Source of the DNA: Candidatus Micrarchaeota archaeon
GTDB taxonomy: Archaea; Micrarchaeota; Micrarchaeia; Norongarragalinales; SBBD01
Length of the DNA stretch: 64,000 nucleotides
NCBI GenBank assembly: GCA_018819225.1
Contig: JAHJQN010000004.1
Coordinates: 66,813-130,812, forward strand
Direction: 5' to 3'
Shown in pieces: positions 1 through 64,000 of this stretch. The position numbers and the translations under genes are program-made. Every line of letters starts with the position of its first letter. Positions within the stretch are counted from its first letter, which is position 1. The notes under the pieces were generated by a model that was not told the DNA's origin, made no database searches, and saw nothing but the letters and a program-made list of their open reading frames with translations.

Positions 1-14
1 TTTCGCATGTCATC

Positions 15-689
15 ATGAAATTCGTTCATAAGCGCGCCATTCTCATTTCGTCTTTTTTAGGCGGCTTGGTTTCCTCCTTGGCCACCGTCGTGCTATTCGC
101 AAAAGAAAAGCGGTTGAGTTTCAACGCTTTTTTGTTGAGCTTTTCGAGTTCGGCCGCGGGATCATTGACGCGAAACTTGATTCTATTGGCGGGGGTAAGT
201 CCTCTACTATTTCAAACGTCGTTTCCGGTATTCTTGGTTCCTTTGGCGTTCTTGTTGATGGTGACGGCGTTCTTTTCCTCGCAGGTCAGCCTGACGAACG
301 CACGATACGTTTTCAATAAACCGATCAGTATGCGATTTGTACTCGAATTTGCTTTCGTTCTTTTTTTCATTACGTTGGTGGTCAACGTCATCTCGCTGCA
401 AACCTCTTCCATTCTTCTTTTCTTGTCGTTGGCGATCGGGGGAGTGGTGAGTTCGGCATCGGTTATTGCTTCCATTGCGTCTCTGCACGCTTCCGGCACG
501 TTTTCACAGTCTCAAGCGGTTATTGGACTCGCCATCGCATTGATCGGGTCAACGGTTTCCAACACGATTTTCGTTTTTCGAGATCATGAACCCCACCACC
601 GCCTTCAACTACTGTTTTTAGTTCTGGTTAGCGTCGCCGTCATTATCCTGGGTTTCTTTGCCTCTCAATACCAGCTATTCGGCGGATAA
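15..689 (+). CDS. Hypothetical polytopic membrane protein
   Basis: 224-aa ORF that is hydrophobic throughout, with several predicted transmembrane segments and no Cys. No recognisable catalytic motif. Confidence 0.4.
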   Translation: MKFVHKRAILISSFLGGLVSSLATVVLFAKEKRLSFNAFLLSFSSSAAGSLTRNLILLAGVSPLLFQTSFPVFLVPLAFLLMVTAFFSSQVSLTNARYVFNKPISMRFVLEFAFVLFFITLVVNVISLQTSSILLFLSLAIGGVVSSASVIASIASLHASGTFSQSQAVIGLAIALIGSTVSNTIFVFRDHEPHHRLQLLFLVLVSVAVIILGFFASQYQLFGG

Positions 690-694
690 TGGAC

Positions 695-1522
695 TTAGAA
701 TCCTTTGAGTAAATGGTATAGCAATGCGGCGATTACGGCTCCGGAGATGGATGCAAGTAAATTAACGGTATCGTTGTTGACGCTCTTCCAACCGGTTCGG
801 TATACGGTCTTTATTCCGCACTTGTGCGTTTCGCGTTCCGTGATTTTCCGACATTTTTTACAGTAGAATTTGGCTTGGATGGTTGCACCTAATAACGAGT
901 CAATGAGCGCCCCAAAGAACCCGGCAACCGTCGGAATCAATACGAGGTTGAAATTGTCAATGGCCGTAAAATTGAAAAACGCGTTAATGACGAGTGCGCT
1001 TAAACCAATTAAGACGGATGCAAGGAGAGACACCGCAAGTCCCTTGAATGAAACGGCTCCGGAAAGCCCGCTTTTCGCTTTTTGGAACGTGGTGAGGAAA
1101 AAAGCGCGTTTGCTAAGCACTCCGATTTCGGTGGCTAGCGTATCCGCGGTAACGGTGGCAATCACGCCCACGTACGCAAAGTAAAACGTATTCAATGGAA
1201 AAAAATGGTATATGACCGCGATGAGGGCACCGAGCGCTCCGTTGGCTCCTACTTGCCAAAAATCGCGCACGCCTCCTTTAGCAGATTCTTGCATGGCTAT
1301 TTTCTTTAACCGGTTTTTGGCTTTGAATTTTGTGAAAACGCTGGCGATGACGAAGAAGGCGGCCAAGAGAAGGAACCACTCCCATCCACCGAACCAGAAA
1401 ATGGTGAGGCCGACCAATAACGCAGCAGCGATTCCGCCTTCCGAAAGCAGGTCGTAGCGGGCGGCTACGCTGGCCAAAAGCAGGATGGCAATAACGCCCG
1501 CATAGAATACGAAGTCAATCAT
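695..1522 (-). CDS. Integral membrane protein, DUF92/TMEM19-like, with C-terminal CxxC...C zinc-ribbon-like segment
   Basis: 275-aa multi-TM ORF. The motif VRDFWQVGANGALGALIAV resembles the conserved core of the DUF92 family. The C-terminus has CKKCRK...HKC. Family assignment is from memory. Confidence 0.45.
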   Translation of the reverse strand: MIDFVFYAGVIAILLLASVAARYDLLSEGGIAAALLVGLTIFWFGGWEWFLLLAAFFVIASVFTKFKAKNRLKKIAMQESAKGGVRDFWQVGANGALGALIAVIYHFFPLNTFYFAYVGVIATVTADTLATEIGVLSKRAFFLTTFQKAKSGLSGAVSFKGLAVSLLASVLIGLSALVINAFFNFTAIDNFNLVLIPTVAGFFGALIDSLLGATIQAKFYCKKCRKITERETHKCGIKTVYRTGWKSVNNDTVNLLASISGAVIAALLYHLLKGF

Positions 1523-1632
1523 GCGTTCTCAAACCCGTCGCATCTATTTAAACGTGTTCCTGAATTGGTGCGAGCGAACGTTCTTATCAAGAAAGCTTTT
1601 TAAGGGGAACCGAGTTACTTGTACGATTTCGG

Positions 1633-2859
1633 ATGCCCAAAGATCGCGAACCCTTACCGAAGAAACCCGTCGTAAAAACGGAGGTGCCTTCGAACGTTCC
1701 AGTCCGTGATAAGGGGACCAAATTAACCCTTAGCATCAATATCGATAGAACCTTCAAATACAAGGTTCCGTTCTTGTTCTTTGTTCTCGTATTGTTTATT
1801 TTTGCGACGATCATGTTTGCGAAAGCCAATTTTTCATTTGCGGATGTTTTTGATTTCAACCGCATTGAAAATAACGTATCCAAATTATATAGTATTTCGT
1901 TTATCCTCTTCGTTTTCTTGTTTTCGTTGTGTTTAGCCTTGGCCGCGATTTACGGATTCCGGTTGAATTCGGATACGGTTCTCTTATCCATGGTTCTGCT
2001 CATTATTCCGCTAGGCATTGGATGGTACATGTATCCGCGTTACGGGTTGGCATTTCTTTCCCTATCCGTTCCCGTTTGGCTTACCGGCTTTTTCATATCC
2101 TTACAAGAAAAATTGAATCTTTCGACCCTTTATGCGTCCATCAGTAAGGCCTTGCTGCTATTTCTCATTCTGACGGTTGCGTTTACGTTTTTGAAGGTTC
2201 AAGGCGATAAAGACATTTACTTTGATTCGTTTATGTTGAATGTAGCCCGTTTGGCTCCTTCCCTTCAGGGCCAGTTGCAAACCTCGGTCGCAGACGCCAT
2301 TGAAAACATTGAAATCGATAGCTCGGCGATTTCCAGCGGTATTGCCGCTCCTTCGGGGGAATCCGGACCCGTATCGCTGATATCCCGGGATACGACGGCG
2401 CAGATCGTTGCGGCTAATTATGACGATATCCGAGATTTGATGTTGGACGGATTTGAGGATTCGGGTGAACGGGCGTATGCTCAAACCAAAATGCCGATTT
2501 ATAGCGACTTACCCGTTTCGGAACGCAATCGGCTGACGGATTCCGTTTACAATCAATTGTCCGTGAATCCGTCGGGTACTGATGGGGATTCGTCTGGGGG
2601 CATCGTGGAAGCGATTTGGCCACAGATTCGTGCGGCCATGGCGGAGCAAGTGCGCAATAAGCCGGCTGAAGACGTGGATCCGGAAAGCATTCCGGCGTTG
2701 AAACAACGCTTGTTCAAAATTCCGATTTTCCAGACGTTCTACAATAATTTCGAGGTCTTTATGTCATTGATTGTATTGTCGATGATATCCATTTTCGTTT
2801 GGATCGTCAAGATATTGGGCTCTTTTCTCGCTTTGGGTCTCACCAAGCTCATCACTTAA
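1633..2859 (+). CDS. Hypothetical membrane protein with acidic soluble domain
   Basis: 408-aa ORF. The N-terminal half has about six hydrophobic helices. The C-terminal half is acidic and Ser/Asp-rich, and a final TM helix follows. Confidence 0.4.
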   Translation: MPKDREPLPKKPVVKTEVPSNVPVRDKGTKLTLSINIDRTFKYKVPFLFFVLVLFIFATIMFAKANFSFADVFDFNRIENNVSKLYSISFILFVFLFSLCLALAAIYGFRLNSDTVLLSMVLLIIPLGIGWYMYPRYGLAFLSLSVPVWLTGFFISLQEKLNLSTLYASISKALLLFLILTVAFTFLKVQGDKDIYFDSFMLNVARLAPSLQGQLQTSVADAIENIEIDSSAISSGIAAPSGESGPVSLISRDTTAQIVAANYDDIRDLMLDGFEDSGERAYAQTKMPIYSDLPVSERNRLTDSVYNQLSVNPSGTDGDSSGGIVEAIWPQIRAAMAEQVRNKPAEDVDPESIPALKQRLFKIPIFQTFYNNFEVFMSLIVLSMISIFVWIVKILGSFLALGLTKLIT

Positions 2860-2908
2860 AACGTTTTCTTTCCCTATTTCAAGTGAATGGTTTACTCGTG
2901 GGATCAAT

Positions 2909-4129
2909 ATGTCGAAATCGTTGAATGCGGTGGTGTTGGCTGGCGGGTATGGTACGCGCATGTTTCCATTGACGCTGCGAACTCCCAAGCCGTTGTTACC
3001 GGTCGCGGGCAAACCGGTTTTGCAGCACATCATTGAATTATTGGTGGATGCCGGCATTCAAAATATTACGATATCGTTAAAGGAGAACCAGCATAATATT
3101 GAAACGTATTTCGGGAATGGGAAGGCGTTTAACGCTCGCATGACTTACGCTTACGAAAAAGCGGTGAGTGAAACCGGTAAGATGGGTTCCGTGGGAGCGC
3201 TTTCCTACGTTTTTAGCAAGCATTGTTCACCTTCTGATTGCCTCGTGATCGGCGCCGATAATTTCTTTTACGGATTGGATTTGAAGGGCATGAGGAGTAC
3301 GCATACATCCAAGAAAGCGCATGCCACGCTGGCCTTGTTTGATCTGCAACACGTTGAGGACGTGAGGCTTTTTGGTGTAGCGGAACTCTTTGATGACGGC
3401 AAGATTCGGGGTTTTCAGGAGAAGCCCAGCGTGGAAGACGCTGCCAGTAAACTCGCGAGTACCGCCATCTATCAATTGGAAGAGGCATTTATTCGAACGC
3501 ATTTACCCCGGTACGTGAAAATGCAGCATGAAAAGGGAAAGAAAGCGGATCGTATTGGTGATCTGTGGAACCATTTTGTCGACGAGCTTAATTTGGTCGG
3601 GTATCCGTTCAAAGGCATTTGGGGCGACATTGGGAATACTCAAAACTATTTGGAGACCAACGCTTCTGCAATGAAGTTTCTTCATAAAAAAGGGGGTCAT
3701 CGAATGGATGCCCGTGCCTCTATTGACCGGTCCGCGGTCATTAAAGCTCCAGTAATAATTGAGAAAGGGGTTCAGGTCAGATCGGGCGCAATCATTGGTC
3801 CAAATGCGTGCATTCTTCACGACTCCATCGTAGATGAAGGCGCGTCCATTGAAAACGCGATTGTTTTTGAAAGAGTTCGCGTCGGAAAGAAAGCGATGGT
3901 ATGCAACGCCGTTGTTGACGGAGGCGTTCACATTGGAAATCAATCAGAGGTTTCCGGTTATAGCATGCTGGGCTTTGAATCGCAAATCGGTCATCATACG
4001 CGCGTCATTGGAAATACTCGAATATATCCTCGAATAACCGTTCCGGATGATGTGGAAATCACGAAGGACCAGACGGCCTCCGACGAACCCATTATGAAAA
4101 CGCTGGAAGACTCGTGCTATTGGAGGTGA
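2909..4129 (+). CDS. Sugar-phosphate nucleotidyltransferase with C-terminal left-handed beta-helix domain (GlmU/RmlA-like, bifunctional type)
   Basis: N-terminal LAGGYGTRMFPLT...PKPLLPV is the G-x-G-x-R pyrophosphorylase signature. The C-terminal 150 aa show hexapeptide-repeat periodicity (IGPNACILHDSIV..., VGKKAMVCNAVV...). Confidence 0.75.
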   Translation: MSKSLNAVVLAGGYGTRMFPLTLRTPKPLLPVAGKPVLQHIIELLVDAGIQNITISLKENQHNIETYFGNGKAFNARMTYAYEKAVSETGKMGSVGALSYVFSKHCSPSDCLVIGADNFFYGLDLKGMRSTHTSKKAHATLALFDLQHVEDVRLFGVAELFDDGKIRGFQEKPSVEDAASKLASTAIYQLEEAFIRTHLPRYVKMQHEKGKKADRIGDLWNHFVDELNLVGYPFKGIWGDIGNTQNYLETNASAMKFLHKKGGHRMDARASIDRSAVIKAPVIIEKGVQVRSGAIIGPNACILHDSIVDEGASIENAIVFERVRVGKKAMVCNAVVDGGVHIGNQSEVSGYSMLGFESQIGHHTRVIGNTRIYPRITVPDDVEITKDQTASDEPIMKTLEDSCYWR

Positions 4130-5604
4130 TTATTTCCCTTCACTTCTTTTGAGGCGCCTTTCAATTTTTTTAAGGGCCGCATGCTCGGGAAAAACAGCAC
4201 TTCCTTGATGCTGGTTTGGTTCGTAAACAGCATCGTAATGCGATCAATTCCGATCCCGATGCCACCCATGGGCGGCATACCGTATTCCATCGCCTCTAAA
4301 AAGTCTTCATCGAAAGGCTGCGCTTCCTCATCTCCTTTTTTCCGGTTCTCGGCTTGTTTCGTGAATTTTTCGCGTTGTTCAACGGGATCCGTTAATTCGG
4401 AATACGCGTTCGCGCATTCTTCTCCCGCAATATACAGTTCGTAGCGTTCAGCGAGTCGCGGTTCCCCGCGTTTTTTCTTGGTTAGCGGACACATGTATTC
4501 CGGGTAATCAATGACGAACGTCGGATTCCATATCGAGGGCTTGACGTATTTATCAAATAGCGCGTCAAAAACGTGTGCGCGAGTCGACTGGCTGACCTCC
4601 ATTTTCAATTTCTTGGCTGCGGCCATGGCTTCAGAATCCGAATGCCATTTGAGGACGTCAATGCCGCTTTTTTCTTGAATGACTTTTACGATGGAAACGC
4701 GGGTAAATGGCCCTTTAAATGATACCTTTTTGTCCTGGTATTCAAAGAAGATTTTTCCATAAAGCGCGTTGCAGATTTTCTGAAAAATTTCCTCCGCGCG
4801 TTTCATCATGCCTTGGTAATCCGTATACGCTTCATAGAATTCGAGCATCGTGAACTCGGGGTTGTGCGCGGAATCAATGTCTTCATTCCGAAAGTCTTTA
4901 GAAATTTCGTACACGCGTTCCAGGCCCCCTGCAATCAGGCGTTTTAAGTAGAGCTCGTCGGCAATGCGCAAGTACAAATCCGTTTCGAGCGCATTATGGC
5001 GCGTTTGGAAGGGTTTGGCTGCGGCTCCACCGTACAGCGGTTGCAAAATGGGGGTTTCAACTTCCAGAAAATGGTTTTCGTTCAGGTAATCGCGAATGGT
5101 TTGAATCAGCAAGGCCCTTTTTTTGAATATCTCGGCTTGGTCGGGGTTGGCGATGAGATCCAAATAGCGCTTCCGGTACCGGATTTCCGTATTTTCGAGT
5201 CCGTGCCATTTCTCCGGCAAAACGCGCAGTGATTTGCAGAGCAATTCGTAGGTCTTGACGTCAACGGAAATCTCGCCTTTCTTCGTTTTAGTGATGATTC
5301 CCCTGACTCCAATGATGTCGCCCGTGTCCAATTTCTCGAACGCGGCCAGTGCTTCTTTTCCCACGTGATCTTTTCTCACCATGACTTGAATTTTGCCTTG
5401 GACGTCTTGAAGCGTGGCAAATAGGAGGTTTCCAAACGAGCGTTTGGTCATGATGCGTCCGGCGACCGCCGCCTCTTTTCCTTCTAATGATGAAAACGAA
5501 TCGATGACTTCCGTTGTGTAATGCGTTCGATGGTAGAAATAAGGGTATGGCTCGATGCCTTGCTCTTTCAATTCTTTTCGTGCAGACTGGCGTTGAATGT
5601 CCAT
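4117..5604 (-). CDS. lysS: Lysyl-tRNA synthetase, class II
   Basis: 495 aa. An N-terminal OB anticodon-binding region (AAVAGRIMTKRSFGNLLFATLQD) is followed by class II motifs (FRNEDIDSAHNPEFTMLEFY, GGIGIGIDR). The 3' end overlaps the convergent nucleotidyltransferase gene by 13 nt. Confidence 0.9.
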   Translation of the reverse strand: MDIQRQSARKELKEQGIEPYPYFYHRTHYTTEVIDSFSSLEGKEAAVAGRIMTKRSFGNLLFATLQDVQGKIQVMVRKDHVGKEALAAFEKLDTGDIIGVRGIITKTKKGEISVDVKTYELLCKSLRVLPEKWHGLENTEIRYRKRYLDLIANPDQAEIFKKRALLIQTIRDYLNENHFLEVETPILQPLYGGAAAKPFQTRHNALETDLYLRIADELYLKRLIAGGLERVYEISKDFRNEDIDSAHNPEFTMLEFYEAYTDYQGMMKRAEEIFQKICNALYGKIFFEYQDKKVSFKGPFTRVSIVKVIQEKSGIDVLKWHSDSEAMAAAKKLKMEVSQSTRAHVFDALFDKYVKPSIWNPTFVIDYPEYMCPLTKKKRGEPRLAERYELYIAGEECANAYSELTDPVEQREKFTKQAENRKKGDEEAQPFDEDFLEAMEYGMPPMGGIGIGIDRITMLFTNQTSIKEVLFFPSMRPLKKLKGASKEVKGNNHLQ

Positions 5605-5645
5605 AGGAATCTCTTAATTTTATTCGGGGAGGGCGTTTTTATAGC

Positions 5646-6416
5646 CTACTTCTGGCGTTTGAACGCCCAAGCTCCGGCGTATATGGTAAGGGAGGCGAAC
5701 GCAAGGAGCACGAGGATATTCATTCCCAATGAATATTGGCTGGTCCCAATCAATAATGCCCGAAGCGCATCGACTCCGAATGCAAGGGGGTTGATGTACG
5801 TGAGGGGTAACAGGAAGGCCGGGAGATTGTTTAATGGAAATAACGCTCCACTCAGGAAAAACATGGGTAATGTAAAGAAGGTCATGACCAAATTGAATCC
5901 TTCAAAGCTTTCCATGTGGGATCCAATGAACAAGCCCGTACTGACGATGATAAGGGAAATAAGGAATAGGATGGGTAGAACCAAAAGAACATTTGGTATG
6001 GATAATCCTATTCCAAAAAGACCTCCAAGAAACAGGAAAATGGTTCCTTGAATCATTCCAATGGTGCTCCCGCCGAGTGCTTTCCCAAAGAATATGGAGA
6101 TGCGGGATATGGGGGCCACTAACGTTTCTTTCAAAAACCCAAATTGACGATCCCATACGACGCTGACCCCAAAAAATAGGGAACTGAACAATATGGTCAT
6201 GCCCAAGATTCCCGGGAACAGAAACGTCTGATACTCGACTCCTGAACCAATAGTAAACGCTGAAAATCCACTACTGAATACGACCAGCCAAAGCAGCGGG
6301 GAAGCAATGCTCGTGAGAATCCGTGATCGTTCTCTGGAGTATCGAATGAGTTCCCGCCTCCAAATGGCTCGTATGCCTCGAAATTCTTTCATCATTATCG
6401 AACACCCGCTTTCCAA
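5646..6416 (-). CDS. ABC-2 family transporter permease
   Basis: 256 aa with six TM helices and an ABC-2 type topology. It overlaps the upstream ATPase gene by 22 nt, which indicates an operon. Confidence 0.7.
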   Translation of the reverse strand: MESGCSIMMKEFRGIRAIWRRELIRYSRERSRILTSIASPLLWLVVFSSGFSAFTIGSGVEYQTFLFPGILGMTILFSSLFFGVSVVWDRQFGFLKETLVAPISRISIFFGKALGGSTIGMIQGTIFLFLGGLFGIGLSIPNVLLVLPILFLISLIIVSTGLFIGSHMESFEGFNLVMTFFTLPMFFLSGALFPLNNLPAFLLPLTYINPLAFGVDALRALLIGTSQYSLGMNILVLLAFASLTIYAGAWAFKRQK

Positions 6417-7378
6417 GCCAGTTTGGCATCCGAATACGGTTCATCTTTCCGCATTTCCTTTCCGGTATAATGAATGAACACGTCATCCAACGTCGGTTCG
6501 TGGGTTTCAATGGATTCGACGGCAAATTTTTTGAGGGAAACGATTTTCAATATCTGTTGAAAACTGGAGCCATGGGTAACGGATACGGCGATTCCTTCCT
6601 CGTAAATATCGACGTATGTGACTCCTCGAACCCTCTCCAATTTTTTAGCCAATTCCTTTTTCCCATTTTTTGTTTTAATGCGCACCACGTTTCCTTGAAT
6701 GCTTTTTTTTAGATCGGATGGGGTTCCGAGAACGACGAGCTTGGAACGGTCGATGATGGCAATGCGGTCGCACGTGCGTTCCGCTTCCTCCATGTAGTGA
6801 GTCGTCAGCACGATCGTCATCTTATGTTTTTCTTTGAGCTTAAGTAAGTATTTCCAGATGTGGTTTCGGGTTTGCAGATCCAACCCGATCGTGGGTTCAT
6901 CTAAAAATAGCACTTTGGGCGTATGCATGAGCCCCCGGGCAATCTCGAGCCGTCTCCGCATTCCTCCGGAGAATGTTTTGACTTGCCGATGCGATTGTTC
7001 CGATAGTTCGACGAGATCCAGGACGTCATCGCTTTTTTTCAGTATCTCTTCTTCATTCATTCCGTACATGCGGCCGTGAAACTCCAGGTTTTCTCTGGCG
7101 GTCAGTAATTCGTCCAGGCTGGGGTCTTGAAAAACCACTCCGATGGATTGCCGGACTTTGTCGGATTCGCTGACGACATGCGCTCCGTTAACGGTTGCCG
7201 ATCCCGACGTGGGTTCCAGTAAAGTGCACAGCATAGATATGAGGGTTGTTTTACCGGCGCCGTTCGGACCCAATAAACCGAAAAACTCGCCTTCGCGTAT
7301 GGATAGCGTTAGACGATTAACCGCGGTCAAATCGCCGTACTTCTTAGTCAACTCTTTAATTTCTATAACGGATTTCAT
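6395..7378 (-). CDS. ABC transporter ATP-binding protein
   Basis: Walker A GPNGAGKTT, ABC signature LSGGMRRRLEIARGL, and Walker B LFLDEPTIGLD. Confidence 0.9.
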   Translation of the reverse strand: MKSVIEIKELTKKYGDLTAVNRLTLSIREGEFFGLLGPNGAGKTTLISMLCTLLEPTSGSATVNGAHVVSESDKVRQSIGVVFQDPSLDELLTARENLEFHGRMYGMNEEEILKKSDDVLDLVELSEQSHRQVKTFSGGMRRRLEIARGLMHTPKVLFLDEPTIGLDLQTRNHIWKYLLKLKEKHKMTIVLTTHYMEEAERTCDRIAIIDRSKLVVLGTPSDLKKSIQGNVVRIKTKNGKKELAKKLERVRGVTYVDIYEEGIAVSVTHGSSFQQILKIVSLKKFAVESIETHEPTLDDVFIHYTGKEMRKDEPYSDAKLAWKAGVR

Positions 7379-7431
7379 TGCAAATCACAATGATTCATAT
7401 GATGCGTCAGAAGGTATGGTTTAAGTCTTAT

Positions 7432-8691
7432 TTATTCGTAGCGAAGCGCTTCCACGGGTTGTAATTTGCTGGCGTTTCGTGCGGGCACGACTCCGGATAT
7501 CACGCCGACAGAGAATGAGAATGCGAGGGCGAATCCCATGAGTTCAATGGTCATTACGCTGGGGATATCAAATGCGTTCATTAACAAAGAGGTTCCTACG
7601 CCTAAACCGACGCCAATGGCTCCGCCGGCAAAGCCGATCATGCCCGATTCCAGCAAAAAGAGTTGTAGGATGGTGTGGGGGGAAGCGCCCAGCGCTTTTA
7701 ATATGCCAATTTCGCGCGTGCGTTCGAGAACGGAGGTAAACATGGCATTCGCCACGCCAATGCCTCCGACTAACAATGAAATCGCAGCGACTCCTCCTAG
7801 GAAAAGGGTCAGCAAAGCCGTGATTTCTCCAATTTGAGCGGATATGGATGCCGCAGTGAGCGTGGAGAAATCTTCTTCGCCTTCACGGACTTTATGCGAA
7901 TTGCGCAGTTCGTGATAAATGCGTTGTTCGATGATTTCAATATTTGATCCTTCCCGTGTGACAACCAGTATGGAATCCACGGATCCCGAATTGATTCTAT
8001 TTGAAATACCCCGGGCGGCCCGTTGATCGATGAAAATACGGTTATTGGCTTGAGGGGAATCTTTGACTATCCCTCTCACCTTAAACGGTTTTCCAAGAAT
8101 GTATAACGTGTCGCCGACGCGGAGATCGTCCGAGAAGAGTCCGTGAGCCACATCCTTTCCGACAATGGCCGAGGTTTGATCGCCATCGTTGAAAAACTTG
8201 CCTTCTTGGTACCCGCCTTTGATGAGGAATTTATTCCATGCATCGGCATTGACGCCAATGACCGTCGAGCTAACGTTTTCTTCCTTAAATTGAACGTTGG
8301 CTAACGTCAACCCAATGTTTCCGGAAGTCGCTTCCACTCCCCCGATATTATTGATGCGTTCGACATCCCGGTCGTATAAGATCCCTTTCAATATCGGCGG
8401 CCCCATCTGGAGTCCGCCTTCAAAGAAGTTTCCAGGAGTGACGAGCACGTAATTGGATCCCAGGGATCCCAGCTGATCTTTAATTGAGGCATCGAGTCCC
8501 TGAGCGAGAGAAATAAGAATCACGATGGATGCGATTCCTATGATGATGCCCAGGATGGTCAGCCAGCTTCGAAGGGAGCGATGCCGCAGGCTCTCGAACG
8601 TGTACTTCAATAGTTCGGATAGTTTCATGGTCCCGACTCCCTTCAATACCGGTCTTTTTTCCGTTACGCGTATCCGTTCTTCAGACGCCAT
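7432..8691 (-). CDS. ABC transporter permease, FtsX/MacB-like
   Basis: 419 aa. An N-terminal TM helix and a large extracytoplasmic domain are followed by three C-terminal TM helices. This is the FtsX/MacB permease architecture. It overlaps the upstream gene by 11 nt. Confidence 0.8.
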   Translation of the reverse strand: MASEERIRVTEKRPVLKGVGTMKLSELLKYTFESLRHRSLRSWLTILGIIIGIASIVILISLAQGLDASIKDQLGSLGSNYVLVTPGNFFEGGLQMGPPILKGILYDRDVERINNIGGVEATSGNIGLTLANVQFKEENVSSTVIGVNADAWNKFLIKGGYQEGKFFNDGDQTSAIVGKDVAHGLFSDDLRVGDTLYILGKPFKVRGIVKDSPQANNRIFIDQRAARGISNRINSGSVDSILVVTREGSNIEIIEQRIYHELRNSHKVREGEEDFSTLTAASISAQIGEITALLTLFLGGVAAISLLVGGIGVANAMFTSVLERTREIGILKALGASPHTILQLFLLESGMIGFAGGAIGVGLGVGTSLLMNAFDIPSVMTIELMGFALAFSFSVGVISGVVPARNASKLQPVEALRYE

Positions 8692-10228
8692 GCGGCTTCT
8701 TCTTCTTGAACCATTTCTTGTATGCGAAGTAACCGATGACCGCCAACACGATGATGATAATCGCGTAGTTTAACGGATTGCTTCCACTGACCCCGCGCGC
8801 CATTTGGGCGATTTCAGGAGAGACGATTTCTATAGTGGCTACTTTGGTTTTATCGTACGCGTTGTTATACGCGTCTTTGAACGTCAAGCGAATATTGACG
8901 AGGTAGCTTCCGGGAGTAATTCCTTTCTTGACGAGTACGGGGAACTGACTCGTGCTGTAATCGTCGAGGTTTAACGTCCCTAAGTAGTCGCTGGTGATTC
9001 CGATGAACTCGAGCTCGTTGGAACTGGCATACACGGAAACCGCGCGTACGGCCGTGTCTCCAATGTTTGAAATCTGCACGGAGAGCGTGTACTGCGTATT
9101 GTCTGAGGACATGGGCGCTGGACTCGTACTCGTAATCACGGAGAGTTCCGGTGTACCCGCTACGCGTACTCCGACTGTTTTCTCAATTTCTTCACTTCCA
9201 ATGGTGCGTCCTTGGTACTTCACGGTTATGGGTATGCCGTAAGCTTTCAATACGGCGTTCGTGTTTACACTGATGTGAAACTTGACGCGTTGGACTTCAT
9301 TGGGTTCAATAATGGAAATGACTTTTTCGTTGAAGTCCAATGGGACAAAGAACTCGGATTCTTCCGGTAATACGACGTGAACTTCCGAAAGGGGTTCGTC
9401 CGCCGTGTTACGAACAGCGATGACGAGATCGGTCGAGCTACCCGGAGAAACCGATTCGGTTTCCGCAAATACGGTGATGCGCTGGGCATCGCTGGTGGCA
9501 GTAATGGGGCCGACGAGCAATTCTTCAGTGGTGCCCGTAGCAACGGCATCGTCGTAAGTAATCGTTAACGGAATGGAGTAATATCCGGCTTTGATTACGG
9601 GTCCGGCAATCATGGGAATAGAAATTCGTTTGCTGTTTCCTCCTTTGAGGTCACCCATTTGGATTTTACTTCGTCCATCAAACGTGAAATTGGATAGGGC
9701 GGGATATGAGAGAATGATGTTTCGTAAATCACCTCCTTCATTCAACAGAGTAGCCGTAATCGTGAACGAATCGCGTGGAGCGATGGCACTTTTACTTACC
9801 ACGACCTCTTCCACCTGAAGTGAGTTGGTCGTGGAAACCGACACGGGAATGGAAAATTTCTTGTAACCGGTGGCGGTTCCGCCGAGATTACTCACGTAGG
9901 CTATAGTGAGTGTAATGACGTAATTCCCGGGTTTCGCATAATCTCTGACTTTGAAAGACATGGAAGCGATGGACGTCCCTAGCGTACCAATGTCACCGAG
10001 AGATACTCCGCCAGAAAATTGGAGCTGGCTAGCGGTTCCTTGGATTTCAGCTCCGGAAAGATATTCGGAAGTGCTGGGATTGTATATCGTCACCGTAATC
10101 GTTCCCGAGGTTCCTGGTTTGAGGGTCGTAGGGGTAACTGTAAAATCCTGCAATTGGGGAGCGGCTTGAACGCCAAACGCGATCATCAATACCAACAGCG
10201 CCGTAACGAATCCTTTCATGGTCTTCAC
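8681..10228 (-). CDS. Secreted beta-rich cell-surface protein (COG1361-like) with C-terminal TM anchor; accessory to the MacB-type ABC transporter
   Basis: 515 aa with a signal peptide (MKTMKGFVTALLVLMIAFGVQA). The body is Thr/Ser/Val-rich with repetitive beta-strand character. The C-terminus has a TM helix followed by KKWFKKKKPHGV. It sits between the ATPase and FtsX permease genes, which is the usual archaeal arrangement. Confidence 0.55.
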   Translation of the reverse strand: MKTMKGFVTALLVLMIAFGVQAAPQLQDFTVTPTTLKPGTSGTITVTIYNPSTSEYLSGAEIQGTASQLQFSGGVSLGDIGTLGTSIASMSFKVRDYAKPGNYVITLTIAYVSNLGGTATGYKKFSIPVSVSTTNSLQVEEVVVSKSAIAPRDSFTITATLLNEGGDLRNIILSYPALSNFTFDGRSKIQMGDLKGGNSKRISIPMIAGPVIKAGYYSIPLTITYDDAVATGTTEELLVGPITATSDAQRITVFAETESVSPGSSTDLVIAVRNTADEPLSEVHVVLPEESEFFVPLDFNEKVISIIEPNEVQRVKFHISVNTNAVLKAYGIPITVKYQGRTIGSEEIEKTVGVRVAGTPELSVITSTSPAPMSSDNTQYTLSVQISNIGDTAVRAVSVYASSNELEFIGITSDYLGTLNLDDYSTSQFPVLVKKGITPGSYLVNIRLTFKDAYNNAYDKTKVATIEIVSPEIAQMARGVSGSNPLNYAIIIIVLAVIGYFAYKKWFKKKKPHGV

Positions 10229-10947
10229 CTGTTCTTTGATTTAATTTTCTTTTTTTTATGTATGACGCCCACTTTTTCAACGCGACCATCCCGCAGGTAA
10301 ATAATGCGGTTGGCGTACGTGATGAGTGAGGCGTCGTGCGTGACCGTAATAATGGTGTGCCCCTCATCGTTCAATTCATTAAATAAATCCAGGATTTCTT
10401 TTCCTGATTTAGAATCCAGGTTTCCAGTGGGTTCGTCGGCCAGAATAATAGCGGGATTATTCGATAGCGCTCGGGCTATGGCTACCCGCTGTCGCTGACC
10501 TCCGCTGAGTTCAGAGGGTTTGTGGTATAAGCGTTCGCCGAGTCCCACGCGTTTCAATAACCTTACGGCTTCTTCCCTGCGTTCGTCCGAATCCTTATCG
10601 TCGAATAACATGGGGAGTTCAACGTTTTCAAGCACGTTTAATGTCGGAATCAAAAAGAAGAATTGGAATACGAATCCGATTTTTCGGTTTCGAACGGTTG
10701 CCAATTCGTCTTCATCAAGATCCGCAACCGACACGTTATCGATAAGGATCTTTCCCGTCGTCGGGCGGTCGAGACAACCCAATAAGTGAAGCATAGTACT
10801 CTTTCCACTTCCCGAGGGACCCATGATGGCTATGGATTCGCCTTCATGGACCTCTAGGTTCACGCCATCCAACGCTTTGACGGTCGTGTCTCCCATTTGA
10901 TAGTGCTTCCTGACGTTTTCCAAACGCAGCACCGTCTTCGTTTTCAT
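10225..10947 (-). CDS. ABC transporter ATP-binding protein (MacB/LolD type)
   Basis: Walker A GPSGSGKST, Q-loop, signature LSGGQRQRVAIARAL, and Walker B ILADEPTGNLD. Confidence 0.9.
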   Translation of the reverse strand: MKTKTVLRLENVRKHYQMGDTTVKALDGVNLEVHEGESIAIMGPSGSGKSTMLHLLGCLDRPTTGKILIDNVSVADLDEDELATVRNRKIGFVFQFFFLIPTLNVLENVELPMLFDDKDSDERREEAVRLLKRVGLGERLYHKPSELSGGQRQRVAIARALSNNPAIILADEPTGNLDSKSGKEILDLFNELNDEGHTIITVTHDASLITYANRIIYLRDGRVEKVGVIHKKKKIKSKNR

Positions 10948-10953
10948 TTCCTT

Positions 10954-11481
10954 TTACCTCATTTCCTTAGCATGTTCTTCTTTCAGAAGCTGGATGATTT
11001 TTTTTAAGACCCGGTCCAAAATATTGATTTGTTTGTAGTACGCTTCAATAATATGGATTTCGGCCTCCGAATCCTTGTTCCTCTTCTTACGATAATGCTC
11101 GATGATTCGCGGCATCCGTTCTTTGGCCATTTCAACCAAGGCGGTTTGTCTCGTCTGAATCAATTGAATGAACGTTTGTATCGCGTCTTTTTCAATAAAA
11201 TAATATAAACGACGCGACTTCGGTTTCTTGAGTCGTTTAACCATTCCAGCTCGTTCCAGCGAAGACGTAGCCGTGCTGACTGCCGATAAACTATACCCGG
11301 TTCGCTGGGCGAGATCTTCCATGGCCACTTCATGGGGTTCAATATATAGGATTCCGATGATGCGGGACGTCAGTTCATCCAGGCCCTTCATTTTATTGAT
11401 ATCGGTAATCAATTCGATAAATTCCTCTTTCGGAGTCCGTGATTCCATTTCGTTATTTACCATATTCGCAACTTTCACCAA
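10954..11481 (-). CDS. Winged-helix transcriptional regulator (MarR/GbsR-like), first gene of the ABC operon
   Basis: 175 aa. The segment MEDLAQRTGYSLSAVSTATSSLERAGMVKRL resembles a wHTH recognition helix and wing. It lies immediately upstream of the ABC operon on the same strand. Confidence 0.5.
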   Translation of the reverse strand: MVKVANMVNNEMESRTPKEEFIELITDINKMKGLDELTSRIIGILYIEPHEVAMEDLAQRTGYSLSAVSTATSSLERAGMVKRLKKPKSRRLYYFIEKDAIQTFIQLIQTRQTALVEMAKERMPRIIEHYRKKRNKDSEAEIHIIEAYYKQINILDRVLKKIIQLLKEEHAKEMR

Positions 11482-11515
11482 TTTATGAAAAGTGTGAAAC
11501 TAATTTATAAGGGTT

Positions 11516-12604
11516 TTGTTTGGTCGCATCCCGTTCCTTTTTATCTCTCCGCTTCCTGATGCTATCCGATGGATCATGCGCAATATGAATAATCTGGATT
11601 TTCTTTACTTAGTACGGGAACTCCAGAGCGTGAAGGATTCGTTTCTCAATCAGGTGTACGAGTCAGAACCCGGAGTTTTTCGATTTAAGTTTCATGGAAA
11701 ACGAGATGTGAACATGCTGGTGAGGCTCGGACAATACGCTTTTCTTTCCACCCGAATTCCAGAATCCATTCCGGTTTCATCGTTTGTCCGCATGTTGCGC
11801 GTCCAGCTGGAAAATAGTCGAATGCTTTCCATTGAACAGAAGGGGTTTGACCGCGTTTTGGTAATCACGTTTCAAAAAAAGAACCAATTTCATTTGATTT
11901 TTGAGTTGTTTGGCTCCGGTAATATGATTTTCTGTAACGATCAGTATCAAATAATCGATGCCTATTCGCGGGAAACGTATGCCCATCGTTCCCTGGGCCC
12001 GCGAAAACCGTACGCCCTTCCTCCCAACTCAAAAAAAGCCCCCGAGACTCTCACCGTGCGCGATCTTCCGGCATCCAAATGGAAAGTGGTGTCCGCATTG
12101 GCGAAAACCGTGAATTTATCCCCGTTCTATCTGGAGGAAGCCGCGATTCGATCTCATATCGATCTGGATCGACCGATGGATTCACTCACGGAAAAGGAAA
12201 AAAGCGTGTTGGTTCGTCACGTACACCAATTGATCGAATGCGCCTTAGCTCCTGTGGTCTATTATGACGGTGTGCATCCCGTGGAGTTCGCACCGTTTGC
12301 CTTACATAAGATGAAAGAAGGCGAACCGCGTTCCTTTTCTTCGTTTTCGGAGGCTTTAGAGCAGTATTATTTCCTCGCGAAACCCGTCACGAAACCGGAT
12401 CCCCTTCTTGAAAAACTCAAGCGAACGCTTGCGGAACAGGAAAAGGCGTTGACGTTGTTGTCACACGATGAGCATGAGGCGCGAATCAAAGCCGATGCCC
12501 TGTTCTTGAATTATGATTCGATTTCCAAACAGTTGCAGACCGCAAGAAAACGGAATGCGAAGACGTTGAGCGTGTCCGTATCGGATGATCTTACCGGACC
12601 TTGA
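11516..12604 (+). CDS. NFACT-N domain protein (short RqcH/Tae2-like)
   Basis: The N-terminus LDFLYLVRELQSVKDSFLNQVYE...FRFKFHGKR...LVRLGQYAFLS matches the NFACT-N pattern. At 362 aa it is only about half the length of a full archaeal RqcH. The true start is probably at MRNMNN or MNNLD. Confidence 0.5.
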   Translation: MFGRIPFLFISPLPDAIRWIMRNMNNLDFLYLVRELQSVKDSFLNQVYESEPGVFRFKFHGKRDVNMLVRLGQYAFLSTRIPESIPVSSFVRMLRVQLENSRMLSIEQKGFDRVLVITFQKKNQFHLIFELFGSGNMIFCNDQYQIIDAYSRETYAHRSLGPRKPYALPPNSKKAPETLTVRDLPASKWKVVSALAKTVNLSPFYLEEAAIRSHIDLDRPMDSLTEKEKSVLVRHVHQLIECALAPVVYYDGVHPVEFAPFALHKMKEGEPRSFSSFSEALEQYYFLAKPVTKPDPLLEKLKRTLAEQEKALTLLSHDEHEARIKADALFLNYDSISKQLQTARKRNAKTLSVSVSDDLTGP

Positions 12605-12896
12605 TGGCATCTTGCGGATAGCCCAATTGAATCAGGTATTCAACGGTCTTCTCTTTGTGATTCCCTTGAAGAACGATGTAACCCTCCTTGTGACTCCCTC
12701 CACATGCCAGCTTATGCTTTAATTCCTTCGTAGCGTTTTTGAGTTCGGGGCCTTGCAAGCCCTCGATGATCGTCACGAGCTTGTTGAAACGCTTCTTAGT
12801 CGTATAGACTTTAAGTTGTGCCACCGTCTCTTTCCCGATGGTTTGACAGGCACAAATGTCTTTAGGCAACCCGCACTTAGAGCAGATTTCAGGCAT
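12591..12896 (-). CDS. Translation initiation factor aSUI1 (eIF1 homologue) with N-terminal zinc ribbon
   Basis: 101 aa. CSKCGLPKDICAC is followed by the SUI1 core (KLVTIIEGL...KELKHKLACGGSHKEGYIVLQGNHKEK). It is the last gene of the ribosomal-protein operon. Confidence 0.85.
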   Translation of the reverse strand: MPEICSKCGLPKDICACQTIGKETVAQLKVYTTKKRFNKLVTIIEGLQGPELKNATKELKHKLACGGSHKEGYIVLQGNHKEKTVEYLIQLGYPQDAIKVR

Positions 12897-12917
12897 GCGT
12901 GATGATGTAACCCCGTG

Positions 12918-13124
12918 TTAGTTGTTCTTTGCACGTCGTTGGTTTAAAAGTGTTTTGATTCGTGCACGTGTTCTCCGAAGCACCTTGTATTTAATTTCTT
13001 TGGCTCGGCGGGACGTTTTTAAATTGGAATATTCTTCCTCCAGAGCCAATTCGATCTCAGCGAGTTTATCCTTCAAACCCGTCCGATCCATTGCCTTCAA
13101 TTCCTGTTTTTTGATAACGGCCAT
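12918..13124 (-). CDS. rpl29: Ribosomal protein uL29
   Basis: 68-aa Lys/Arg-rich coiled-coil protein at the position expected for L29, downstream of S3. Confidence 0.8.
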   Translation of the reverse strand: MAVIKKQELKAMDRTGLKDKLAEIELALEEEYSNLKTSRRAKEIKYKVLRRTRARIKTLLNQRRAKNN

Positions 13125-13142
13125 TCTCGTTCACCTTGCATG

Positions 13143-14063
13143 TTAAGCGGCATCCGTATCACTGGTTTCGGTTTTGGAATCTTTTTCAGTTTCAACCGTT
13201 TTCTCTACTTTCTTCGCATCTTTCGGAGGTTCATCCCGGGCCGTTAAGATTTGAGGAACGTGGCCTTCCGGTAAATGAACGCCCATCGCCGCCTTCGGTT
13301 TTCTGGACTTGGCGCGCAGCATTTTTTTTGGTCGAGCGGCTTTTTTCGCCTGCTCCATTTTCTTCTTCAGTTTGGCTACTGCCGCTTGTTTCTCTTCTTC
13401 CATTTTCTCTTGTTCGGCGTCTACAGTCGGTTCAACGGTTTCCGTGAGACCGATGGTTTTAAGTTTTTCATAATCAATTTTAACGGAGTCCGGGAACACG
13501 ACGCCCGGAGGCAGGATCTTGACGACAATACCAATGGCTCCTGCTTTACCGTACGCCGTAAACTTCGCGGTTTCCACGAGCTTCATGACGTCGCCGGATT
13601 TCTTCAAATACCCTTTGCGCATGCGAATCGTGCGGGCTTTCCCTCCTTTTCCAACGATTTTTCCAGCGACAATAATTTCCGTTCCATACGCTCCCGCGTT
13701 CATGATATCGCGGATGTTGAATCGAATGATTTGCTTGATTTTTCCTTCTATTTCGATCTGGCGACCAATACGTTCGGCGATGAGTTTGGCATCTAGCGTG
13801 GGGTTGTTGACCTCCATCACGTCTAACTGGGGATTATCGATATGGAAGCGCCGTTTCAGTTCCTCGCTCACGGATTTGATGTTCGCGCCTTTTTTTCCAA
13901 TGACGACGCTCGGCCGACGGACCCGAAGGGCGATTCGGGTAGCCAAAGGCGTTTTCTGAATGGTGATACTGGAAATACCGGCATGGCTCAAGGCCTCTTC
14001 TAAGTATTCTTTGACGAGTTCTTGGTCAACGGATTTCTGTAAAAACTTTTTCTCAATCGCCAT
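13143..14063 (-). CDS. rps3: Ribosomal protein uS3 with long Lys/Glu-rich C-terminal extension
   Basis: KH-domain N-terminus (SSITIQKTPLATRIALRVRRPSVVIGKKGANI). It sits in the conserved position between L22 and L29. The 306 aa include a low-complexity tail of about 90 aa. Confidence 0.9.
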   Translation of the reverse strand: MAIEKKFLQKSVDQELVKEYLEEALSHAGISSITIQKTPLATRIALRVRRPSVVIGKKGANIKSVSEELKRRFHIDNPQLDVMEVNNPTLDAKLIAERIGRQIEIEGKIKQIIRFNIRDIMNAGAYGTEIIVAGKIVGKGGKARTIRMRKGYLKKSGDVMKLVETAKFTAYGKAGAIGIVVKILPPGVVFPDSVKIDYEKLKTIGLTETVEPTVDAEQEKMEEEKQAAVAKLKKKMEQAKKAARPKKMLRAKSRKPKAAMGVHLPEGHVPQILTARDEPPKDAKKVEKTVETEKDSKTETSDTDAA

Positions 14064-14072
14064 GGAACCTCC

Positions 14073-14603
14073 TCATACCTTTTTTTTCTTTTGATATTTC
14101 TGTTTCCTTTTGGCCTTGCGGCTTATTCCTTTTGAAAGCGTGATTTCCGCTCGACAGGTTACGTAGTTGGCCCAAAGTGCTTGCTTGCCGTATCCGAGTA
14201 CGGTGGGGTTGACAAATACTCTCCGGTACCGGCGGAGCACGTTTTGCTTGTAGGCCGCTCCTTGACGAACGATCATCTCGTCCACGTTGAGTCCTCTGTA
14301 ATTGGCGTTGGCTTCTGCATTCTTGAGCAAGCGAAGAACGATGATGGCTTCCTTGCGCGGGAATCTTCCTTTCTTTCCTCCCAATTGCGAGCGATGCGAC
14401 ATGTGTTTGTTAAACTTTTTGTACGCGATGGGTTGTTTTTTAGACACGATGTCATCAAGCACTTTTCGTGCTTCCTTGATGGATAATCCTTTCATGGCTC
14501 GCAAAACTTGACTCATATCCTTGTAAGACGCATCCAAATCAAAGGCTTGCGCTCGAGCGGTTTCGCGGTCATCCGCCTTGAAAGAGTATTTATACAATCC
14601 CAT
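14073..14603 (-). CDS. rpl22: Ribosomal protein uL22
   Basis: 176 aa with motifs GKKGRFPRKEAIIVLRLLKNAEANA. Conserved operon position. Confidence 0.85.
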   Translation of the reverse strand: MGLYKYSFKADDRETARAQAFDLDASYKDMSQVLRAMKGLSIKEARKVLDDIVSKKQPIAYKKFNKHMSHRSQLGGKKGRFPRKEAIIVLRLLKNAEANANYRGLNVDEMIVRQGAAYKQNVLRRYRRVFVNPTVLGYGKQALWANYVTCRAEITLSKGISRKAKRKQKYQKKKKV

Positions 14604-14614
14604 GCTTCATCCCT

Positions 14615-15007
14615 TTACTTGAGTTCCACGGCCTTGCTTCCACGCGTGGCACCGATTCCCGGACCGGAATGCTTGACCAATTTGATCGTGTGCGAAAAGT
14701 CTCCCAGGCGTTTTCCGAGCATTTCGGGTCGAATCAACACCTCCATATACTCCTTTCCGTTATAGACTTGAAATCGACGGCCGACCATTTGCGGAACGAC
14801 CACCATTTCACGAACCTGCGTTTTAATGATCTTATTGGGCTTGGCGTTCTTGATTTTTAACAATAATTTCTTGATTTTGTAACCCATGCGGCGCAGGGAC
14901 CGACGGGCTTTGGAGTTCACGAGGAGCATGAACTGTTCGAACGGCATGTTCTGTAACTCCTCAATCGAATGACCTTTATATGAAAACTTTCTTGCCATGC
15001 GGTTCAC
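14615..15007 (-). CDS. rps19: Ribosomal protein uS19
   Basis: 130 aa with GHSIEELQ near the N-terminus and LGKRLGDFSHTIKLVKHSGPGIGATRGS at the C-terminus. It overlaps the rpl2 stop by 4 nt. Confidence 0.9.
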   Translation of the reverse strand: MNRMARKFSYKGHSIEELQNMPFEQFMLLVNSKARRSLRRMGYKIKKLLLKIKNAKPNKIIKTQVREMVVVPQMVGRRFQVYNGKEYMEVLIRPEMLGKRLGDFSHTIKLVKHSGPGIGATRGSKAVELK

Positions 15008-15744
15008 CTAGCTTTATTGTCTCCCACCTTCATCTTACCTTTTCTTCGTCCGGTTCGCGAAGCCGCAATATGACCCACTTTCTGTCCGGGCGGCGCGTTT
15101 CGGGACACGGTTGAGGGCTTACCCATGCTGCGTCCCCCATGGGGATGGTCCACTGCGTTCATGGCACTTCCCCTTACCACGGGCCAGCGCTTGTTTCGGG
15201 CCTTCCATTTCGCCCGACCGGTACCCGCTTTCTTTAATGGTTTTTCCGTGCGGCCTCCACCGGATGCCACGCCTATAGTCGCCATACAGTTCGGATCCAA
15301 CTTGAGGACCTGTTTTGAAGACAATCGGACGGTTACCAAACCCAGTTCTTCATCGTGTGAAACGATGGTGGCAAAGGATCCGGAGGTTCGCGCGATCCGT
15401 CCGCCGTCTTTGGGCGCTATTTCCAGGTTGAATACGGAGCTGCTGTCCGGAATGCGTTCCAATGGAACCACGGACCCGATATCCAATTTCGCATCCGGTC
15501 CCATGAACACTTCGTCATTGGTTTTCAGCCCTTCAGCTGCCAAAACGTGAACCACTCGTCCGTCATCCAACAATAGTTTGGCGAGAAGAACGTCTTTCGA
15601 GGGATCTTGTTCAAAAGTTAATACTTGCGCTCGAAGATTCTTGTGAATCGGGGGGTACTTGGCTTTGGAAAGGAAGCGATGTTTGGGCGTGCGGTACGCG
15701 GGGCTTCCGTGCCCTCTTTTTTGAACCGTAATCTTACTTCCCAT
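15004..15744 (-). CDS. rpl2: Ribosomal protein uL2
   Basis: 246 aa. Starts MGSKITVQKRGHGSPAYRTP. C-terminal motifs are MNAVDHPHGGRSMGKPSTVSRNAPPGQKVG. Confidence 0.95.
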   Translation of the reverse strand: MGSKITVQKRGHGSPAYRTPKHRFLSKAKYPPIHKNLRAQVLTFEQDPSKDVLLAKLLLDDGRVVHVLAAEGLKTNDEVFMGPDAKLDIGSVVPLERIPDSSSVFNLEIAPKDGGRIARTSGSFATIVSHDEELGLVTVRLSSKQVLKLDPNCMATIGVASGGGRTEKPLKKAGTGRAKWKARNKRWPVVRGSAMNAVDHPHGGRSMGKPSTVSRNAPPGQKVGHIAASRTGRRKGKMKVGDNKAR

Positions 15745-15756
15745 TCCTCATTCTCC

Positions 15757-16011
15757 TCATATCAGCTTGAGTTTGGCCGCCACATCGGATGCCGCTCCTT
15801 TTTTCTTGAACTTGACAATCGCTTTTTTTCTTCCTTTAGGTTCCGTAAGTGTTCGAACACTGGCCACGTTTTCTTTATACACGCGTTCCACTTCTTCCTT
15901 GACTTGAGGTTTCGTGCTTTGGGAACGAATAATGAATACGAGCTTGTTCTCCTTTTCAATCATGGCCACCGAGCGCTCCGTTGTTAATGCGTAAAGGATA
16001 TGCATGATCAT
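15757..16011 (-). CDS. rpl23: Ribosomal protein uL23
   Basis: The ORF track extends to 16062, but its first 17 codons overlap rpl4. The uL23 core (LVFIIRSQSTKPQVKEEVERVYKENVASVRTLTEPKGRKKAIVKF) begins after an internal MIMHIL, so I place the start near 16011. Confidence 0.8.
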   Translation of the reverse strand: MIMHILYALTTERSVAMIEKENKLVFIIRSQSTKPQVKEEVERVYKENVASVRTLTEPKGRKKAIVKFKKKGAASDVAAKLKLI

Positions 16012-16814
16012 CACATGAATAACGAATATTTTTCCAGCTGCGATACGGCATTGGATGTCCAAACCGTTAATCGACCCAAATGACCGCCGGGCGCTAGGGT
16101 TTCCGCGCTCAATTCATTGACTTTAACCACATCCACTCCCGGAAAGTTTCGAGCCGCTTTCCAAATGCCTTTATCCTCTCCAATCACAACGAGAACGGAT
16201 TTGGGGGACCGATACCCTCCTTTTCGGAGTCGCGAGCGTCCACTGCGCATGCGTCTTCGGTCGCGGGCCCTCTGCAAGTCCTTCTTCAAACCCAATTTTT
16301 CAAAAGCGATTAACGCATCCTTTGATTTGGAGATTTGTTCCAAACCGTTTTCTACAACGAGGGGAAGTGACCCTTCGAATTCATGGCCTCGTTTTTTCAC
16401 TTCCTGCAAGTTCGTGGTCGCTGAAATAGCGCTTCTTATCGCGAAATTGCGTTCCTTCAAATTAATGCGTTCAATAATGCGTTTCCATGGCTTGGGGGGA
16501 TGGGCTCTTCGCCCTTTGGCCGCTTGCGGTACGCGCAGTACGCGTCCAAGTCTTCCGCCCGGCAGTTTTTCTCTCGGGAGCCGGCTTCTTCCCGTATTGA
16601 TCGTTTGCCTCCATCCATGCCGGCGGCCATAATATTCTGCCGTATTTTCCATGCCGGCGTAAACGTAATTGCCTTTGGGCTGGAAACGACGGCTTTGCTC
16701 TGCGTGAACGGCTCTTCGCACCAAATCCGGACGGCAGGCTTCATTGAATTGTTCGGGCAGCTCCGCTTCTCCGGCGCTGCTTCCGTTTAATGAAATAATA
16801 GGCACTTTAGTCAT
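16011..16814 (-). CDS. rpl4: Ribosomal protein uL4 (L1e type)
   Basis: 267 aa. The N-terminus VPIISLNGSSAGEAELPEQF and the basic C-terminus are typical of archaeal L4. It sits between rpl3 and rpl23. Confidence 0.9.
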   Translation of the reverse strand: MTKVPIISLNGSSAGEAELPEQFNEACRPDLVRRAVHAEQSRRFQPKGNYVYAGMENTAEYYGRRHGWRQTINTGRSRLPREKLPGGRLGRVLRVPQAAKGRRAHPPKPWKRIIERINLKERNFAIRSAISATTNLQEVKKRGHEFEGSLPLVVENGLEQISKSKDALIAFEKLGLKKDLQRARDRRRMRSGRSRLRKGGYRSPKSVLVVIGEDKGIWKAARNFPGVDVVKVNELSAETLAPGGHLGRLTVWTSNAVSQLEKYSLFM

Positions 16815-16815
16815 G

Positions 16816-17781
16816 TCAAACCACGAATTTCTTCAGATCGGGTTTCAAAATGTGTTGTTCGATTAAGGCGCGCCGTAAACGCACGGCTCGTTTAACGGGT
16901 CCCGGAATGCTTCCATCCACGACCAAGAACTCGTTGGCCAGCGTCCCGTAATGCGTGAACCCCCCTTTCGGAGTCATTTTTTCAGCTTCCGCGGGTTGCG
17001 CGATTTTGAGAATTCGTTTGTTGCGTTCGGTTCTCCGATGGAAACCCATTTGGCCGGCGCGCGGAATCGTATACATGACCTTGCCTTGTCGTTCCGGTCC
17101 AAGGGATCCTCCATGCCGGCGCTTTTTCGTTGCCTTCCGAATGTTGAGACTCACGCCAAAACGCTTCACGACTCCTTGCCATCCTTTGCCTTTCGTGACC
17201 GCGATGACGTCCACAAATTCCCCGTCCGCAAACACCTGGGAGACCGGGACCTCTTTTCCGAGAATGGTTTTGGCAAAATCCCATTGTTCTTTGGAATCTT
17301 TGCCGACCACGGCGAGCTCAAAAACATCCGGTGTTTGTTTTAATCCTGCTTTCCACGGTTGACTGCACGCGAGCACGCGGACTTCTTGAAAATCCGCGAC
17401 GTGCTTTTCAAAGTCTTCCGGCGTTTGCTTGGGTTTCTTTGCAACCGTCATGGACCGTTGTAATTGTTTAGGGGGGTTCGAAACCGCGACTTCGCTCTTC
17501 GTCTTTAATCCATCCAATGTTTCGACATACCCGATCGCGGAATAAATGAAAATCGGCGGGGTTTCAATAAAGGTTACGGGTCGAGTGATTTCCTGGTTTT
17601 TTTGCGGGGAATTCCGGTCCTCTGTCATGAGTACTTGGCCCATTCCGGCCTTGTATCCCAAAAAGCCCGTCAAACCCTTGCCTTTCTGGCTCCAGCTGCG
17701 CATGCGCGGCACGAGTTTCGCCGCGCGTTTTCGGTGCCAGTACGATCGGGAACCGTGTTTCGGTCCAGTTCGTTTACCCAT
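16816..17781 (-). CDS. rpl3: Ribosomal protein uL3
   Basis: 321 aa. Starts MGKRTGPKHGSRSYWHRKRA and contains the archaeal uL3 motifs FKAGMGQVLM and GKGWQGVVKRFGV. Confidence 0.95.
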   Translation of the reverse strand: MGKRTGPKHGSRSYWHRKRAAKLVPRMRSWSQKGKGLTGFLGYKAGMGQVLMTEDRNSPQKNQEITRPVTFIETPPIFIYSAIGYVETLDGLKTKSEVAVSNPPKQLQRSMTVAKKPKQTPEDFEKHVADFQEVRVLACSQPWKAGLKQTPDVFELAVVGKDSKEQWDFAKTILGKEVPVSQVFADGEFVDVIAVTKGKGWQGVVKRFGVSLNIRKATKKRRHGGSLGPERQGKVMYTIPRAGQMGFHRRTERNKRILKIAQPAEAEKMTPKGGFTHYGTLANEFLVVDGSIPGPVKRAVRLRRALIEQHILKPDLKKFVV

Positions 17782-17834
17782 TTCGATTTTCCTCTATTGA
17801 TTGCAAGCTCTTCCTAACGGATTCGAGGTTGCGG

Positions 17835-17960
17835 TTAGTCTGTTTTGACGCTGTGAACGATGGGAGGAGTCGTTTTAAACAAGACCTTGTTGTCACAACT
17901 CGGACAACGCACGAACTCCAGTTCGTCGAATTCCTTTTTGCAGTTGCTGCACTTGTACAT
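17835..17960 (-). CDS. rpoP: DNA-directed RNA polymerase subunit P (Rpo12/RpoP), 41 aa; not in the ORF track because it is shorter than 60 aa
   Basis: Manual translation of the minus strand gives MYKCSNCKKEFDELEFVRCPSCDNKVLFKTTPPIVHSVKTD. This is the CxxC-N13-CxxC zinc-ribbon pattern of archaeal RpoP. It lies directly upstream of rpl3 on the same strand. Confidence 0.55.
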   Translation of the reverse strand: MYKCSNCKKEFDELEFVRCPSCDNKVLFKTTPPIVHSVKTD

Positions 17961-17966
17961 ATATGA

Positions 17967-18290
17967 TCACGCGATCCCGGGTAACAACATGCTACCCACG
18001 AGTAGAATGATTAACATGGCGACGATGCCACCTGTAAAGGACGCACCCAAATATAAACGTTGCACCACGAGGGCCCCCAAAACCACGAGTACGATAAACG
18101 CGGTAACCGTTTGCGATGCCGCCACAATGAACGGTAGAAAGATCATGGCTAAAAAACCTAATACCAACGCGTTCCAGAAGTTTTCGACTCCGAAAACGAA
18201 TTTAAGCAATAACCATACGACGATACTCATAATGAATAGGGAGTAAATGAATTGCGTACTCCAAATCCCGTCAAACAAATACATTGACAT
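17967..18290 (-). CDS. Small 3-TM membrane protein, paralog B
   Basis: 107 aa. It aligns by eye with the adjacent 99-aa ORF (FLGIDGFGNALIATLIGFVLLP versus VFGVENFWNALVLGFLAMIFLP). Its stop abuts the rpoP start. Confidence 0.45.
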   Translation of the reverse strand: MSMYLFDGIWSTQFIYSLFIMSIVVWLLLKFVFGVENFWNALVLGFLAMIFLPFIVAASQTVTAFIVLVVLGALVVQRLYLGASFTGGIVAMLIILLVGSMLLPGIA

Positions 18291-18305
18291 GTTTTTCCTA
18301 TTCCT

Positions 18306-18605
18306 TCAAAATGCTCCCAGAAACGGAAGCAAGTACGAACCCAACACCATCGCGATCAACGTGATGACCACGCTGTCCGTGAACCCCGTCCGGTAGATCT
18401 GCTGTATTGCGAGTCCTCCAATGGCAATCAAGACCAGGAACGTGGCTAAGCCTTGCTGCAACAGGTTCGGCAATAACACGAACCCTATCAGCGTAGCAAT
18501 CAACGCATTCCCAAATCCATCGATTCCTAAAAAGAACCGCAGCATCATCCACAGGATGACGGCGATGAATACGAGCGCATATACGAATTGTGCATCGAAC
18601 GCCAT
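18306..18605 (-). CDS. Small 3-TM membrane protein, paralog A
   Basis: 99-aa hydrophobic ORF that is a tandem paralog of 17967-18290. I prefer it over the overlapping 109-aa ORF at 18298-18627 because it conserves the paralog. Confidence 0.45.
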   Translation of the reverse strand: MAFDAQFVYALVFIAVILWMMLRFFLGIDGFGNALIATLIGFVLLPNLLQQGLATFLVLIAIGGLAIQQIYRTGFTDSVVITLIAMVLGSYLLPFLGAF

Positions 18606-18737
18606 AAGCCTTCAATGCACTAGTCACTCATCATTAATCTTTATAAATCTTTGGAAGTAAGTGGCCTTGAAACAGCTTAATAAGGCCGGAAACCATGCAT
18701 TTTTCGAAAATGGAGGCCGGAAAACGCTTTTTCACGT

Positions 18738-19241
18738 TTATTCATGCGCTTTAAATCTGAATTCCGTGAATGGTATCAACGGGTATCGCTCTTGAATCGC
18801 AATCACTCCGGGCCGGCCAATCCGACGATATTTCACTCGATTTTTGATTTCGGTTGGCACATGGCTCATAATTGTTGGTTCAAGCCGTACAGTCAGGCCT
18901 TCTCTCTTAATAATCTCCTGAATTGCGCTTCGGATTATTTTTCCCCGTTGAGGAGTCAACGCCATTTCTCTGGAACGTGCAACCGCGATGCTGTATGGAA
19001 ACCGTTGTGGCGTGACCATCATATGATATCCGGTTCGAAACAACGCGTGTTCCCGAAGCATTTTTGCTATTCGCAGGATTTGCGCGCGAGTTGATTCAGT
19101 TTCTGGAGGTTTCAACGTCTTTTCACTCAGTAGATGTGGATATATTCCTAATAAATGGCTTTCCCTCAGCCGTTTCCAAACGGTTAAATGGCGATTTTCC
19201 CTTGTATTGTACATCATGCTGGCTGCCATTCTATTCCTCAT
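18738..19241 (-). CDS. Hypothetical basic protein
   Basis: 167-aa Arg/Lys-rich ORF with no recognised motif. The start is uncertain. Confidence 0.3.
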   Translation of the reverse strand: MRNRMAASMMYNTRENRHLTVWKRLRESHLLGIYPHLLSEKTLKPPETESTRAQILRIAKMLREHALFRTGYHMMVTPQRFPYSIAVARSREMALTPQRGKIIRSAIQEIIKREGLTVRLEPTIMSHVPTEIKNRVKYRRIGRPGVIAIQERYPLIPFTEFRFKAHE

Positions 19242-21057
19242 CGGTTCCTATTTGATCGGCTTATCGGTTTCCCGTCGCTTAATGTTCATTAACGCAGGCA
19301 TTCTCGCTATTGCTTTCGGCTTGATCATCGGCACCTGGACCGTATTCTTATCGTCGCTGGTATTCGGGTTCACGACCGTTTCCATCGTCCTTGCCTCGCT
19401 TCTGATTCTCGCTATCGCGCTCCACGATCTGCCGTTTCATGAGCTCTCCAAATCCGTGAGAAAGGAATCCTACGTTCCTTACGCGTTCTTAGCAATATCC
19501 TTCCTGGCATTTCTGGTTCTTTCCTCTGCGTTGCTCCACTGGGATTCGAGTGGAAATATCATCGGCAATGGAAAAGATTTAGGATTTTATTTAGCCATTT
19601 CCACTTCAATTTCCGAGGGGAATTTTCCTCCTCAATATCCCGTTGCGGCTTCCGATCCCCTTAGCTATTATTATTTTTTCTCATTCATGGCTTCTATTTT
19701 ATTCAAAGGCGGTATACCCTTATTCATTTCGTTCAATCTTGTTTCCGCGATTTTCTTATCCGGATTATTCACCTTCGTTTTTATTATGGCCTCCTCGCTT
19801 TTCAGGAGCCATCGTACCGGAGTATTTTCGGTTTTTCTGTTATTGTTTGCCGGCGGTTTGCATTTTCTTCCCTATCTTGAATTCGTCGATCTCTCAAATC
19901 CGCAAGTTATTTCTGAGATACTCTTGAACCCTCGCTTGTTGACGCAATATCAATCGTATGGGTACCCCGTTCACAATATTCTGCTAACATCGGTTACCGC
20001 TCGACCGGACCTAGCCGGATTATTCTTTTTCACTGCAGCAGCCGCGTTTTTGTTACTGCGTAAGCGTTTAAGCTCCGTATGGATGGGGATTTCTGGAGGA
20101 TTATTCGGATTAACGGCCATGTTCAGCGTTCCCCTCGCAATGGTGACGCTATCCGCACTTGTAATCTACCTCGCGTTCTTTGATTCCGAGGCTGTAAAGA
20201 ATCGGTTTCACCTCCTCGTACCGTTTGGAATCGGTTTGGTTCTCGCATTAGTCATTCAGTTACCGATCTTTCTCCCCAAACTGGTTTCCGCGAACGCTCA
20301 CTTTGCTTTCGCACCGCTTGAATTCCTTTCCGAAACCCCGTTTTCAGATCCGCTTACGTTTTGGACAGCCAATTTTGGTTTCTGGCTGCTTGCGGGAATC
20401 GCCGGCTATTTTCTTGCTCCTTCTAAACTAAAAAAAATCGCTTTATCCCTATTACCGTCGTTTCTTTTCCTCAATCTGTTTCAATTCGCCCCCTGGTACG
20501 TTGATCAGTTCAAGTTGGCGCTTCCAGTGCTTGTCATTCTCGTGTTGCTTTCCATCCCGTTATACCGTCGGGTGTATTCCATCCGTCGGTTTGGCCCATC
20601 TTTAGTCATTCTTCTCGTTCTCTCTTCCAGTCTGACGGGTTACTTGAATGTCATTTCCATTACTCAATTCGCGAGCGCGGATGCTCCTGAACGTCCCATA
20701 TGCAACGCTTCAGCCGTGCAATTCTCGGAATTCGTCCGCTTAAACACGCCTCCATCATCTGTTTTCATTTCAGATCCTGAAACAGATGTTTCGTGCCTCA
20801 CCGCGTTCAGTGGCAGACTCGCGTTTTACTCGAACGGGAAATGGATCGAAAACCATGGCTTGAATCGAACAATAAAGGAAAAACAGAACCAGGATATGCT
20901 GAAAGGGGATTGCGAATTATTGAAACGTCTCGACATTCATTATGCTTATGAGGATGAAAATTCCGGGTGGCGCATTCCTCAATCATTGAAAGAAATCTCA
21001 ACGCTCGTTCATTCTCGAAGCGATCTCCGTCTATACCAAATTCACTGCCCAAACTGA
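19207..21057 (+). CDS. Polytopic membrane glycosyltransferase-like protein (GT-C/PMT-ArnT-like) with C-terminal soluble domain
   Basis: 616 aa. About 12 TM helices are followed by a soluble domain of about 120 aa ending ...DIHYAYEDENSGW...LRLYQIHCPN. That C-terminal domain resembles those of 32074-32607 and 33910-35829. Confidence 0.45.
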   Translation: MYIMLAAILFLIGSYLIGLSVSRRLMFINAGILAIAFGLIIGTWTVFLSSLVFGFTTVSIVLASLLILAIALHDLPFHELSKSVRKESYVPYAFLAISFLAFLVLSSALLHWDSSGNIIGNGKDLGFYLAISTSISEGNFPPQYPVAASDPLSYYYFFSFMASILFKGGIPLFISFNLVSAIFLSGLFTFVFIMASSLFRSHRTGVFSVFLLLFAGGLHFLPYLEFVDLSNPQVISEILLNPRLLTQYQSYGYPVHNILLTSVTARPDLAGLFFFTAAAAFLLLRKRLSSVWMGISGGLFGLTAMFSVPLAMVTLSALVIYLAFFDSEAVKNRFHLLVPFGIGLVLALVIQLPIFLPKLVSANAHFAFAPLEFLSETPFSDPLTFWTANFGFWLLAGIAGYFLAPSKLKKIALSLLPSFLFLNLFQFAPWYVDQFKLALPVLVILVLLSIPLYRRVYSIRRFGPSLVILLVLSSSLTGYLNVISITQFASADAPERPICNASAVQFSEFVRLNTPPSSVFISDPETDVSCLTAFSGRLAFYSNGKWIENHGLNRTIKEKQNQDMLKGDCELLKRLDIHYAYEDENSGWRIPQSLKEISTLVHSRSDLRLYQIHCPN

Positions 21058-21132
21058 TATTCGGCATTCCCCAACATTTTTAAGTTGACGAACCTTATTT
21101 CGTACTATTTACTTTTTTTTGGTGTGTAGGCT

Positions 21133-23655
21133 ATGTTCCGACAGGTATTTGCGGTCATTCTCTTTGCCTCGCTGGTTTCATCTATTTCCAATTGGGATAC
21201 GCATCAGCATGACCTGGAGAATACGGGTTCAACCCCTGAATCCGGACCTGAAAACTTCAACATATTAGGGGAATTCGGCCGCTGGAATCCAAGCTATGAG
21301 TGTTATACTGGAAGTGCTCCGCCGGATCATGCCCCCCTTTTACACAATGGCCGCTTGTATATGTATACGAGCCATCCTGTACAAGTTTTTGCGATTTGCG
21401 TTTATCAATACGACGATCCCGTAAACGGATTTATGGGTCAAATTGGTTGCGATGTTCAGTCCACGCCCATTGTGGTAGGCGACACGCTTTTCACTCACTG
21501 CGGGTTTGATCCCGGATTCCCTCCGCACAATCAAATCAAAGCATGGGATGTCGAAACGCTGAGCTTGAAATGGAAACGGAATCTCCCGTTATTTGGCTGG
21601 TACAATTCCATGAACGGCATGACGTACGGAGCGAATAAGATTTTCATCGGTTATGCCGGAAACGGTGGCGCGCAGCTTCCAACTCTTTGGGCATTAAACG
21701 CTTCTTCCACCAATCCCTTTGGTCAAGAGGTCTGGAAAATCACTTTTCCCGACCATTTCGGAAAAATCTACCGAGCGCCGCTATTTTTGAATGAGAGCCT
21801 CTATGTTTCGTACGGAAATCAAAGCGGTTTTTTTCTGATAAAATTAAACGCAAATACCAGTGATGAAATTTGGACGCGGAAAGTGGGGTCCGAGCCCGGT
21901 TTTGTATCTCCCATTCATCATGGCGGCACCATTTACACGGCAGGAAACTCGCTGAGGGCATACGATGAAGACGGAAACGAGAAATGGGCGAGAGGAGTAT
22001 ACGGTACCGCCTACGGACTAACGTATTGGAAAGACCAAATCATTTACTTCGGTCTCCCACAAACTAATTGGGGGAGAATGCACGCCATTAACGCTACGAA
22101 CGGATCGCTGATATGGCAATATGACTATCCGGTGACCGGAGGTTATGCGCGAGGTACACCCGCTGTTTCGGAAAACGGAATTATTTATCATTGCGGGGGA
22201 CCGAATTTCTTTGTTGCAATCAATGCGACGGATGGAACAAAGCTCTGGCATTCTGCTTTGGGTTGCCGTGATCAATCCCCCTCCGTTTATCGCGGTATTA
22301 CGTATGTTCCGACTCGTTCAAGTGATTCAAATGGGTGGACGTTGGCCATCGGTCCCGAATTCCCTCCCAACGAACCGCCTATGGTTACTGTAACGGGTCC
22401 GGGATGGGCTTTGATGGGTAACGAATTCAATGTAACGGGTGATGCGGTGGATTCGGATGGAATAATCAGCAACCATTCCTGGACGTACGATCCATCATTC
22501 TGCAACTTGAATCTTGAAACTTCTAATGGTATGGGTACTTCTCACTTCACTTCCATTGCAACGTTTGTTTGTTACGCGGTGGGTCCGCAAGTATTCGAGA
22601 TGGGCGTATTTGATAATGCGGGTACGATGCAAAACGACCAGGATACGGTTGAAATTCTGGATGTGGCGCCAGTCCTCGGCAATTTTGACATCATTCCAGA
22701 TCCCATTCTTTATTGGGCGGATGGAATCCTTCGCGGACAAACGTTTTCAGTTGCCAATTGTAAGGATGGATCCGGGGATCCCATTGACTGCGGATACTTT
22801 TCGGATCCTGCGTGGAACTTGCAGGGGTTTGAGGATGACGGAATAACTCAAATCGTTGAATTCGCCGATTTTTCGCAAACCTATTTGGCTGTTGATACGG
22901 CTTCCATTGACCAGAGCGGAAATTTCTGGGTGGAGTCTGCTGTCCCTGGAGACGGACAAATTCTTGCTGAAATTGATGGAATCGAGCGTTCCGTTGATAT
23001 CGTTGTCAGCGAATATTCATTAACGGTCATTCCGTCAATCATTGAGCTAGTATATGGAGGCGTTCAGGATTTCGATGCCGAGTGCGAGAGTCAAAATGTG
23101 GTCATTTCCTGTCCTCAAGCCCCCGTATGGTCTCTCGAGAACGGTCTTTTTGGTACGATTGATGCGAACACCGGAGTATATACTGCTCCGCTCTTTCCTT
23201 CATCGGGCCAAGTTCACGCGACAATCGGTACGGTATACGGGACCGCCGATGTTTCGGTCTGGGAGAATATCGTTCCCACCAGTTCATCTGAACCCATTCC
23301 GGACATCGTGGAACCCAACATGTTATACTTGAATTGTCCTCGCCTGGTTCAACGTGATGAAACCCTTATCGAGGTTCAGTGTTGGAGAGAAGGAGTTCCG
23401 TGCGATTTGAGTGATATCTCTTTGAATGGTGCTCCATACCAATTCGTAGGAACCGGTCACGGATCGATCTCTTATTCCGTCGAAACCCTGCAAGCAGGAA
23501 CGTATTATCTCACCGCACAGGTTTCCGGTTTGGATACCAGTTCGTGCTCCATTCAGCGTGCAAACCTGCAGCCTGCTTCTGTTCCAGAACTTCATCCCGC
23601 TTTAATCCTGTTTCTGGCCGCGAGCATGCTATTCGTCATGCGGCGTCGAGCTTAG
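21133..23655 (+). CDS. Large secreted surface protein: PQQ-like beta-propeller repeats + Ig-like domains + conserved Cys-containing C-terminal domain + VPXXXP-type C-terminal TM sorting tail
   Basis: 840 aa with a signal peptide. Repeated W/Y-rich propeller blades (ALNASSTNPFGQEVWKI..., AINATNGSLIWQYDY..., AINATDGTKLWHS). C-terminus CPRLV...QCW...PC...SSCSIQ...ASVPELHPALILFLAASMLFVMRRRA. Confidence 0.6.
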   Translation: MFRQVFAVILFASLVSSISNWDTHQHDLENTGSTPESGPENFNILGEFGRWNPSYECYTGSAPPDHAPLLHNGRLYMYTSHPVQVFAICVYQYDDPVNGFMGQIGCDVQSTPIVVGDTLFTHCGFDPGFPPHNQIKAWDVETLSLKWKRNLPLFGWYNSMNGMTYGANKIFIGYAGNGGAQLPTLWALNASSTNPFGQEVWKITFPDHFGKIYRAPLFLNESLYVSYGNQSGFFLIKLNANTSDEIWTRKVGSEPGFVSPIHHGGTIYTAGNSLRAYDEDGNEKWARGVYGTAYGLTYWKDQIIYFGLPQTNWGRMHAINATNGSLIWQYDYPVTGGYARGTPAVSENGIIYHCGGPNFFVAINATDGTKLWHSALGCRDQSPSVYRGITYVPTRSSDSNGWTLAIGPEFPPNEPPMVTVTGPGWALMGNEFNVTGDAVDSDGIISNHSWTYDPSFCNLNLETSNGMGTSHFTSIATFVCYAVGPQVFEMGVFDNAGTMQNDQDTVEILDVAPVLGNFDIIPDPILYWADGILRGQTFSVANCKDGSGDPIDCGYFSDPAWNLQGFEDDGITQIVEFADFSQTYLAVDTASIDQSGNFWVESAVPGDGQILAEIDGIERSVDIVVSEYSLTVIPSIIELVYGGVQDFDAECESQNVVISCPQAPVWSLENGLFGTIDANTGVYTAPLFPSSGQVHATIGTVYGTADVSVWENIVPTSSSEPIPDIVEPNMLYLNCPRLVQRDETLIEVQCWREGVPCDLSDISLNGAPYQFVGTGHGSISYSVETLQAGTYYLTAQVSGLDTSSCSIQRANLQPASVPELHPALILFLAASMLFVMRRRA

Positions 23656-23695
23656 CCAGCATGATTTATATACTTCTTTCCCAACTCCTTAATTC

Positions 23696-24247
23696 ATGGA
23701 TTCCAAAGTCCTTTTCATTGGGGGCATCCCGGGTCTCGGAAAAAGCAAGTATGCCTCCAAGATTCCCATGCTTCATTCGAAAGTGCATCACCTCAATTTG
23801 GAACAAATGCTAACCTATCTCGCGGAACACTCGTTTGCTAAACAGGTGGATGATTTATCTCCGGAAGAATTGGATCAAATCGGAAAACGCTGTTTGAGGG
23901 AAGTGGAAGGAAAAGCGGACATTACGTTGCTGGACGGATCGTATTCTCATTATTCTCCAGATCCCGGTAAACGAAAAACCCCGATTCCCGTTTCATTGCA
24001 GGAACGCATCGATGCATTCATTTTAGTGGATGCCGATGTCCAAACGGCTATTTGGTTGCGGGAACGACGCCAATATCCAAAAGAACGTATGGTTTCCGTC
24101 CGCGTGCAACATGAACTTGAATTGGAGAAACAGATGGCTGAACAAATGGCGGCTCGGTTGGGTAAGAAACTCGTAATCGTCAAGCGCCAGCGCAACGTGG
24201 ATTTTGTCGAGGTCCTTCGCACCACCATTCTGGTTATGACGCAATGA
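23696..24247 (+). CDS. P-loop NTPase / nucleotide kinase-like protein
   Basis: 183 aa. The Walker A-like GGIPGLGKS sits at the N-terminus. The specific family is not determined. Confidence 0.45.
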   Translation: MDSKVLFIGGIPGLGKSKYASKIPMLHSKVHHLNLEQMLTYLAEHSFAKQVDDLSPEELDQIGKRCLREVEGKADITLLDGSYSHYSPDPGKRKTPIPVSLQERIDAFILVDADVQTAIWLRERRQYPKERMVSVRVQHELELEKQMAEQMAARLGKKLVIVKRQRNVDFVEVLRTTILVMTQ

Positions 24248-24251
24248 AGCG

Positions 24252-24602
24252 TCACGTGCGATAATACATGGAATCGTATTTCGTTAATTCGTTCCGGTGC
24301 GCTTCCAACGTTTGAACAATTAACAAGTAAACGCATAGAAGTAACGCCACTGAAACGAGCGGGAACACGTCAAAAATATTGCTTTCCATGACGCCCATGA
24401 GTCTTAAAAGCAGCTCGGCAAACAACCACAACGTCACGTACGTTTCAGAAATCAACATCAAATAGAAAATTTTTTGCATTAATTTGAATCGAAAGAGTCG
24501 AAGCGCTTTCGTCAACCGGAACCAAACGTATATTGCGAGCGTAAACAGCGATCCGTATCCGATGATCAGTCCTTGTTCGATGGCACTCATATTCCGTTCC
24601 AT
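24252..24602 (-). CDS. Small hypothetical membrane protein
   Basis: 116 aa with three hydrophobic segments. Confidence 0.3.
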   Translation of the reverse strand: MERNMSAIEQGLIIGYGSLFTLAIYVWFRLTKALRLFRFKLMQKIFYLMLISETYVTLWLFAELLLRLMGVMESNIFDVFPLVSVALLLCVYLLIVQTLEAHRNELTKYDSMYYRT

Positions 24603-24706
24603 TCGATTTGTTTTACTACCTTCAAAAGCCTTCCGGTTTTTTCCCCGGATTCGTTCGATGGGGGGTAATCGGAATTTTAATAAAGCACAACTGACCTGTT
24701 TGGGTC

Positions 24707-27700
24707 ATGCCTCGAATTCATCTCTTATCTCTTGCATTATTCGCTCTTTTCGTTGGTAATGCATTGGCGATTACCAATTGGGCGTTGCGGGAATTCGATG
24801 CCGGCAACATAATGAGTAGTCCGGACGGTCCGGAAATGCCTCTCCAGCTCCTCGGATACTTTGGTAGTACGGGCAGCGGTTGCTATACCGCCCAAGATAA
24901 TAACTACATGCCGGGCGGCGTTCTCGCTTACAACGGTAAAGCGTACATGGTTGCCGCAATAGGCGGCAGTGGAATTCCGACCACATTCCACATCTGCGTA
25001 TTCGACTATAACGAGCCTTCTGAAAATCCGATTCAAATCATTGACATCGATACCCAGGTGTCCCCTGCAATTTACAAGAATATACTGTATGCCTGGGTGG
25101 AAGGGAGTCAAAGACTCGTTGCCTACGACCTCGTTTCAAACACCATCAAATGGCAAATCAGTTTGGATACGTCGGGTGTGCGTGGCAACATCTATCACGT
25201 TCCCATCGTGGCCGACGATAAGGTGTTCATGACAACCAGTGCTTTCATGGGTCCGACGCGAGTGTGGGCCCTGGATTATGAGACGGGTGCCGAGGTATGG
25301 AAACGAGTATACGAAGGGCAGTGGAGCTGGGGCCCAAAATTCGCCTATATGCCCGCTTTCGGAGACGGTCGCTTGTATACCGTATTTGTGAACGAAACCA
25401 CTTTTGACGGCAGTACCCAAAACATTACTACTGAGGCAATCGATGCAGACACCGGCGCATTGATATGGCAAAAGAGCGGGATATTAAGCGGTAACATCTA
25501 TTGGGAGATGTACGATTCCGCGCCTGTTTTTCACGGTGGCTGGCTATACACTTTCATCGATACTACTGGCGGCTATCAAGTTTACCGCCGTTCGGCAGCG
25601 TCCGGAGGGTTAAGTTGGTCGTCACCAGCAAGTACTGGAACTCATTATGGAATAACGGTTTCAGATGATCGAGTTTTCATGACACGGGGCGGCATACCCG
25701 GAGCTCCCCTTTACGCGTATGCTCTTTTCGGATCCGATGGGAGTGACGATTGGATGACTGCTCTTTCCAGTTTACATCATCCTCAAGGCGTTCCTGCCAC
25801 GCTGGGAAACGGGTTGCTTTATTATTCAACTCGGCAGGCAACGAAGGCATTGAATTCCGTTACCGGCGAAATTATTGATGGGACCCTTAAATACATGACG
25901 AAACGCAAGCTCGCTGTCACGTACAACAATTTGCTGTATATTCCGGCTGTTGGCGGCGGAAACCCCGATAATGGATTGGTGGCTATTTATGGTACGGCTC
26001 TTCCTTCCAACCTTCCGCCAAATGCCGAAGCCAACGGTCCTTACAGCGGCTTAATCAATGAAGTCATTCCCCTCGTTGGAATGGGTTGGGATGAAGATGG
26101 CGTGATTACCAATATTCAATGGGATATTTCCACGCATCCGGAATGCGTGCTCAACAACATTAACGTACAAAACCTTAATACCGAAACCGCTAATATTTTC
26201 GCTGATCTGGCGTGTTCTTCCACAGGAGTCAAGGTCATCACGCTGATTGCGACAGATGATGATGGCTTGCAGGCATCGGATACCGCATTTGTAGCCATTG
26301 GAGGCGTTGGCAGTGGCGGAGACCCTCCGGTAGTAGAGGCAGGTGGTCCGTATGCCGGTGAAGTTGACACCGCTATTCCCATTTTCGGTTTTGCCTACGA
26401 TGACGGCAGCATTACTGCTCTTTCTTGGACCTCGATTCCTGCGGATTGTACTCTATCAAATGAGATGTACAATTTGGTAACGGATCCCGCCACCGCGTAC
26501 GCCGATATCTCGTGCACTATCGCCAATCCGGTTCCCAAATCCATTTCATTAGAGGCAACGGATAACGATGCCAATCACGGCACCGATGACGCGGATTTGT
26601 TGATCTTGCCAGTAGGCGGAAATTTCCCCCCGACGGTTTCTATCATTGCCGCTCCTCCTTGGATTGAAGAAAATACTCCGTTTCAAGTAGTGGCTGAAGG
26701 CCGCGATCAAGACGGCAACCTCGTCTCAGTTACGTGGACCCATCCCACGTGCAGTTTTGTTAGCGCCAATAACAATCCCCCGCTACCCGCCCCGAACACC
26801 ATTTCGACGCTAACCACTTCCTGCGCAACTATCGGCCAAGCTACGGTTACCGTTCTAGTCACCGACAATGATGGGGCAACGGCTAGTGACCAAGCGGTCG
26901 TTCAAATCGTGGCTTCAGGCGATGAACCTGAAATGACTTCCATAGAAATCGATTCTTCTGATGAGCATTGGGCTGACTTTATTGACCGATCCCAAATCTA
27001 CGATATTACTTGCTACAACGATTTCGGCCCCATGAACTGCTTCGGTACTCTTTCTTGGGGACTCCAGGCATTTCCTCCGCAAGATGCTACCTTGATATTC
27101 GATATTCAGAATGACGGCACATTCCATCTGCAAACCGACCGACCCGTCACAGGCCAAGTGACCGCTTCCTTGAATAATATGGATGGATTTTTCAGCGATG
27201 ATGAGCCTGTGACCGCTAACCCGTACTTGATTGAAGTAGATCCTTCGATTGCATTGCTTCCTCACGGCGGCGAGCAACAATTTGCGGCTTCATGCACGGA
27301 TGCCGGAGGAACGCCTATGGCCTGCCCCGGTCCCGGAACCCTGGAATGGTCTTTGATAGGAATCGGCGGCACCATTGACGCTACCGGACATTATTCAGCA
27401 CCCTTTACCGATGCAACGGGCCAAGTACGAGCGAATATTGGCTCGGTGAACGGGTTTGCTACCGTAATTGTGCAGGAAACGATTCCGACTCCAACGGTTC
27501 CTCCGGGAGGCGCGACGCCAACCTTTGTTTTCGTTCAAGGCAACGTATTAACGCTTGATTGTCCTAGAATTGCGTATACGGATCAATCGGCGGTTGTGGT
27601 TCAGTGCTGGAAGGGCGGAGAGCCCTGTTCTGCATCCGATATTCAATTAATGGGTTCTTCAAATGCGCTGGTGAGTGAAGGCCACGGGAGCTTTACTTAC

Positions 27701-27892
27701 GTGGTTGAGACCGTCACGGATGGCGAGTATTCGTTGCTAGCAACGGCTTCTGGTATGGACGGCCAGTCATGTTCCATTAATCGAGTGGAGCCCGAAGCAG
27801 GCTCTATTCCGGAGCTGCATCCTGTTCTAATCATCATCGCATTGTTTACGGCATTAATGGTTACGCGCAGACGTACCCGAGCTTTAATCTAA
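24707..27892 (+). CDS. Large secreted surface protein (paralog of 21133-23655): PQQ-like propeller + multiple Ig/PKD-like domains + conserved Cys C-terminal domain + VPXXXP-type tail
   Basis: 1061 aa with a signal peptide (MPRIHLLSLALFALFVGNALA). Propeller-like repeats. Repeated segments of about 95 aa (NGPYSGLINEVIPLVGMGWDEDGVITNIQWD..., GGPYAGEVDTAIPIFGFAYDDGSITALSWT...). C-terminus CPRIA...QCW...PC...QSCSINR...GSIPELHPVLIIIALFTALMVTRRRTRALI. Confidence 0.6.
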   Translation: MPRIHLLSLALFALFVGNALAITNWALREFDAGNIMSSPDGPEMPLQLLGYFGSTGSGCYTAQDNNYMPGGVLAYNGKAYMVAAIGGSGIPTTFHICVFDYNEPSENPIQIIDIDTQVSPAIYKNILYAWVEGSQRLVAYDLVSNTIKWQISLDTSGVRGNIYHVPIVADDKVFMTTSAFMGPTRVWALDYETGAEVWKRVYEGQWSWGPKFAYMPAFGDGRLYTVFVNETTFDGSTQNITTEAIDADTGALIWQKSGILSGNIYWEMYDSAPVFHGGWLYTFIDTTGGYQVYRRSAASGGLSWSSPASTGTHYGITVSDDRVFMTRGGIPGAPLYAYALFGSDGSDDWMTALSSLHHPQGVPATLGNGLLYYSTRQATKALNSVTGEIIDGTLKYMTKRKLAVTYNNLLYIPAVGGGNPDNGLVAIYGTALPSNLPPNAEANGPYSGLINEVIPLVGMGWDEDGVITNIQWDISTHPECVLNNINVQNLNTETANIFADLACSSTGVKVITLIATDDDGLQASDTAFVAIGGVGSGGDPPVVEAGGPYAGEVDTAIPIFGFAYDDGSITALSWTSIPADCTLSNEMYNLVTDPATAYADISCTIANPVPKSISLEATDNDANHGTDDADLLILPVGGNFPPTVSIIAAPPWIEENTPFQVVAEGRDQDGNLVSVTWTHPTCSFVSANNNPPLPAPNTISTLTTSCATIGQATVTVLVTDNDGATASDQAVVQIVASGDEPEMTSIEIDSSDEHWADFIDRSQIYDITCYNDFGPMNCFGTLSWGLQAFPPQDATLIFDIQNDGTFHLQTDRPVTGQVTASLNNMDGFFSDDEPVTANPYLIEVDPSIALLPHGGEQQFAASCTDAGGTPMACPGPGTLEWSLIGIGGTIDATGHYSAPFTDATGQVRANIGSVNGFATVIVQETIPTPTVPPGGATPTFVFVQGNVLTLDCPRIAYTDQSAVVVQCWKGGEPCSASDIQLMGSSNALVSEGHGSFTYVVETVTDGEYSLLATASGMDGQSCSINRVEPEAGSIPELHPVLIIIALFTALMVTRRRTRALI

Positions 27893-28356
27893 ACCTTGAC
27901 TCGTTTATGCATTCTATGCTCACTATGCGTAATGAGTTCCGCTATAGTTCCAAGCTGAATATTGATATCTAATTGTTTTCCCCCCTTAATTGCATCTTTA
28001 AAGGCTATAACTCTCGGATTCCGTACCTGGTGTTCACTTAAATGATTCTGTAATGCGGTTAATACTCCTGCGACGCGCTCTGGAGCCATCCGGAGAAGGT
28101 GACTTTGTTCCTGTTGAAGCAATAATCTCTCTCCGACCATCTTTCCATGAAACGCCGTTGTAATATCTCTGAAAGTCGCAGTCGGGTTCATTTTTCTCAT
28201 GAGCTTAGTATGCGACTCTCCATTTCGTCCCAACATTACTATTGGTTCGGTTGGATGGACTATAAACGTAATATCCGAAGTTGGCGTCCGGATTAATCGG
28301 CTGCTCTTCCGAATTATCATTTCGTCTTTCTGATTCACAATTGCGTTTCTAGTCAA
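27889..28356 (-). CDS. Hypothetical protein
   Basis: 155-aa ORF with no motif recognised. It lies just outside the left repeat of the integrated element. Confidence 0.3.
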   Translation of the reverse strand: MTRNAIVNQKDEMIIRKSSRLIRTPTSDITFIVHPTEPIVMLGRNGESHTKLMRKMNPTATFRDITTAFHGKMVGERLLLQQEQSHLLRMAPERVAGVLTALQNHLSEHQVRNPRVIAFKDAIKGGKQLDINIQLGTIAELITHSEHRMHKRVKV

Positions 28357-28515
28357 TGGTATTTAAATCAGGCGCTGGGGATCGGGATTAAGCCCTCTAG
28401 GAGAAAGCCTAGAACGAAGAAGGAAGCGGCGGGAGGATGAGCGTATACGGCTGGACTACAACGCGGTATTCGAGAATACGAACGATTTTATAAATATCTT
28501 GAATTTATCTAATTC

Positions 28516-29247
28516 ATGCCAATACCCCATTTACGCTTATTACAAGCGGTTCATGTCCTAGGTGTGGACCATTCCTCTCAACAGAGTACGCAAAAAGTGG
28601 TTAACTATTTACATTTTGGTATTGGCCAAAAGGTAATTGAAGGTACCTCGGGTGCCATCGCAATCGATTCATCTATTCCACCGGGTGCAGACCCGAAATC
28701 AAGAAGTATAAATAATGGTAAACGAGTGGGCATTGAATTGACTAGAAAAGAACTAGAAGAGTTTCGAGAACTGTATCGGAAAATCATGAAAGGAGAAGAT
28801 CTCCCAAAGCGCGTATCCACAATTCATGATCCTTTTTTTATAAATATGGTTCGATATGAAGCGCTGCATGGCGTTCAACTGGTTCCAGTTGATTCTGAGA
28901 AATTAAAACAATATTACCTTCGAGCAATGGAACGTGCGGAAAAACTGAAACTTGCTGGAAATGCTGAAGAAGCAGCCAAGCAAGAAGCAAGAGCTAACGA
29001 AGCGTGGATTCCTGCTCGCGAAGCGGCAATTGCTCGAACCATTGCTCGGGAAAAGTTGAAAATTAATATTGTAGGCAGATTCCACTCGGAAGCAGTTTCG
29101 AAAAGATTGAATGAAGAGCATAATGTGACTGCTTTTCCATTGAAATTTGTTTCAGCTAGAATGGAATCGCGATTAAAACACTTTGATGATTTCGGTGGTT
29201 TTATTCGGGCCCGAGAAATGTATTCAAAAAGAAGAATGCGAAAATAG
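28516..29247 (+). CDS. Hypothetical protein (element cargo)
   Basis: 243-aa charged, coiled-coil-rich ORF inside the repeat-bounded region. Confidence 0.35.
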   Translation: MPIPHLRLLQAVHVLGVDHSSQQSTQKVVNYLHFGIGQKVIEGTSGAIAIDSSIPPGADPKSRSINNGKRVGIELTRKELEEFRELYRKIMKGEDLPKRVSTIHDPFFINMVRYEALHGVQLVPVDSEKLKQYYLRAMERAEKLKLAGNAEEAAKQEARANEAWIPAREAAIARTIAREKLKINIVGRFHSEAVSKRLNEEHNVTAFPLKFVSARMESRLKHFDDFGGFIRAREMYSKRRMRK

Positions 29248-29397
29248 TCGCGTAATATCTAACAGAATGATTTCTGTTATAAATAGACGCGCTGGGGATG
29301 GGCGTATAGGCTTGAGGGAGGCAAATCCGCGGATTCTAACTAATTGTTCAAGCGCCGGGGAGGAGATTCAGGCCAAATAGTTCGAATCTCCTACAAT

Positions 29398-29997
29398 TTA
29401 CTTCCTATTCTGTTTTGAATGTTTTTCTCGCTCTATCCAATAATCGTCTGCCAACTTCTTTTGTAGCTCCGCAGCCATCACTGACTCGGGTAAAATAACG
29501 GTCGAATCAATTTCTTGAGCTCGTCTATAGTCTTTCAACGCGCTCTTCATTTTTCCTGCATTTTCGAGAAAATATCCACGTTCAACATATGCTTCGGCAA
29601 ATAACGGATGATCTTTTATTATATTGCCCAATAATTTTATTGCTAAATCTAAGTTGCCCAAGTCTCCCAGGGTACGTGCGCGCATATACCGCAGATATGG
29701 ACTTTTAGGTGTTAACTTTAATCCTTCTTCGCAATAGAAGAGGCATTTATCATATTCGCCCGAATTCGAATATCCTAACGCTAGGTGTCTAAAGCTAAAC
29801 TCATCTGGATTCTTAACTTTTTTATATAACCAACGATGAGGAAATTTTTTTTCGGTTGTATGGATTCTATCCATATCTAACCGTAAGTCCTTTGTTTTTT
29901 CTGCAATATTATCAAAGGATTCGGGAGGATTCACCGGAGACTTATGCGATGATGGACTACCTAATATTTTGTTTTTAATTTTTTTTAATATACTCAT
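29398..29997 (-). CDS. TPR-repeat protein (element cargo)
   Basis: 199 aa with tetratricopeptide-like repeats (AEAYVERGYFLENAGKMKSALKDYRRAQEID, LYCEEGLKLTPKSPYLRYMRARTLGDLGN). Confidence 0.5.
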   Translation of the reverse strand: MSILKKIKNKILGSPSSHKSPVNPPESFDNIAEKTKDLRLDMDRIHTTEKKFPHRWLYKKVKNPDEFSFRHLALGYSNSGEYDKCLFYCEEGLKLTPKSPYLRYMRARTLGDLGNLDLAIKLLGNIIKDHPLFAEAYVERGYFLENAGKMKSALKDYRRAQEIDSTVILPESVMAAELQKKLADDYWIEREKHSKQNRK

Positions 29998-30034
29998 AAC
30001 TATCCCGATGAGATATTACTACTGCCTTCATGAA

Positions 30035-30307
30035 CTAATGTTTGAAAGTCTCATACTCTTTCTTGCTAATCTCATTCCCATCCGCAATACGAATCCGTTC
30101 TTTAGAATGCTCATCGCATAATTCGAATAATTTGTTCGCATATTCTAGTTCATGCTTAATCCCATGTATAAAATCTTCTATTTTTTCTACTATGTTTCGT
30201 TTATCTTCCTTAACATAGCTATACCGATAAAAGTGAGTTGGTTTTTGTTCACAATTTTTAATATAACAACGGTCAATATGCCATTCTATTGAAAACGAAG
30301 GTTCCAT
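30035..30307 (-). CDS. Hypothetical small protein (element cargo)
   Basis: 90-aa ORF with no motif recognised. Confidence 0.3.
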   Translation of the reverse strand: MEPSFSIEWHIDRCYIKNCEQKPTHFYRYSYVKEDKRNIVEKIEDFIHGIKHELEYANKLFELCDEHSKERIRIADGNEISKKEYETFKH

Positions 30308-30413
30308 AACAAACGTAGTACTTGAGGTACTATATATTTAACGGTAATAACTTGGGTAAGTATGTGCTCTTTCCCGCGACCTTATAAAGTATGTTTAAGC
30401 CATAATAATTGGG

Positions 30414-31334
30414 TTGAACATGGGAGAAACTCCCGCAGTTATCCGATGGCTCAAAACAAAAGAACCACGCTTCCAATTAAAGAAAAGCGACCTGATTTCA
30501 GGTGAGGAACTAGGAGCGTTATTGGCCGCATGTGACACTGTAAAAAAACGATTCTTTATTGCGGTTTTATATGAAAGTGGTGCACGAATAGGCGAATTGC
30601 TTTCTGCCACCGTTGGAAACGTAAAAGTAGACGCACATGGCATCATGTTAAGTGTAGACGGAAAAACAGGCCCGCGTTCTATACGATTAGTAACTTCTGC
30701 CGGTCAATTCGGAGAATATCTTAACGGACATCCCGAACGCAACAATCCAGATGCTCCCTTATTTTATTCAATTAAAGACGGACAATGCAAACAATGCGAA
30801 TACTGGACCGCTGCCAAAATGATGCGTCGTTTATTCACGAAGGCGGGCGTTTCAAAAGAAAAAGCCCACTTCCATCTGTTTAGGCACAGCCGTGCAGCAG
30901 AAACGAAGCGATTCATGCCCGAAGATTACCAACGAAGATTTTTTGGATGGGCTCATGGATCGGATATGCCCAGTCATTACGGAGCATTAGATTCCAGTGA
31001 CCTAGATAACATTTTACTATCCGCTTACGGAAAAGCGCAACGGAATGCGACAATTCCCGAGATCATTAACCGAATCTGTGAGTGCTGTCATCATGAGAAC
31101 TTTCCATCATCTGCATATTGTAGTGGATGCGGATGGAAACTCGGATTAAAGGCATCTCAATTACCACTAACCGAGCGCGAAATAGCTTTACTAAAGATCA
31201 TTGCGAACGCTCCGAACTATGAACAAGTGGTTTCATCCCTTCCAACGAATGAATTGGAGAAAATTACTTCTCGATTAATTGATTTACGAGATGGGGACCG
31301 GGACATTAAGTCAGGCGCTGGGGATGGGATTTGA
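30414..31334 (+). CDS. Tyrosine recombinase / phage-type integrase (XerA-like catalytic domain) with C-terminal zinc ribbon
   Basis: 306 aa. The catalytic residues appear in the canonical order: GARIGEL (Arg I), DGKTGPRSIRL (Lys), HLFRHS (His/Arg II), WAHGS (His) and PSHYGAL (Tyr nucleophile). It also has CECCHHEN...CSGCGWK. Its stop overlaps the 3' end of tRNA-Ser(CGA). Confidence 0.8.
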   Translation: MNMGETPAVIRWLKTKEPRFQLKKSDLISGEELGALLAACDTVKKRFFIAVLYESGARIGELLSATVGNVKVDAHGIMLSVDGKTGPRSIRLVTSAGQFGEYLNGHPERNNPDAPLFYSIKDGQCKQCEYWTAAKMMRRLFTKAGVSKEKAHFHLFRHSRAAETKRFMPEDYQRRFFGWAHGSDMPSHYGALDSSDLDNILLSAYGKAQRNATIPEIINRICECCHHENFPSSAYCSGCGWKLGLKASQLPLTEREIALLKIIANAPNYEQVVSSLPTNELEKITSRLIDLRDGDRDIKSGAGDGI

Positions 31335-31441
31335 ACCCATACGGGCCAGAGGCCCACCAGATATCTGGTCTTTCAACCTTTTTTTATAGTGTAGGCGAAA
31401 GATCTCGAGTCTGGCGCGTTACCGGATTCCGCCACCCCAGC
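31316..31441 (-). tRNA. tRNA-Ser(CGA), type II, with an intron of about 41 nt in the anticodon loop
   Basis: Manual fold: acceptor GCUGGGG/CCCCAGC; D-arm GCG...CGC; anticodon stem CCAGA/UCUGG with loop CUCGAGA (anticodon CGA); long variable arm GGGCC-UCU-GGCCC; T-arm AUGGG-UUCAAAU-CCCAU; discriminator G. About 41 nt are inserted at 37/38 (AUCUUUCGCCUACACUAUAAAAAAAGGUUGAAAGACCAGAU). Confidence 0.7.
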
Positions 31442-31469
31442 ATTAATCGTAGAACTCGATTGAATACGT

Positions 31470-32009
31470 TTATTGGAGGGAGAACGTATTTAAGTCTTCA
31501 TAAACCGCTCCCCTCGGAGAGAGAGTGCTCTTGCGTAGGATAAACTCCTTGACTTCAAACTCGCCGTACTTCTCTTGTTCCAACGCGTGCTTCAATTGCT
31601 TCAACTTGTCCACGTTCTTTTTACCTTTCACGCGGGAGATGGTGACGTGTCCGACATACGGTCCGCGGAACGGTTCTTCCAACAGTTCGCTCATCTTTTC
31701 ATGCATTTTTTGAAGTTGTTCCTCCGTTCCGTGCACGCCGACCCAAAACACTTTTATATAGTCCTCGCTCGGAAAAAATCCGCTTCCTTCCACTTGCAAA
31801 CGAAATTTGGGGAATTGAAATTGGACGAGTTTTTCCTTGATCTGTTGGGCCTCTTCCTCGGTTCTCTCGCCCAAGAATAGCAAGGTTACGTGAAGCTGTT
31901 CGGGTTTGGAAAACGAGGCGTGCAAGTCCAAGCGCTTGGCCTGGTGCGTCAATTGCTCTAGTTTGCGCTCGATTTCGTCTGGCAAGTCGATGGCGATGAA
32001 CAGGCGCAT
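31470..32009 (-). CDS. thpR: RNA 2',3'-cyclic phosphodiesterase / 2'-5' RNA ligase (2H phosphoesterase, ThpR/LigT)
   Basis: 179 aa with two H-x-T/S-x motifs (LHVTLLFLG and GHVTISRV) at the spacing typical of LigT/ThpR. Confidence 0.85.
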   Translation of the reverse strand: MRLFIAIDLPDEIERKLEQLTHQAKRLDLHASFSKPEQLHVTLLFLGERTEEEAQQIKEKLVQFQFPKFRLQVEGSGFFPSEDYIKVFWVGVHGTEEQLQKMHEKMSELLEEPFRGPYVGHVTISRVKGKKNVDKLKQLKHALEQEKYGEFEVKEFILRKSTLSPRGAVYEDLNTFSLQ

Positions 32010-32073
32010 AAACTTTAATTGAGAGGACAGCGTTTAAAAGGGTTTTACGCGTTAGGCTTTCCGATATCCGTCT

Positions 32074-32607
32074 ATGCGCTTTGCTCCATTTGCTCGAACG
32101 GCTTTCTTCATGGTATTCCTGGTTTCGATAGCGCTTTCTCTATCCGTTTCCGCGGGCGTAGCGGTACTCGTCAAGCAAGACGTGGATAAGGCCACGTGGC
32201 AGGCGCGTCCGTGGATGTCCCCCATTATCACGGAAGAAGAGTCGAAAGCCACTCGATGGATTGAAGAGAATACGTTGGAACGCGATATTTTTGTCACGGA
32301 TATTTTTGGCGGCGAACACATTATGGGCAATACGTTGCGGGAAGGCACGGAAGGAGGGGATTGGGCCATTGTTCCAGGAGTCGTTGAAAAAATGGGGGAA
32401 ATCAATGAGTTCTATTCGACGAAGGATGCGGATCGCGCGTATGTTCTTGCCACGAAGCATGGCGCGAAATACGTGTTGATTCCGAATCGACAAATCTTTG
32501 CGGGATTCAAATGGTTTTATCCCGAGAAAGGGAAAATGGAGAACGCTCAATATTTCAAGCGCGTGTATTCCGATAACGATTTTGAGATTTATCAAGTGAT
32601 TCGTTGA
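32074..32607 (+). CDS. Membrane-anchored soluble domain protein homologous to the C-terminal domains of GT-C/PMT-like glycosyltransferases
   Basis: 177 aa with an N-terminal signal anchor. The soluble domain (DADRAYVLATKHGAKYVLIPN...YFKRVYSDNDFEIYQVIR) is similar to the C-terminal domains of 19207-21057 and 33910-35829. Its stop overlaps the next membrane-protein gene by 4 nt. Confidence 0.4.
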   Translation: MRFAPFARTAFFMVFLVSIALSLSVSAGVAVLVKQDVDKATWQARPWMSPIITEEESKATRWIEENTLERDIFVTDIFGGEHIMGNTLREGTEGGDWAIVPGVVEKMGEINEFYSTKDADRAYVLATKHGAKYVLIPNRQIFAGFKWFYPEKGKMENAQYFKRVYSDNDFEIYQVIR

Positions 32608-33926
32608 TGAATGCATTCTTGATGATGAAAAGGAACCCGGTGCCGTTGCTGCTGCTTCTAGCCGTCGCGTTGAGTTTGTATACGCATTCCATGGTCTGGA
32701 AAGAGTTTACGATGCCCACGTACGGGAACACGTTCATTCACGTGGCAAGCATTCGGCACATGTTAGAACACGCGTCTTACCCCGTGATTGATTATTCGTA
32801 TGGCGGAGGGATTCCGAACCTTTACGTGCCGTTTTACCGCTTGTTTATCGCGAATTCCGTGTTGCTTACTGGCTTGTCCATTGACTTTATTTCTCGGTTG
32901 GCGGTCATGTTGTTTGCGATATTGGTGCCGCTAGGGTTCTTCGCGGTCACGAAGCGCTTGTTCGGCTTGAACGCGGGAATAGCGGCTGCTTTTCTGGCGA
33001 GTTTTCCTGGAGAACTCTTGATTTACACGGTTCGACCGCTACCGCAGTCACTGGGAATGGTCTTGCTCCCCGTTGCCTTCCTTGCTATATTCTCCGAAAA
33101 GTGGAGGCCGGCGTTGTTGATCACGTTTGGAATCGCCATGGTTCACCAGGAAGCAATTGCTTTTCTTGTGGGGGCGGTAGGCGTGTATGCTGCCGTTGCC
33201 TTTTTGTTCTATTTGATTGGTGAGGCGAAGAATATTCGAGTGGGAACTGCGCGCATGATGACGTCTTCTGCGCTTTCCGAGCTCAAAATCGCGCGTCTGG
33301 CAGTGGTTGTGGCGATCCTGGGACTCGCTTCGTACGTTTTATGGCACTATTTCGTCATGAACTCGTTCAACATCTTTGATATCGCTCAATTCAAGTATCA
33401 TGAAGGGGGTTTGGTGACCGTTGACTCCTTTCTAACTAAAACTGGCATTATCGTAACCGTTTTTTCGTTGTTGGGGCTTACGTTTGTGGGTTATCGGTTA
33501 CTGGAACTCGTTGCTTCCCAGTCCCATCGCTTCCGATCCTTGTCGAATGAAGTGCAGTTTGGGCTGCGTAACTCGGCGTTATTCTTGGTCGTGGCTTTGG
33601 CAACGTATTTTCATTTCAATAACTATTCGATGGCTTCCGTGAGCCTTCAAAGCCTTGGCTCGGCCATTGTACTGGGATTGATGATCGTCATTTTCGTGGC
33701 ATTTATCTCCCACACGCCGACGTTTATGCAATTGCCGAACTCCTCCTTCTTGTTCACGTTCGCGGTGTTCGGAGCTGGCGTAGCTGCAGTCAAGAATGAC
33801 GTGGTGGGCATTCGCGTATTCATGGACCGTTTCTTGGTTCACTTGCAGGAGCCCCTTATTATTTTGGCTGCGCTAGGAGTGGCAGCCGTATACGAATTCT
33901 TCGAAGCAATTAGGGAACGGCCTTGA
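32604..33926 (+). CDS. Polytopic membrane protein, GT-C glycosyltransferase-like membrane domain (lacks the soluble domain, which is encoded by the upstream gene)
   Basis: 440 aa with more than 10 TM helices and no large soluble domain. Translationally coupled to 32074-32607. Confidence 0.45.
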   Translation: MMNAFLMMKRNPVPLLLLLAVALSLYTHSMVWKEFTMPTYGNTFIHVASIRHMLEHASYPVIDYSYGGGIPNLYVPFYRLFIANSVLLTGLSIDFISRLAVMLFAILVPLGFFAVTKRLFGLNAGIAAAFLASFPGELLIYTVRPLPQSLGMVLLPVAFLAIFSEKWRPALLITFGIAMVHQEAIAFLVGAVGVYAAVAFLFYLIGEAKNIRVGTARMMTSSALSELKIARLAVVVAILGLASYVLWHYFVMNSFNIFDIAQFKYHEGGLVTVDSFLTKTGIIVTVFSLLGLTFVGYRLLELVASQSHRFRSLSNEVQFGLRNSALFLVVALATYFHFNNYSMASVSLQSLGSAIVLGLMIVIFVAFISHTPTFMQLPNSSFLFTFAVFGAGVAAVKNDVVGIRVFMDRFLVHLQEPLIILAALGVAAVYEFFEAIRERP

Positions 33927-35829
33927 ATAGCTCGTAACGCCGGTTTCCTTCCTCGTACTCCCATACGACTTCAAAGGCATTCGATTGACGGATTTGTCGG
34001 GAGAGGTTTCGGTTCTTGCTTAGCTCGAACGGACTCACTATTACGTAATCAATTCCGTGTACTCCGGACAGATCTCCGCGTTCGATGGCCGAGTTGACTA
34101 GTTTCCGTTGGTTTTGGTAATCCAATCCATGCGACCACATATGGCCTTCATAACCCATAACCACTTGTCTTCCTGCCAGTGAATAAATGAAGTGGTTGTG
34201 ACTGGAGGCGGTTAGAAACAACGCATTTTTTTCGGTAGTCTCGGAAACCTTTTGCGCGGCGTGAATATCGGAAGCGTGAAACAAGACGTGCGACGTATTA
34301 TTCCAGTACATGAACGTGAGGATTCCTGAAAAGATGCTTATGAATAACATGATCGAAACGATCCCCGTTGATAGAAAGCGATTCAATCGAATCCTATGAG
34401 CCAACCACGTGAACGCTCGTGATAAGGCAATGGATGCAAGGAAAGCGGTGAGGAGTAGCCAGTGCGCAAAATATTTGATGTTATCCCAATCCCACGGCTG
34501 GAACCGCGCGATATTGGCCGCTAGAAACACGAGGGCAAACGGGATATAGAACGTTCGAAGCTTGCTGTCCGCTAACACGAATCCAATCAATGCAAGCGGA
34601 ATCAATAACCCCGTATTCGCGATCCAGAAAACGCCTATATCCACTATATTGGTCGTATTGGCCAGCCAGCCGGCTTGCCATTCAAAAAACGTTTCGGTGC
34701 GGGGTTGTTCGTTTATCCATAACAGCTGTGGTAAAATTAGGAGGAAGCCAAATATCGCTGAGAAAAGAACGGGTTTCTCCAATTTCTTTTTTTGAAAAAT
34801 ACGCCATGCCAGCAAGAAAGCGGTTACGAAACCCGCGATAGCGAATGAAGCAATGTGGATAAGGGGAAGCAACGCTAGAACGAACGCGAGTAAATAATAT
34901 TCGTTGTTTTTCGCTTCGTTCCAATGAATGCGCGCCAACAACCAATACGCTACAAGGGATAAAGCGAAGCCCATCAATACGGTGCGTTGGGGAATGAATA
35001 CGGAATAAACGAGATTCATGAACTCAATGTGTTGGTCTTGAATTTTCGAGTAGTCTTGCGGAAGTCGTGATAAGAACGCACCGACATCCGGAGCGCCTTG
35101 AATGTCTTCAATGAAGGACAGGAATCCGAAATTCCCGTTAATAAAGAATAGGAGTATCGCAAACACGGCAACATACTTCATTTTTCCGGAAAGTGTTGAG
35201 AAGAATAATCTCGCAAGGAATACGAGAGCGAACAGCAAGAGCAAGTTCGGAATAATAATGCTATGCTGCAACGACAGGCCTCCAACAATTAAAATGGCTG
35301 AAAGGAAATCAAACAGAAAGGGATACCGCATGACCGCGCCCTCCAGATTCGGGTAAATGGGTGGAAAATTGTCGCGGAGAACGAACGAATTGATGATGCT
35401 GACGTGAAATGGGTAGTCCCCCCAGGCATTTTGAATGGAGTAAATGGATCCGCTCGAGTCCACGTTGAATGAAAGAAAGTTGAAATACGCCAATAAAAGA
35501 AATACGCCTAATGCGGCTGCGAATCCGTAAGAAATTCCGTTCAGTGAAAGTTCGGGTAATCCTTTTTGCCACCGCTTGTTCGAATTCAATAATGCAGTTG
35601 AGACGCCGACACTCATGATGACTACTCGTAGAATCATTAAGAAATCCAATTCGCGGACGATTAATGATAAAAGGAACGTCGCGAACGTAGTGATGGCAAG
35701 CCCCAACGCCATTCCGATGGCCAGAAATGTTGAAACGGATTTCTTGGTTGGAAAGTAAACGGAAATGGCGAACCCGAGTAGTACGCTGGATAGTACAAAC
35801 AAAAGGGCGAGCCACATGTGGTTTCCCAC
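33910..35829 (-). CDS. Polytopic membrane glycosyltransferase-like protein (GT-C/PMT-ArnT-like) with C-terminal soluble domain
   Basis: 639 aa. About 12 TM helices are followed by a soluble domain (DIHAAQKVSETTEKNALFLTASSHNHFIYSLAGRQVVMGYEGHMWSHGLDY...HGIDYVIVSPFELSKN...RRYELFKAVP). Confidence 0.5.
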   Translation of the reverse strand: MGNHMWLALLFVLSSVLLGFAISVYFPTKKSVSTFLAIGMALGLAITTFATFLLSLIVRELDFLMILRVVIMSVGVSTALLNSNKRWQKGLPELSLNGISYGFAAALGVFLLLAYFNFLSFNVDSSGSIYSIQNAWGDYPFHVSIINSFVLRDNFPPIYPNLEGAVMRYPFLFDFLSAILIVGGLSLQHSIIIPNLLLLFALVFLARLFFSTLSGKMKYVAVFAILLFFINGNFGFLSFIEDIQGAPDVGAFLSRLPQDYSKIQDQHIEFMNLVYSVFIPQRTVLMGFALSLVAYWLLARIHWNEAKNNEYYLLAFVLALLPLIHIASFAIAGFVTAFLLAWRIFQKKKLEKPVLFSAIFGFLLILPQLLWINEQPRTETFFEWQAGWLANTTNIVDIGVFWIANTGLLIPLALIGFVLADSKLRTFYIPFALVFLAANIARFQPWDWDNIKYFAHWLLLTAFLASIALSRAFTWLAHRIRLNRFLSTGIVSIMLFISIFSGILTFMYWNNTSHVLFHASDIHAAQKVSETTEKNALFLTASSHNHFIYSLAGRQVVMGYEGHMWSHGLDYQNQRKLVNSAIERGDLSGVHGIDYVIVSPFELSKNRNLSRQIRQSNAFEVVWEYEEGNRRYELFKAVP

Positions 35830-35925
35830 TAATCACATAAAATAACTATATAAACGCTCGGACGGCCTTTTCAAAAAAGTCGACCAAAAGTTGCATTTGA
35901 ATAATATGCACTCAATTTAAGAAAA

Positions 35926-35946
35926 AAAGCGGGCCCAACGGGATTC
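35926..35946. repeat. 21-bp direct repeat copy (duplicate of tRNA-Arg 3' end), aaagcgggcccaacgggattc
   Basis: Identical to 35989-36009 (the 3' acceptor/T-arm end of tRNA-Arg plus a 4-nt trailer), 42 bp upstream of it. Confidence 0.6.
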
Positions 35947-35988
35947 CGAACGACCTTTCTTATGAAGAAAGCTCGACCAAAGAAAAAG

Positions 35989-36009
35989 AAAGCGGGCCCA
36001 ACGGGATTC
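35989..36009. repeat. 21-bp direct repeat copy within tRNA-Arg 3' end
   Basis: See 35926-35946. Confidence 0.6.
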
Positions 36010-36175
36010 GAACCCGCAACCTACTGGTCTCTCCCCCATCACGCTGTTGCGCCGAAGGAAAAAGGACTAGCCCTTTTCCCGGGACCGAAGCCACGACTTC
36101 CGTCTCTTCCAATAAAAAGTGAAAGAGCAAGTGGGACCGGAACCAGTCGCTCTGTCCTGGTTGAGCTATGGGCCC
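35993..36175 (-). tRNA. tRNA-Arg(CCG) with an unusually long intron (about 108 nt) at the canonical 37/38 position
   Basis: Manual fold. Exon 1: GGGCCCA-UA-GCUC-AACCAGGACA-GAGC-G-ACUGG-UUCCGG. Exon 2: A-CCAGU-AGGUU-GCGGG-UUCGAAU-CCCGU-UGGGCCC-G. The acceptor, D, anticodon and T stems pair perfectly except for one G-U pair in the T stem. The anticodon is CCG. The sequence 36029-36136 is intronic. The intron length is far above typical, so the exact exon junctions are tentative. Confidence 0.55.
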
Positions 36176-36238
36176 TTATTTCAATTACCTGGTATTCTGA
36201 AGTTTAAAATACTTGGCCTGTCAGAAGTTATGCGCGTG

Positions 36239-36321
36239 GCCGGGGTGGCAGAGCGGTTATTGCGCTGGTCTTGAAAACCAGTTCCCGCAAGGGATCAGGA
36301 GTTCGAATCTCCTCCCCGGCG
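36239..36321 (+). tRNA. tRNA-Ser(TGA), type II, no intron
   Basis: GCCGGGG-UG-GCAG-AGCGGUUA-UUGC-G-CUGGU-CUUGAAA-ACCAG-UUCCCGCAAGGGAUC-AGGAG-UUCGAAU-CUCCU-CCCCGGC-G. Anticodon UGA. Long variable arm UCCC-GCAA-GGGA. Confidence 0.85.
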
Positions 36322-39162
36322 TTCAAAAGATAAGCTTTTATTTGATAGATTAGAAATGCGCTTCCGAACGATCAGGGAGACAATGCCTATAATGAAGAGA
36401 ATCATGATGGGATGCCATTCCGGTGTTCGGCTTGAAACGATTCCGGTTCTTTGAATGTCGCAGGAATCGCTTCCGACCCCTGAAGAAGCACGGACTTCAT
36501 AGTTTATGCTCAGTGGCGTGTCAACGATATACCTGAATACGTTTCCGTTTACTGCTTCCAATTGATGAGGAGCACCGCTTAAAACGACGCCCGAACATGC
36601 TTTTCCTTCAACGATACATTGAACGGTTATGCGGGTATGATCGGACGCAGTAATGCGCGGGCAGGCTAGGGATAACACGCTTGCTTCTTGATATTCACCT
36701 GGCAACCCGCCATCTCCTCCCGGATCGGGTGTTGGCGTAATGGGTGGAGCGCCTGGTGGAAGAATGGTTATACTGGCTTCATCCGAATCGGAAAGGCCGC
36801 CGTCATCCCACACCGTTAGTATAGCTAAACGAGTCGTTTCTTCCGTGCACATGACGTTAAACGTATCGGTTTGTTGTCCGTTCAAAATGCAGTCGGTAGT
36901 ATCATTTAATTCCCATAACCAGGCGACGATCGTTCCGTCCGGATCATGGGATGCACTTCCATCCACGTTGACATCAATGCCTACCCACGTAAACACGTCT
37001 CCTCCTGCATTTGCAGAAGGAGGTATGTTTTCTCCACCGGGTGTAGCAGAAATGATCCATTGTTCTTGAAGATAATCGCTTTGAGATTCGTTATCCACGC
37101 ACGTAGCATCTACCAGCCAAAGGCCTTCAAACAGTAATGGTACATCGGAGTGATCTAATACCCAAAAATCGGTTCCGGGTACTTGAACCGCGTTGTCGTT
37201 GAAGACTTCTGAACTGGCAGGGTTTGTCATCGATAGCGTAACGAGGTCTAAAGCATTTTCTGGATCCGTGCATTCTGTCCGTGTTTGGTAAACGGTTTCT
37301 TCAAAAACAAGACTCGTGCAGTCCCCCCAATTTTCTGAACCCGTAGAATCGCATTCGATAGAGCTAATTATTGGAGGTAAGTTAGAGTTGATTTCCCAAA
37401 CTTCGTCTCTGCTTGTGGTTTCAATGGGAAATCCGTGACATGTGGCTCTTAACCGCCAAGCCCCCCCTTTATCGACGGGAACATTTAGTCCCTGTAAGCT
37501 ATAGAAGTCCCCCTCTTGTTGAGTATACCATCCGGAAGCGCGTTCGATCATGTCCGGATCAATCAATCGGAAATCTACGTAATCGACACCCCAGTCTTCA
37601 TCCGCACATTCCGCTCCCACTGCGGTAATCATTTCCATATACCGTGCATTCGTGCAATTAACGAATCCATCCCCTTCATCGCAAAGAATGTCTCCGAGAA
37701 CCAGGGGAATGTTTTCATTAAACCGTTGGGCAAGGACGCTCGTGGGGGGCAACCCATGGATGTCCGATCCTTTCTTGCCGAAACCCATGATGACTCCCCC
37801 GCCGCTATCCGGAATCGATTTAACGCTTTGAAAACCAAATCCAGAGCTGTCCGTGGAAAGTATGATGTTTGGGTTCCATAACGGATCCTTAACGCCATTA
37901 CTTAGGTATTTCGTTACATAATAGTATCGATCTGCCCCGATGGTTACGTCCGCATAATGAAGATAGACATCGTTTAACGAATCCATGGTGGCATCAATGC
38001 TCCAAGCAGAATCATCGATCGTCTTTAGCGTAGTCCATTCTGGAGCGATGGTTCCATTCGCCTGAACGCGCTGTAAAAATGTACGGCCATGGTATCCTTG
38101 TCCATTGACGAACGTTTCGGTAGTCCTTCCAATATAGTAAAATCCATTTTCGTTATCTGGCAATATTTTTTCAATGAACCCCTTGTTTGGAAGCGTGAGG
38201 TCTATACCCGTACTTCCCCACACTGGAGCAGGTGAGCCATTCTCATCCAGCTTGAGGAAACGCACGCGGTATTCGCTTCCTGGTAATCGGTAGTTTATTC
38301 CAACATAAGTGTATCCGTCACTAGAACGCGCTATGTATGCAAATGATTGCCATTCCCAAGCCGGATTATGATTCTGAATCAAAAAACCTTCTGCCGGCCA
38401 GCCCACTTCAACATCTCCACTCCCGTCCAAACGAATCAAGTAGATTTTTCCATCTGAAGTATCATGCCATGAAACAAATACGCCTCCATTCCCGTCGATG
38501 ATGCCACCGGCCATTCCTGAATTAGAGTTAGGAGCGTATATCGATTCCTTGATTAACGTCCTGAATAAAACCGTTCCCGTCGGACTTACTTTTAAGGCCC
38601 ATAAATCAGCCACACTAGAACCTAGTTTTCCGCAATCACCAGAGTTTCGACAGCGAGTATAAACGACATAGAAGTTACCATCGGAATCCGTAAACATATC
38701 CTTCAAATAGTTTTTTCCTTCATCCGAGTTATGGATTCTGGTTTTTCCCCAAATAATATTTTCATTCCCATCCAATCGTGCAGCGTACAGATTATAGTCA
38801 TATCCATAAGCAGGCGGCACGTTTGTTGCCCAAACCATGTATACTCCATTTGCGCCATCACTCGCAGACATTAGCCCGTGGCTCCATGGAGAAAAGTTTA
38901 CGTCAAGACTCCATAACGGTCTCCCAAAACTATTGAAATGATTTACAAAAGGTTGTGGATCCGCATAACCATTAACCGTTGCGTCATCCACCCATGTCAC
39001 GAATGCGCCGCCGAGTCCGTCATCAGCGATTTGAACCGTCTGGCCGCGATGATCGGAGACTTCCCAACGATAGGCTCCATAGAGGTGTTGGATGGCTGCT
39101 TCAGAAGAACTGGAAACAAGCAGCAATACCATGGCGATTTTGAGTAAGTGGTTCATGAACAA
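36295..39162 (-). CDS. Large secreted surface protein (third paralog): beta-propeller-like repeats + conserved Cys C-terminal domain + TPXXXP-type TM tail
   Basis: 955 aa with a signal peptide (MFMNHLLKIAMVLLLVSSSSEA). C-terminus CPRITASDHTRITVQCIVEGKAC...GSDSCDIQRTGIVSSRTPEWHPIMILFIIGIVSLIVRKR. The last roughly 9 codons overlap the 3' end of tRNA-Ser(TGA) on the other strand. Confidence 0.6.
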   Translation of the reverse strand: MFMNHLLKIAMVLLLVSSSSEAAIQHLYGAYRWEVSDHRGQTVQIADDGLGGAFVTWVDDATVNGYADPQPFVNHFNSFGRPLWSLDVNFSPWSHGLMSASDGANGVYMVWATNVPPAYGYDYNLYAARLDGNENIIWGKTRIHNSDEGKNYLKDMFTDSDGNFYVVYTRCRNSGDCGKLGSSVADLWALKVSPTGTVLFRTLIKESIYAPNSNSGMAGGIIDGNGGVFVSWHDTSDGKIYLIRLDGSGDVEVGWPAEGFLIQNHNPAWEWQSFAYIARSSDGYTYVGINYRLPGSEYRVRFLKLDENGSPAPVWGSTGIDLTLPNKGFIEKILPDNENGFYYIGRTTETFVNGQGYHGRTFLQRVQANGTIAPEWTTLKTIDDSAWSIDATMDSLNDVYLHYADVTIGADRYYYVTKYLSNGVKDPLWNPNIILSTDSSGFGFQSVKSIPDSGGGVIMGFGKKGSDIHGLPPTSVLAQRFNENIPLVLGDILCDEGDGFVNCTNARYMEMITAVGAECADEDWGVDYVDFRLIDPDMIERASGWYTQQEGDFYSLQGLNVPVDKGGAWRLRATCHGFPIETTSRDEVWEINSNLPPIISSIECDSTGSENWGDCTSLVFEETVYQTRTECTDPENALDLVTLSMTNPASSEVFNDNAVQVPGTDFWVLDHSDVPLLFEGLWLVDATCVDNESQSDYLQEQWIISATPGGENIPPSANAGGDVFTWVGIDVNVDGSASHDPDGTIVAWLWELNDTTDCILNGQQTDTFNVMCTEETTRLAILTVWDDGGLSDSDEASITILPPGAPPITPTPDPGGDGGLPGEYQEASVLSLACPRITASDHTRITVQCIVEGKACSGVVLSGAPHQLEAVNGNVFRYIVDTPLSINYEVRASSGVGSDSCDIQRTGIVSSRTPEWHPIMILFIIGIVSLIVRKRISNLSNKSLSFERRGGDSNS

Positions 39163-39251
39163 AGTATGAATTACGCCTAAATAAGCTTTGCTCTTCCATC
39201 AAAAAATAAGTAGACACAAGTAATTCTAAAGAGAAAAGGAACGGCGTTTGA

Positions 39252-39977
39252 TTACGCCTTCAAGCCGAGTCCTTGTCGGGTCAGTACGTACCTCGCGTCA
39301 ATCCACAACGCGTTCACGGGAATCACGCTTACGAACCGGTGTAGCACCGTATTAACCACGATGAACGAACTGGTTATTCCTCCTGCAAACATCAATCGTT
39401 CGAATGCGACGATGGGAATGAGTGCGGTCCAGAATGCAGCGGTTGTGGGAAAGGTATAAATCCAAACAACTCCACCAACCGAATGCGCGGTAAACGTGGC
39501 TCCCAGGGATCGCATGAACAAGTTTTCAGGCAGGAAACTCGCGATGACGGGTATCAACCAGTATAACGAGTAATACCAGGCTTCAGCGCCCACCGGATGC
39601 AATAAAAATGCGGCCATGGCTACAAGCGGTACGATTCGCGATATTTTGGCGGTTCGGGTCGCAAAATAGTATGCGGCAAACAACATGGGGGTTAACCGCA
39701 TCAGGTTGACGAACGTCACGTCTTTTCCAAGCAATAGAAAACCGCCGATTTCCGCCAGCAATACGGAAGCTGCTCCAGCGATTGGACCTAAAAATCCGCC
39801 TGCAATCGGTCCGAGAAACTGAAACATCGTAAAGAATTGATTTTCAGCGCCTAAAACTTGGGAAAAATTGATTTGTTGGGCAATCAATGCGGCGACGCCA
39901 AAAATCACTATAAACAGCACGCGCTTCCGACTATAAACCGTATTCCAATCCACGCAAACCCACCCCCCTCGATACAA
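39252..39977 (-). CDS. Polytopic membrane protein, possibly ECF-transporter S-component/BioY-like
   Basis: 241 aa with six to seven TM helices. The Gly-rich motif FLGPIAGGFLGPIAGAAS is reminiscent of BioY/ECF S components. This is a weak call. Confidence 0.3.
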   Translation of the reverse strand: MYRGGWVCVDWNTVYSRKRVLFIVIFGVAALIAQQINFSQVLGAENQFFTMFQFLGPIAGGFLGPIAGAASVLLAEIGGFLLLGKDVTFVNLMRLTPMLFAAYYFATRTAKISRIVPLVAMAAFLLHPVGAEAWYYSLYWLIPVIASFLPENLFMRSLGATFTAHSVGGVVWIYTFPTTAAFWTALIPIVAFERLMFAGGITSSFIVVNTVLHRFVSVIPVNALWIDARYVLTRQGLGLKA

Positions 39978-40004
39978 TAAACAGTGCAGAAAACAAGAAT
40001 GCTT

Positions 40005-40406
40005 TTACGGAGCAGATTTTAAAACTCTTTCTATCTCTTCCGCCAACTTAAAATACTCTTCAAACTTGTGCGAATAATCGTTTTTCCCTTTTATTCCGAT
40101 TCCCTGGCTCCTCATTTTCCTAAGCAGACGCCGGTGTTGCTGAAGCGTTCCCAAAAGGTATACGTCAGTAGTGGGCTCGGAACAGTCCACCGCATGAATG
40201 GAAACCGCCGCATCCCCTCCTACAGCTAACATTTCCTGTTTTAGGATGTTCGCCACCGCATTACGAACGCTTTTCAGAAATATTATTCGAAAAACAGCTT
40301 TGGGTGCCATGATTCGTGCACCACCCGCGGATGCCCGAGCATCCAGAAAGGCAGCGCAGGCTTCTTTCTCGTTTTCGAACGTTATTAGCTTTCCCTGATA
40401 GTCCAT
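40005..40406 (-). CDS. Hypothetical soluble protein
   Basis: 133-aa ORF with no confident motif. Confidence 0.3.
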   Translation of the reverse strand: MDYQGKLITFENEKEACAAFLDARASAGGARIMAPKAVFRIIFLKSVRNAVANILKQEMLAVGGDAAVSIHAVDCSEPTTDVYLLGTLQQHRRLLRKMRSQGIGIKGKNDYSHKFEEYFKLAEEIERVLKSAP

Positions 40407-40696
40407 GGGTAATTATGCAGGATGCTAGTTAATTATTTAAAAAACAATGCCTCGAGGGCGTATCCACTAGAGATATGAGAAGCGGGACCCCGCCCTTTTC
40501 CGAACGAATTCGAAAGAAGAGCGGGGCGCAATGGGTTTGCCTCCTAGTGAACGTCTCCATTCGGGGATTCGCGGTTAAAGAACCGCCAGAGAAACCATCC
40601 GGATGCAACAAATCCGATCATGATCACGGATGAAAACGCGCTGATAATCCAAGACGTAGCCTCCATGATTTTTTTCCACTTCCACTATTTACGGGG

Positions 40697-40710
40697 GTTT
40701 ATAAATATAA
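40697..40710 (+). promoter_or_regulatory. Putative archaeal TATA box (tttataaatataat) for the trmB-like gene
   Basis: AT-rich TATA-like element preceded by a G-rich BRE-like stretch (cggggg), about 58-70 nt upstream of the ATG at 40768. It sits in a 360-bp divergent intergenic region. Confidence 0.3.
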
Positions 40711-40767
40711 TAGCATGTCGTCATTCAACCGACAACTTAAAAAATAACGACGTATATACAAATAAGT

Positions 40768-41541
40768 ATGTTAGAGGAGGATTTGATCGAACTGGGCCTC
40801 ACCAAGAACGAAGCAAGAGTATACCTTTCGCTTCTGAAAAAGGGGCCGCTCACCGCCCACGAGATTTCCAACGCCTCGGGCATCTATCGGCCGTCGGTAT
40901 ACGATTGCCTGAATACGTTGATGGAGCAAGGTTTGACAAGTTACATTCTTGTCGAAGGAAAGAAACGTTTCCAGGCCGCGAACCCCCGTTCGTTGGAGGA
41001 TTACTATGAACAACGTCTTCAGAAAGTGAAACAAGTGGTAGTCGAACTGTCAAAATTCTCTCCGAAAGAACGGGAAGTGGCGACCGTTGAAGTTTATCGG
41101 GGACGCAAGGCGTTGAAGAAAGCCTTCCGGGACATTCTGGTGGAATTAAAGCGAACCCGGGTGCCTCATTTGGGAATGGGCATTGACGACTCCTACTTTA
41201 TCAATGAGGATCCGTACTTCAGTGAATGGTTCATACGAAATTTGGAAAAACAAAACTTGAAAGAAAAGATGATCACGTTCGAGGGAGCAACGGGATTCGC
41301 TGGCGGAAAGACCACCGAATACCGATTTATTCCTCCGGAATTCTTCAATCCAACGAACATCCTGATTGACGGCAACTTGGTTACGATCATCATTTGGACC
41401 GAGCCGCGATATGTCATTAAAATCCGCAGCAAACAGATCTCGGAATCGTACCGCAAACAGTTCGAGCTGATGTGGCGCGGAGGTAAGAAAATGAAGTGGA
41501 CTCAATCGTTCAGGCAGCGGGTTCCTTTGAAGAACGCATAA
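40768..41541 (+). CDS. TrmB-family transcriptional regulator
   Basis: 257 aa. The N-terminal wHTH LGLTKNEARVYLSLLKKGPLTAHEISNASGIYRPSVYDCLNTLMEQGL is typical of TrmB. A C-terminal effector-binding-like domain follows. Confidence 0.75.
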   Translation: MLEEDLIELGLTKNEARVYLSLLKKGPLTAHEISNASGIYRPSVYDCLNTLMEQGLTSYILVEGKKRFQAANPRSLEDYYEQRLQKVKQVVVELSKFSPKEREVATVEVYRGRKALKKAFRDILVELKRTRVPHLGMGIDDSYFINEDPYFSEWFIRNLEKQNLKEKMITFEGATGFAGGKTTEYRFIPPEFFNPTNILIDGNLVTIIIWTEPRYVIKIRSKQISESYRKQFELMWRGGKKMKWTQSFRQRVPLKNA

Positions 41542-43165
41542 ATACGCGGGTCATCCGCTTGCCAAGGTCTCCGACCCGTCGAATGGCATTATGGAAGCGC
41601 CAGTTCGGTGGGTAATACAGTAGATGCCGGTTTCCCAGCCATCCAACAACCCCCAATTCTGATCGAAATTTTCTAAGTCTCTCTGTTTCGGATCCTCCTG
41701 CTGAAACAATGCTCTTATTCCCATCAGGCAATCGGTCATGTATCTTCTGGAGCGTGTGATAAACAAGTGCGGCTCCGGCTTGTCTGACCATTTCACCCCC
41801 CAATCCCGCCGGAAGCTCCAATTTCGTTGGTGTAATCAATGCAATAGCGGCATATACGGGTCGCAATTGTTCTCGCTTTACCCATTCTTCTCGAGATTCT
41901 CCCAATCTTTTTTTTTCGCGTTTATCCGCGGTTGCATTCAATCGACTTCCAGTGACACCGAGTCCGCTTCGAGTTAACTCGGCAATCGTGTTTCGAAAAG
42001 GATGTCCACGAGGAAGATCTTCTCTTCGGAGTTCCCGGACGACGCCTGGACCAAAATACCCTATGTGTTCATAGGCCGCAAATCCGAAGGGAATGCGCCG
42101 ATTCGATCGTCCTCGAGAACCGGTGTAGCTTAGGTAAACCATGTACAAGGGATGAGTTGCGGTTGATTTAAATCGAAGGTACATTTGGTGAGCTGCAATA
42201 GCCGTTCCAATATCTTCACCAGTTCTTCTGTGCATCTGAGGTGCCCATTGTTTGAGCACTTGAAGCGCGTCGGAACGATGTAGGTATGGATGGTAGTTTT
42301 CGACTCGAATCGCTACGCCCTTCGGCAATGAATTTCGAAATTCTTTCAATTTTCTAACGAGTGAGGGTTTTGGGGAAGTAAATACGTGTTCCAAAGAAAT
42401 GAGCGGGGAAGCATACCGATCATCATCCATTGGCCATTTTCCATCCCACTTGTCCCCTCTACGATAATCCGTAAATCCCTGCTCCTTCGTCAACCTCAGT
42501 TCAAGAAATGGATTTGCTTTTTTTACGATGACCTTGTCTCGGGTCGACTTTCCGAGTTGTTCAGAAATAATTCGGGTTAGGGCAGCCATGCGACGAGGTT
42601 TTCCCTCGGGGCTCAAAATGACGAAAGGAGCCCTATTGTGCTCTTTGGTCGCAATGATGAGGAATCCGTCACTGCCTCCATTGAGGAGGACGATCCATGG
42701 TCTTTCGCAGTGACGGGCGGCTTGCATTGCCCACAGAATCGAGCGGCCATAATGTGGGACAATCTGAGTTTTTTCAAGCCCCTCTTTTCTCAGTAATTTT
42801 TGGCTTAGGGAATAAACGTCTTCATTGGATAAAGGGCGTATCTCAACATTCGGCGTTTTACCCCGATTCTGATATATCGCCATACGGTTTTCAATGGACT
42901 CCGTGTTTTGCGACAAGATCTGCAAATGGTGTTCGTATGGTTTCATTCGTTGGGCTTCAATCGAAGCGGTGAGATGGACGGCTTCTTTCTCCCTATGTAT
43001 ATTTTCCAAATGCCTGATTTGATCCTGATGGGCTCTCAACTGTTTTTGAATTCTTCGTTCAATCCATTCCGGACTCCGCCCAACCAAACGACGGGATTCC
43101 GTTACCGAATTCGGTATCCGGGTGGGCCACCTCCACTCTTCGTGTTTTTGCTTTTTCGGGGCCAT
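41510..43165 (-). CDS. Hypothetical 551-aa protein, possibly GNAT-fold (DUF2156/FemAB-like)
   Basis: Basic N-terminal coiled-coil region. The C-terminal two thirds alternate beta-strand and helix, with segments such as WIVLLNGGSDGFLIIATKEHNRAPFVILSPEG and YMVYLSYTGSRGRSNRRIPFGFAAYEHIGYF. The DUF2156 resemblance is from memory only. It is the last gene of the minus-strand paralog array. Confidence 0.3.
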   Translation of the reverse strand: MAPKKQKHEEWRWPTRIPNSVTESRRLVGRSPEWIERRIQKQLRAHQDQIRHLENIHREKEAVHLTASIEAQRMKPYEHHLQILSQNTESIENRMAIYQNRGKTPNVEIRPLSNEDVYSLSQKLLRKEGLEKTQIVPHYGRSILWAMQAARHCERPWIVLLNGGSDGFLIIATKEHNRAPFVILSPEGKPRRMAALTRIISEQLGKSTRDKVIVKKANPFLELRLTKEQGFTDYRRGDKWDGKWPMDDDRYASPLISLEHVFTSPKPSLVRKLKEFRNSLPKGVAIRVENYHPYLHRSDALQVLKQWAPQMHRRTGEDIGTAIAAHQMYLRFKSTATHPLYMVYLSYTGSRGRSNRRIPFGFAAYEHIGYFGPGVVRELRREDLPRGHPFRNTIAELTRSGLGVTGSRLNATADKREKKRLGESREEWVKREQLRPVYAAIALITPTKLELPAGLGGEMVRQAGAALVYHTLQKIHDRLPDGNKSIVSAGGSETERLRKFRSELGVVGWLGNRHLLYYPPNWRFHNAIRRVGDLGKRMTRVFMRSSKEPAA

Positions 43166-43485
43166 AACCCTTTTGATAATCTAATCCTATATAATTCCAA
43201 TTGAAAGAGTATCGTTCCCGATTGAAAAAAATAATTAACGCAAACAAGTAAAACAATTTAAACATGTATTCGTTATTGGCTTCATTGAGCTTTAGAGAGT
43301 TTGCGTTTTCTAATCCACATGACCAGCATTATTAAAAAAAATCCCGCCAGTACGGGTATTCCCCGGTCTCCCAACTCCCCCCGTAACGCGCTCCTCAACC
43401 CAAACCAAACCGCGAGAAAGAGCAGAATAACGCCTCCAAGCTTGAGGAGTGTAATGGGTGATTTATCTTTCAATTATTTCGCCTT

Positions 43486-44145
43486 CTATTTCCGGAAAAC
43501 CGCCTTAATCTCACACCGACGGTGGGGCGTTCCATGAAATACGTGTTTATAGGCATCTAATGCCAACGATTCCATGTTGAAGCCTTCTCTCTGGAATGCC
43601 TCACGGACTTCCTTTTCTTCAAAATAATGAACCCAAACGTTATTTCCTTTACGGAATGTCCCCGGCTCCACTTCTTCCCCTTTTCCGCTGCGCAAATCCG
43701 TTCGCTCAAAACCCTTGAAGTAGCATAAGCCCCCGGGTTTCAAAACACGATAGGCTTCCGCAATAGCGGCCTCGCGTTCACTTAGATTAAGGTGTCCGAC
43801 AATATGAAATAAGAAAACAACATCAAAAAAATTACGTTGAAAATTAAGTGTGCACAAATCGCCAACCGTGATATTCGCTTTTGCCTTGAATAATTTAGCT
43901 CGTTCTTTGGCTAAAGAAATAGCAGTTGGAGAAACATCAATGGCGTATAGCTCGAATCCTTTGTTGAATAGAGAGCTCAAATGTTTTCCATTGCCACACC
44001 CGACTTCGAGAATTCGGCTTCCTTCCGGTAGATCGAGTTTGAAATTCGTGGTTCCCCGCCATCTTCCTCTCCCCGACTTGTACTCTTTTTCCCAAGCATA
44101 CACGTGATGCTTTGATAACGGACCAGAAGAATAGGGCAATGGCAT
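43486..44145 (-). CDS. Class I SAM-dependent methyltransferase
   Basis: ILEVGCGNGKHL is SAM-binding motif I. AIDVSPTAISLAKERA is the motif II region. VVFLFHIVGHL and LKPGGLCYF follow. Length 219 aa. Confidence 0.75.
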   Translation of the reverse strand: MPLPYSSGPLSKHHVYAWEKEYKSGRGRWRGTTNFKLDLPEGSRILEVGCGNGKHLSSLFNKGFELYAIDVSPTAISLAKERAKLFKAKANITVGDLCTLNFQRNFFDVVFLFHIVGHLNLSEREAAIAEAYRVLKPGGLCYFKGFERTDLRSGKGEEVEPGTFRKGNNVWVHYFEEKEVREAFQREGFNMESLALDAYKHVFHGTPHRRCEIKAVFRK

Positions 44146-44157
44146 TCCTCATCATCC

Positions 44158-44649
44158 TTATACCGGCCTGGCTTTTTTCCCCAACCGGGTTTGTAAACAC
44201 TCGAACGTTGTCGGAACCGACAAATCAAGGTGAAATCGCTCAAAATCTTTTCCCTGTTTATCGGTGGATCGAAATCCCATTTGATGGAAGTGATCCATCA
44301 GTTTCGTATTAATCACCGGAATAGATGCATGGCGAATTCCTTGTTTCCGTAACCAATTAAATGATTCCAACCGCAGCTTGATTCGTATCGTATTATCTCG
44401 AATTTGTTGGTGAATAAGTCGCGTGTCCATTCCCCCGCGACCGTTCGATTGAATGCGTGAAAAGGCTAGACCAATCATTCGATTACCCGAATAAGCGGCG
44501 TGAACGATGTTTTCTTTTTCCCTGAAATAAGATTCCGCTTCGTTGGGTAATACCGGTGCACCCGTGTCGCCGCTGAGAAATCGACGTACTTGAGCTCGGT
44601 CTCTCTCGTTAAGTTTTTGGAGGGCTTGAATTTCATATCGTTCCGCCAC
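44158..44649 (-). CDS. GNAT-family N-acetyltransferase (paralog 3)
   Basis: 163 aa. GNAT motif A region RMIGLAFSRIQSNGRGGMDTRLI...WLRKQGIRHASIPVINTKLMDHFHQMGFR. The N-terminus (ELQKLNERDRAQVRRFL) is conserved with the other two GNAT paralogs. Confidence 0.65.
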   Translation of the reverse strand: MAERYEIQALQKLNERDRAQVRRFLSGDTGAPVLPNEAESYFREKENIVHAAYSGNRMIGLAFSRIQSNGRGGMDTRLIHQQIRDNTIRIKLRLESFNWLRKQGIRHASIPVINTKLMDHFHQMGFRSTDKQGKDFERFHLDLSVPTTFECLQTRLGKKARPV

Positions 44650-44672
44650 GGTTTGATCGCCTGCATTATTTG

Positions 44673-45026
44673 TTACGCTTTGGTAATTCGTTTAACGAGA
44701 ACTTCAGGATTCACAAACGCATTTTTTTCGTTGTCGAAATACGTCTGAACCGCTTTTTCGCCCACACTCTTGAAAAACGAGTCCCAGGCATCCGCATACT
44801 CCGGTTTCAATCCAGCTTTTTTCATCTTAGGAAGTTCTTCGGGGAGAAACGGAGTCAATATTACAGAGGCGTTCTCCAAATCCGTCGCGGAAGGCTTCCG
44901 AGCGAATACGCCACGCGATTTCACATCGAACTCGAACCCTTTTTCCGTAAATATGGCTTGCAATGTTTTCGCAACTGCATTACTGGAAATGCCGTGATCG
45001 CAAACCACGAGGATTTCTTTGTTCAT
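44673..45026 (-). CDS. Small Cys-motif protein, paralog 3 (CxxGxSS; PTS-EIIB-like/Rossmann-like fold suspected)
   Basis: 117 aa starting MNKEILVVCDHGISSNAVAKTL. It shares the VVVC-x-x-G-x-(R/S)-S N-terminal motif with 46124-46651 and 47224-47685. Confidence 0.4.
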   Translation of the reverse strand: MNKEILVVCDHGISSNAVAKTLQAIFTEKGFEFDVKSRGVFARKPSATDLENASVILTPFLPEELPKMKKAGLKPEYADAWDSFFKSVGEKAVQTYFDNEKNAFVNPEVLVKRITKA

Positions 45027-45074
45027 GATATTATAGATACATGGGTGTTCAAATGCTTTTCCTCCGGATTAATT

Positions 45075-45560
45075 TCAAGGAAATTTTCTTACGCGTTGTT
45101 CAACGTGCGCCCATTCCGCTGCATTTCCAATAGGTATGTCGAAGCGTTTTTGGGCGGGATTAACGGATTCCGTTCTTTCCGGAAATCCGGACAAGCGAAG
45201 ACTCCGGATAATGCGGTTGTTTTCCACGCGACGAATGCTGGCAGTTTTTGCTCCGCGATTCCGTAACCCGTTTAAAGTGGATAAAAACAATCGGTTCCCA
45301 ATGTTTCGATATCGTTCGCTGGGCTCAACCAATACGTACGACAAACGACCCCGTTCCTTATTTATGCTGGTTAACGCGAATCCCACGATTCGACCTCCCC
45401 TAAAAGCGGCATGAATGAACCGATTAGGTGACGAAAAGAATGCTTTGACCGATCGCTCCGAAACCGCGTGTTCGCGTTCCGATTTCAACAAATCGAGAAT
45501 TTGTTTCCGGTGACCCTGGTCCAAGTGCTGCAATTCACGGAATTTCACAAGTTTCGGCAT
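45075..45560 (-). CDS. GNAT-family N-acetyltransferase (paralog 2)
   Basis: 161 aa. RIVGFALTSINKERGRLSYVLVEPSERYRNIGNRLF...LRNRGAKTASIRRVENNRIIRSLRLSGF. The N-terminus is KFRELQHLDQGHRKQILDLL. Confidence 0.65.
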   Translation of the reverse strand: MPKLVKFRELQHLDQGHRKQILDLLKSEREHAVSERSVKAFFSSPNRFIHAAFRGGRIVGFALTSINKERGRLSYVLVEPSERYRNIGNRLFLSTLNGLRNRGAKTASIRRVENNRIIRSLRLSGFPERTESVNPAQKRFDIPIGNAAEWAHVEQRVRKFP

Positions 45561-45591
45561 GATCTCACTTCTTTTTTCGACATATTAGCTA

Positions 45592-46131
45592 TTATAATCG
45601 TTCCATTCGATGTTGCAATAAACCAATTTTTTTCCTTAATATGCGTAGTGCTATGCTGGTAAGCGGAACTCCGCCTCCTTGATCAAATCCGCCGCCACCT
45701 TCAGGTTCCTCGGTTCGAAACGCAAATCCCTTTTTCTGTGCAGCCAGTGTTGAAAGAACGCCTACATCTTGGGGACCAAATGTCTCGGATTTCCAACCAT
45801 TTGCCACGAATCTAAAATGGCTGGCGGGAAAATGACCTTTTTGGTGGGGATGTGGTTCAAGTGATAGGGTAAGTCGGACTTTGTCGCCTAAATCCCCTTC
45901 AACACGGTGAGTAAGCCCACCCGTATGAACGGCACGGATCTGGTTAGACTCTTCAAATAAGTGCAATACGACTTCTCTTACTCGTCCAGGGGCCGTAACC
46001 CTTGGAAGAACGCGCAATAGCGTTCTGCGGACATTATGCAAATCCCCTTCCCGAATCTTTTCGTGATGGGTCGATAGCACTCGATCAACGAATCCTTCCC
46101 ATTCCCTCGATTTAGGTGTTGATTTAACCAT
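45592..46131 (-). CDS. HPH-motif protein family member (intact copy); possible HIT/GalT-like nucleotidyl-transfer fold
   Basis: 179 aa containing LSLEPHPHQKGHF. His-Pro-His is the GalT/HIT-branch active-site pattern. It is a paralog of the frameshifted gene at 46724-47217. It overlaps the upstream gene by 8 nt. Confidence 0.35.
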   Translation of the reverse strand: MVKSTPKSREWEGFVDRVLSTHHEKIREGDLHNVRRTLLRVLPRVTAPGRVREVVLHLFEESNQIRAVHTGGLTHRVEGDLGDKVRLTLSLEPHPHQKGHFPASHFRFVANGWKSETFGPQDVGVLSTLAAQKKGFAFRTEEPEGGGGFDQGGGVPLTSIALRILRKKIGLLQHRMERL

Positions 46132-46651
46132 TTCTATTACCGTTCCTTTTGGTACTAACTTGCAACTTGCCTTGTTTTTTCAATGCTCGAATAATCTCCT
46201 TGACCAGTAGCTTCGGATCCTTATAACCAGAAGCGTCTCTCACCGAAAAAAATCCGGGTCTGTCAACAAAAAATAAGTATGGAATTTCGGGGTGAGAAAG
46301 AACGAATTCGGGATAGTTTTTGTACATGCCGGGTTTTTTTTTCTTTCGCTTGAATTCTCGACCATTTTCCGGAGTTCTTTTTTTTGGTAAGGGTCCGATA
46401 ATGACATTCGGGTTTCCGATGTCCGGCCAAATTCGATCGCGATGTGAGTATATTGCAGAAGAAATGGGAAGGTAGCGGGCTCGGACGTTATGACCTTGTT
46501 TAGTAAAATGGGCATTCAATTCCCTCGATATTTGGCTACTGCGGTCTCCAGCCAAGCAAACGACTACGACGTCCTTCTGGGGCTGCCCCGCTCCATAGGG
46601 ATCTTGCCTAAAAAATTCAACTGGTTTATGGTATAGCTTTTTTATTGGCAT
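46124..46651 (-). CDS. Small Cys-motif protein, paralog 2 (CxxGxRSS)
   Basis: 175 aa with DVVVVCLAGDRSSQISREL near the N-terminus and a Lys-rich middle. Confidence 0.4.
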   Translation of the reverse strand: MPIKKLYHKPVEFFRQDPYGAGQPQKDVVVVCLAGDRSSQISRELNAHFTKQGHNVRARYLPISSAIYSHRDRIWPDIGNPNVIIGPLPKKRTPENGREFKRKKKKPGMYKNYPEFVLSHPEIPYLFFVDRPGFFSVRDASGYKDPKLLVKEIIRALKKQGKLQVSTKRNGNRNG

Positions 46652-46723
46652 TCAATCACTTGTTATTAATTGTATGAACTAATCTGCTTGTCTGGCCGTC
46701 TGTATTAAATCAGAAATTATTTT

Positions 46724-47217
46724 CTACATCTTCATTAAAGCTAAACGCTTACCAGGGACTCCTCCGCCCGGATCCATCGTATCTATCAATGATCCCACAA
46801 TTTCGTAATTTGTAATATCTTTCGGGCGCGCTAGCGAAAAGTGAATTCCCATATCGCGGTCTTCAAAATGTTCTCTATTCCATCCTTCAGTTACCCAATG
46901 AATGCCCATGCGGGCGTGCAGCGGTTTGCTTCCTTCACGAGAAACGAATAGAGTCAAACGCATATTATCGCCCAGGTTCCCTTCAATACGCATTTTTCGA
47001 CCGCCAAAGCTCACTGCGCGTACCCGATTTGATTTTTTAAATAAACTGCGAATAAAGCCTCTCTAGCAAAAACGGGTTCTTGGGCATGTTGTATTACGCG
47101 GATGAGTTCGCGCTGTACATGGTTTTGGTCTCCTGATCGAATTTTATCATGATGAGTGCTAACGTATCGGCGTATGTATTCTTCATTTTCTGATTCGCGA
47201 GGCCTTGGCATAACCAT
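46724..47217 (-). pseudogene. Frameshifted copy of the HPH-motif family gene (split into ORFs 47011-47217 and 46724-47014)
   Basis: The upstream ORF (YVSTHHDKIRSGDQNHVQRELIRV...) aligns with the N-terminus of 45592-46131 (VLSTHHEKIREGDLHNVRRTLLRV...). The downstream ORF (IEGNLGDNMRLTLFVS...GGGVP) aligns with its C-terminus (VEGDLGDKVRLTLSLE...GGGVP). The frames switch near KNQIGYAQ* / NRVRAVSFGG. The HPH motif is replaced by SKPLHAR. Confidence 0.5.
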
Positions 47218-47223
47218 CCAGCT

Positions 47224-47685
47224 TTACTTATGTCCCGGCACTAATTTTAGGTGTTCCGCTATACTCCACCACAATTCATGCATGGGCACTAAATCGCCCC
47301 CTTTTACCATAAACGGAAATATGGGCCGATTCCCGGCTTCCGTTACTAACAACTTCCAGTTTTTTGCGTATTCTACGGCCCCTTTGTCACGTTGGAGCCG
47401 TAAAGATTTCTCTGCGAGAGAAAGAATTTCCGATCGATCCGAAGGAGTCACGAATGCATCGGCTTTTTGTATATACTCTCGTCGACGAGCTTCTGACAAG
47501 CGTTGTAACGGAATGACAAATACCCGAACGGGATGATTCGCCAAATCAAATCGAATTTGCAATAATCGTTTAATATAACCACTGCGCGTCCCATGGTCGC
47601 ATACTACTGCAACGTGTTTTTCGAGGAGTCCTTCCACGAATCGTGCGCGTTCCCTTCCTTTCTTCGATAAATGAAGGCTCATCAT
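47224..47685 (-). CDS. Small Cys-motif protein, paralog 1 (CxxGxRS)
   Basis: 153 aa with HVAVVCDHGTRSGYIKRLL. Its start overlaps the stop of 47682-48311 by 4 nt. Confidence 0.4.
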   Translation of the reverse strand: MMSLHLSKKGRERARFVEGLLEKHVAVVCDHGTRSGYIKRLLQIRFDLANHPVRVFVIPLQRLSEARRREYIQKADAFVTPSDRSEILSLAEKSLRLQRDKGAVEYAKNWKLLVTEAGNRPIFPFMVKGGDLVPMHELWWSIAEHLKLVPGHK

Positions 47686-48311
47686 TCCAATGTCCCGCGA
47701 TTTTTTTGTTCGGAGGGTATTACAACCCAGAAAGTCCCGCGTCGTGTATACGGGTCCCTGTGCACGTGAAGGCGGGCTTTTTCCGCCTTAATGGCCTGCT
47801 TCAAATCCCTTTGAATTGGTTTCTGGGATTCCAAAAAATTCTCAGGAACCAGGAACCGGGTGTTCATTAATCGGGCAACGCGTATAGCGGTTTGGAATCC
47901 GGTCACGCGCCATCGCTGGTACTCTTTCGGAAGACCCCGAGGAAGCGGGAAAGCGTAGTGTTTCGAGTGGCCCTGCACTCCAACGAGTCGGAGCATTGAC
48001 GGGTTTTCGCTTGATTCCCGCATCCGTTTGAATACGAGGTGGAGACTTCCGATGGAACCCAGGTGCCGCGAGGCCGGACCGTGCGGGTGAACATGAGCCC
48101 CGGATTTTTCGTGGGCATGAAAATGTTCGGCTCGAGGGAAGATGAGGATGGGTGCGAAGCGTCCCTGCTCCAATCCTTTCACGTTCTCGTATGAAACGGT
48201 GACTAGATTGCCTTTTCGGGCTACGCGCCATTCACCGTCGGAGTGCTCGAAATTGCCTCGTTTATAAGCCCACGCGTGCCGGGCCAAGTCATTTGGAGAG
48301 AAAGCGGTCAT
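47682..48311 (-). CDS. His-rich HxHxH/HPH-motif protein, possible HIT-superfamily (GalT/Ap4A-phosphorylase-like) nucleotidyltransferase/hydrolase
   Basis: 209 aa with AEHFHAHEKSGAHVHPHGPASRH. These are two H-x-H-x-H runs, and the second contains HPHG, which resembles the GalT active-site HPHGQ. Confidence 0.35.
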   Translation of the reverse strand: MTAFSPNDLARHAWAYKRGNFEHSDGEWRVARKGNLVTVSYENVKGLEQGRFAPILIFPRAEHFHAHEKSGAHVHPHGPASRHLGSIGSLHLVFKRMRESSENPSMLRLVGVQGHSKHYAFPLPRGLPKEYQRWRVTGFQTAIRVARLMNTRFLVPENFLESQKPIQRDLKQAIKAEKARLHVHRDPYTRRGTFWVVIPSEQKNRGTLE

Positions 48312-48535
48312 GACCGAATTCGCCTACTTACCCTTTGTTTTTACTTTGCAGAACGGCGAGATTTCTCATTCCTTTACACACATGCAGGGTATTTCCCGAA
48401 ATCGGATTGCTCGTTAATTCCACTTCAGTGATTGCGTCAAGAATTCTCACTTGGACGTCGCCTCCATGCCGTTTAGGACCTCTAACGTAAACAACAATTG
48501 CCGCCACATTATTCACTTGTTCTTATGAATATGAA

Positions 48536-49027
48536 CTAAATGGATAGGATTTTTTCCCATGATCTCTTATTCTGAAGTGGGATATAAAATGAGACCTCAG
48601 GAGTGTCTGGTGTTTTAATCTTTCGAAACCCTAGTGAAGTCAGCTTTGCGATGATTGCTGGCCTATAGACAGGGACGAACGCCTGTTTGACCCCCCTTTT
48701 CCTTAGCCAATCCAAACTATTACGAAACAATTGCCTTCCAACTCCCAAATACCGATGGGCTTCTGCAACATAACCAAAATAGACTATTGGTTTAGGCGGA
48801 TCGCCGATTCGTGAGAAAGCGACGCCCACCAATTTTCCATCGACTCGTGCGGTATGAACTGCATGATCCGTTCCATCAAAGAAATCGGACGCATTACTGA
48901 ATCCGGAGACTTCATAGGGACCTATCCAACGCTCGCCTCGATCTGCTGCTTTCAATAAGTCCTCAACCTCCAATCTGTTTCGGAGACTCAAGTTATGGAG
49001 TTTTTCGTATTCAACCATTTTTACCAT
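48536..49027 (-). CDS. GNAT-family N-acetyltransferase (paralog 1)
   Basis: 163 aa. KLVGVAFSRIGDPPKPIVYFGYVAEAHRYLGVGRQLF...WLRKRGVKQAFVPVYRPAIIAKLTSLGFR. The N-terminus is YEKLHNLSLRNRLEVEDLL. Confidence 0.65.
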   Translation of the reverse strand: MVKMVEYEKLHNLSLRNRLEVEDLLKAADRGERWIGPYEVSGFSNASDFFDGTDHAVHTARVDGKLVGVAFSRIGDPPKPIVYFGYVAEAHRYLGVGRQLFRNSLDWLRKRGVKQAFVPVYRPAIIAKLTSLGFRKIKTPDTPEVSFYIPLQNKRSWEKILSI

Positions 49028-49307
49028 TTATACCATCTCGCTATAACGTCTGTTTTCAAACCATCAACTCATCCATCATCTTAATATAGCCAATCCCTTT
49101 TTTTATCATTTTTGATTTCTTTGCCTTTGGAGGAAGCGTTTAGGCAAGCCCCCATGGCCCCAATTTCCCCCAGCACATTAAAATGATGAAACCACCATAT
49201 CAAAACCTCCAAACCCTCGTTTTTCCGGTTCCATCATCCCAAGAAAACGACTTGCGTACATCACCTCGTTATATTGCTACGTTGTTAATATTAGGCAAAG
49301 AGGTCGC

Positions 49308-49454
49308 TTATTTTTTCTTCGAGATGGGGGTTAAACTATTCATTTCTTTTTCAATTTTTTCAAGCGTGTTATTTATTCTCTTTAATTGAACTTCAACAGC
49401 CGAAATCAACCACCCGAATAAAAGAACGGAGAGCAGGGCTAACAAGTCATTCAT
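49308..49454 (-). CDS. Small membrane/coiled-coil protein (48 aa), below the ORF-track length cutoff
   Basis: Manual translation: MNDLLALLSVLLFGWLISAVEVQLKRINNTLEKIEKEMNSLTPISKKK. It is preceded by the conserved inverted-repeat motif at 49468-49485 and an AAGGTGGTG Shine-Dalgarno-like sequence. Confidence 0.3.
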   Translation of the reverse strand: MNDLLALLSVLLFGWLISAVEVQLKRINNTLEKIEKEMNSLTPISKKK

Positions 49455-49467
49455 TATTCACCACCTT

Positions 49468-49485
49468 GTTCTTACCCATACGAAC
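49468..49485 (-). promoter_or_regulatory. Conserved inverted-repeat motif, copy 3 (GTTCGTATGGGTAAGAAC in gene sense)
   Basis: GTTC-N10-GAAC palindrome about 13 nt upstream of the small ORF start. The other copies are at 50065-50082 and 50480-50497. Confidence 0.5.
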
Positions 49486-49488
49486 CAC

Positions 49489-50076
49489 TTATTTTATGTT
49501 ATGGGATCGTTTAAACATTTCCGCGCATTTCTCCAACAACTTCCTTTGTCTAGGGTTAAGGGCGATGTGAGAGTTTAAGGGAAGGGCGGCGATACGGCGC
49601 GCGAGATGTTCCATGAACGGGTACTCGTTGGGAGACAAAGCGGTTTTATTGCGCGTTTGGCCAGTAGGATCGTTGGAAAAGTATTCGATTCGAGCTCCGC
49701 GGCCGCCAGGCGATCGCGTCCACTTGTGTTCAACCCGGAAATAATGGCGGCCCACACCAAATTGGTTTCTACGGCTTCGGTCGGGCAAAGTCACGGGCTG
49801 AGTTGATGCGGGTGAATTCCAGGAACGAAAATCCTGAATGACGATGTCCACGCCTTTAGTATGGAGGACGACAAGACCCGTGATCCCCATGCCAGGATAA
49901 TTGGAACCGTCCGCTTGCTTGAATTGGAAATCCGCTTGAAAACCCGTTTTTCCTACAAGACCTTCGAACCGGTGAGCTTTAAACACGAGTTTTTCGGGAA
50001 GCGCAAGTTCACGCATCTCTTGAAGGTGAGGCAAACGAGATCGTTCCAAACCCTTATTTTCTTTGTTCATACCCAT
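49489..50076 (-). CDS. Hypothetical protein
   Basis: 195-aa ORF. The annotated start lies inside inverted-repeat copy 2, so the true start may be the downstream Met (MRELALPEK...). Confidence 0.35.
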   Translation of the reverse strand: MGMNKENKGLERSRLPHLQEMRELALPEKLVFKAHRFEGLVGKTGFQADFQFKQADGSNYPGMGITGLVVLHTKGVDIVIQDFRSWNSPASTQPVTLPDRSRRNQFGVGRHYFRVEHKWTRSPGGRGARIEYFSNDPTGQTRNKTALSPNEYPFMEHLARRIAALPLNSHIALNPRQRKLLEKCAEMFKRSHNIK

Positions 50077-50082
50077 ACGAAC
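50065..50082 (-). promoter_or_regulatory. Conserved inverted-repeat motif, copy 2 (GTTCGTATGGGTATGAAC)
   Basis: Identical to copy 1. It overlaps the annotated start of 49489-50076. Confidence 0.5.
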
Positions 50083-50466
50083 TCACGTTTTTTCCTTGAT
50101 ATGATAGAAACGATTCGGAACCGAATAATCCCTGCGAAGCCATTTCCTTAAAATCCGCTTCCCCCATTCAGGGTTACTTTTTTTCGTTATTTCTATCTTC
50201 GTCCTTTGCACACCGCTGCGATCCACGAGCAACAACAAATCCAGCTTGATTGGGTCCTCACCGCGGACCAACTGCAACTTACCAGTATCGAGCTCGACGA
50301 ATTTCTTTAACCTCCGCACAGCTTCCCCTTCTCCGTGCGCCGCGTTCATCACCGTGAAGTCTAAGGGGTGAAACGGAACCACGATGTGGCCATCTTCATG
50401 CAATTTGAAGGGAATGCGTTTCTGATCCAACAACTTTCCGATCTTTTCTAAAGGGCGTTCTTGCAT
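50083..50466 (-). CDS. Hypothetical protein
   Basis: 127-aa ORF. It is preceded by inverted-repeat copy 1 and a GAGGTGG Shine-Dalgarno-like sequence 7 nt before the ATG. Confidence 0.35.
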   Translation of the reverse strand: MQERPLEKIGKLLDQKRIPFKLHEDGHIVVPFHPLDFTVMNAAHGEGEAVRRLKKFVELDTGKLQLVRGEDPIKLDLLLLVDRSGVQRTKIEITKKSNPEWGKRILRKWLRRDYSVPNRFYHIKEKT

Positions 50467-50479
50467 AAAAAACCACCTC

Positions 50480-50497
50480 GTTCATACCCATACGAAC
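50480..50497 (-). promoter_or_regulatory. Conserved inverted-repeat motif, copy 1 (GTTCGTATGGGTATGAAC)
   Basis: GTTC-N10-GAAC palindrome 15-30 nt upstream of the start of 50083-50466. Confidence 0.5.
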
Positions 50498-50503
50498 CAT
50501 TTT

Positions 50504-50872
50504 TCATTTTCGTTCTTGAATGATAATAAAATTCTTTTTTCCTACTGCAGCATGCATAACGTTTACTTCTCGTCCGTGAGCCCCTAAATTCATTACTAAC
50601 CGAAGCAGGTAGCGGTGCACATTGGGAAATTCTTGCCCATATTTTCCCAATTCGACATTCGTGCGAACAGATCGCGTAAAGACCTTGACTGCTTCAGGAG
50701 TTACGGGACGTAGCCCAAGAATTTCTGCATCAGCATGAACAGCTAAAGAAATGAGTCTTTCAGTATTATTAGGGGTAAAAGGAATGCTTAAGCCCTTGCC
50801 GACCCAATGATGTTGCACACCAACACGACTAAATACTCGTGAGAGAAGCAATGAAGCGGATTCACGAACCAT
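50504..50872 (-). CDS. Hypothetical protein
   Basis: 122-aa ORF with no motif recognised. Confidence 0.3.
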   Translation of the reverse strand: MVRESASLLLSRVFSRVGVQHHWVGKGLSIPFTPNNTERLISLAVHADAEILGLRPVTPEAVKVFTRSVRTNVELGKYGQEFPNVHRYLLRLVMNLGAHGREVNVMHAAVGKKNFIIIQERK

Positions 50873-50901
50873 ATTTTATCGTCCAAAATACTCGTAAACA
50901 T

Positions 50902-51228
50902 TCATCCATGTTGATAAATGTGTAATTCCCGCCCTAATTTAATGGATTTCTTATCCCTACCGCGGTAGGTCACAGTAGCTAACGTGTGCTCAATGGCATT
51001 CCGCGGAACACCTGCTTCCTGGCAGAGGCGATGTAAAATGGGCCCGTGCAATAAAATTCCTTGTTTACCGGGATATTCATCTTTCAAGACAGCTAGTAAG
51101 TGGTCTGCATGATCGTTCGTGAGACGAATCACTAAACGCCTCTGAGACCTTTCAAGATTAGAAATGATTTTGCGTCGGTTTAAAGCCTGTTGAAGCTTTT
51201 CTAAATGATTAAAATTATTGGTATTCAT
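50902..51228 (-). CDS. Hypothetical protein
   Basis: 108-aa ORF with no motif recognised. Confidence 0.3.
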   Translation of the reverse strand: MNTNNFNHLEKLQQALNRRKIISNLERSQRRLVIRLTNDHADHLLAVLKDEYPGKQGILLHGPILHRLCQEAGVPRNAIEHTLATVTYRGRDKKSIKLGRELHIYQHG

Positions 51229-51238
51229 ATATCTTTCA

Positions 51239-51577
51239 TTATTTTTTTAAAGAAATTTTGATACCCACCAACTCCTTATTCTTACGTAAATGTTCAAAAT
51301 GGAATCGAGAGGAATCGTGTCCATGGCGTTCCAAGAGAGCTCGAAGCATGACGACACGCCAGTCTCGATGGAGGCCTCCGGAAATCGGTCGTTGTATATG
51401 CTCCATTTGGCGGTCCAAGCCCAAATCTGCCCATTGCCGGTGCAAAATCCGTTCAACGGAGAGGCCATCAAATTGAGTTCCTACCTGAACCAAAACGTGG
51501 TCTTTAGCAAGGACCGGGTACAGTCTTTCCTCACTCAAAATGCGATGGAATTCCGCTGGGGACGGGACTTTAGGCAT
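51239..51577 (-). CDS. Hypothetical protein
   Basis: 112-aa ORF with no motif recognised. Confidence 0.3.
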   Translation of the reverse strand: MPKVPSPAEFHRILSEERLYPVLAKDHVLVQVGTQFDGLSVERILHRQWADLGLDRQMEHIQRPISGGLHRDWRVVMLRALLERHGHDSSRFHFEHLRKNKELVGIKISLKK

Positions 51578-51590
51578 AAAACATCATCTT

Positions 51591-52085
51591 TCATTCAAGG
51601 GAATATAAAGCATTCTGACACCATTTTAGTTGTTTTTGAGCATCATAATAAGCAGTTTCTGCAGGAGAAACAATGCCTACAGCACCGAAACCCAAGCGAA
51701 TTAGATTCGTGTTCTGGATAAAGCGACGAGCAGCAGCTCCGGCATCTATAGCGGAACCACAGACCACTCGTTCATTCGGAGGCAAGGGTTCTGTAATGCA
51801 CGTTACTGCTGCAGTGATGGAATAGGAGTCGAAATCAGGTGGACATTCATTAATCCAAGCAAGAAAATCATTGCGATCCATGTGCTGTTCGGCGTACGAG
51901 TAAATCATTGTGTAGGTTGAGGCATCCACATCCCCAAAATGTTCGGAAGCCAGACGATCGGGAATCAACTGGCTATTCTTGAACTTTTCTGCATGAGGAA
52001 AGAGAACGAATACCGTAAACACGATAAAAAGGAATACCAATCCGGCACCCCACACGACGCGTTTGTCCGATTTCATTCCGTTCAC
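51591..52085 (-). CDS. Membrane-anchored (signal-anchor) secreted hypothetical protein
   Basis: 164 aa. An N-terminal TM helix (VVWGAGLVFLFIVFTVFVLF) is followed by a Cys-containing soluble domain. Confidence 0.35.
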   Translation of the reverse strand: MNGMKSDKRVVWGAGLVFLFIVFTVFVLFPHAEKFKNSQLIPDRLASEHFGDVDASTYTMIYSYAEQHMDRNDFLAWINECPPDFDSYSITAAVTCITEPLPPNERVVCGSAIDAGAAARRFIQNTNLIRLGFGAVGIVSPAETAYYDAQKQLKWCQNALYSLE

Positions 52086-52382
52086 GCCTCATATTACGTG
52101 AAGAATGAATGAAATACGAGAATTAATATCCGTTCCCTTCCCTGTTTTTTAGGAACAGCGCATGGACTTGAAGCGGAACCAATCGCGGCGTATCCCGAAT
52201 TAATTGAGCGGGCAGCGTATGATCCTTCCGGCGAGCAGAAATAAGGGCGGAACGTATTTTCATTTTTTGTTTTTTTCCGATTTTTTTCAAGGATAATCGC
52301 CGGGATCTTCACCAATCGCTCGAATGGAACAAGAGAAATTAACCGGAAGTTTTAGTTTATTAACTTTTTCCTTGACTTTCAC

Positions 52383-52697
52383 TTATTCAGCACCCGGATT
52401 AATGTATATACTTTTTGGGAGAGTGCGTAGCCGGGCGATTTCTTCAAGAATTTTTTCGGTAAGGGAAGGCGGCAAGTATATTGAAATCCAATCAAGAGAC
52501 TCTTGAATAGCGTCCAATGATTTGTAGAATGGAATTCCCTCAATTGAAGTGTTTTTTAAATTAACTGGGAATACTCGATGACCACGTTTTAAAAACGCTC
52601 GAACGGCTATGTTACCGAACTTTCTGCGGTCAGGTGAGGTCCCCACTATAGCAATATTCATCAACATCACGGGAGAAACGAATTTGGCAATTTTCAT
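52383..52697 (-). CDS. CoA-binding domain protein (COG1832-like)
   Basis: 104 aa. IAIVGTSPDRRKFGNIAVRAFLKRGHRVFPVNLK...GIPFYKSLD matches the small CoA-binding/Rossmann pattern. Confidence 0.55.
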   Translation of the reverse strand: MKIAKFVSPVMLMNIAIVGTSPDRRKFGNIAVRAFLKRGHRVFPVNLKNTSIEGIPFYKSLDAIQESLDWISIYLPPSLTEKILEEIARLRTLPKSIYINPGAE

Positions 52698-52717
52698 TGA
52701 ATACTACCGAAATCGAC

Positions 52718-53092
52718 TTACGGGGATTCGCGGGGATTGTCGGATACGTACTCGATGCGTTCTAAAATGTGCTTCACTTCCGCATCCAGGGAAACAAATG
52801 AAACGTGTTTGACCTGTTCGGCAACCAAGTAGTTAAAATCAAGGAGTCGAACGATGTTGGAGACGATTTGGATATTGGATAGACGACTAAGCGGAATGGC
52901 CGCATACATCCAAAGAAGTTGCTTCACAAATCCCTTGTTTAACAAAATATACAATTTATCCTGCGTAAGGACCAGCATGCCCAGTTGAGACTTTTTGGAA
53001 TCATCCAGAACAAACGTGCCGCTGCTGGAAAGAATCACTTCCGAATCCTTCGGTAACAAGTCCCGCCATTTCATGATACGCACCTTACGCAA
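52718..53092 (-). CDS. Hypothetical protein (possible PH/GRAM-like fold)
   Basis: 124-aa ORF with no confident motif. Confidence 0.3.
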   Translation of the reverse strand: MRKVRIMKWRDLLPKDSEVILSSSGTFVLDDSKKSQLGMLVLTQDKLYILLNKGFVKQLLWMYAAIPLSRLSNIQIVSNIVRLLDFNYLVAEQVKHVSFVSLDAEVKHILERIEYVSDNPRESP

Positions 53093-53185
53093 GCATTCGT
53101 CGAATCGTGATAACCATCAACGCCATAGCAAATGTCGCGAGAATTCCTAAAATCAATCGCGCGAAAAAATGAAATTGCTCCTCCA

Positions 53186-53371
53186 TCATTTCCGATCCAA
53201 CCATTTTTGCTGCAAACGAACGATTTCGCCTTCAGCCGCTTCCAATCGTCTCTCCATCGCACTCACTTTTTCCATCATCATGCTCGCTTCATCCTGCACT
53301 ATTTCAGCGATGCATTCCTTGCATAACGCGGTGTCCAGCATTTTATTGCATTTTCCGCAGTGGATTTCCAT
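53186..53371 (-). CDS. Small zinc-ribbon/coiled-coil protein
   Basis: 61 aa. CGKCNKMLDTALCKEC is followed by a coiled coil. Confidence 0.35.
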   Translation of the reverse strand: MEIHCGKCNKMLDTALCKECIAEIVQDEASMMMEKVSAMERRLEAAEGEIVRLQQKWLDRK

Positions 53372-53424
53372 GAGAAGCCACCTCCACGATGTTGTTTAGA
53401 AGAGAACCAAATTATAAAAGCACT

Positions 53425-53667
53425 TCACCCGCTTTCATGTTTTTGTTGAAGAGTCAAAATGACTTGCTTCAACGGTAATTGGCGCGTGGCATCCGTTGAA
53501 ACGGCAATGATGGCCGGGGGGAGATTGTGACTTTTTTTGTAAAATTCAATGAACGCGCGTACGTCATTCTCTGAAAATCCGTCGAGTAGAATAATTTTTT
53601 CTGCCATCGTCTTCACCTTTTTTTGCGGTGCTTGTGGTGTTTGGAATGATGGGACAACGCATTCCAC
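53425..53667 (-). CDS. Hypothetical small protein
   Basis: 80-aa ORF. It likely starts at the internal MAEKIILLDGF, which would make it about 60 aa. Confidence 0.3.
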   Translation of the reverse strand: MECVVPSFQTPQAPQKKVKTMAEKIILLDGFSENDVRAFIEFYKKSHNLPPAIIAVSTDATRQLPLKQVILTLQQKHESG

Positions 53668-53966
53668 TGATGCAAGACCATAATATGATTACCCAGATCG
53701 TTTAAGTGATGCGTTCGCACCGTTTTGTGAGCGGAACGTGCAGGCGTTTTTCCTTGAGGCTTCAATCGAACGTGCCCGTCGGACCAAGCGGCCATTAGAG
53801 CGGATAAGGCTTTTCCTAACGGAATGCTTTCCTCGGCACATTTGGCTTTGAATTTCCGAAAAGCTCCTTCCTCCAAATTCCGAAACGTCGCGTCCATCCG
53901 GATCACCTCGAGCATACAAATACTATAACGAAAGCAAGTATTACTAATATGCGAACGCAAACTCAT
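53613..53966 (-). CDS. Ribbon-helix-helix (CopG/NikR-like) DNA-binding protein with His-rich C-terminal tail
   Basis: The likely start is MLEVIRMDATFRNLEEGAFRKFKAKCAEESIPLGKALSALMAAW, which gives a beta-strand followed by two helices. The C-terminus is HHSKHHKHRKKR. Confidence 0.45.
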   Translation of the reverse strand: MSLRSHISNTCFRYSICMLEVIRMDATFRNLEEGAFRKFKAKCAEESIPLGKALSALMAAWSDGHVRLKPQGKTPARSAHKTVRTHHLNDLGNHIMVLHQWNALSHHSKHHKHRKKR

Positions 53967-53987
53967 TATATAAAGGTTGCGGTATGA

Positions 53988-54800
53988 GTGTGGTTTGATT
54001 ATCCAAACGTTTATAATCGTGGACCGGCAAGAAGAAGATACTTTTTATTTGAGTTTATGGTGAAGGTCGTCCTTTTGACGAATGAGGTTGAACAACGTAT
54101 GCCGGAAGTGGCTATGCCTGGGGATCATCTTGGAATTGAAGAAGAAGTATTGGGGGATCAGCAAACCTATTCCGAGAAAGGAGACGTGTATTCCGCGGTC
54201 ATGGGAGAAAAAAAACTAGATGGAATGGAATTGCATATCCATCCCAAGAAAACGGTGCGCATACTCCAAGTCGGGGATGAAGTCATGGGACGCGTGGAAG
54301 ACGTGTACGATTCCATCGCCTTGATCGTGATCAGCCCGGGGTATACGGAGCCTCGACGAGCCATCGGTTCCTCATACGCCTATTTACGGATTTCCGAAAT
54401 ATCGAAAGGAAGGTATATTGAAAACTTTCGCGAATGCCTGCGCATTGGAGACATTGTAAAGGCGAAGGTGTTGGATATCCAGCCCTTGGGAACGCATTTG
54501 ACCCTTACGGAACCAGGACTCGGCGTCGTCAAAGCATTTTGTTCGCAATGCCGTCAGCCACTTCAAGAAAATGGTAGGATCCTCACGTGCACTTATTGCG
54601 GAAACAAGGAAACGCGTAAACTGGCGAGCGTGGCAGAAGAACCCCCTTCGTTGGAAGAACAACGACGAAGGCCGTCAGCCCGAATGGGAGGACGTGGCCC
54701 TCCCATGCGCGGAAGAGGTCCCAGTTCAGGTAACCGGAGATCCTCATTCCGAGGGTCGCCGCGCGGGGGAAGCCAAAAATTCAGTAGCGAACGTCGATAG
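53988..54800 (+). CDS. csl4: Exosome complex RNA-binding subunit Csl4 (S1 + zinc-ribbon) with Arg/Gly-rich C-terminal tail
   Basis: MPGDHLGIEEEVLGDQQTYSEKGDVYSAVMG...IGDIVKAKVLDI...AFCSQCRQPL...CTYCGNKE fits the Csl4 pattern. The true start is probably the internal MPEVAMPGD. The tail RMGGRGPPMRGRGPSSGNRRSSFRGSPRGGS is RG-rich. Confidence 0.65.
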   Translation: MWFDYPNVYNRGPARRRYFLFEFMVKVVLLTNEVEQRMPEVAMPGDHLGIEEEVLGDQQTYSEKGDVYSAVMGEKKLDGMELHIHPKKTVRILQVGDEVMGRVEDVYDSIALIVISPGYTEPRRAIGSSYAYLRISEISKGRYIENFRECLRIGDIVKAKVLDIQPLGTHLTLTEPGLGVVKAFCSQCRQPLQENGRILTCTYCGNKETRKLASVAEEPPSLEEQRRRPSARMGGRGPPMRGRGPSSGNRRSSFRGSPRGGSQKFSSERR

Positions 54801-55425
54801 CGCCTTTTCGAAGAACACGATACGGCGTTTGCGTTACGTCCAAAACGGTTGAAGGAGCTTGTTTTCGAAGGGTTCCCCCATTAACCAATAAAACCATTTC
54901 ATGAGAAAACGTTTGAAAAATTTCTTTAAATGAATAGATTTCGTTACCTCCGGAAACGTTGGCACTGGTTGCCGTCAAGGGTTTGCCGTATTGTTTAACG
55001 AGCTTTGAAATAAATGGGTGGGAGGAAACGCGAATGGCTACGGAATCCTTAAAATACGCGGGGGAAAGGGCGTGCGAAGTCTTGGGCGTAAGCACTATGG
55101 TTAACGGACCCGGAAGGAATTGTTTCATCAGGTGGCGAACCCTCGAGGAAATGATCGCGTAATGGGTGGCCATGGCATATCCGGATACGAACACGGAAAC
55201 CTTTTTTTCAGAAGAACGGTGCTTGGCACGGAATACCTTTCGAATGGCATCTGTTTGAGTCGCATCCGCCAGAATGCCGTAACAGGTTTCCGAGGGCGCG
55301 ATAACGAGATGACCTCTCGCAAGCCATCGGCACGCCAGACGAATCGCGCTCGAATCATTCGCCCGGATGATAACGGATTTGGTCATGCAACCACTATTAG
55401 AAAAAGTTTTCCATGGACTCTCCAA
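54781..55425 (-). CDS. tsaC: L-threonylcarbamoyladenylate synthase (TsaC/Sua5/YrdC family)
   Basis: YrdC-domain motifs: VIAPSETCYGILADATQTDAIRKVFRAKHRSSEKKVSVFV, ...PGPLTIVL..., ...LTATSANVSGG... The start is likely the internal MTKSVIIRAND. Confidence 0.8.
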   Translation of the reverse strand: MESPWKTFSNSGCMTKSVIIRANDSSAIRLACRWLARGHLVIAPSETCYGILADATQTDAIRKVFRAKHRSSEKKVSVFVSGYAMATHYAIISSRVRHLMKQFLPGPLTIVLTPKTSHALSPAYFKDSVAIRVSSHPFISKLVKQYGKPLTATSANVSGGNEIYSFKEIFQTFSHEMVLLVNGGTLRKQAPSTVLDVTQTPYRVLRKGAIDVRY

Positions 55426-55936
55426 GGCTTTTCTCTACCGAATGTTTTCGCCGTTCCCTGAAGTAAACGTAGTCTTCCGCAAAACGTATCAACAGAATGA
55501 CGATGGTGTAGACGACCAACGCGATTCCCAACGGTGAAATAAAGGGCTTGAATTCAAACGGAATCAAGTGCTGAAGGTCAACGAAAGAAAAGGTCGCATC
55601 GGTTAATGGAAACAAGATGGCTTCGTGATCTAGGAACATGTCCGCCACCAAATGACCGGTCAACATGGCCGCCATGACCAAGAAAAAGAACTCCAGTTCG
55701 CGAGCACTCCAATGCGACCTGAAATGACGCAATATGAAGAATAGGCCTATGGGTAATACGATGGCGATGAATACGTTATGAAACGGGCGAAGCGTGGTGG
55801 ATGTTAAGAAATAGTCGAAATCGAGTAAGACGCCCATTAATGCCGCCAAACCCACGAACCACAACTTGTGCCGTTTGTGCAAATCAAGAGCCAAAGCGGC
55901 GATGAATCCGAACAGGAAATGAAAAAGAGAATCCAT
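55397..55936 (-). CDS. Membrane-bound metal-dependent hydrolase (DUF457/YdjM-like)
   Basis: 179 aa with five TM helices. The MDSLFHFLFG...LDLHKRH N-terminal pattern is typical of DUF457. Confidence 0.5.
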   Translation of the reverse strand: MDSLFHFLFGFIAALALDLHKRHKLWFVGLAALMGVLLDFDYFLTSTTLRPFHNVFIAIVLPIGLFFILRHFRSHWSARELEFFFLVMAAMLTGHLVADMFLDHEAILFPLTDATFSFVDLQHLIPFEFKPFISPLGIALVVYTIVILLIRFAEDYVYFRERRKHSVEKSLGESMENFF

Positions 55937-55952
55937 GGGGAAGTAATTCTGA

Positions 55953-56483
55953 ATGCGTTTAAATCCCTTTGCTCCCCAATGGGCTATTATGGGAACTGGA
56001 TTGATTATCGGGCGCTTTCAACCCGTGCATAACGGTCACATGCAGGCGATCCAGACTATTTTGAAGCATCACGATCGAGTGGTCATCATCGTAGGCTCCG
56101 CTCAGGAAAGCAGGACCTCGTTAAATCCGTTTTCAATAGCGGAACGTCGCGCCATGTTGGATTGCGCCATGGCAGAAATCACCCCTAATAAAATGATTCG
56201 GATCATGGCATTGGAAGATCAAGGGATTCATGCGGAATGGATCGAGAAGGTACGGGAAGGCGTACCGAATGCGGACACGGTTTATTCAAGCAATCCGTTG
56301 GTGGAACGCTTATTGAAACCGTTCATGCACGTCAAAGCGATGACATCGAACGTGGACATCAATGCAACGAAAATACGAGAATGGATGAAGCAAGGGAACG
56401 ACGAATGGCGAGAATATGTTCCAAAAAGCGTTCAATCATATCTCGATGAGCATGAACTCATCGACGTGGTTCGTTCGTTATAA
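55953..56483 (+). CDS. nadM: Nicotinamide-nucleotide adenylyltransferase (archaeal NMNAT)
   Basis: GLIIGRFQPVHNGHMQAI is the (H/T)xGH nucleotidyltransferase motif in the archaeal NadM context. About 170 aa. Confidence 0.85.
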   Translation: MRLNPFAPQWAIMGTGLIIGRFQPVHNGHMQAIQTILKHHDRVVIIVGSAQESRTSLNPFSIAERRAMLDCAMAEITPNKMIRIMALEDQGIHAEWIEKVREGVPNADTVYSSNPLVERLLKPFMHVKAMTSNVDINATKIREWMKQGNDEWREYVPKSVQSYLDEHELIDVVRSL

Positions 56484-57036
56484 ACCAGTTAGCAAACTTT
56501 TCAAGGGCCTTGCGCCGATGAGAAATCTCTGCTTTTTCTTTTGCGGACATTTCCGATAATAATTTTTTCCTTCCGTTTGGAATAAATAGGCGTTCGTACG
56601 GGAATCGCAGACCGCGTACGCCATGAAGACTGGCCGCACGAGATATTCGACCCATGCACGTACCAATAAACGTTTTTTCCCGATAGTCATCCACATAGGC
56701 AACAGCTGTTTTGAATAAAGCCCCTCGCGGTTTTCCGTTCAAGAGTTTAAGTAAGCCTTCTAAACCAAGCGCGTCATACGCGTACGCTGCGTACAATCCC
56801 GGAAACAGCGGATACGCCTTAAAGTAAATACTCGTGTCTTCCGCAATAATAGGTACATGAAGGCGTTGATGCGCATAACGGGCTTTGGCAAGAGCAACGG
56901 CTTCCGGAGACTCCAAGCGCGGTTCATTAAGATGCATGCGTTGAGAACGACAAGGAATGCCCGTATGGGATAAAACGAAACGGACTTCCTTGATCTTTTC
57001 AGGATTCGACGAGACGAACGTCAGTATTTTTTTCAT
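56458..57036 (-). CDS. rdgB: Non-canonical purine NTP pyrophosphatase (ITPase, Ham1/RdgB family)
   Basis: ILTFVSSNPEKIKEV, IIAEDTSI, and FIPNGRKKLLSEMSAKEKAEISHRRKAL match the Ham1 motifs (F-x-T-x-N-x-x-K; DSG/DTS; SHR). It overlaps the ATPase gene by 4 nt. Confidence 0.85.
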   Translation of the reverse strand: MKKILTFVSSNPEKIKEVRFVLSHTGIPCRSQRMHLNEPRLESPEAVALAKARYAHQRLHVPIIAEDTSIYFKAYPLFPGLYAAYAYDALGLEGLLKLLNGKPRGALFKTAVAYVDDYREKTFIGTCMGRISRAASLHGVRGLRFPYERLFIPNGRKKLLSEMSAKEKAEISHRRKALEKFANWFITNEPRR

Positions 57037-59720
57037 ATTTTTCGCACTCGCTTAAGGAATTCAAGGATGACCAAAAGGGATCCGGCCACTAAAAGAATTG
57101 AAATCCATTCGAAAGCGCTAAGTGGCACGGTTTTGAATACGGGTTCTAATACGCGTAATTGGACCGCCGCAAATTGCAATATGGCCCCAACGAAAAATGC
57201 TCCCCATATGAAGCGATTGCTGAAAAGACCTACTTTAAACAACCCCCCTATTTCCGAACGGAAGTGGAAGGACAGGAATAATTGAGAGAAGACCAGGGTC
57301 GTAAACGCCATGGTGCGCGCTTTCTCCAAGGAGGAGCCTTGATGTAATTCATAAATGAACAAGGCCAGCGCAACGATCGCCATGTAGAAACCGATGAGTA
57401 ATAAACCGCCGATGTTATCCCTCGTCAATACATTGTCGGACTTCTTTCGAGGAGGACGTTTCATGACCTGCGGATCCGGCGGGTCATACCCTAACGCTAG
57501 CGCAGGCAAGGCATCCGTTACAAAATTCATCCACAAGATTTGTAGAGCAATCAAGGGCATTTGGATGGACGCGAGCATGGCAATGAAAATCGTCAATATT
57601 TCTCCTATGTTGCATGAAACCAGGTATTTGACGCTTTTCATGATATTGTCAAAAATCGTGCGGCCTTCTTCCGTGGCCGCCACAATGCTGGCAAAATTAT
57701 CGTCGGTTATGACCATATCGGATGCTTCTTTAGCGACTTCGGTTCCCGTAATGCCCATTGCGACGCCAATGTCTGCTTTCTTGATTGCTGGAGCATCGTT
57801 GACGCCATCACCCGTCATCGCGACGACTTCGCCTCGCTTTTGTAGCGCAGTTACAATACGCATTTTGTGTTCGGGAGACACGCGGGCGAAAATGGCGATA
57901 TCCTTGACCTTTTCCGATAACGTTTCATCCGTCATGTCATCCATATCATTTCCCGAAATAACGAGCGAGCGTTTTTGAAGCATGCCCAGTTCTTTCCCTA
58001 TGGCTTTAGCGGTTTCGGGATTGTCCCCCGTGATCATGATCACGCGGATACCGGCGGATCGAGTCAAGGCAATGGCGTCCCGGACTTCCGGCCGCGGAGG
58101 ATCATTCATGGCAGCGAGTCCGAGGAACGTCAGACCATTTTCAACGTCCTTCATGGAATAAGAGGGTTGTTTGGTAACGGATCGGAATGCGAAACCCAGT
58201 ACTCTCAATGCATCGGAAGCAAAGTCTGCGTTCTGTTTTAAGATGCGTTGCTTGTCCGCCAGTTCAATCGGAACTTTTTTTCCGTCGGTGATGACGTGGG
58301 TGCAGATATCGAGAATGGATTCGGGCGCGCCCTTTGCATACGATATGAGGCTGTTGTTTTCAGCGTATATGACGGACATTCGTTTCCTGCGGGAATCAAA
58401 CGGAAACTCGTGCACCAGTTTGCTGGATTTCTGTTCGTGACGGTAATCCATTCCCGCTTTTTGCCCTAATACGAGTAAACAACCTTCCGTAGGATCGCCG
58501 ATGACGTGAACGGATCCATCCCGCTCATCTAATTTCGCATTATTGCATAGGATAGCGGTTCGAATAAGGTGTTTGAATTGATTGCCGGGGTTCGATACCT
58601 TTTCTTTTTTAGCGGATTGGAAGATTCCATTCAACGCATAGCCTTCCCCGGTAACGGAATACGTCTTTCCATCCGTATATAATTGCCGTACCGTCATCTC
58701 ATTTTTTGTGAGTGTACCGGTCTTATCGGAGCAGATGATCGTTGCCGCCCCCAAACCTTCAACAGCAGCCATCTTTCGAACAATGGCATGACGCTTGACC
58801 ATGCGTTGAACGCCGATGGCGAGCGTGATGGTTACAATGGCTGGAAGACCTTCCGGAATGGCTGCGACGGCGAGGCTGACGGAAAATACGAACATTTCCA
58901 GCATATCATTTCCGCGCAGTATCCCAAATACAAAAATAATGGCCACTGCAACTAATGCAATGACGCCCAACTGCTTACCCAGAACGTCTAATTTTCGTTG
59001 AAGAGGCGTCTGGGTTTCCCCTGCTTCCGAAACTAATTGGGCCACGCGACCGATCTGCGTATTCAATCCAATTCCGGTAACGATGGCCTTCGATTTTCCG
59101 TGCGTCACGATGGTGCTCATGAACGCCATATTGAGTTGCTCGCTTATGCCGGCTTTTTCAGGAAGAAGGCCATCGCCTTGCTTTTGAACGGGGACGCTTT
59201 CACCGGTTAAACTGGATTCGTCGATCTGAATTTCTGATACATCAAACAATCGGCAATCCGCCGGAACTCGATCCCCTTCCATTAAAAGAACGACGTCTCC
59301 GGGCACGAGATCTGATTTGTCTATTTGGTGTTCGACCCCGTCGCGTAGAACAATGGCATGCACGGCCACGAGTTTCTTGAGGGATTCAAGGGCTTTCTCC
59401 GCTCGGTACTCCTGAATAAATCCAAAAACGGCTATGAGAATCACGATGACAAAGATGGCTGCTGAATCCAATGTTTCGCCAAGCAATCCGGAAATCGTGG
59501 CCGCGATCAATAAAATGATGATGAGAATGTTGGAAAACTGCGAAATGAATATGGAGAGAGCGGTTTTCCCTTGTTTGACGGGCAAGGCATTGCGTCCGTG
59601 TTGCTTGCGGCGTTCTAAGACATCGGCTGAAGAAAGCCCCTTTTCTTGACTAGCTAATTCCTCAAAAACACGTTTGATGGAAAGTGAGTGAAAAGGCAAT
59701 GAATGCGAGCGAACATCCAT
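57033..59720 (-). CDS. P-type cation-transporting ATPase (type IIA, Ca2+/SERCA-like)
   Basis: 895 aa. ICSDKTGTLT is the phosphorylation site. Also present: TGES, the MTGDGVNDAPAIK hinge, and 10 TM helices with PEGLP in M4. Confidence 0.9.
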   Translation of the reverse strand: MDVRSHSLPFHSLSIKRVFEELASQEKGLSSADVLERRKQHGRNALPVKQGKTALSIFISQFSNILIIILLIAATISGLLGETLDSAAIFVIVILIAVFGFIQEYRAEKALESLKKLVAVHAIVLRDGVEHQIDKSDLVPGDVVLLMEGDRVPADCRLFDVSEIQIDESSLTGESVPVQKQGDGLLPEKAGISEQLNMAFMSTIVTHGKSKAIVTGIGLNTQIGRVAQLVSEAGETQTPLQRKLDVLGKQLGVIALVAVAIIFVFGILRGNDMLEMFVFSVSLAVAAIPEGLPAIVTITLAIGVQRMVKRHAIVRKMAAVEGLGAATIICSDKTGTLTKNEMTVRQLYTDGKTYSVTGEGYALNGIFQSAKKEKVSNPGNQFKHLIRTAILCNNAKLDERDGSVHVIGDPTEGCLLVLGQKAGMDYRHEQKSSKLVHEFPFDSRRKRMSVIYAENNSLISYAKGAPESILDICTHVITDGKKVPIELADKQRILKQNADFASDALRVLGFAFRSVTKQPSYSMKDVENGLTFLGLAAMNDPPRPEVRDAIALTRSAGIRVIMITGDNPETAKAIGKELGMLQKRSLVISGNDMDDMTDETLSEKVKDIAIFARVSPEHKMRIVTALQKRGEVVAMTGDGVNDAPAIKKADIGVAMGITGTEVAKEASDMVITDDNFASIVAATEEGRTIFDNIMKSVKYLVSCNIGEILTIFIAMLASIQMPLIALQILWMNFVTDALPALALGYDPPDPQVMKRPPRKKSDNVLTRDNIGGLLLIGFYMAIVALALFIYELHQGSSLEKARTMAFTTLVFSQLFLSFHFRSEIGGLFKVGLFSNRFIWGAFFVGAILQFAAVQLRVLEPVFKTVPLSAFEWISILLVAGSLLVILEFLKRVRKI

Positions 59721-59785
59721 GAGTAGTATAGGCCGGAACCATTTAAAAATGCGCCCGGATAATTCGCGTAACCACGGGGAAAAAA

Positions 59786-61927
59786 ATGACTGAAACGAAT
59801 GTGGAAAGAGTCACGACGCGCGAACGGTTCAAGGCGTGGGTCCAAAAGCTTAGGCAAACGGTCTCGGATCAAATCGAGCCGTCGGATCCATCCAATTTAT
59901 GGGATCGCAGTCGTTTTATGGAACACGCGCTCCCGAGCCTTGGAATCCTGGCCGTAATAGCCGTTCTATCCTTATCCGCATACATCATGAATTCCGGTTT
60001 ACCGAACGATTTTGATTTGTATGATACGGCGGTTCACGCCTATCGCTTGTGGTACTTTAACGATTTCGTCATGGAATACGGATCCCTTCCGTTATGGACA
60101 TCCGATTGGTATGGCGGAATGCCGTTTTTAGAATTGTATCCTCCCTTAGCCCTGTTTCTTTTCTTTTGGCTCGAAGCCTTGTTTCGGCCGGAAGACGCCA
60201 TTCGAATGGCCCTTTCGTTGACGCATATTTTGGGCGTGTTATTCTTTTTCTTTTTTGCACGTCGCATGTTTCATAAAAACGTGTTGTTGACGCTGGGGGC
60301 ATCCCTCGTTTACGCATTCTTCCCGTATACGTTGTTCGAGGTTTATCCTCGGGGAGCCCTGGCAGAGGCGACTCTTCTCATGTTGGTGCCCCTCATCTTT
60401 CACTTCTATGAAAAAGCGCGCGGCCATCCCACATGGCGAAACCATGCGGCACTGGGATTATCGTTAGGAGCTGCATTACTGGCTCACTTCGTTATGGGAG
60501 CGTTCCTGTTCATTTGCGTATTAGCCGTTGTCGTTTTCGATCACGCACGAAAACAAGGAGATATTTCGAAATCGTTCTGGTTTATTGTTGCCGGAGGGCT
60601 CATGGCCACGTTTTATATTATAACGACGATCGAACTCCTGCCGTCAACTGTTCTTGGAACCGCATCGTTGCCCGATTTTACGCCGTTCGATCCCGCTCTG
60701 CTTCTATACAAAAATACGCATAATTCCCTATTTATTGGAATCGTTGGAATCATTGGAATCCTTGCGAGCTTCTGGTCGGTTCGTAAAGACGAGTTCGGAA
60801 TTCAGAAATACGCGTTATTATCCGGCGCAATCGTGTTGATTGGATGGGTGGCTTCCTGGATCCTGCCCCCGTTCATCCTGACACCCATTCAGTTCGCCTC
60901 TCGATTTTTTGTCGTCCTCTCCGTACTATTCGCATTATTAATTGCGCTGGGATTTCGAGAAATTTCGAATCAATTGGCAGCGTATTTGCAAGAACAGCCA
61001 TTTGCAAGCGAATGGACTCGAAAAACAACGGTACTCGTATTCGCATTACTGATCGTCATCACGATCGTCGATTTTTCCGCGTATTTACCGCCTGGAGAAA
61101 ACCGCGATATCCCCCTAGGAATTCAAACGTTCAATCGTCAAATTGCGGATGAACCCGATTTCTATCGTGTGGATGACATACACTTTTTCCGCTTCGGTTT
61201 CTCTCCGGCATATCACCATCATGGAGCGATGGTAGGCGGTTTCGCTGAAGGCGCCGCGGCCTACTCGTATCTGTTTTATTCAGGCATGTACAACGCGTTA
61301 ACCGATGGCACTCCATCCATGAAGAAATCGGCCGTAAACGCCTTGGGATTCGTATCCCAAAAATACGCCGTCGTCGATACTCCCGTTGATTTTCCAAAAT
61401 TCCGACAAGTGGAATGCACTCTAGACTATTGCATTTACGAAAATGAACAATTTCAACCCCACCTGCGCCTCGTTCAAAAAGTCGCCGGCGCCACCGGAAG
61501 CATTCAAGCCATTTACGAAGGAATCACGAATGACGTTCGAGAAGGCCGTTTAGACTTATTGGATGCTCCCATCGTTCTATCGGATGAAGCATTGGAGGAT
61601 TACAGTGGTCAGGCCATGCTTCAAATGCAAATCATCGAGAAAAGGCCGGGATTCGTGCATGTGCGAATTCAAGGAGCCACGGATCAAAACAAGGGGTATT
61701 TGGTTTTATCCGACGCGTACTATCCGAAATGGAAGGGGTACGTAAATGGAGTGCGAACACCCGTATATCAAGGCATTCCGACCGTGATGGTTTTACCGAT
61801 TGACAATGGAGACGTCATACTCAAATATGAACTGGGACTAATGGGATGGATGGCCGGCATAATGTCCGTGCTCGCCATGATGACGCTCATCGGTCTCCTG
61901 GTTTACGGACACGCATCCAAACAATAA
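59786..61927 (+). CDS. Polytopic membrane protein, YfhO/GT-C-like glycosyltransferase family with C-terminal beta domain
   Basis: 713 aa. More than 12 TM helices are followed by a soluble domain and a final TM helix. The C-terminal motif LSDAYYPKWKGYVNGVRTPVYQG resembles the YfhO family's YYPGWKAYVDG. That recollection is from memory. Confidence 0.45.
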   Translation: MTETNVERVTTRERFKAWVQKLRQTVSDQIEPSDPSNLWDRSRFMEHALPSLGILAVIAVLSLSAYIMNSGLPNDFDLYDTAVHAYRLWYFNDFVMEYGSLPLWTSDWYGGMPFLELYPPLALFLFFWLEALFRPEDAIRMALSLTHILGVLFFFFFARRMFHKNVLLTLGASLVYAFFPYTLFEVYPRGALAEATLLMLVPLIFHFYEKARGHPTWRNHAALGLSLGAALLAHFVMGAFLFICVLAVVVFDHARKQGDISKSFWFIVAGGLMATFYIITTIELLPSTVLGTASLPDFTPFDPALLLYKNTHNSLFIGIVGIIGILASFWSVRKDEFGIQKYALLSGAIVLIGWVASWILPPFILTPIQFASRFFVVLSVLFALLIALGFREISNQLAAYLQEQPFASEWTRKTTVLVFALLIVITIVDFSAYLPPGENRDIPLGIQTFNRQIADEPDFYRVDDIHFFRFGFSPAYHHHGAMVGGFAEGAAAYSYLFYSGMYNALTDGTPSMKKSAVNALGFVSQKYAVVDTPVDFPKFRQVECTLDYCIYENEQFQPHLRLVQKVAGATGSIQAIYEGITNDVREGRLDLLDAPIVLSDEALEDYSGQAMLQMQIIEKRPGFVHVRIQGATDQNKGYLVLSDAYYPKWKGYVNGVRTPVYQGIPTVMVLPIDNGDVILKYELGLMGWMAGIMSVLAMMTLIGLLVYGHASKQ

Positions 61928-61945
61928 ACCAAGGACGTTACGCGC

Positions 61946-64000
61946 TTAGTCCAGGAAATCCTTCGCGGTAGGAACGATTTCTGAATCGCCTTTGCGCTTA
62001 CGGATTTGTTGCACAATCTTGGATTGCAAATCACGCGGCAATTTCTCATACCCCGCGTACTCGTAATACCAAACCGCCCGCCCTTGAGTTGCTCCGCGAA
62101 TCTCATTGGCAAATCCAAACATTTCGGAAACAGGTACTTTGGCTACCACGGCAACGGCCTCGCCCTCCTGTTCAATATTCGTGACCTGACCGCGACGACC
62201 TTGAACCTTCAAGGTAATATTGCTCAAGTATTCGGCTGGAGCATTAACAAAGAGGTTTTGCTTGGGTTCCATGAGCACGCAATTGGCATGCAACATGCCC
62301 GCGTAAATCGGGCGTTTAATGGCCGGGAATAACTGGGCGGGACCACGGTGGGCAGGATCCACGTGAATGGCGGCATCCGTCAACTTGACTTTCACGCCCA
62401 CGCACTTTTCTTTAGCGAGTGGTCCTTGCACCATGGCTTCCTGGAACGCGGTCACAATGGATTCTTGAATGTCTTTAAGATACTGAACGCCTTTCGTCAT
62501 GTCCAGGAATAAATTGCTATTGTGCATGGCAATCACGCTTCGCGCTTCATCGCGCGGCAGACCCGCCTCAATAAGCAATTTTTGAAGTTCCTTACCCTTT
62601 TTCTGAGACGTAATCGTTCCGTCGTTCATGGCATTCAAAACGCCTTCCTCCATGGGTTCCACCATCATCTTGAACTTGTTGTGCTTGTTCGGAGACTTGC
62701 CTTCCAAAATCGGGCCTTTTTCGAACAAGGTTTCATTGTAAACGACGATGGGGGGCGACGTGACGATATCCACTTTCTTTTCATTCCTGATTTTAAACTC
62801 GATGATTTCCAGATGAAGTTCGCCCATACCGGAAATCAAGTGTTCACCCGTGTCCTGATCGATTTCCACGCGCAACGTCGGATCCTCTTTCGCCAACTTT
62901 TTCAGCGAATCAATCAGCCGGACAAGATCCCGCGGATTCTTGGCCTCAATACTTTTAGTGACGACTGGAACGCTGTGGTGTTTGATTTCCTCAAACGGTA
63001 TTAATTCCCCTTCCGAAACGGTTTCACCGGAAAAGGCTTCCTTGAGTCCCACCAGCGCCACGATGTTTCCGGCTGGAACCTCATCAATCATGATGCGGTC
63101 TTGCCCCATGTATACGGCGACTTGTTGCAACTTTTCGTGTTTGAATTGGGAGGCCAAGTAAAGTTCCTGACTCTTGTGAAGGGTACCGGCATACAATCGA
63201 CCGACCGCGACCTCTCCGGCATGTGGATCCACTTGAATGGCCGTCACCATGAAACACGCTCTTCCGTTGGCGTCGCACGTCATCATCGCTTTACCCGATT
63301 CACTCTCCAGATCGCCTTTCCAAATAACGGGAATACGATACGTTTGAGCGGTCAACGGATTCGGTAAATGTTGAATCACCACATCCATGAGGACTTCTCC
63401 AATGGGAAGTTTTTTCTCCAATTCCTTGTGGTTTTCATCCGCACAGGCTTGATAAATGTCTTTAAAGGTCATACCGGACTTTTTCATTTGCTTGCCGGAA
63501 ACCGCCCATTTATGAAACGCGGTTCCGAAGACGACGTTGCCCTTCATGACCTCGATTTGCCATACCTCTTTGAATTCCTCAGACGCATAATCTTTGATTA
63601 ACTTGTTAACGCCCATAATCACTTTCATGAATTTGTCCTGCATGCCTTTCGAGTCCAGCTTCAATTCGTTGATCAAGCGATCAATCTTGTTGATAAATAG
63701 AACGGGTTTCACTTTTTCCTTTAATGCCTGCCGTAACACGGTTTCCGTCTGAGGCATAATGCCTTCGACGGCATCAATAACGAGGACGACGCCATCCACC
63801 GCTCGCATCGCGCGCGTCACATGACCTCCGAAATCCACGTGACCCGGAGTATCAATCAAATTAATGAGATAGTCTTGCCCCTCATACGCATACGGAATGG
63901 AAACGTTAGCGGACTTGATCGTAATACCGCGCGCCTGCTCTTGTTGATCATAATCCAAGGCGCGTTGTTCGCCGGCCAGCTCGGTTGAAATCATCCCGGC
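61946..64000 (-). CDS. fusA: Elongation factor 2 (aEF-2), 5'-truncated at the window edge
   Basis: The GTPase G3/G4 region (NLIDTPGHVDF, NKIDR), domains II-V and the diphthamide-loop region are present. The frame stays open to position 64000, so the N-terminus (GKTTL P-loop) lies beyond the window. Confidence 0.9.
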   Translation of the reverse strand, partial: AGMISTELAGEQRALDYDQQEQARGITIKSANVSIPYAYEGQDYLINLIDTPGHVDFGGHVTRAMRAVDGVVLVIDAVEGIMPQTETVLRQALKEKVKPVLFINKIDRLINELKLDSKGMQDKFMKVIMGVNKLIKDYASEEFKEVWQIEVMKGNVVFGTAFHKWAVSGKQMKKSGMTFKDIYQACADENHKELEKKLPIGEVLMDVVIQHLPNPLTAQTYRIPVIWKGDLESESGKAMMTCDANGRACFMVTAIQVDPHAGEVAVGRLYAGTLHKSQELYLASQFKHEKLQQVAVYMGQDRIMIDEVPAGNIVALVGLKEAFSGETVSEGELIPFEEIKHHSVPVVTKSIEAKNPRDLVRLIDSLKKLAKEDPTLRVEIDQDTGEHLISGMGELHLEIIEFKIRNEKKVDIVTSPPIVVYNETLFEKGPILEGKSPNKHNKFKMMVEPMEEGVLNAMNDGTITSQKKGKELQKLLIEAGLPRDEARSVIAMHNSNLFLDMTKGVQYLKDIQESIVTAFQEAMVQGPLAKEKCVGVKVKLTDAAIHVDPAHRGPAQLFPAIKRPIYAGMLHANCVLMEPKQNLFVNAPAEYLSNITLKVQGRRGQVTNIEQEGEAVAVVAKVPVSEMFGFANEIRGATQGRAVWYYEYAGYEKLPRDLQSKIVQQIRKRKGDSEIVPTAKDFLD

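Follow-up and report, generated by a model that had tools for sequence, protein, structure and literature searches.

A paralog-rich island of about 10 kb in the genome of a Micrarchaeota archaeon (DPANN), crowded with small genes, raises the question of whether its genes form a conserved multi-component system or are products of local gene duplication. We put the probability at about 60% that the island is taxonomically restricted and arose as genes were repeatedly duplicated in place, diverged, fused and decayed, and is not a conserved multi-component system; a new multi-gene system is not demonstrated. The island contains three GNAT paralogs, three Cys P-loop proteins, one rare alpha+beta family, a methyltransferase and about ten ORFans. 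No further copies of the GNAT, Cys-loop or HPH families are present elsewhere in the window, the 64-kb stretch of DNA that was analysed.

The ORF listing recovers all the minus-strand ORFs of the initial annotation at the coordinates given there. The array is co-oriented as described but is longer than the roughly 15 genes claimed, with about 20 genes from 52085 down to 41510, so that g551 falls outside the range of 43486–50872 given for it. In gene order, the features are as follows.

p164, 51591–52085, minus strand: ORFan with an N-terminal transmembrane helix
p112, 51239–51577, minus strand: ORFan
p108, 50902–51228, minus strand: ORFan
p122, 50504–50872, minus strand: ORFan
p127, 50083–50466, minus strand: ORFan
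p195, 49489–50076, minus strand: ORFan
tm48, 49308–49454, minus strand: 48-aa ORF with one predicted transmembrane segment
GNAT_C, 48536–49027, minus strand: GNAT acetyltransferase with the canonical acetyl-CoA loop R92-Y-L-G-V-G97
orf62, 48328–48516, minus strand: short ORF (59–62 aa) between GNAT_C and His209
His209, 47682–48311, minus strand: ORFan with a histidine cluster, H63-F-H-A-H67 ... H73-V-H-P-H77 (nt 48081–48125)
Cys_C, 47224–47685, minus strand: 153-aa Cys-loop paralog, VVC29-DHGTRSG; chimeric gene
HPH-family pseudogene, 46724–47217, minus strand: N-terminal part at 47011–47217, C-terminal part at 46724–47062 in another frame
Cys_B, 46124–46651, minus strand: 175-aa Cys-loop paralog, VVVC32-LAGDRSS, with a D-P pair before the last helix
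HPH179, 45592–46131, minus strand: member of a rare family and its sole intact copy in the island
GNAT_B, 45075–45560, minus strand: GNAT acetyltransferase with the partial acetyl-CoA motif RYRNIG
Cys_A, 44673–45026, minus strand: 117 aa, single cysteine in the P-loop VVC9-DHGISS; LMW-PTP/PTS-EIIB fold
GNAT_A, 44158–44649, minus strand: divergent GNAT paralog with the degenerate acetyl-CoA loop motif RDNTIR
MT219, 43486–44145, minus strand: class I SAM-dependent methyltransferase
tm63, 43282–43473, minus strand: hypothetical 63-aa hydrophobic ORF with a TTG start and no NCBI annotation
g551, 41510–43165, minus strand: 551-aa ORFan, last gene of the co-oriented run

The packing is less uniform than first described. 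Gaps were said not to exceed 60 nt, but gaps of 72, 116, 224 and 461 nt occur between long ORFs. The 224-nt gap holds orf62, which is called as a 59-aa gene in locus L001, and the 461-nt gap holds tm48; despite these short ORFs, 280 nt remain non-coding upstream of GNAT_C. The 116-nt gap is g551's own upstream region and carries a TTATATA box. At least three transcription units are likely, running from p164 to tm48, from GNAT_C to tm63, and g551. The exact sequence of tm63 is absent from the protein collection. The start of Cys_C overlaps His209 by 4 nt and that of HPH179 overlaps Cys_B by 8 nt, and such tight packing suggests co-translation, which would fit functional coupling.

The three GNATs are indeed paralogs. 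They share 25–30% identity over their full length (BLASTP E 1e-11 to 1e-14, with 1e-11 to 1e-12 for GNAT_A against each of the other two), and Smith–Waterman z-scores are 20–22, with none of 200 shuffles reaching the observed score. GNAT_B (3e-7) and GNAT_C (3e-8) pass the Pfam Acetyltransf_1 threshold; GNAT_A has no Pfam match. Among solved structures, those nearest to the family are Naa30- and RimI-like GNATs, and the family profile matches Naa30 best (4e-5); GNAT_B matches NCBIfam rimI at 1e-5, under the rimI cutoff. Because all equivalog scores lie far under their cutoffs, orthology is not assignable. GNAT_C shares the R-x-x-G-x-G loop with these enzymes, whereas in GNAT_A the alignment places RDNTIR where R-x-x-G-x-G/A would stand, so that the acetyl-CoA loop is lost. 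Furthermore, three tandemly dispersed copies in one island are unusual for RimI-type genes. The ELQxLxxxxRxQ segment, previously taken for a specific N-terminal extension, occupies the place of the first strand and helix of an ordinary GNAT domain, judging from the alignment and what is known of the fold; at only 161–163 aa, the proteins cannot accommodate an extension.

Paralogy also holds for the three Cys-loop proteins, with BLASTP E-values of 1e-7 (A–B), 6e-5 (A–C) and 4e-5 (B–C) and Smith–Waterman z-scores of 8.7–14.4. They are single-cysteine P-loop proteins of the LMW-PTP/ArsC/PTS-EIIB fold, at 8–22% sequence identity to their structural matches. In all three, the only cysteine is that of the loop, located at the end of strand 1 where the loop leads into helix 1. 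This position is shared with LMW-PTPs and LMW-PTP-type arsenate reductases (LMWPc, PF01451), as are the Arg-Ser after the loop in Cys_B and Cys_C and the D-P pair before the last helix of Cys_B, where LMW-PTPs carry the general acid. However, the C-X4-R-S loop is one residue short of the defining C-X5-R-(S/T), the arginine is absent from Cys_A (C-DHGI-S-S), the additional redox cysteines of ArsC are missing, and none of the three has a Pfam LMWPc match. The only sequence-level lead is from Cys_A to PTS enzyme IIB of the lactose/cellobiose/mannitol/galactitol type (PTS_IIB, PF02302, E 4e-4; TIGR00853, 0.0016), at 21.4 bits against a Pfam gathering threshold of 23.6 bits; Cys_B and Cys_C have no PTS_IIB match. 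We take the C-D-x-G-x-x-S-S loop of Cys_A to resemble the phospho-cysteine loop of IIB proteins. Genes for EI, HPr, EIIA and EIIC are absent from the island neighbourhood and, to our knowledge, a PTS is not expected in DPANN archaea. The VVVC-x-x-G-x-R-S loop of Cys_B and Cys_C has the length and pattern of the C-X4-R loop of many single-domain rhodaneses, and there are weak local matches to GlpE (NCBIfam, 0.055) and the NoxA-3 rhodanese domain (E 1.4). However, the cysteine follows the first, N-terminal strand and not the central strand as in the rhodanese fold, and there is no Pfam Rhodanese match.

HPH179 shows the conserved features FV..LL..H..KI..GD, R-V-E-G-D-L-G-D-N-V-R and G-W, and it matches the two halves of the frameshifted copy at 1.8e-12 and 6.9e-9 (BLASTP). 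The proposed pair is thus homologous, but the motif after which it was named is not family-defining: HPH lies at residues 94–96 within a variable loop, the paralog reads SREGSKPLH at this position, and the remote homologs also lack HPH. The frameshift is real in the sequence, a single-base shift near 47045–47055 outside any long homopolymer; the NCBI, JGI, ENA and Logan assemblies yield the same fragments. A third trace is found in Cys_C, whose first ~24 residues, KGRERARFVEGLLEKH, stem from the start of an HPH-family protein: hhalign gives a probability of 68% (E 4.8e-5), and hmmsearch gives E 7e-4 where noise lies at 1.1, with a score that none of 3000 shuffles attains. This shows the ancestral repeat to have been an HPH-family gene followed by a Cys-loop gene, present three times. 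A repeating module therefore exists as this pair, but not as the clean series of acetyltransferase, Cys-loop and His-triad-like genes that had been envisaged. Of the three HPH-family copies, only one is intact; a second carries the frameshift, and all that remains of the third is 24 codons fused to Cys_C. These data support the original proposal to the extent that a few families of small proteins were duplicated locally and diversified.

The thrice-kept HPH–Cys adjacency could itself reflect a functional pair. A lineage-specific functional cassette would then have been amplified to diversify specificity, the HPH-family protein serving its single-Cys P-loop partner in, for example, a substrate-presenting or regulatory role, the partner being a phospho-, thio- or arsenyl-cysteine enzyme, and the GNATs and the methyltransferase acting on the same substrate. 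Consistent with this, the adjacency recurs even in the fused remnant, Cys_B and HPH179 overlap, the array is dense and co-oriented, and the sole cysteine is kept in all three Cys proteins. However, of three HPH copies only one is unbroken, and the repeat in gene order is not clean. Neither does the distribution of the families support coupling. An exhaustive HMM search detects only three or four remote relatives of the HPH family; their neighbourhoods hold YdjM, HTH_20, a proteasome beta subunit, an MS channel and a methyltransferase but neither Cys-loop nor GNAT genes. Searches elsewhere yielded no Cys-family relatives in which the coupling could be tested. In one homolog locus (L005) two HPH-family genes stand in tandem (2028–2558 and 2599–3123), so local duplication in this family is not confined to the island. 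Among 5.8 billion proteins, HPH179, the Cys-loop profile and g551 retrieve only themselves; weak relatives are missed by word-index searches and by E-values scaled to billions of sequences. All 12 island proteins looked up are singletons at 90% identity, and no island loci were found in genome, metagenome or viral collections. The genes thus show no conserved co-occurrence elsewhere, which speaks against the candidate undescribed system of the initial annotation. The module's absence elsewhere may partly reflect sampling because the lineage is poorly sampled; a neighbouring CoA-binding protein is likewise a singleton at 90% identity. Overall, a functional cassette is rather unlikely.

Under the preferred reading of local duplication and decay, birth-and-death evolution in an undersampled genome would generate divergent modifying enzymes together with ORFans. 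The intact members may be stand-alone modifying enzymes for small molecules or proteins. GNAT_C, and perhaps GNAT_B, would move an acetyl group from acetyl-CoA onto an amine, and MT219 would methylate a small molecule. In Cys_B and Cys_C, the single cysteine lies at the N-terminus of helix 1, cradled by C-x-x-G-x-R-S, and may act as a nucleophile that transiently bears a phosphoryl, arsenyl or sulfur group. The degenerating duplicates would be GNAT_A and Cys_A, with key loop residues gone, and the two broken HPH copies. The HPH frameshift, the 24-codon remnant, the loop loss in GNAT_A and the missing arginine of Cys_A leave a tightly co-adapted machine unsupported. A role in variable detoxification or modification of host-derived compounds is plausible.

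In another reading, an integrated mobile element, virus or plasmid with a cargo of fast-evolving ORFans would have left the island behind as a remnant. Small homolog-less ORFans are arrayed on one strand. The block of six from p195 to p164 (49489–52085) shows no detectable mutual similarity in pairwise comparison. None of the six has a significant Pfam match, and PHROGs (p195, p127, p122, p108) and PADLOC (p195, p127, p122) return nothing; p195, p127, p122, p108 and p112 are singleton clusters, and the exact sequence of p164 is absent from the protein collection. The GC3 of the island (0.31–0.58) is somewhat under that of flanking genes (0.525, sd 0.066), and at a distance of 5 kb there are tRNA genes and a duplicated tRNA 3' end. 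However, overall GC equals that of the flanks, no direct repeats flank 41.5–52 kb, integrase, capsid, replication and partition genes were not found, and there are no PHROGs matches or relatives in IMG/VR or BFVD. A mobile remnant is therefore quite improbable.

The assignment of MT219 as a SAM methyltransferase is secure (Methyltransf_11, 7e-23; Methyltransf_25, 4e-22). Together with ArsC-like reductases of the LMW-PTP fold, ArsN-like GNATs and a nearby winged-helix regulator, an ArsM-like methyltransferase could make up a divergent, ars-like island for metalloid or xenobiotic detoxification. Weak NCBIfam matches (GNAT_C to ArsN1b, 0.002; GNAT_B to ArsN2, 0.13), weak matches of MT219 to TehB, TPMT and ArsM, and a TrmB-family regulator at 40768–41541 point this way. 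However, the ars-specific matches are far under cutoffs and typical for any GNAT or class I methyltransferase, and MT219 is much closer to phosphoethanolamine N-methyltransferases (9e-17), which with other small-molecule methyltransferases are its closest solved structures, than to ArsM (only 8e-4). Furthermore, the P-loop is C-X4-R and not C-X5-R, a single cysteine per protein leaves no second or third redox cysteine, and ArsB, Acr3, ArsA and ArsR were not detected among the neighbours. This makes an ars-like island very improbable. GNAT-type toxin–antitoxin or defence modules, in which TacT/AtaT-like acetyltransferases would be the toxins and their small neighbours the antitoxins, are extremely improbable: GNAT toxins are close in size to these 161–163-aa proteins and a small gene adjoins each GNAT, but the neighbours have the LMW-PTP/EIIB or an alpha+beta fold and belong to neither the RHH nor the DUF1778 antitoxins, no toxin is among the closest solved GNATs, and PADLOC matches none of nine island proteins scanned, a set with GNAT_A but without GNAT_B and GNAT_C.

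His209 has two H-x-H-x-H runs (H63–H67 and H73–H77) and HPH179 has P-H-P-H, but nothing links either protein to HIT/GalT, and neither has a HIT or GalT Pfam match even at E≤10. For HPH179 this reading was rejected on the unconserved HPH and its place in a variable loop. His209 is a singleton cluster with no family matches (Pfam, NCBIfam, PHROGs, PADLOC) and hhalign does not relate it to the HPH family (probability 0.06%). The GNAT-like fold suggested for g551 has no sequence support; the protein is unrelated to the GNAT profile and has no match in Pfam, NCBIfam, PHROGs or PADLOC.

The upstream block gives a further indication of local duplication, a recurring 18-nt junction motif.

Junction motif GTTCGTATGGGTA(T/A)GAAC, 50480–50497, 50065–50082 and 49468–49485, minus strand: three copies

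Each copy lies 0–7 nt past a stop codon; a hairpin at the motif is not significant. With a fourth, degenerate copy at 48519–48536, four matches are observed against a chance expectation of 0.03.

The co-oriented genes on the minus strand number about 20 and run from 52085 down to 41510, so that the array is longer than the range of 43486-50872 reported in the initial annotation. The window lies within a 709-kb metagenomic contig (ENA ERZ27247117, k141_304414), whose proteins NCBI lists under Candidatus Micrarchaeota archaeon (locus tags KJ765_02580 to 02650). The ORFs and coordinates assigned earlier are right, but the gaps are not all 60 nt or less: those between long ORFs include 72, 116, 224 and 461 nt, two of which hold short ORFs. 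Even after counting short ORFs, 280 nt of non-coding DNA (49028-49307) separate the acetyltransferase gene GNAT_C from the next gene on its 5' side. Because the intergenic gaps are this large, a single transcript for the whole array is unlikely. The region 49028-49307 is the biggest gene-free gap inside the array; a 297-nt gap upstream of the ORFan p164 sits at its 5' edge. TATA-like boxes (TATATTAAG) are present in 49028-49307, which probably contains an internal promoter. An Rfam search of 41-53 kb at E<=1 gave no match, this gap included.

Main genes of the island and its 5' neighbor
52383-52697, minus strand, stand-alone CoA-binding protein of 104 aa (CoA_binding_2, 2.6e-19), 297 nt upstream of the island
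49489-52085, minus strand, region with the upstream ORFans p195, p127, p122, p108, p112 and p164
48536-49027, minus strand, GNAT_C, acetyltransferase
47682-48311, minus strand, His209, histidine-rich protein
47224-47685, minus strand, putative repeat 1: HPH-family remnant fused to the Cys-loop gene Cys_C
46724-47217 then 46124-46651, minus strand, putative repeat 2: frameshifted HPH-family copy, then the Cys-loop gene Cys_B
45592-46131, 45075-45560 then 44673-45026, minus strand, putative repeat 3: intact HPH-family gene HPH179, then the acetyltransferase GNAT_B, then the Cys-loop gene Cys_A
44158-44649, minus strand, GNAT_A, acetyltransferase
43486-44145, minus strand, MT219, methyltransferase
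41510-43165, minus strand, g551, ORFan of 551 aa

The best-supported reading of the array is a lineage-restricted island that evolves by birth and death. Small genes would have been duplicated, would have diverged to 25-40% identity and would then have undergone loss of key residues, as in the GNAT_A and Cys_A copies, frameshift and fusion. The three GNATs can be aligned end to end with 25-30% identity (E 1e-11 to 1e-14, z 20-22), the three Cys-loop proteins are mutually related (E 1e-7 to 6e-5, z 8.7-14.4), and HPH179 is similar to each half of the frameshifted gene (1.8e-12 and 6.9e-9). No other copies of these families occur elsewhere in the window. The paralogy statistics, together with the repeated HPH-Cys arrangement, uphold the proposal of paralogous trios and of local duplication and diversification of small families. 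The initial annotation was largely right in what it observed, and partly right in its interpretation, namely in the duplication and diversification and in the EIIB-like cysteine proteins.

The conserved features of the HPH family are F-V-x-x-L-L-x-x-H-x-x-K-I-x-x-G-D, R-V-E-G-D-L-G-D-N-V-R and G-W. The motif after which it was named is not a family signature, because it is absent from the paralog and from every remote homolog: it aligns with non-histidine residues in the paralog, in the remote homologs P0008, P0009 and P0011, and in the copy on contig L005. In the structural model of HPH179, which is moderately confident for residues 4-116, three helices are combined with an antiparallel sheet of four strands and a C-terminal helix, and the HPH motif is in a loop between two strands. 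The suggested link to the HIT/GalT branch is not borne out, since the motif is not conserved, the HIT alpha+beta fold is lacking and no HIT or GalT profile matches. At E<=1, HPH179 gives only a sub-threshold Pfam match to PAS_6 (0.037), not to HIT or GalT; its homologs match no Pfam family at E<=10, and the same is true of His209. This rare small family, with four independent loci so far and no assignable fold, is worth keeping.

Only one intact HPH-family copy is present in the island. The frameshift in its paralog displaces the reading frame by a single base, does not lie in a long homopolymer and is present in the gene calls of four assemblies. The N-terminus of the HPH-family profile has a match in Cys_C, at residues ~8-24 (KGRERARFVEGLLEKH; hhalign probability 68%, E 4.8e-5). 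When this profile was compared with the 843 ORFs of the window, Cys_C was the only match outside the family (E 7e-4; the next, 1.1), and its score of 16.6 bits exceeds those of shuffled sequences (<=7.9 bits; 0/3000 near the real score). The match stops exactly where the alignment to the start of Cys_A begins (VAVVCDHG versus ILVVCDHG). Judged from these sequence comparisons, the profile match and its exact end point indicate that Cys_C is a chimera, in which a Cys-loop gene has acquired the 5' portion of an HPH-family gene by fusion. This implies that the ancestral repeat was a pair, an HPH-family gene followed by a Cys-loop gene, in three copies. With an intact, a frameshifted and a 24-codon fused copy of one family within 2.5 kb, the island would be a useful illustration of how local duplication leads to the birth, fusion and decay of genes.

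At 90% identity, each of the island proteins that were looked up forms a cluster of its own. The CoA-binding neighbor (52383-52697) is likewise a singleton at this level, which indicates that the lineage is poorly sampled. In word-indexed searches of 5.8 billion proteins, HPH179, g551 and the Cys-loop profile gave self-matches and no others. An exhaustive HMM search with the HPH profile identified three true remote homologs, P0008 (1e-10), P0009 (1e-6) and P0011 (4e-4); two further matches, P0010 and P0012, were discarded as repetitive false positives. Pattern-based locus searches with the HPH, Cys and GNAT profiles, g551 and His209 were empty in GTDB genomes, JGI metagenomes and IMG/VR; the source MAG is apparently absent from the genome and metagenome collections, as no self-match was returned. 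A remote search of IMG/VR found no homologs of His209, and literature searches found nothing specific. The contigs carrying remote HPH homologs (L002-L006) encode YdjM-like, HTH_20, proteasome beta, MS-channel and methyltransferase proteins, and no relatives of the Cys-loop proteins, GNATs, His209 or g551. The initial annotation had called the array a candidate undescribed system and had named beforehand an absence of conserved co-occurrence elsewhere as evidence against this; such an absence is what these contigs display, and the undescribed system is not supported, with the caveat that the lineage of the island is very poorly sampled. HPH-family genes occur in tandem in L005 (2028-2558 and 2599-3123) and likewise in L006 (925-1455 and 1496-2020), and therefore the family duplicates locally in other genomes too. 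These tandem pairs are followed by ORFans of 121 aa and 85 aa. Two independent contigs with an HPH homolog have a gene for a YdjM-like membrane hydrolase upstream of it in divergent orientation (L002, 735-1730; L005, 183-653), and in L005 a Methyltransf_11 gene of 293 aa lies between the hydrolase gene and the homolog. The island has a methyltransferase gene but no YdjM gene.

The most interesting reading left, although a less likely one, is that the HPH-family and Cys-loop proteins form a private but real functional pair, and the island would represent a new biochemical module only if the two prove to cooperate. A far-reaching form of this idea is quite unlikely: that an HPH-family protein and a single-cysteine P-loop protein constitute a new two-component modification unit whose target is shared by the GNATs and the methyltransferase, that this unit is confined to an almost unsampled Micrarchaeota lineage, and that the HPH family, with its N-terminal helical bundle, four-stranded sheet and invariant E-G-D-L-G-D-N hairpin, represents a fold and a function that are new and limited to DPANN-like archaea. 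If the conservative reading of birth and death holds, the island adds to the lineage-specific sets of hypothetical genes with which DPANN genomes are filled. Its components are either members of known superfamilies or ORFans such as are common in these genomes. The intact members would most simply act as independent modifying enzymes: one an acetyltransferase that depends on acetyl-CoA, one a SAM methyltransferase and one a P-loop enzyme with a cysteine nucleophile, the last of which would handle a phosphoryl, arsenyl or sulfur group.

GNAT_B (31.1 bits) and GNAT_C (34.2 bits) exceed the Pfam Acetyltransf_1 gathering score of 20.7 bits, which places both in the GNAT superfamily. GNAT_A has no Pfam match, yet E values of 1e-11 to 1e-12 show its homology to both. 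The pyrophosphate of acetyl-CoA is bound by a loop with the motif Q/R-x-x-G-x-G/A. In the alignment, this loop is canonical in GNAT_C (R92-Y-L-G-V-G97), partial in GNAT_B (R-Y-R-N-I-G) and degenerate in GNAT_A (R-D-N-T-I-R), which departs from the motif. The N-terminal segment taken earlier for a specific extension aligns with the normal first strand and helix of the 160-aa GNAT domain. The solved structures nearest to the GNATs are generic ones (Naa30 and RimI-type), and a reading of these genes as a GNAT toxin-antitoxin module is poorly supported. MT219 is a solid class I SAM enzyme, as proposed, and most resembles phosphoethanolamine N-methyltransferases, along with other methyltransferases of small molecules.

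Each of the three Cys-loop proteins contains exactly one cysteine, that of the loop. The AlphaFold model of Cys_A, computed from an alignment of the three paralogs only, is confident (pLDDT 90), and its cysteine ends strand 1 ahead of helix 1, as in families of the LMW-PTP/EIIB type. The resemblance to PTS EIIB holds at the level of the fold, with the position of the phospho-cysteine in the strand 1-helix 1 loop and an EIIB-like Cys_A loop (C-D-H-G-I-S-S). It does not extend to membership in PTS_IIB (PF02302), for which Cys_A scores 21.4 bits (E 4e-4) against a gathering cutoff of 23.6, and Cys_B and Cys_C give no match even at E<=10. A PTS remnant is poorly supported, and none of the partners EI, HPr, EIIA and EIIC is found among the genes of the 20-kb neighborhood. 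The overall fold of LMW-PTP/ArsC (PF01451) is shared, but the loops of Cys_B (C-LAGD-R-S) and Cys_C (C-DHGT-R-S) are C-X4-R, one residue shorter than the C-X5-R-(S/T) loop of that family, and that of Cys_A (C-DHGI-S-S) has no arginine. By sequence position, the D-P pair preceding the last helix, a general-acid feature of LMW-PTP, is found only in Cys_B; Cys_A has N-P. Because each protein has a single cysteine, the disulfide cascade of ArsC is absent, and an ars-like detoxification island is poorly supported. The C-x-x-G-x-R-S loops of Cys_B and Cys_C are as long as many rhodanese loops, but the rhodanese fold, in which the catalytic cysteine loop follows the central strand, is not that of the Cys-loop proteins. 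For each of PTS_IIB, LMWPc and Rhodanese, at least one defining feature is thus lacking, and the proteins are not assigned to any of them. Also worth keeping is this divergent archaeal branch of the LMW-PTP/EIIB fold, which has a single cysteine, a loop of rhodanese length and no PTS genes in the surrounding ~20 kb.

Scans of Pfam, NCBIfam, PHROGs and PADLOC, with libraries that varied by protein, gave nothing for HPH179, His209, g551, Cys_B, Cys_C and the upstream ORFans scanned; these null results did not change at E<=10 or when g551 was scanned as two halves. PDB sequence searches with the Cys, HPH and GNAT profiles, His209, g551 and Cys_A gave significant matches only to generic GNATs and methyltransferases. 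A GNAT-like fold had been suggested for g551; neither the family scans nor comparison with the GNAT profile supports this, and g551 and p195 were both rejected as GNAT-like at the sequence level. His209 is unrelated to the HPH family by comparison and was rejected as a distant member. Its 38-residue local similarity to p164 (E 0.005 for a single comparison, z 4.0) was judged insufficient, and p108, p112, p122 and p127 were rejected as a fourth paralog family (z <=1.7).

A mobile-element remnant is poorly supported. The GC content of the island equals that of its flanks, and GC3 and codon usage are only slightly below background. A provirus or mobile-element reading was rejected on this slight deviation in codon usage and on the absence of att-like flanking repeats and of matches to viral proteins or folds. 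On the 5' flank (higher coordinates), the CoA-binding gene is followed by a Csl4-like gene and Sua5, and the 3' flank (lower coordinates) contains TrmB, a PKD-domain surface protein and tRNA genes. The two intron-containing tRNAs and the TrmB-family regulator fit an archaeal origin.

The tRNA genes at 31316-31441 and 35993-36175 (minus strand) are 126 and 183 nt long, were found by Rfam (50.3 and 48.4 bits) and missed by ARAGORN, and presumably contain archaeal introns. The 3' end of the tRNA gene at 35993-36175 is copied 63 nt downstream in a 25-nt direct repeat with 96% identity (35922-35946 and 35985-36009), which resembles the att-site scar of an integrative element. A third, weaker copy (15/17 nt) inside the TrmB gene at 41283-41299 is probably due to chance.

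An 18-nt motif, GTTCGTATGGGTA(T/A)GAAC, occurs on the minus strand at 50480-50497, 50065-50082 and 49468-49485, with a degenerate copy at 48519-48536 (four matches against 0.03 expected). It belongs to a repeat of ~44 nt with 80% identity between copies, and the hairpin that it can form is not significant. The motif lies 0-7 nt past the stop codons of p122, p127 and p195, and a weaker form follows GNAT_C. At the p127/p195 junction, the annotated start of p195 is an ATG inside the motif. For two copies, the next start codon is reached 13 nt later via a Shine-Dalgarno-like sequence (AGGTGGT). The motif may be the scar of a duplication, or may serve as a signal for translational coupling or for processing.

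What the first reader, a model, noticed from the sequence alone, without database searches (positions are those of the whole stretch)
49468..50497. Three copies of a conserved GTTC-N10-GAAC inverted repeat upstream of three consecutive genes
The motif GGTTCGTATGGGTATGAAC (gene sense) occurs at 50480-50497 and 50065-50082, and as GGTTCGTATGGGTAAGAAC at 49468-49485. Each copy sits 0-15 nt from an SD-like GGTG and an ATG. These are the starts of 50083-50466, 49489-50076, and an uncalled 48-aa membrane/coiled-coil ORF at 49308-49454.

The arms GTTC/GAAC are perfect reverse complements. That points to an operator for a dimeric regulator or an RNA hairpin in the 5' leader. Identical copies in front of three adjacent genes suggest a small regulon. 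It sits at the head of the paralog array. I found no other copy in the window.
Basis: seen in the sequence. Interest (0 to 1): 0.6.

Follow-up and report, generated by a model that had tools for sequence, protein, structure and literature searches.

The report
Palindromic control motif before orphan genes
A short palindromic DNA motif sits just in front of five or six neighbouring genes of unknown function in an uncultured Micrarchaeota archaeon; it is most likely the docking site of one regulator that switches them together, which is real but fairly ordinary.

Summary
The three copies exist at the stated coordinates and are far beyond chance (3 exact; 0.03 expected). The repeat is larger than described. 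It is a 7+4+7 imperfect palindrome, GTTCnTA-N4-TAnGAAC, inside a ~31-40-nt module that includes the Shine-Dalgarno (SD) sequence and start codon. Two diverged copies (48519-48536, 46662-46679) and one doubtful copy (46142-46159) were missed. All lie within 4.4 kb, 0-13 nt before minus-strand gene starts. No other copy occurs in 81 kb of this genome.

The diverged copies differ only, or almost only, at positions that are not self-complementary. The RNA hairpin is weak (-5.6 kcal/mol at best, about 0 in three copies) and shows no covariation. Half-site centres are 11 bp apart. TATA-like boxes lie 20-26 nt upstream of four copies.

I therefore favour an operator for a dimeric DNA-binding protein overlapping internal promoters, i.e. 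a small local regulon (confidence 0.45). It is not an N-terminal coding duplication: two of the three copies are non-coding.

The adjacent genes are singletons among 5.8 billion proteins, so no comparative test is possible. No regulator is identified. New member of a known kind; modest interest.

The parts
50480..50497 (-). Copy A1 of the palindrome, GTTCGTATGGGTATGAAC. It lies 7 nt after the stop of ORF 50504-50872 and is followed by GAGGTGG, TTTTTT and the ATG of ORF 50083-50466.
50459..50502 (-). Extended module around A1 (AAATGGTTCGTATGGGTATGAACGAGGTGGT...ATG). It is 80% identical over 44 nt to the module around A3 and includes the SD and start codon.
   Evidence: (family D3)
50065..50082 (-). 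Copy A2, GTTCGTATGGGTATGAAC. It directly abuts the TGA stop of ORF 50083-50466. The ATG of ORF 49489-50076 (MGMN...) lies inside it, and no SD follows.
49468..49485 (-). Copy A3, GTTCGTATGGGTAAGAAC. It lies 3 nt after the TAA of ORF 49489-50076 and is followed by AAGGTGG, TGAATA and the ATG of the 48-aa ORF 49308-49454.
49447..49490 (-). Extended module around A3, the partner of 50459-50502.
   Evidence: D3
48513..48539 (-). Copy B4 with flanks, TTA-GTTCATATTCATAAGAAC-AAGTGA. The motif proper is 48519-48536 and matches all 12 palindromic positions. Its first base is the G of the TAG stop of the GNAT gene 48536-49027. Downstream it shares TGAATAATG with A3.
   Evidence: (D1, D9)
46656..46682 (-). 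Copy B5 with flanks, TTA-GTTCATACAATTAATAAC-AAGTGA. The motif proper is 46662-46679, with 1 mismatch to the palindrome. It lies 10 nt before the ATG of ORF 46124-46651.
   Evidence: (D9)
46142..46159 (-). Doubtful copy C6, GTTAGTACCAAAAGGAAC, with 2 mismatches. It lies 10 nt before the ATG of ORF 45592-46131 and inside the 3' end of ORF 46124-46651. It could be a chance match.
   Evidence: 2.19 hits expected at <=2 mismatches in the window
50524..50531 (-). TATA-like TTTTATTA, with 26 nt between its 3' end and base 1 of A1. It lies inside the 3' end of ORF 50504-50872.
50103..50110 (-). TATA-like TTTCTATC, with 20 nt to base 1 of A2 and 26 nt to the ATG inside A2.
49508..49515 (-). TATA-like TTTAAACG, with 22 nt to base 1 of A3. 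The same 8-mer is the best TATA-box match upstream of two apparently leaderless genes of this window (starts 32009 and 55936).
46703..46710 (-). TATA-like ATTTAATA, with 23 nt to base 1 of B5.
50083..50466 (-). 127-aa ORF downstream of A1. It is a singleton: no homologue among 5.8 billion proteins and no family hit.
49489..50076 (-). 195-aa ORF whose start codon lies in A2; a singleton.
49308..49454 (-). 48-aa ORF downstream of A3, with a hydrophobic N-terminus. It is called in the ENA annotation.
48328..48516 (-). 62-aa ORF (GTG start, start uncertain) downstream of B4. It may be a fragment of the PTS-IIB-like paralogue family.
46124..46651 (-). 175-aa ORF downstream of B5; a singleton. Its paralogues are 47224-47685 and 44673-45026 (weak PTS_IIB-like hit).
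40768..41541 (+). TrmB-family winged-helix regulator, a candidate binder only. No link to the motif has been shown.
   Evidence: PF01978, E = 2.7e-17

Best explanation
The motif is a DNA operator: an 18-bp imperfect palindrome, GTTCnTA-N4-TAnGAAC, whose half-site centres lie 11 bp (one helical turn) apart. A homodimeric DNA-binding protein, or two dimers of a ribbon-helix-helix type protein, would bind it. A copy sits immediately upstream of the translation start of five (perhaps six) genes in a lineage-specific, same-strand array of orphan genes in a Micrarchaeota genome.

In this genome, first genes are leaderless, with a TATA box ending 19-27 nt before the ATG. Four motif copies have a TATA-like box ending 20-26 nt upstream. 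The motif would therefore cover roughly +1 to +18 of internal promoters that lie in the 3' ends of the preceding genes. A protein bound there would block RNA polymerase recruitment, as classical archaeal repressors do, so the genes would be co-repressed and co-induced as a small local regulon.

Because the operator occupies the start of the transcript, these genes carry a ~31-nt leader with a Shine-Dalgarno sequence. In copy A2 the operator instead overlaps the first four codons.

Shown: the copies, their palindromic architecture, their position, and a substitution pattern that spares the symmetric positions. Inferred: the promoters, protein binding, and repression. The regulator is unidentified.
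For: (1) Copy number and clustering are far beyond chance: 3 exact copies against 0.03 expected, and 5 palindrome matches at <=1 mismatch against 0.09 expected. All lie within 46.1-50.5 kb, with none elsewhere in the window or in 17 kb of flanking genome.

(2) Every copy ends 0-13 nt before a minus-strand start codon. Only about 5% of the window lies that close to a called start.

(3) Copies B4 and B5 were found by position-agnostic searches. They differ from the A copies at 4 and 6 positions, of which 4/4 and 5/6 fall in the six non-self-complementary positions (hypergeometric P = 0.005 and 0.004). B4 and B5 are related to each other, so these two tests are not independent. Flanks beyond about 45 nt are unrelated.

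(4) The RNA alternative is weak. The hairpin scores -5.6/-5.7 kcal/mol in A1/A2 but -1.5, -1.6 and +2.0 in A3, B4 and B5. Folding z-scores are -0.3 to -1.35. There is zero covariation, and position 5/14 pairs in only 2 of 6 copies.

(5) TATA-like 8-mers (<=2 mismatches to TTTAWATA) end 20-26 nt upstream of 4 of 6 copies, against a 7-8% background. This matches the TATA-to-start spacing seen upstream of 20 apparently leaderless genes in the window.

(6) The organism is an archaeon, shown by a Csl4 equivalog hit and the NCBI name 'Candidatus Micrarchaeota archaeon'. Operators overlapping the transcription start are the usual archaeal repression geometry (my own knowledge of MDR1, LrpA, Phr and TrmB).
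Against: There is no comparative support. The three motif-adjacent proteins tested are singletons, and the motif is absent from the other collections.

The TATA-like boxes are weak (2 mismatches each). A third of motif-less gene starts in the array (5 of 15) also have one, so against that base rate 4 of 6 is not significant. B4 has none at the right distance.

The genes are tightly packed on one strand (intergenic gaps of 6-37 nt) and are SD-led. In this genome that is typical of operon-internal genes, so the motif may be intercistronic rather than at a transcription start.

The three A copies are also identical at non-palindromic positions and share the SD and spacing. Much of the identity therefore reflects recent duplication of a whole module rather than selection on contacts.

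No regulator gene carries the motif at its own promoter.
Confidence: 0.45

Rival explanations
1. A duplicated junction or mobile mini-module with no dedicated regulator. A ~40-nt cassette (A-rich tract, palindrome, SD, spacer, ATG) was copied in front of unrelated genes by recombination, gene conversion or cassette-wise gene acquisition. It now serves at most as a generic ribosome-binding or 5'-UTR module.
For: A1 and A3 share 44 nt at 80% identity, including the SD and an identical 34-nt distance from an upstream ATG/GTG to the real ATG. A3 and B4 share TGAATAATG downstream of the motif. B4 and B5 share 27 nt at 81% identity. Flanking genes are unrelated. Identity extends to the non-palindromic centre TGGG in all three A copies. 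Spacing between copies (415, 597, 949, 1857, 520 nt) is cassette-like.
Against: A neutral relic does not explain why changes between the A and B subfamilies avoid the self-complementary positions. It also does not explain why a 31-nt block survives while everything around it, including paralogous coding sequence, has diverged beyond recognition. No recombinase, transposase or phage gene was found in or near the array. No copies occur elsewhere in 81 kb.
Confidence: 0.2
2. An RNA element: a 7-bp stem with a 4-nt loop in the intercistronic region or 5' leader, directly 5' of the SD. In A2 it would contain the start codon. It would act as a translational operator, an mRNA-stabilising or processing hairpin, or a coupling device that is opened by ribosomes terminating on the upstream gene.
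For: The motif lies in tiny intercistronic spacers, 0-7 nt after the upstream stop in four copies and 1-2 nt before the SD. SD-led genes are typically operon-internal in this genome. In A1 and A2 position 5/14 is G.U, so the sense-strand hairpin (-5.7 kcal/mol) is more stable than the antisense one (-1.6). All asymmetric parts have the same orientation relative to the genes.
Against: The hairpin is marginal at best and is lost in A3, B4 and B5 (-1.5, -1.6, +2.0 kcal/mol). It is not in the minimum-free-energy fold of the A3 region, and the z-scores are not significant. No pair covaries and every departure breaks pairing. No Rfam family matches. Both arms are conserved in sequence, which a plain stem does not require.
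Confidence: 0.15
3. A shared core-promoter or initially-transcribed module without a specific repressor. The conserved block is the initiator plus leader of a promoter class, read by the general machinery or by a variant TBP/TFB, giving these genes a common expression level.
For: TATA-like boxes sit at the right distance in four copies, and an A-rich tract lies just upstream of A1-A3. Conservation extends beyond the palindrome on both sides.
Against: The roughly 20 apparently leaderless promoters of the window show no such element downstream of the TATA box. The palindromic symmetry would remain unexplained.
Confidence: 0.08
4. A conserved N-terminal coding duplication (MGMN / MVRMGMN).
For: In A2 the motif encodes the first four codons of the 195-aa ORF. 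ATGGTTCGT also starts ORF 50504-50872 (MVRE), and ATGAACAAAGAA starts both the 195-aa ORF (from its second ATG) and ORF 44673-45026.
Against: In A1 and A3 the motif is intergenic. The ATG/GTG-GTT-CGT frame is +1 relative to the downstream ORF in both, and in A3 it ends after 13 codons. Strong SDs at canonical spacing mark the downstream ATGs. B4 and B5 do not encode the peptide.
Confidence: 0.03
5. Recombination sites bounding gene cassettes: an integron-like CALIN array with unusually short attC-like sites.
For: This is a tandem array of short, same-strand orphan ORFs interspersed with palindromic sites, which is the general architecture described for archaeal integrons and CALINs (PMC9668308).
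Against: The site is an 18-bp palindrome in spacers of 6-37 nt, not 57-141 nt. Its arms read GTTCGTA...TAYGAAC, whereas attC sites have RYYYAAC...GTTRRRY in the opposite order (own knowledge). No tyrosine recombinase was found among the ORFs scanned or in the ENA gene annotations of the loci around the array. The DNA and RNA folds show no long imperfect hairpin.
Confidence: 0.03

Closest known systems
Archaeal repressor operators overlapping the transcription start (e.g. MDR1, LrpA, Phr, and TrmB/TrmBL1 at the TGM motif TATCAC-N5-GTGATA)
   Same: A palindromic site of 16-20 bp with half-sites about one helical turn apart. It lies just downstream of a TATA-like box, is repeated at several promoters of a functionally linked gene set, and predicts steric block of RNA polymerase recruitment.
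   Different: The sequence matches none of these motifs that I know. The binder is unknown. The promoters are only inferred and would lie inside the preceding genes. The copies are nearly identical modules that include the SD, which suggests spread by duplication.
SurR operator of Thermococcales (GTTn3AAC, extended GTTn3AACn5GTT; PMC12162507)
   Same: Both are GTT...AAC palindromes in an archaeon that control several transcription units.
   Different: The spacing is GTT-N12-AAC here and not N3. Extra conserved TA dinucleotides are present. The phylum differs, and no SurR-like gene was identified.
Cheo/DinR box of Gram-positive LexA (GAAC-N4-GTTC; own knowledge)
   Same: The same tetranucleotides, GAAC and GTTC, serve as half-site cores of an operator.
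   Different: The order is inverted (GTTC...GAAC) and the spacing is N10. The organism is an archaeon, and there is no LexA or SOS gene context.
REP / intercistronic palindromic elements of bacterial operons
   Same: A short imperfect palindrome placed right after stop codons between co-directional genes.
   Different: REPs form stable hairpins and occur in tens to hundreds of copies genome-wide. Here the hairpin is marginal or absent, and the copies are confined to 4.4 kb of the 81 kb examined.
Integron attC sites / CALIN arrays (archaeal examples: PMC9668308)
   Same: Arrays of short same-strand orphan ORFs separated by palindromic sites.
   Different: The length, core-site consensus and arm order do not fit, and there is no integrase.

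Membership tests
Transcription-factor operator (dimeric binder) / local regulon | Dyad-symmetric site with half-sites about one helical turn apart | tested here: met
   12 of 18 positions are self-complementary, GTTCnTA-N4-TAnGAAC, and the half-site centres are 11 bp apart (sequence).
Transcription-factor operator (dimeric binder) / local regulon | Several copies at gene 5' regions, more than chance | tested here: met
   5 hits at <=1 mismatch against 0.09 expected. All lie 0-13 nt upstream of start codons.
Transcription-factor operator (dimeric binder) / local regulon | Symmetric (contact) positions conserved while other positions drift | tested here: met
   In B4, 4 of 4 differences from the A copies fall in non-symmetric positions; in B5, 5 of 6 do (P about 0.005 each, not independent).
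Transcription-factor operator (dimeric binder) / local regulon | Site lies in a promoter, in a defined position relative to TATA/TSS | tested here: inconclusive
   TATA-like 8-mers lie 20-26 nt upstream in 4 of 6 copies against a 7-8% background. They carry 2 mismatches each, and 5 of 15 motif-less starts in the array also have one. There are no TSS data.
Transcription-factor operator (dimeric binder) / local regulon | A cognate DNA-binding protein that binds the site | not testable with these tools
   The candidates are the TrmB-like protein 40768-41541 and an unverified RHH-like ORF at 53613-53915 (no family hit). The AF2 model of the small ORF 50902-51228 is unusable (pLDDT 51).
Transcription-factor operator (dimeric binder) / local regulon | Conservation of the site at orthologous promoters in related genomes | not testable with these tools
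   The three adjacent proteins tested have no homologue. The motif is found elsewhere only as single chance hits in unrelated bacteria and not at all in viral contigs.
Structured RNA element (leader or intercistronic hairpin) | Stable fold, better than shuffled sequence | tested here: not met
   Z-scores are -0.3 to -1.35. The hairpin energies are -5.7, -5.6, -1.5, -1.6 and +2.0 kcal/mol.
Structured RNA element (leader or intercistronic hairpin) | Compensatory base changes | tested here: not met
   0 pairs change on both sides, and every change breaks a pair. Only six related sequences are available, so power is low.
Structured RNA element (leader or intercistronic hairpin) | Match to a described RNA family | tested here: not met
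   Rfam finds only tRNAs at gathering thresholds. At E <= 5 nothing matches at the motifs.
REP-like dispersed palindromic repeats | Many copies dispersed over the genome | tested here: inconclusive
   No copy lies outside 46.1-50.5 kb in the 81 kb examined. The remaining ~630 kb of the contig could not be read.
Integron attC / CALIN | 57-141-nt site with RYYYAAC ... GTTRRRY cores that folds as a long imperfect hairpin | tested here: not met
   The palindrome is 18 bp, in spacers of 6-37 nt. Its arms GTTCGTA/TAYGAAC are in the opposite order. No extended hairpin is predicted. The consensus is from my own knowledge; the array architecture is from PMC9668308.
Integron attC / CALIN | Integron integrase nearby (optional for CALINs) | tested here: not met
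   No recombinase domain was found among the ORFs scanned, which include most larger ORFs between 29 and 56 kb, or in the ENA gene annotations of the loci around the array.
SurR-type GTTn3AAC operator | GTT and AAC separated by 3 nt | tested here: not met
   The separation here is 12 nt. The motif definition is from PMC12162507.

The most novel reading that the evidence does not exclude
The ~40-nt block would be a portable expression module (palindrome + SD + start) that spreads in front of newly acquired or fast-evolving orphan genes in a DPANN archaeon. It would be either a miniature mobile regulatory element or a new, very short kind of cassette-boundary recombination site. On that reading the array is a gene-capture platform and not an ordinary regulon.
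Probability: 0.06. Interest if true: 0.7.

Novelty: new member of a known kind. Interest (0 to 1): 0.3.

Why it matters
If the operator reading is right, it gives a concrete, testable handle on gene regulation in Micrarchaeota. These are uncultured, host-dependent DPANN archaea for which I know of no mapped regulon, and a full-text search for the motif found no paper. The handle consists of a defined 18-bp site, five target genes that are all lineage-specific orphans, and a short list of candidate binders. Co-regulation would also be the first functional clue linking these orphan genes.

The result is local to one metagenome-assembled genome, has no comparative support, and does not change any general concept.

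Tried and rejected
1. Genome-wide and cross-genome search for the exact motif. The scan of GTDB species representatives gave 9 single hits in unrelated bacteria. JGI metagenomes gave 19 single hits. None of these loci encodes a relative of the array proteins; from the flanks most look like chance matches, several apparently inside coding sequence (reading VRMG(M/K)N in the motif's frame), though frames were not checked. IMG/VR gave 0 hits for the exact motif and for a motif+SD pattern. The source genome is in none of these collections.

2. Comparative genomics through homologues. The 127-aa, 175-aa and 195-aa proteins each hit only themselves among 5.8 billion sequences, so orthologous promoters cannot be examined.

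3. Extending the genome. Two end proteins were not on record. Two others gave about 17 kb beyond the window, with no further copy.

4. Viral, defence or integron origin of the array. There are no significant PHROG hits (best E = 0.049), no PADLOC hits and no recombinase hits.

5. Regulator hunt. The small ORFs 50902-51228, 51239-51577, 50083-50466 and 50504-50872 align only weakly. The AF2 model is unusable (pLDDT 51), so no fold search was run.

6. Bacterial-type promoter and terminator scan. It was uninformative, with counts at or below shuffle levels.

7. An extra exact 11-mer, TCGTATGGGTA, at 19954-19964 lies inside a membrane-protein ORF (QSYGYP) and is a chance match.

8. Literature search for the motif string found 0 papers.
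Full report
**Observation**

Reading the minus strand of 49200-50700 and a pattern search confirm three copies. GTTCGTATGGGTATGAAC is at 50480-50497 (A1) and 50065-50082 (A2), and GTTCGTATGGGTAAGAAC is at 49468-49485 (A3). Chance expectation is 0.03 matches per window even with three mismatches allowed.

- A1 lies 7 nt after the stop of ORF 50504-50872. It is followed by GAGGTGG, TTTTTT and the ATG of the 127-aa ORF 50083-50466.
- A3 lies 3 nt after the stop of the 195-aa ORF. It is followed by AAGGTGG, TGAATA and the ATG of the 48-aa ORF 49308-49454.
- A2 is different. The TGA of the 127-aa ORF abuts it, no SD follows, and the ATG of the 195-aa ORF (MGMN...) lies inside the motif.

The motif is therefore translated in one copy and non-coding in two. 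In A1 and A3 the frame opened by the upstream ATG/GTG-GTT-CGT is +1 relative to the real ORF.

**The repeat is larger and has more members than described**

The A sequence is self-complementary at 12 of 18 positions, giving GTTCnTA-N4-TAnGAAC and not only GTTC/GAAC.

A1 and A3 share a 44-nt block at 80% identity that includes the SD (D3). In both, 34 nt separate an upstream ATG/GTG from the real start codon.

Position-agnostic searches also found two more copies.
- GTTCATATTCATAAGAAC is at 48519-48536 (B4).
- GTTCATACAATTAATAAC is at 46662-46679 (B5). It shares a 27-nt block with B4, TTAGTTCATAnnnnTAAkAACAAGTGA (D9).

The palindrome pattern gives 5 hits at <=1 mismatch against 0.09 expected. 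A sixth hit with two mismatches (46142-46159, C6) could be chance, since 2.19 hits are expected at that stringency.

All copies lie between 46.1 and 50.5 kb and end 0-13 nt before a minus-strand start codon. Only about 5% of the window lies that close to a called start. A3 and B4 also share TGAATAATG between the motif and the start. DNA beyond about 45 nt around B4 and B5 is unrelated. No further copy occurs in the rest of the window or in about 17 kb beyond its two ends.

**Context**

The window comes from a 709-kb contig of an ENA metagenome assembly. NCBI names the proteins as from 'Candidatus Micrarchaeota archaeon'. An exosome Csl4 equivalog, a Sua5/YrdC-domain protein (PF01300, in the ENA annotation) and TrmB fit an archaeon.

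The motif copies lie in a same-strand array (about 43.5-53.9 kb) of small genes. Most have no Pfam, NCBIfam, PHROG or PADLOC hit. The exceptions are three GNAT paralogues, three weakly PTS-IIB-like paralogues and a duplicated 179-aa family, one copy of which is split.

The three motif-adjacent proteins tested (127, 175 and 195 aa) match only themselves among 5.8 billion proteins. All array ORFs nevertheless score best in their called frame with a codon model trained on the window's housekeeping genes, although lower than those genes. They are probably real, lineage-specific genes. No recombinase or phage gene was found.

**DNA site or RNA structure?**

As RNA, the motif would form a 7-bp stem with a 4-nt loop. 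That stem scores -5.7 and -5.6 kcal/mol in A1 and A2, but only -1.5, -1.6 and +2.0 kcal/mol in A3, B4 and B5. It is absent from the minimum-energy fold of the A3 region, and none of the regions folds significantly better than shuffles. On the alignment of six copies no pair covaries, every change breaks pairing, and position 5/14 pairs in only two copies. No Rfam family matches.

By contrast, the differences of B4 and B5 from the A copies fall 4/4 and 5/6 in the six positions that are not self-complementary in A (P about 0.005 each; the two are related, so not independent). Sequence conservation of both half-sites, drift at the centre and at the symmetric 'n', and an 11-bp half-site spacing are what a dimeric DNA-binding protein would impose. 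A plain stem would not impose them.

**Promoter geometry**

Upstream regions of the window's genes show that first genes are leaderless. A TTTAWATA-like box ends 19-27 nt (mostly 21-24) before the ATG, while operon-internal genes use GAGGTG-type SDs.

A TATA-like 8-mer (<=2 mismatches) ends 26, 20, 22 and 21-23 nt before base 1 of A1, A2, A3 and B5 respectively. The background for such a box in that interval is 7-8%. The A3 box, TTTAAACG, is the same 8-mer that gives the best TATA match upstream of two apparently leaderless genes of the window.

This would place the motif at about +1 to +18 of internal promoters. It would explain why these genes, unlike most first genes here, carry a leader with an SD. 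It would also explain why the operator runs into the coding sequence in A2, where the box ends 26 nt before the internal ATG.

The inference is weak, for three reasons. The boxes are imperfect. Five of 15 motif-less starts in the array have one too. B4 has none at the right distance.

**Verdict on mechanism**

I favour an operator for a dimeric (or dimer-of-dimers) DNA-binding protein that represses a small local regulon of orphan genes by occupying the transcription start (confidence 0.45).

The main rival is that the ~40-nt block is a duplicated junction or expression module with no dedicated regulator (0.2). That reading explains the identity at non-palindromic positions and the shared SD and spacing. 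It does not explain the symmetric pattern of conservation.

An RNA-level role next to the SD keeps 0.15, because of the tight link to stop and start codons and the G.U pair in A1 and A2. A generic promoter module (0.08), a coding duplication (0.03) and attC-like recombination sites (0.03) are minor. For the last, the site length, the core consensus and order, and the lack of an integrase all fail.

**Comparison with known systems**

The element works like the operators of archaeal repressors that overlap the transcription start. By sequence it matches none I know: SurR is GTTn3AAC, the TGM is TATCAC-N5-GTGATA, and the Gram-positive Cheo box is GAAC-N4-GTTC in the opposite order (the last two from my own knowledge). 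A full-text search for the motif string found no paper.

The 'RHH' ORF at 53613-53966 has no family support. Its ORF start directly follows a TTTATATA box, so the real start is probably the ATG at 53915, the 100-aa product called in the ENA annotation. Neither gene has a motif copy nearby.

**Novelty and interest**

This is a new, unreported instance of a familiar kind of feature: a putative operator and a small regulon. It occurs in a poorly known archaeal lineage and in front of genes with no relatives anywhere. Interest is 0.3. The most novel reading not excluded is a portable expression or cassette-boundary module in a DPANN gene-capture array, at about 6% probability.

Noticed in passing
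window 31316-31441 (-) and 35993-36175 (-): Rfam finds two tRNA matches of 126 and 183 nt that cover the full 71-position model. ARAGORN did not report them. They are probably intron-containing archaeal tRNA genes.
   Followed up: no
window 46724-47217 (-): The ORFs 47011-47217 and 46724-47014 match the N- and C-terminal parts of the 179-aa paralogue 45592-46131 (E = 2e-12 and 3e-10). This looks like a split or frameshifted pseudogene copy, or an assembly error.
   Followed up: partly
window-wide, e.g. upstream of starts at 1522, 23696, 24707, 28516, 43165, 55936: First genes have a TTTAWATA-like box ending 19-27 nt before the ATG and no SD, which suggests leaderless transcripts. Operon-internal genes carry GAGGTG-type SDs. 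This is a useful promoter model for the organism.
   Followed up: partly
window 50864-50872 (-) versus 50492-50500 (-): ORF 50504-50872 starts with ATGGTTCGT, the same 9 nt that run from just upstream into the left arm of copy A1 and that follow a similar A-rich tract. It may be a left half-site or a relic of a further module copy.
   Followed up: no
window 45015-45026 (-) versus 50059-50070 (-): ORF 44673-45026 starts with ATGAACAAAGAA, identical to the 12 nt running from the second ATG of copy A2 into the 195-aa ORF. The sequence upstream of it does not match the left half of the motif.
   Followed up: no
window 50467-50472 (-): A T6 run lies between the SD and the ATG of the 127-aa ORF. With T5 the upstream ATGGTTCGT frame would join this ORF in frame (MVRMGMNEVVF-MQER...). 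In archaea an oligo-T run is also a potential termination signal.
   Followed up: no
window 49028-49307 and 52086-52382: Two gaps of about 280-300 nt in the otherwise tightly packed array lack a convincing ORF. The first contains AACGAGGTGATG, which resembles the 3' end of the module plus an SD. They could hold promoters, a small RNA or decayed genes.
   Followed up: no
window 53916-53975 (-): A perfect TTTATATA box directly abuts the ATG at 53966 of the 'RHH' ORF. The true start is therefore probably the ATG at 53915, the 100-aa product called in the ENA annotation. No Pfam or NCBIfam family supports the RHH label.
   Followed up: partly
L030 (Logan SRR6514730 contig, 57.9 kb): At least four window proteins (those, and so at least part of this region) are encoded identically on a second contig, which for one of them is an independent Logan assembly of run SRR6514730. 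That run may allow strain comparison of the array.
   Followed up: no
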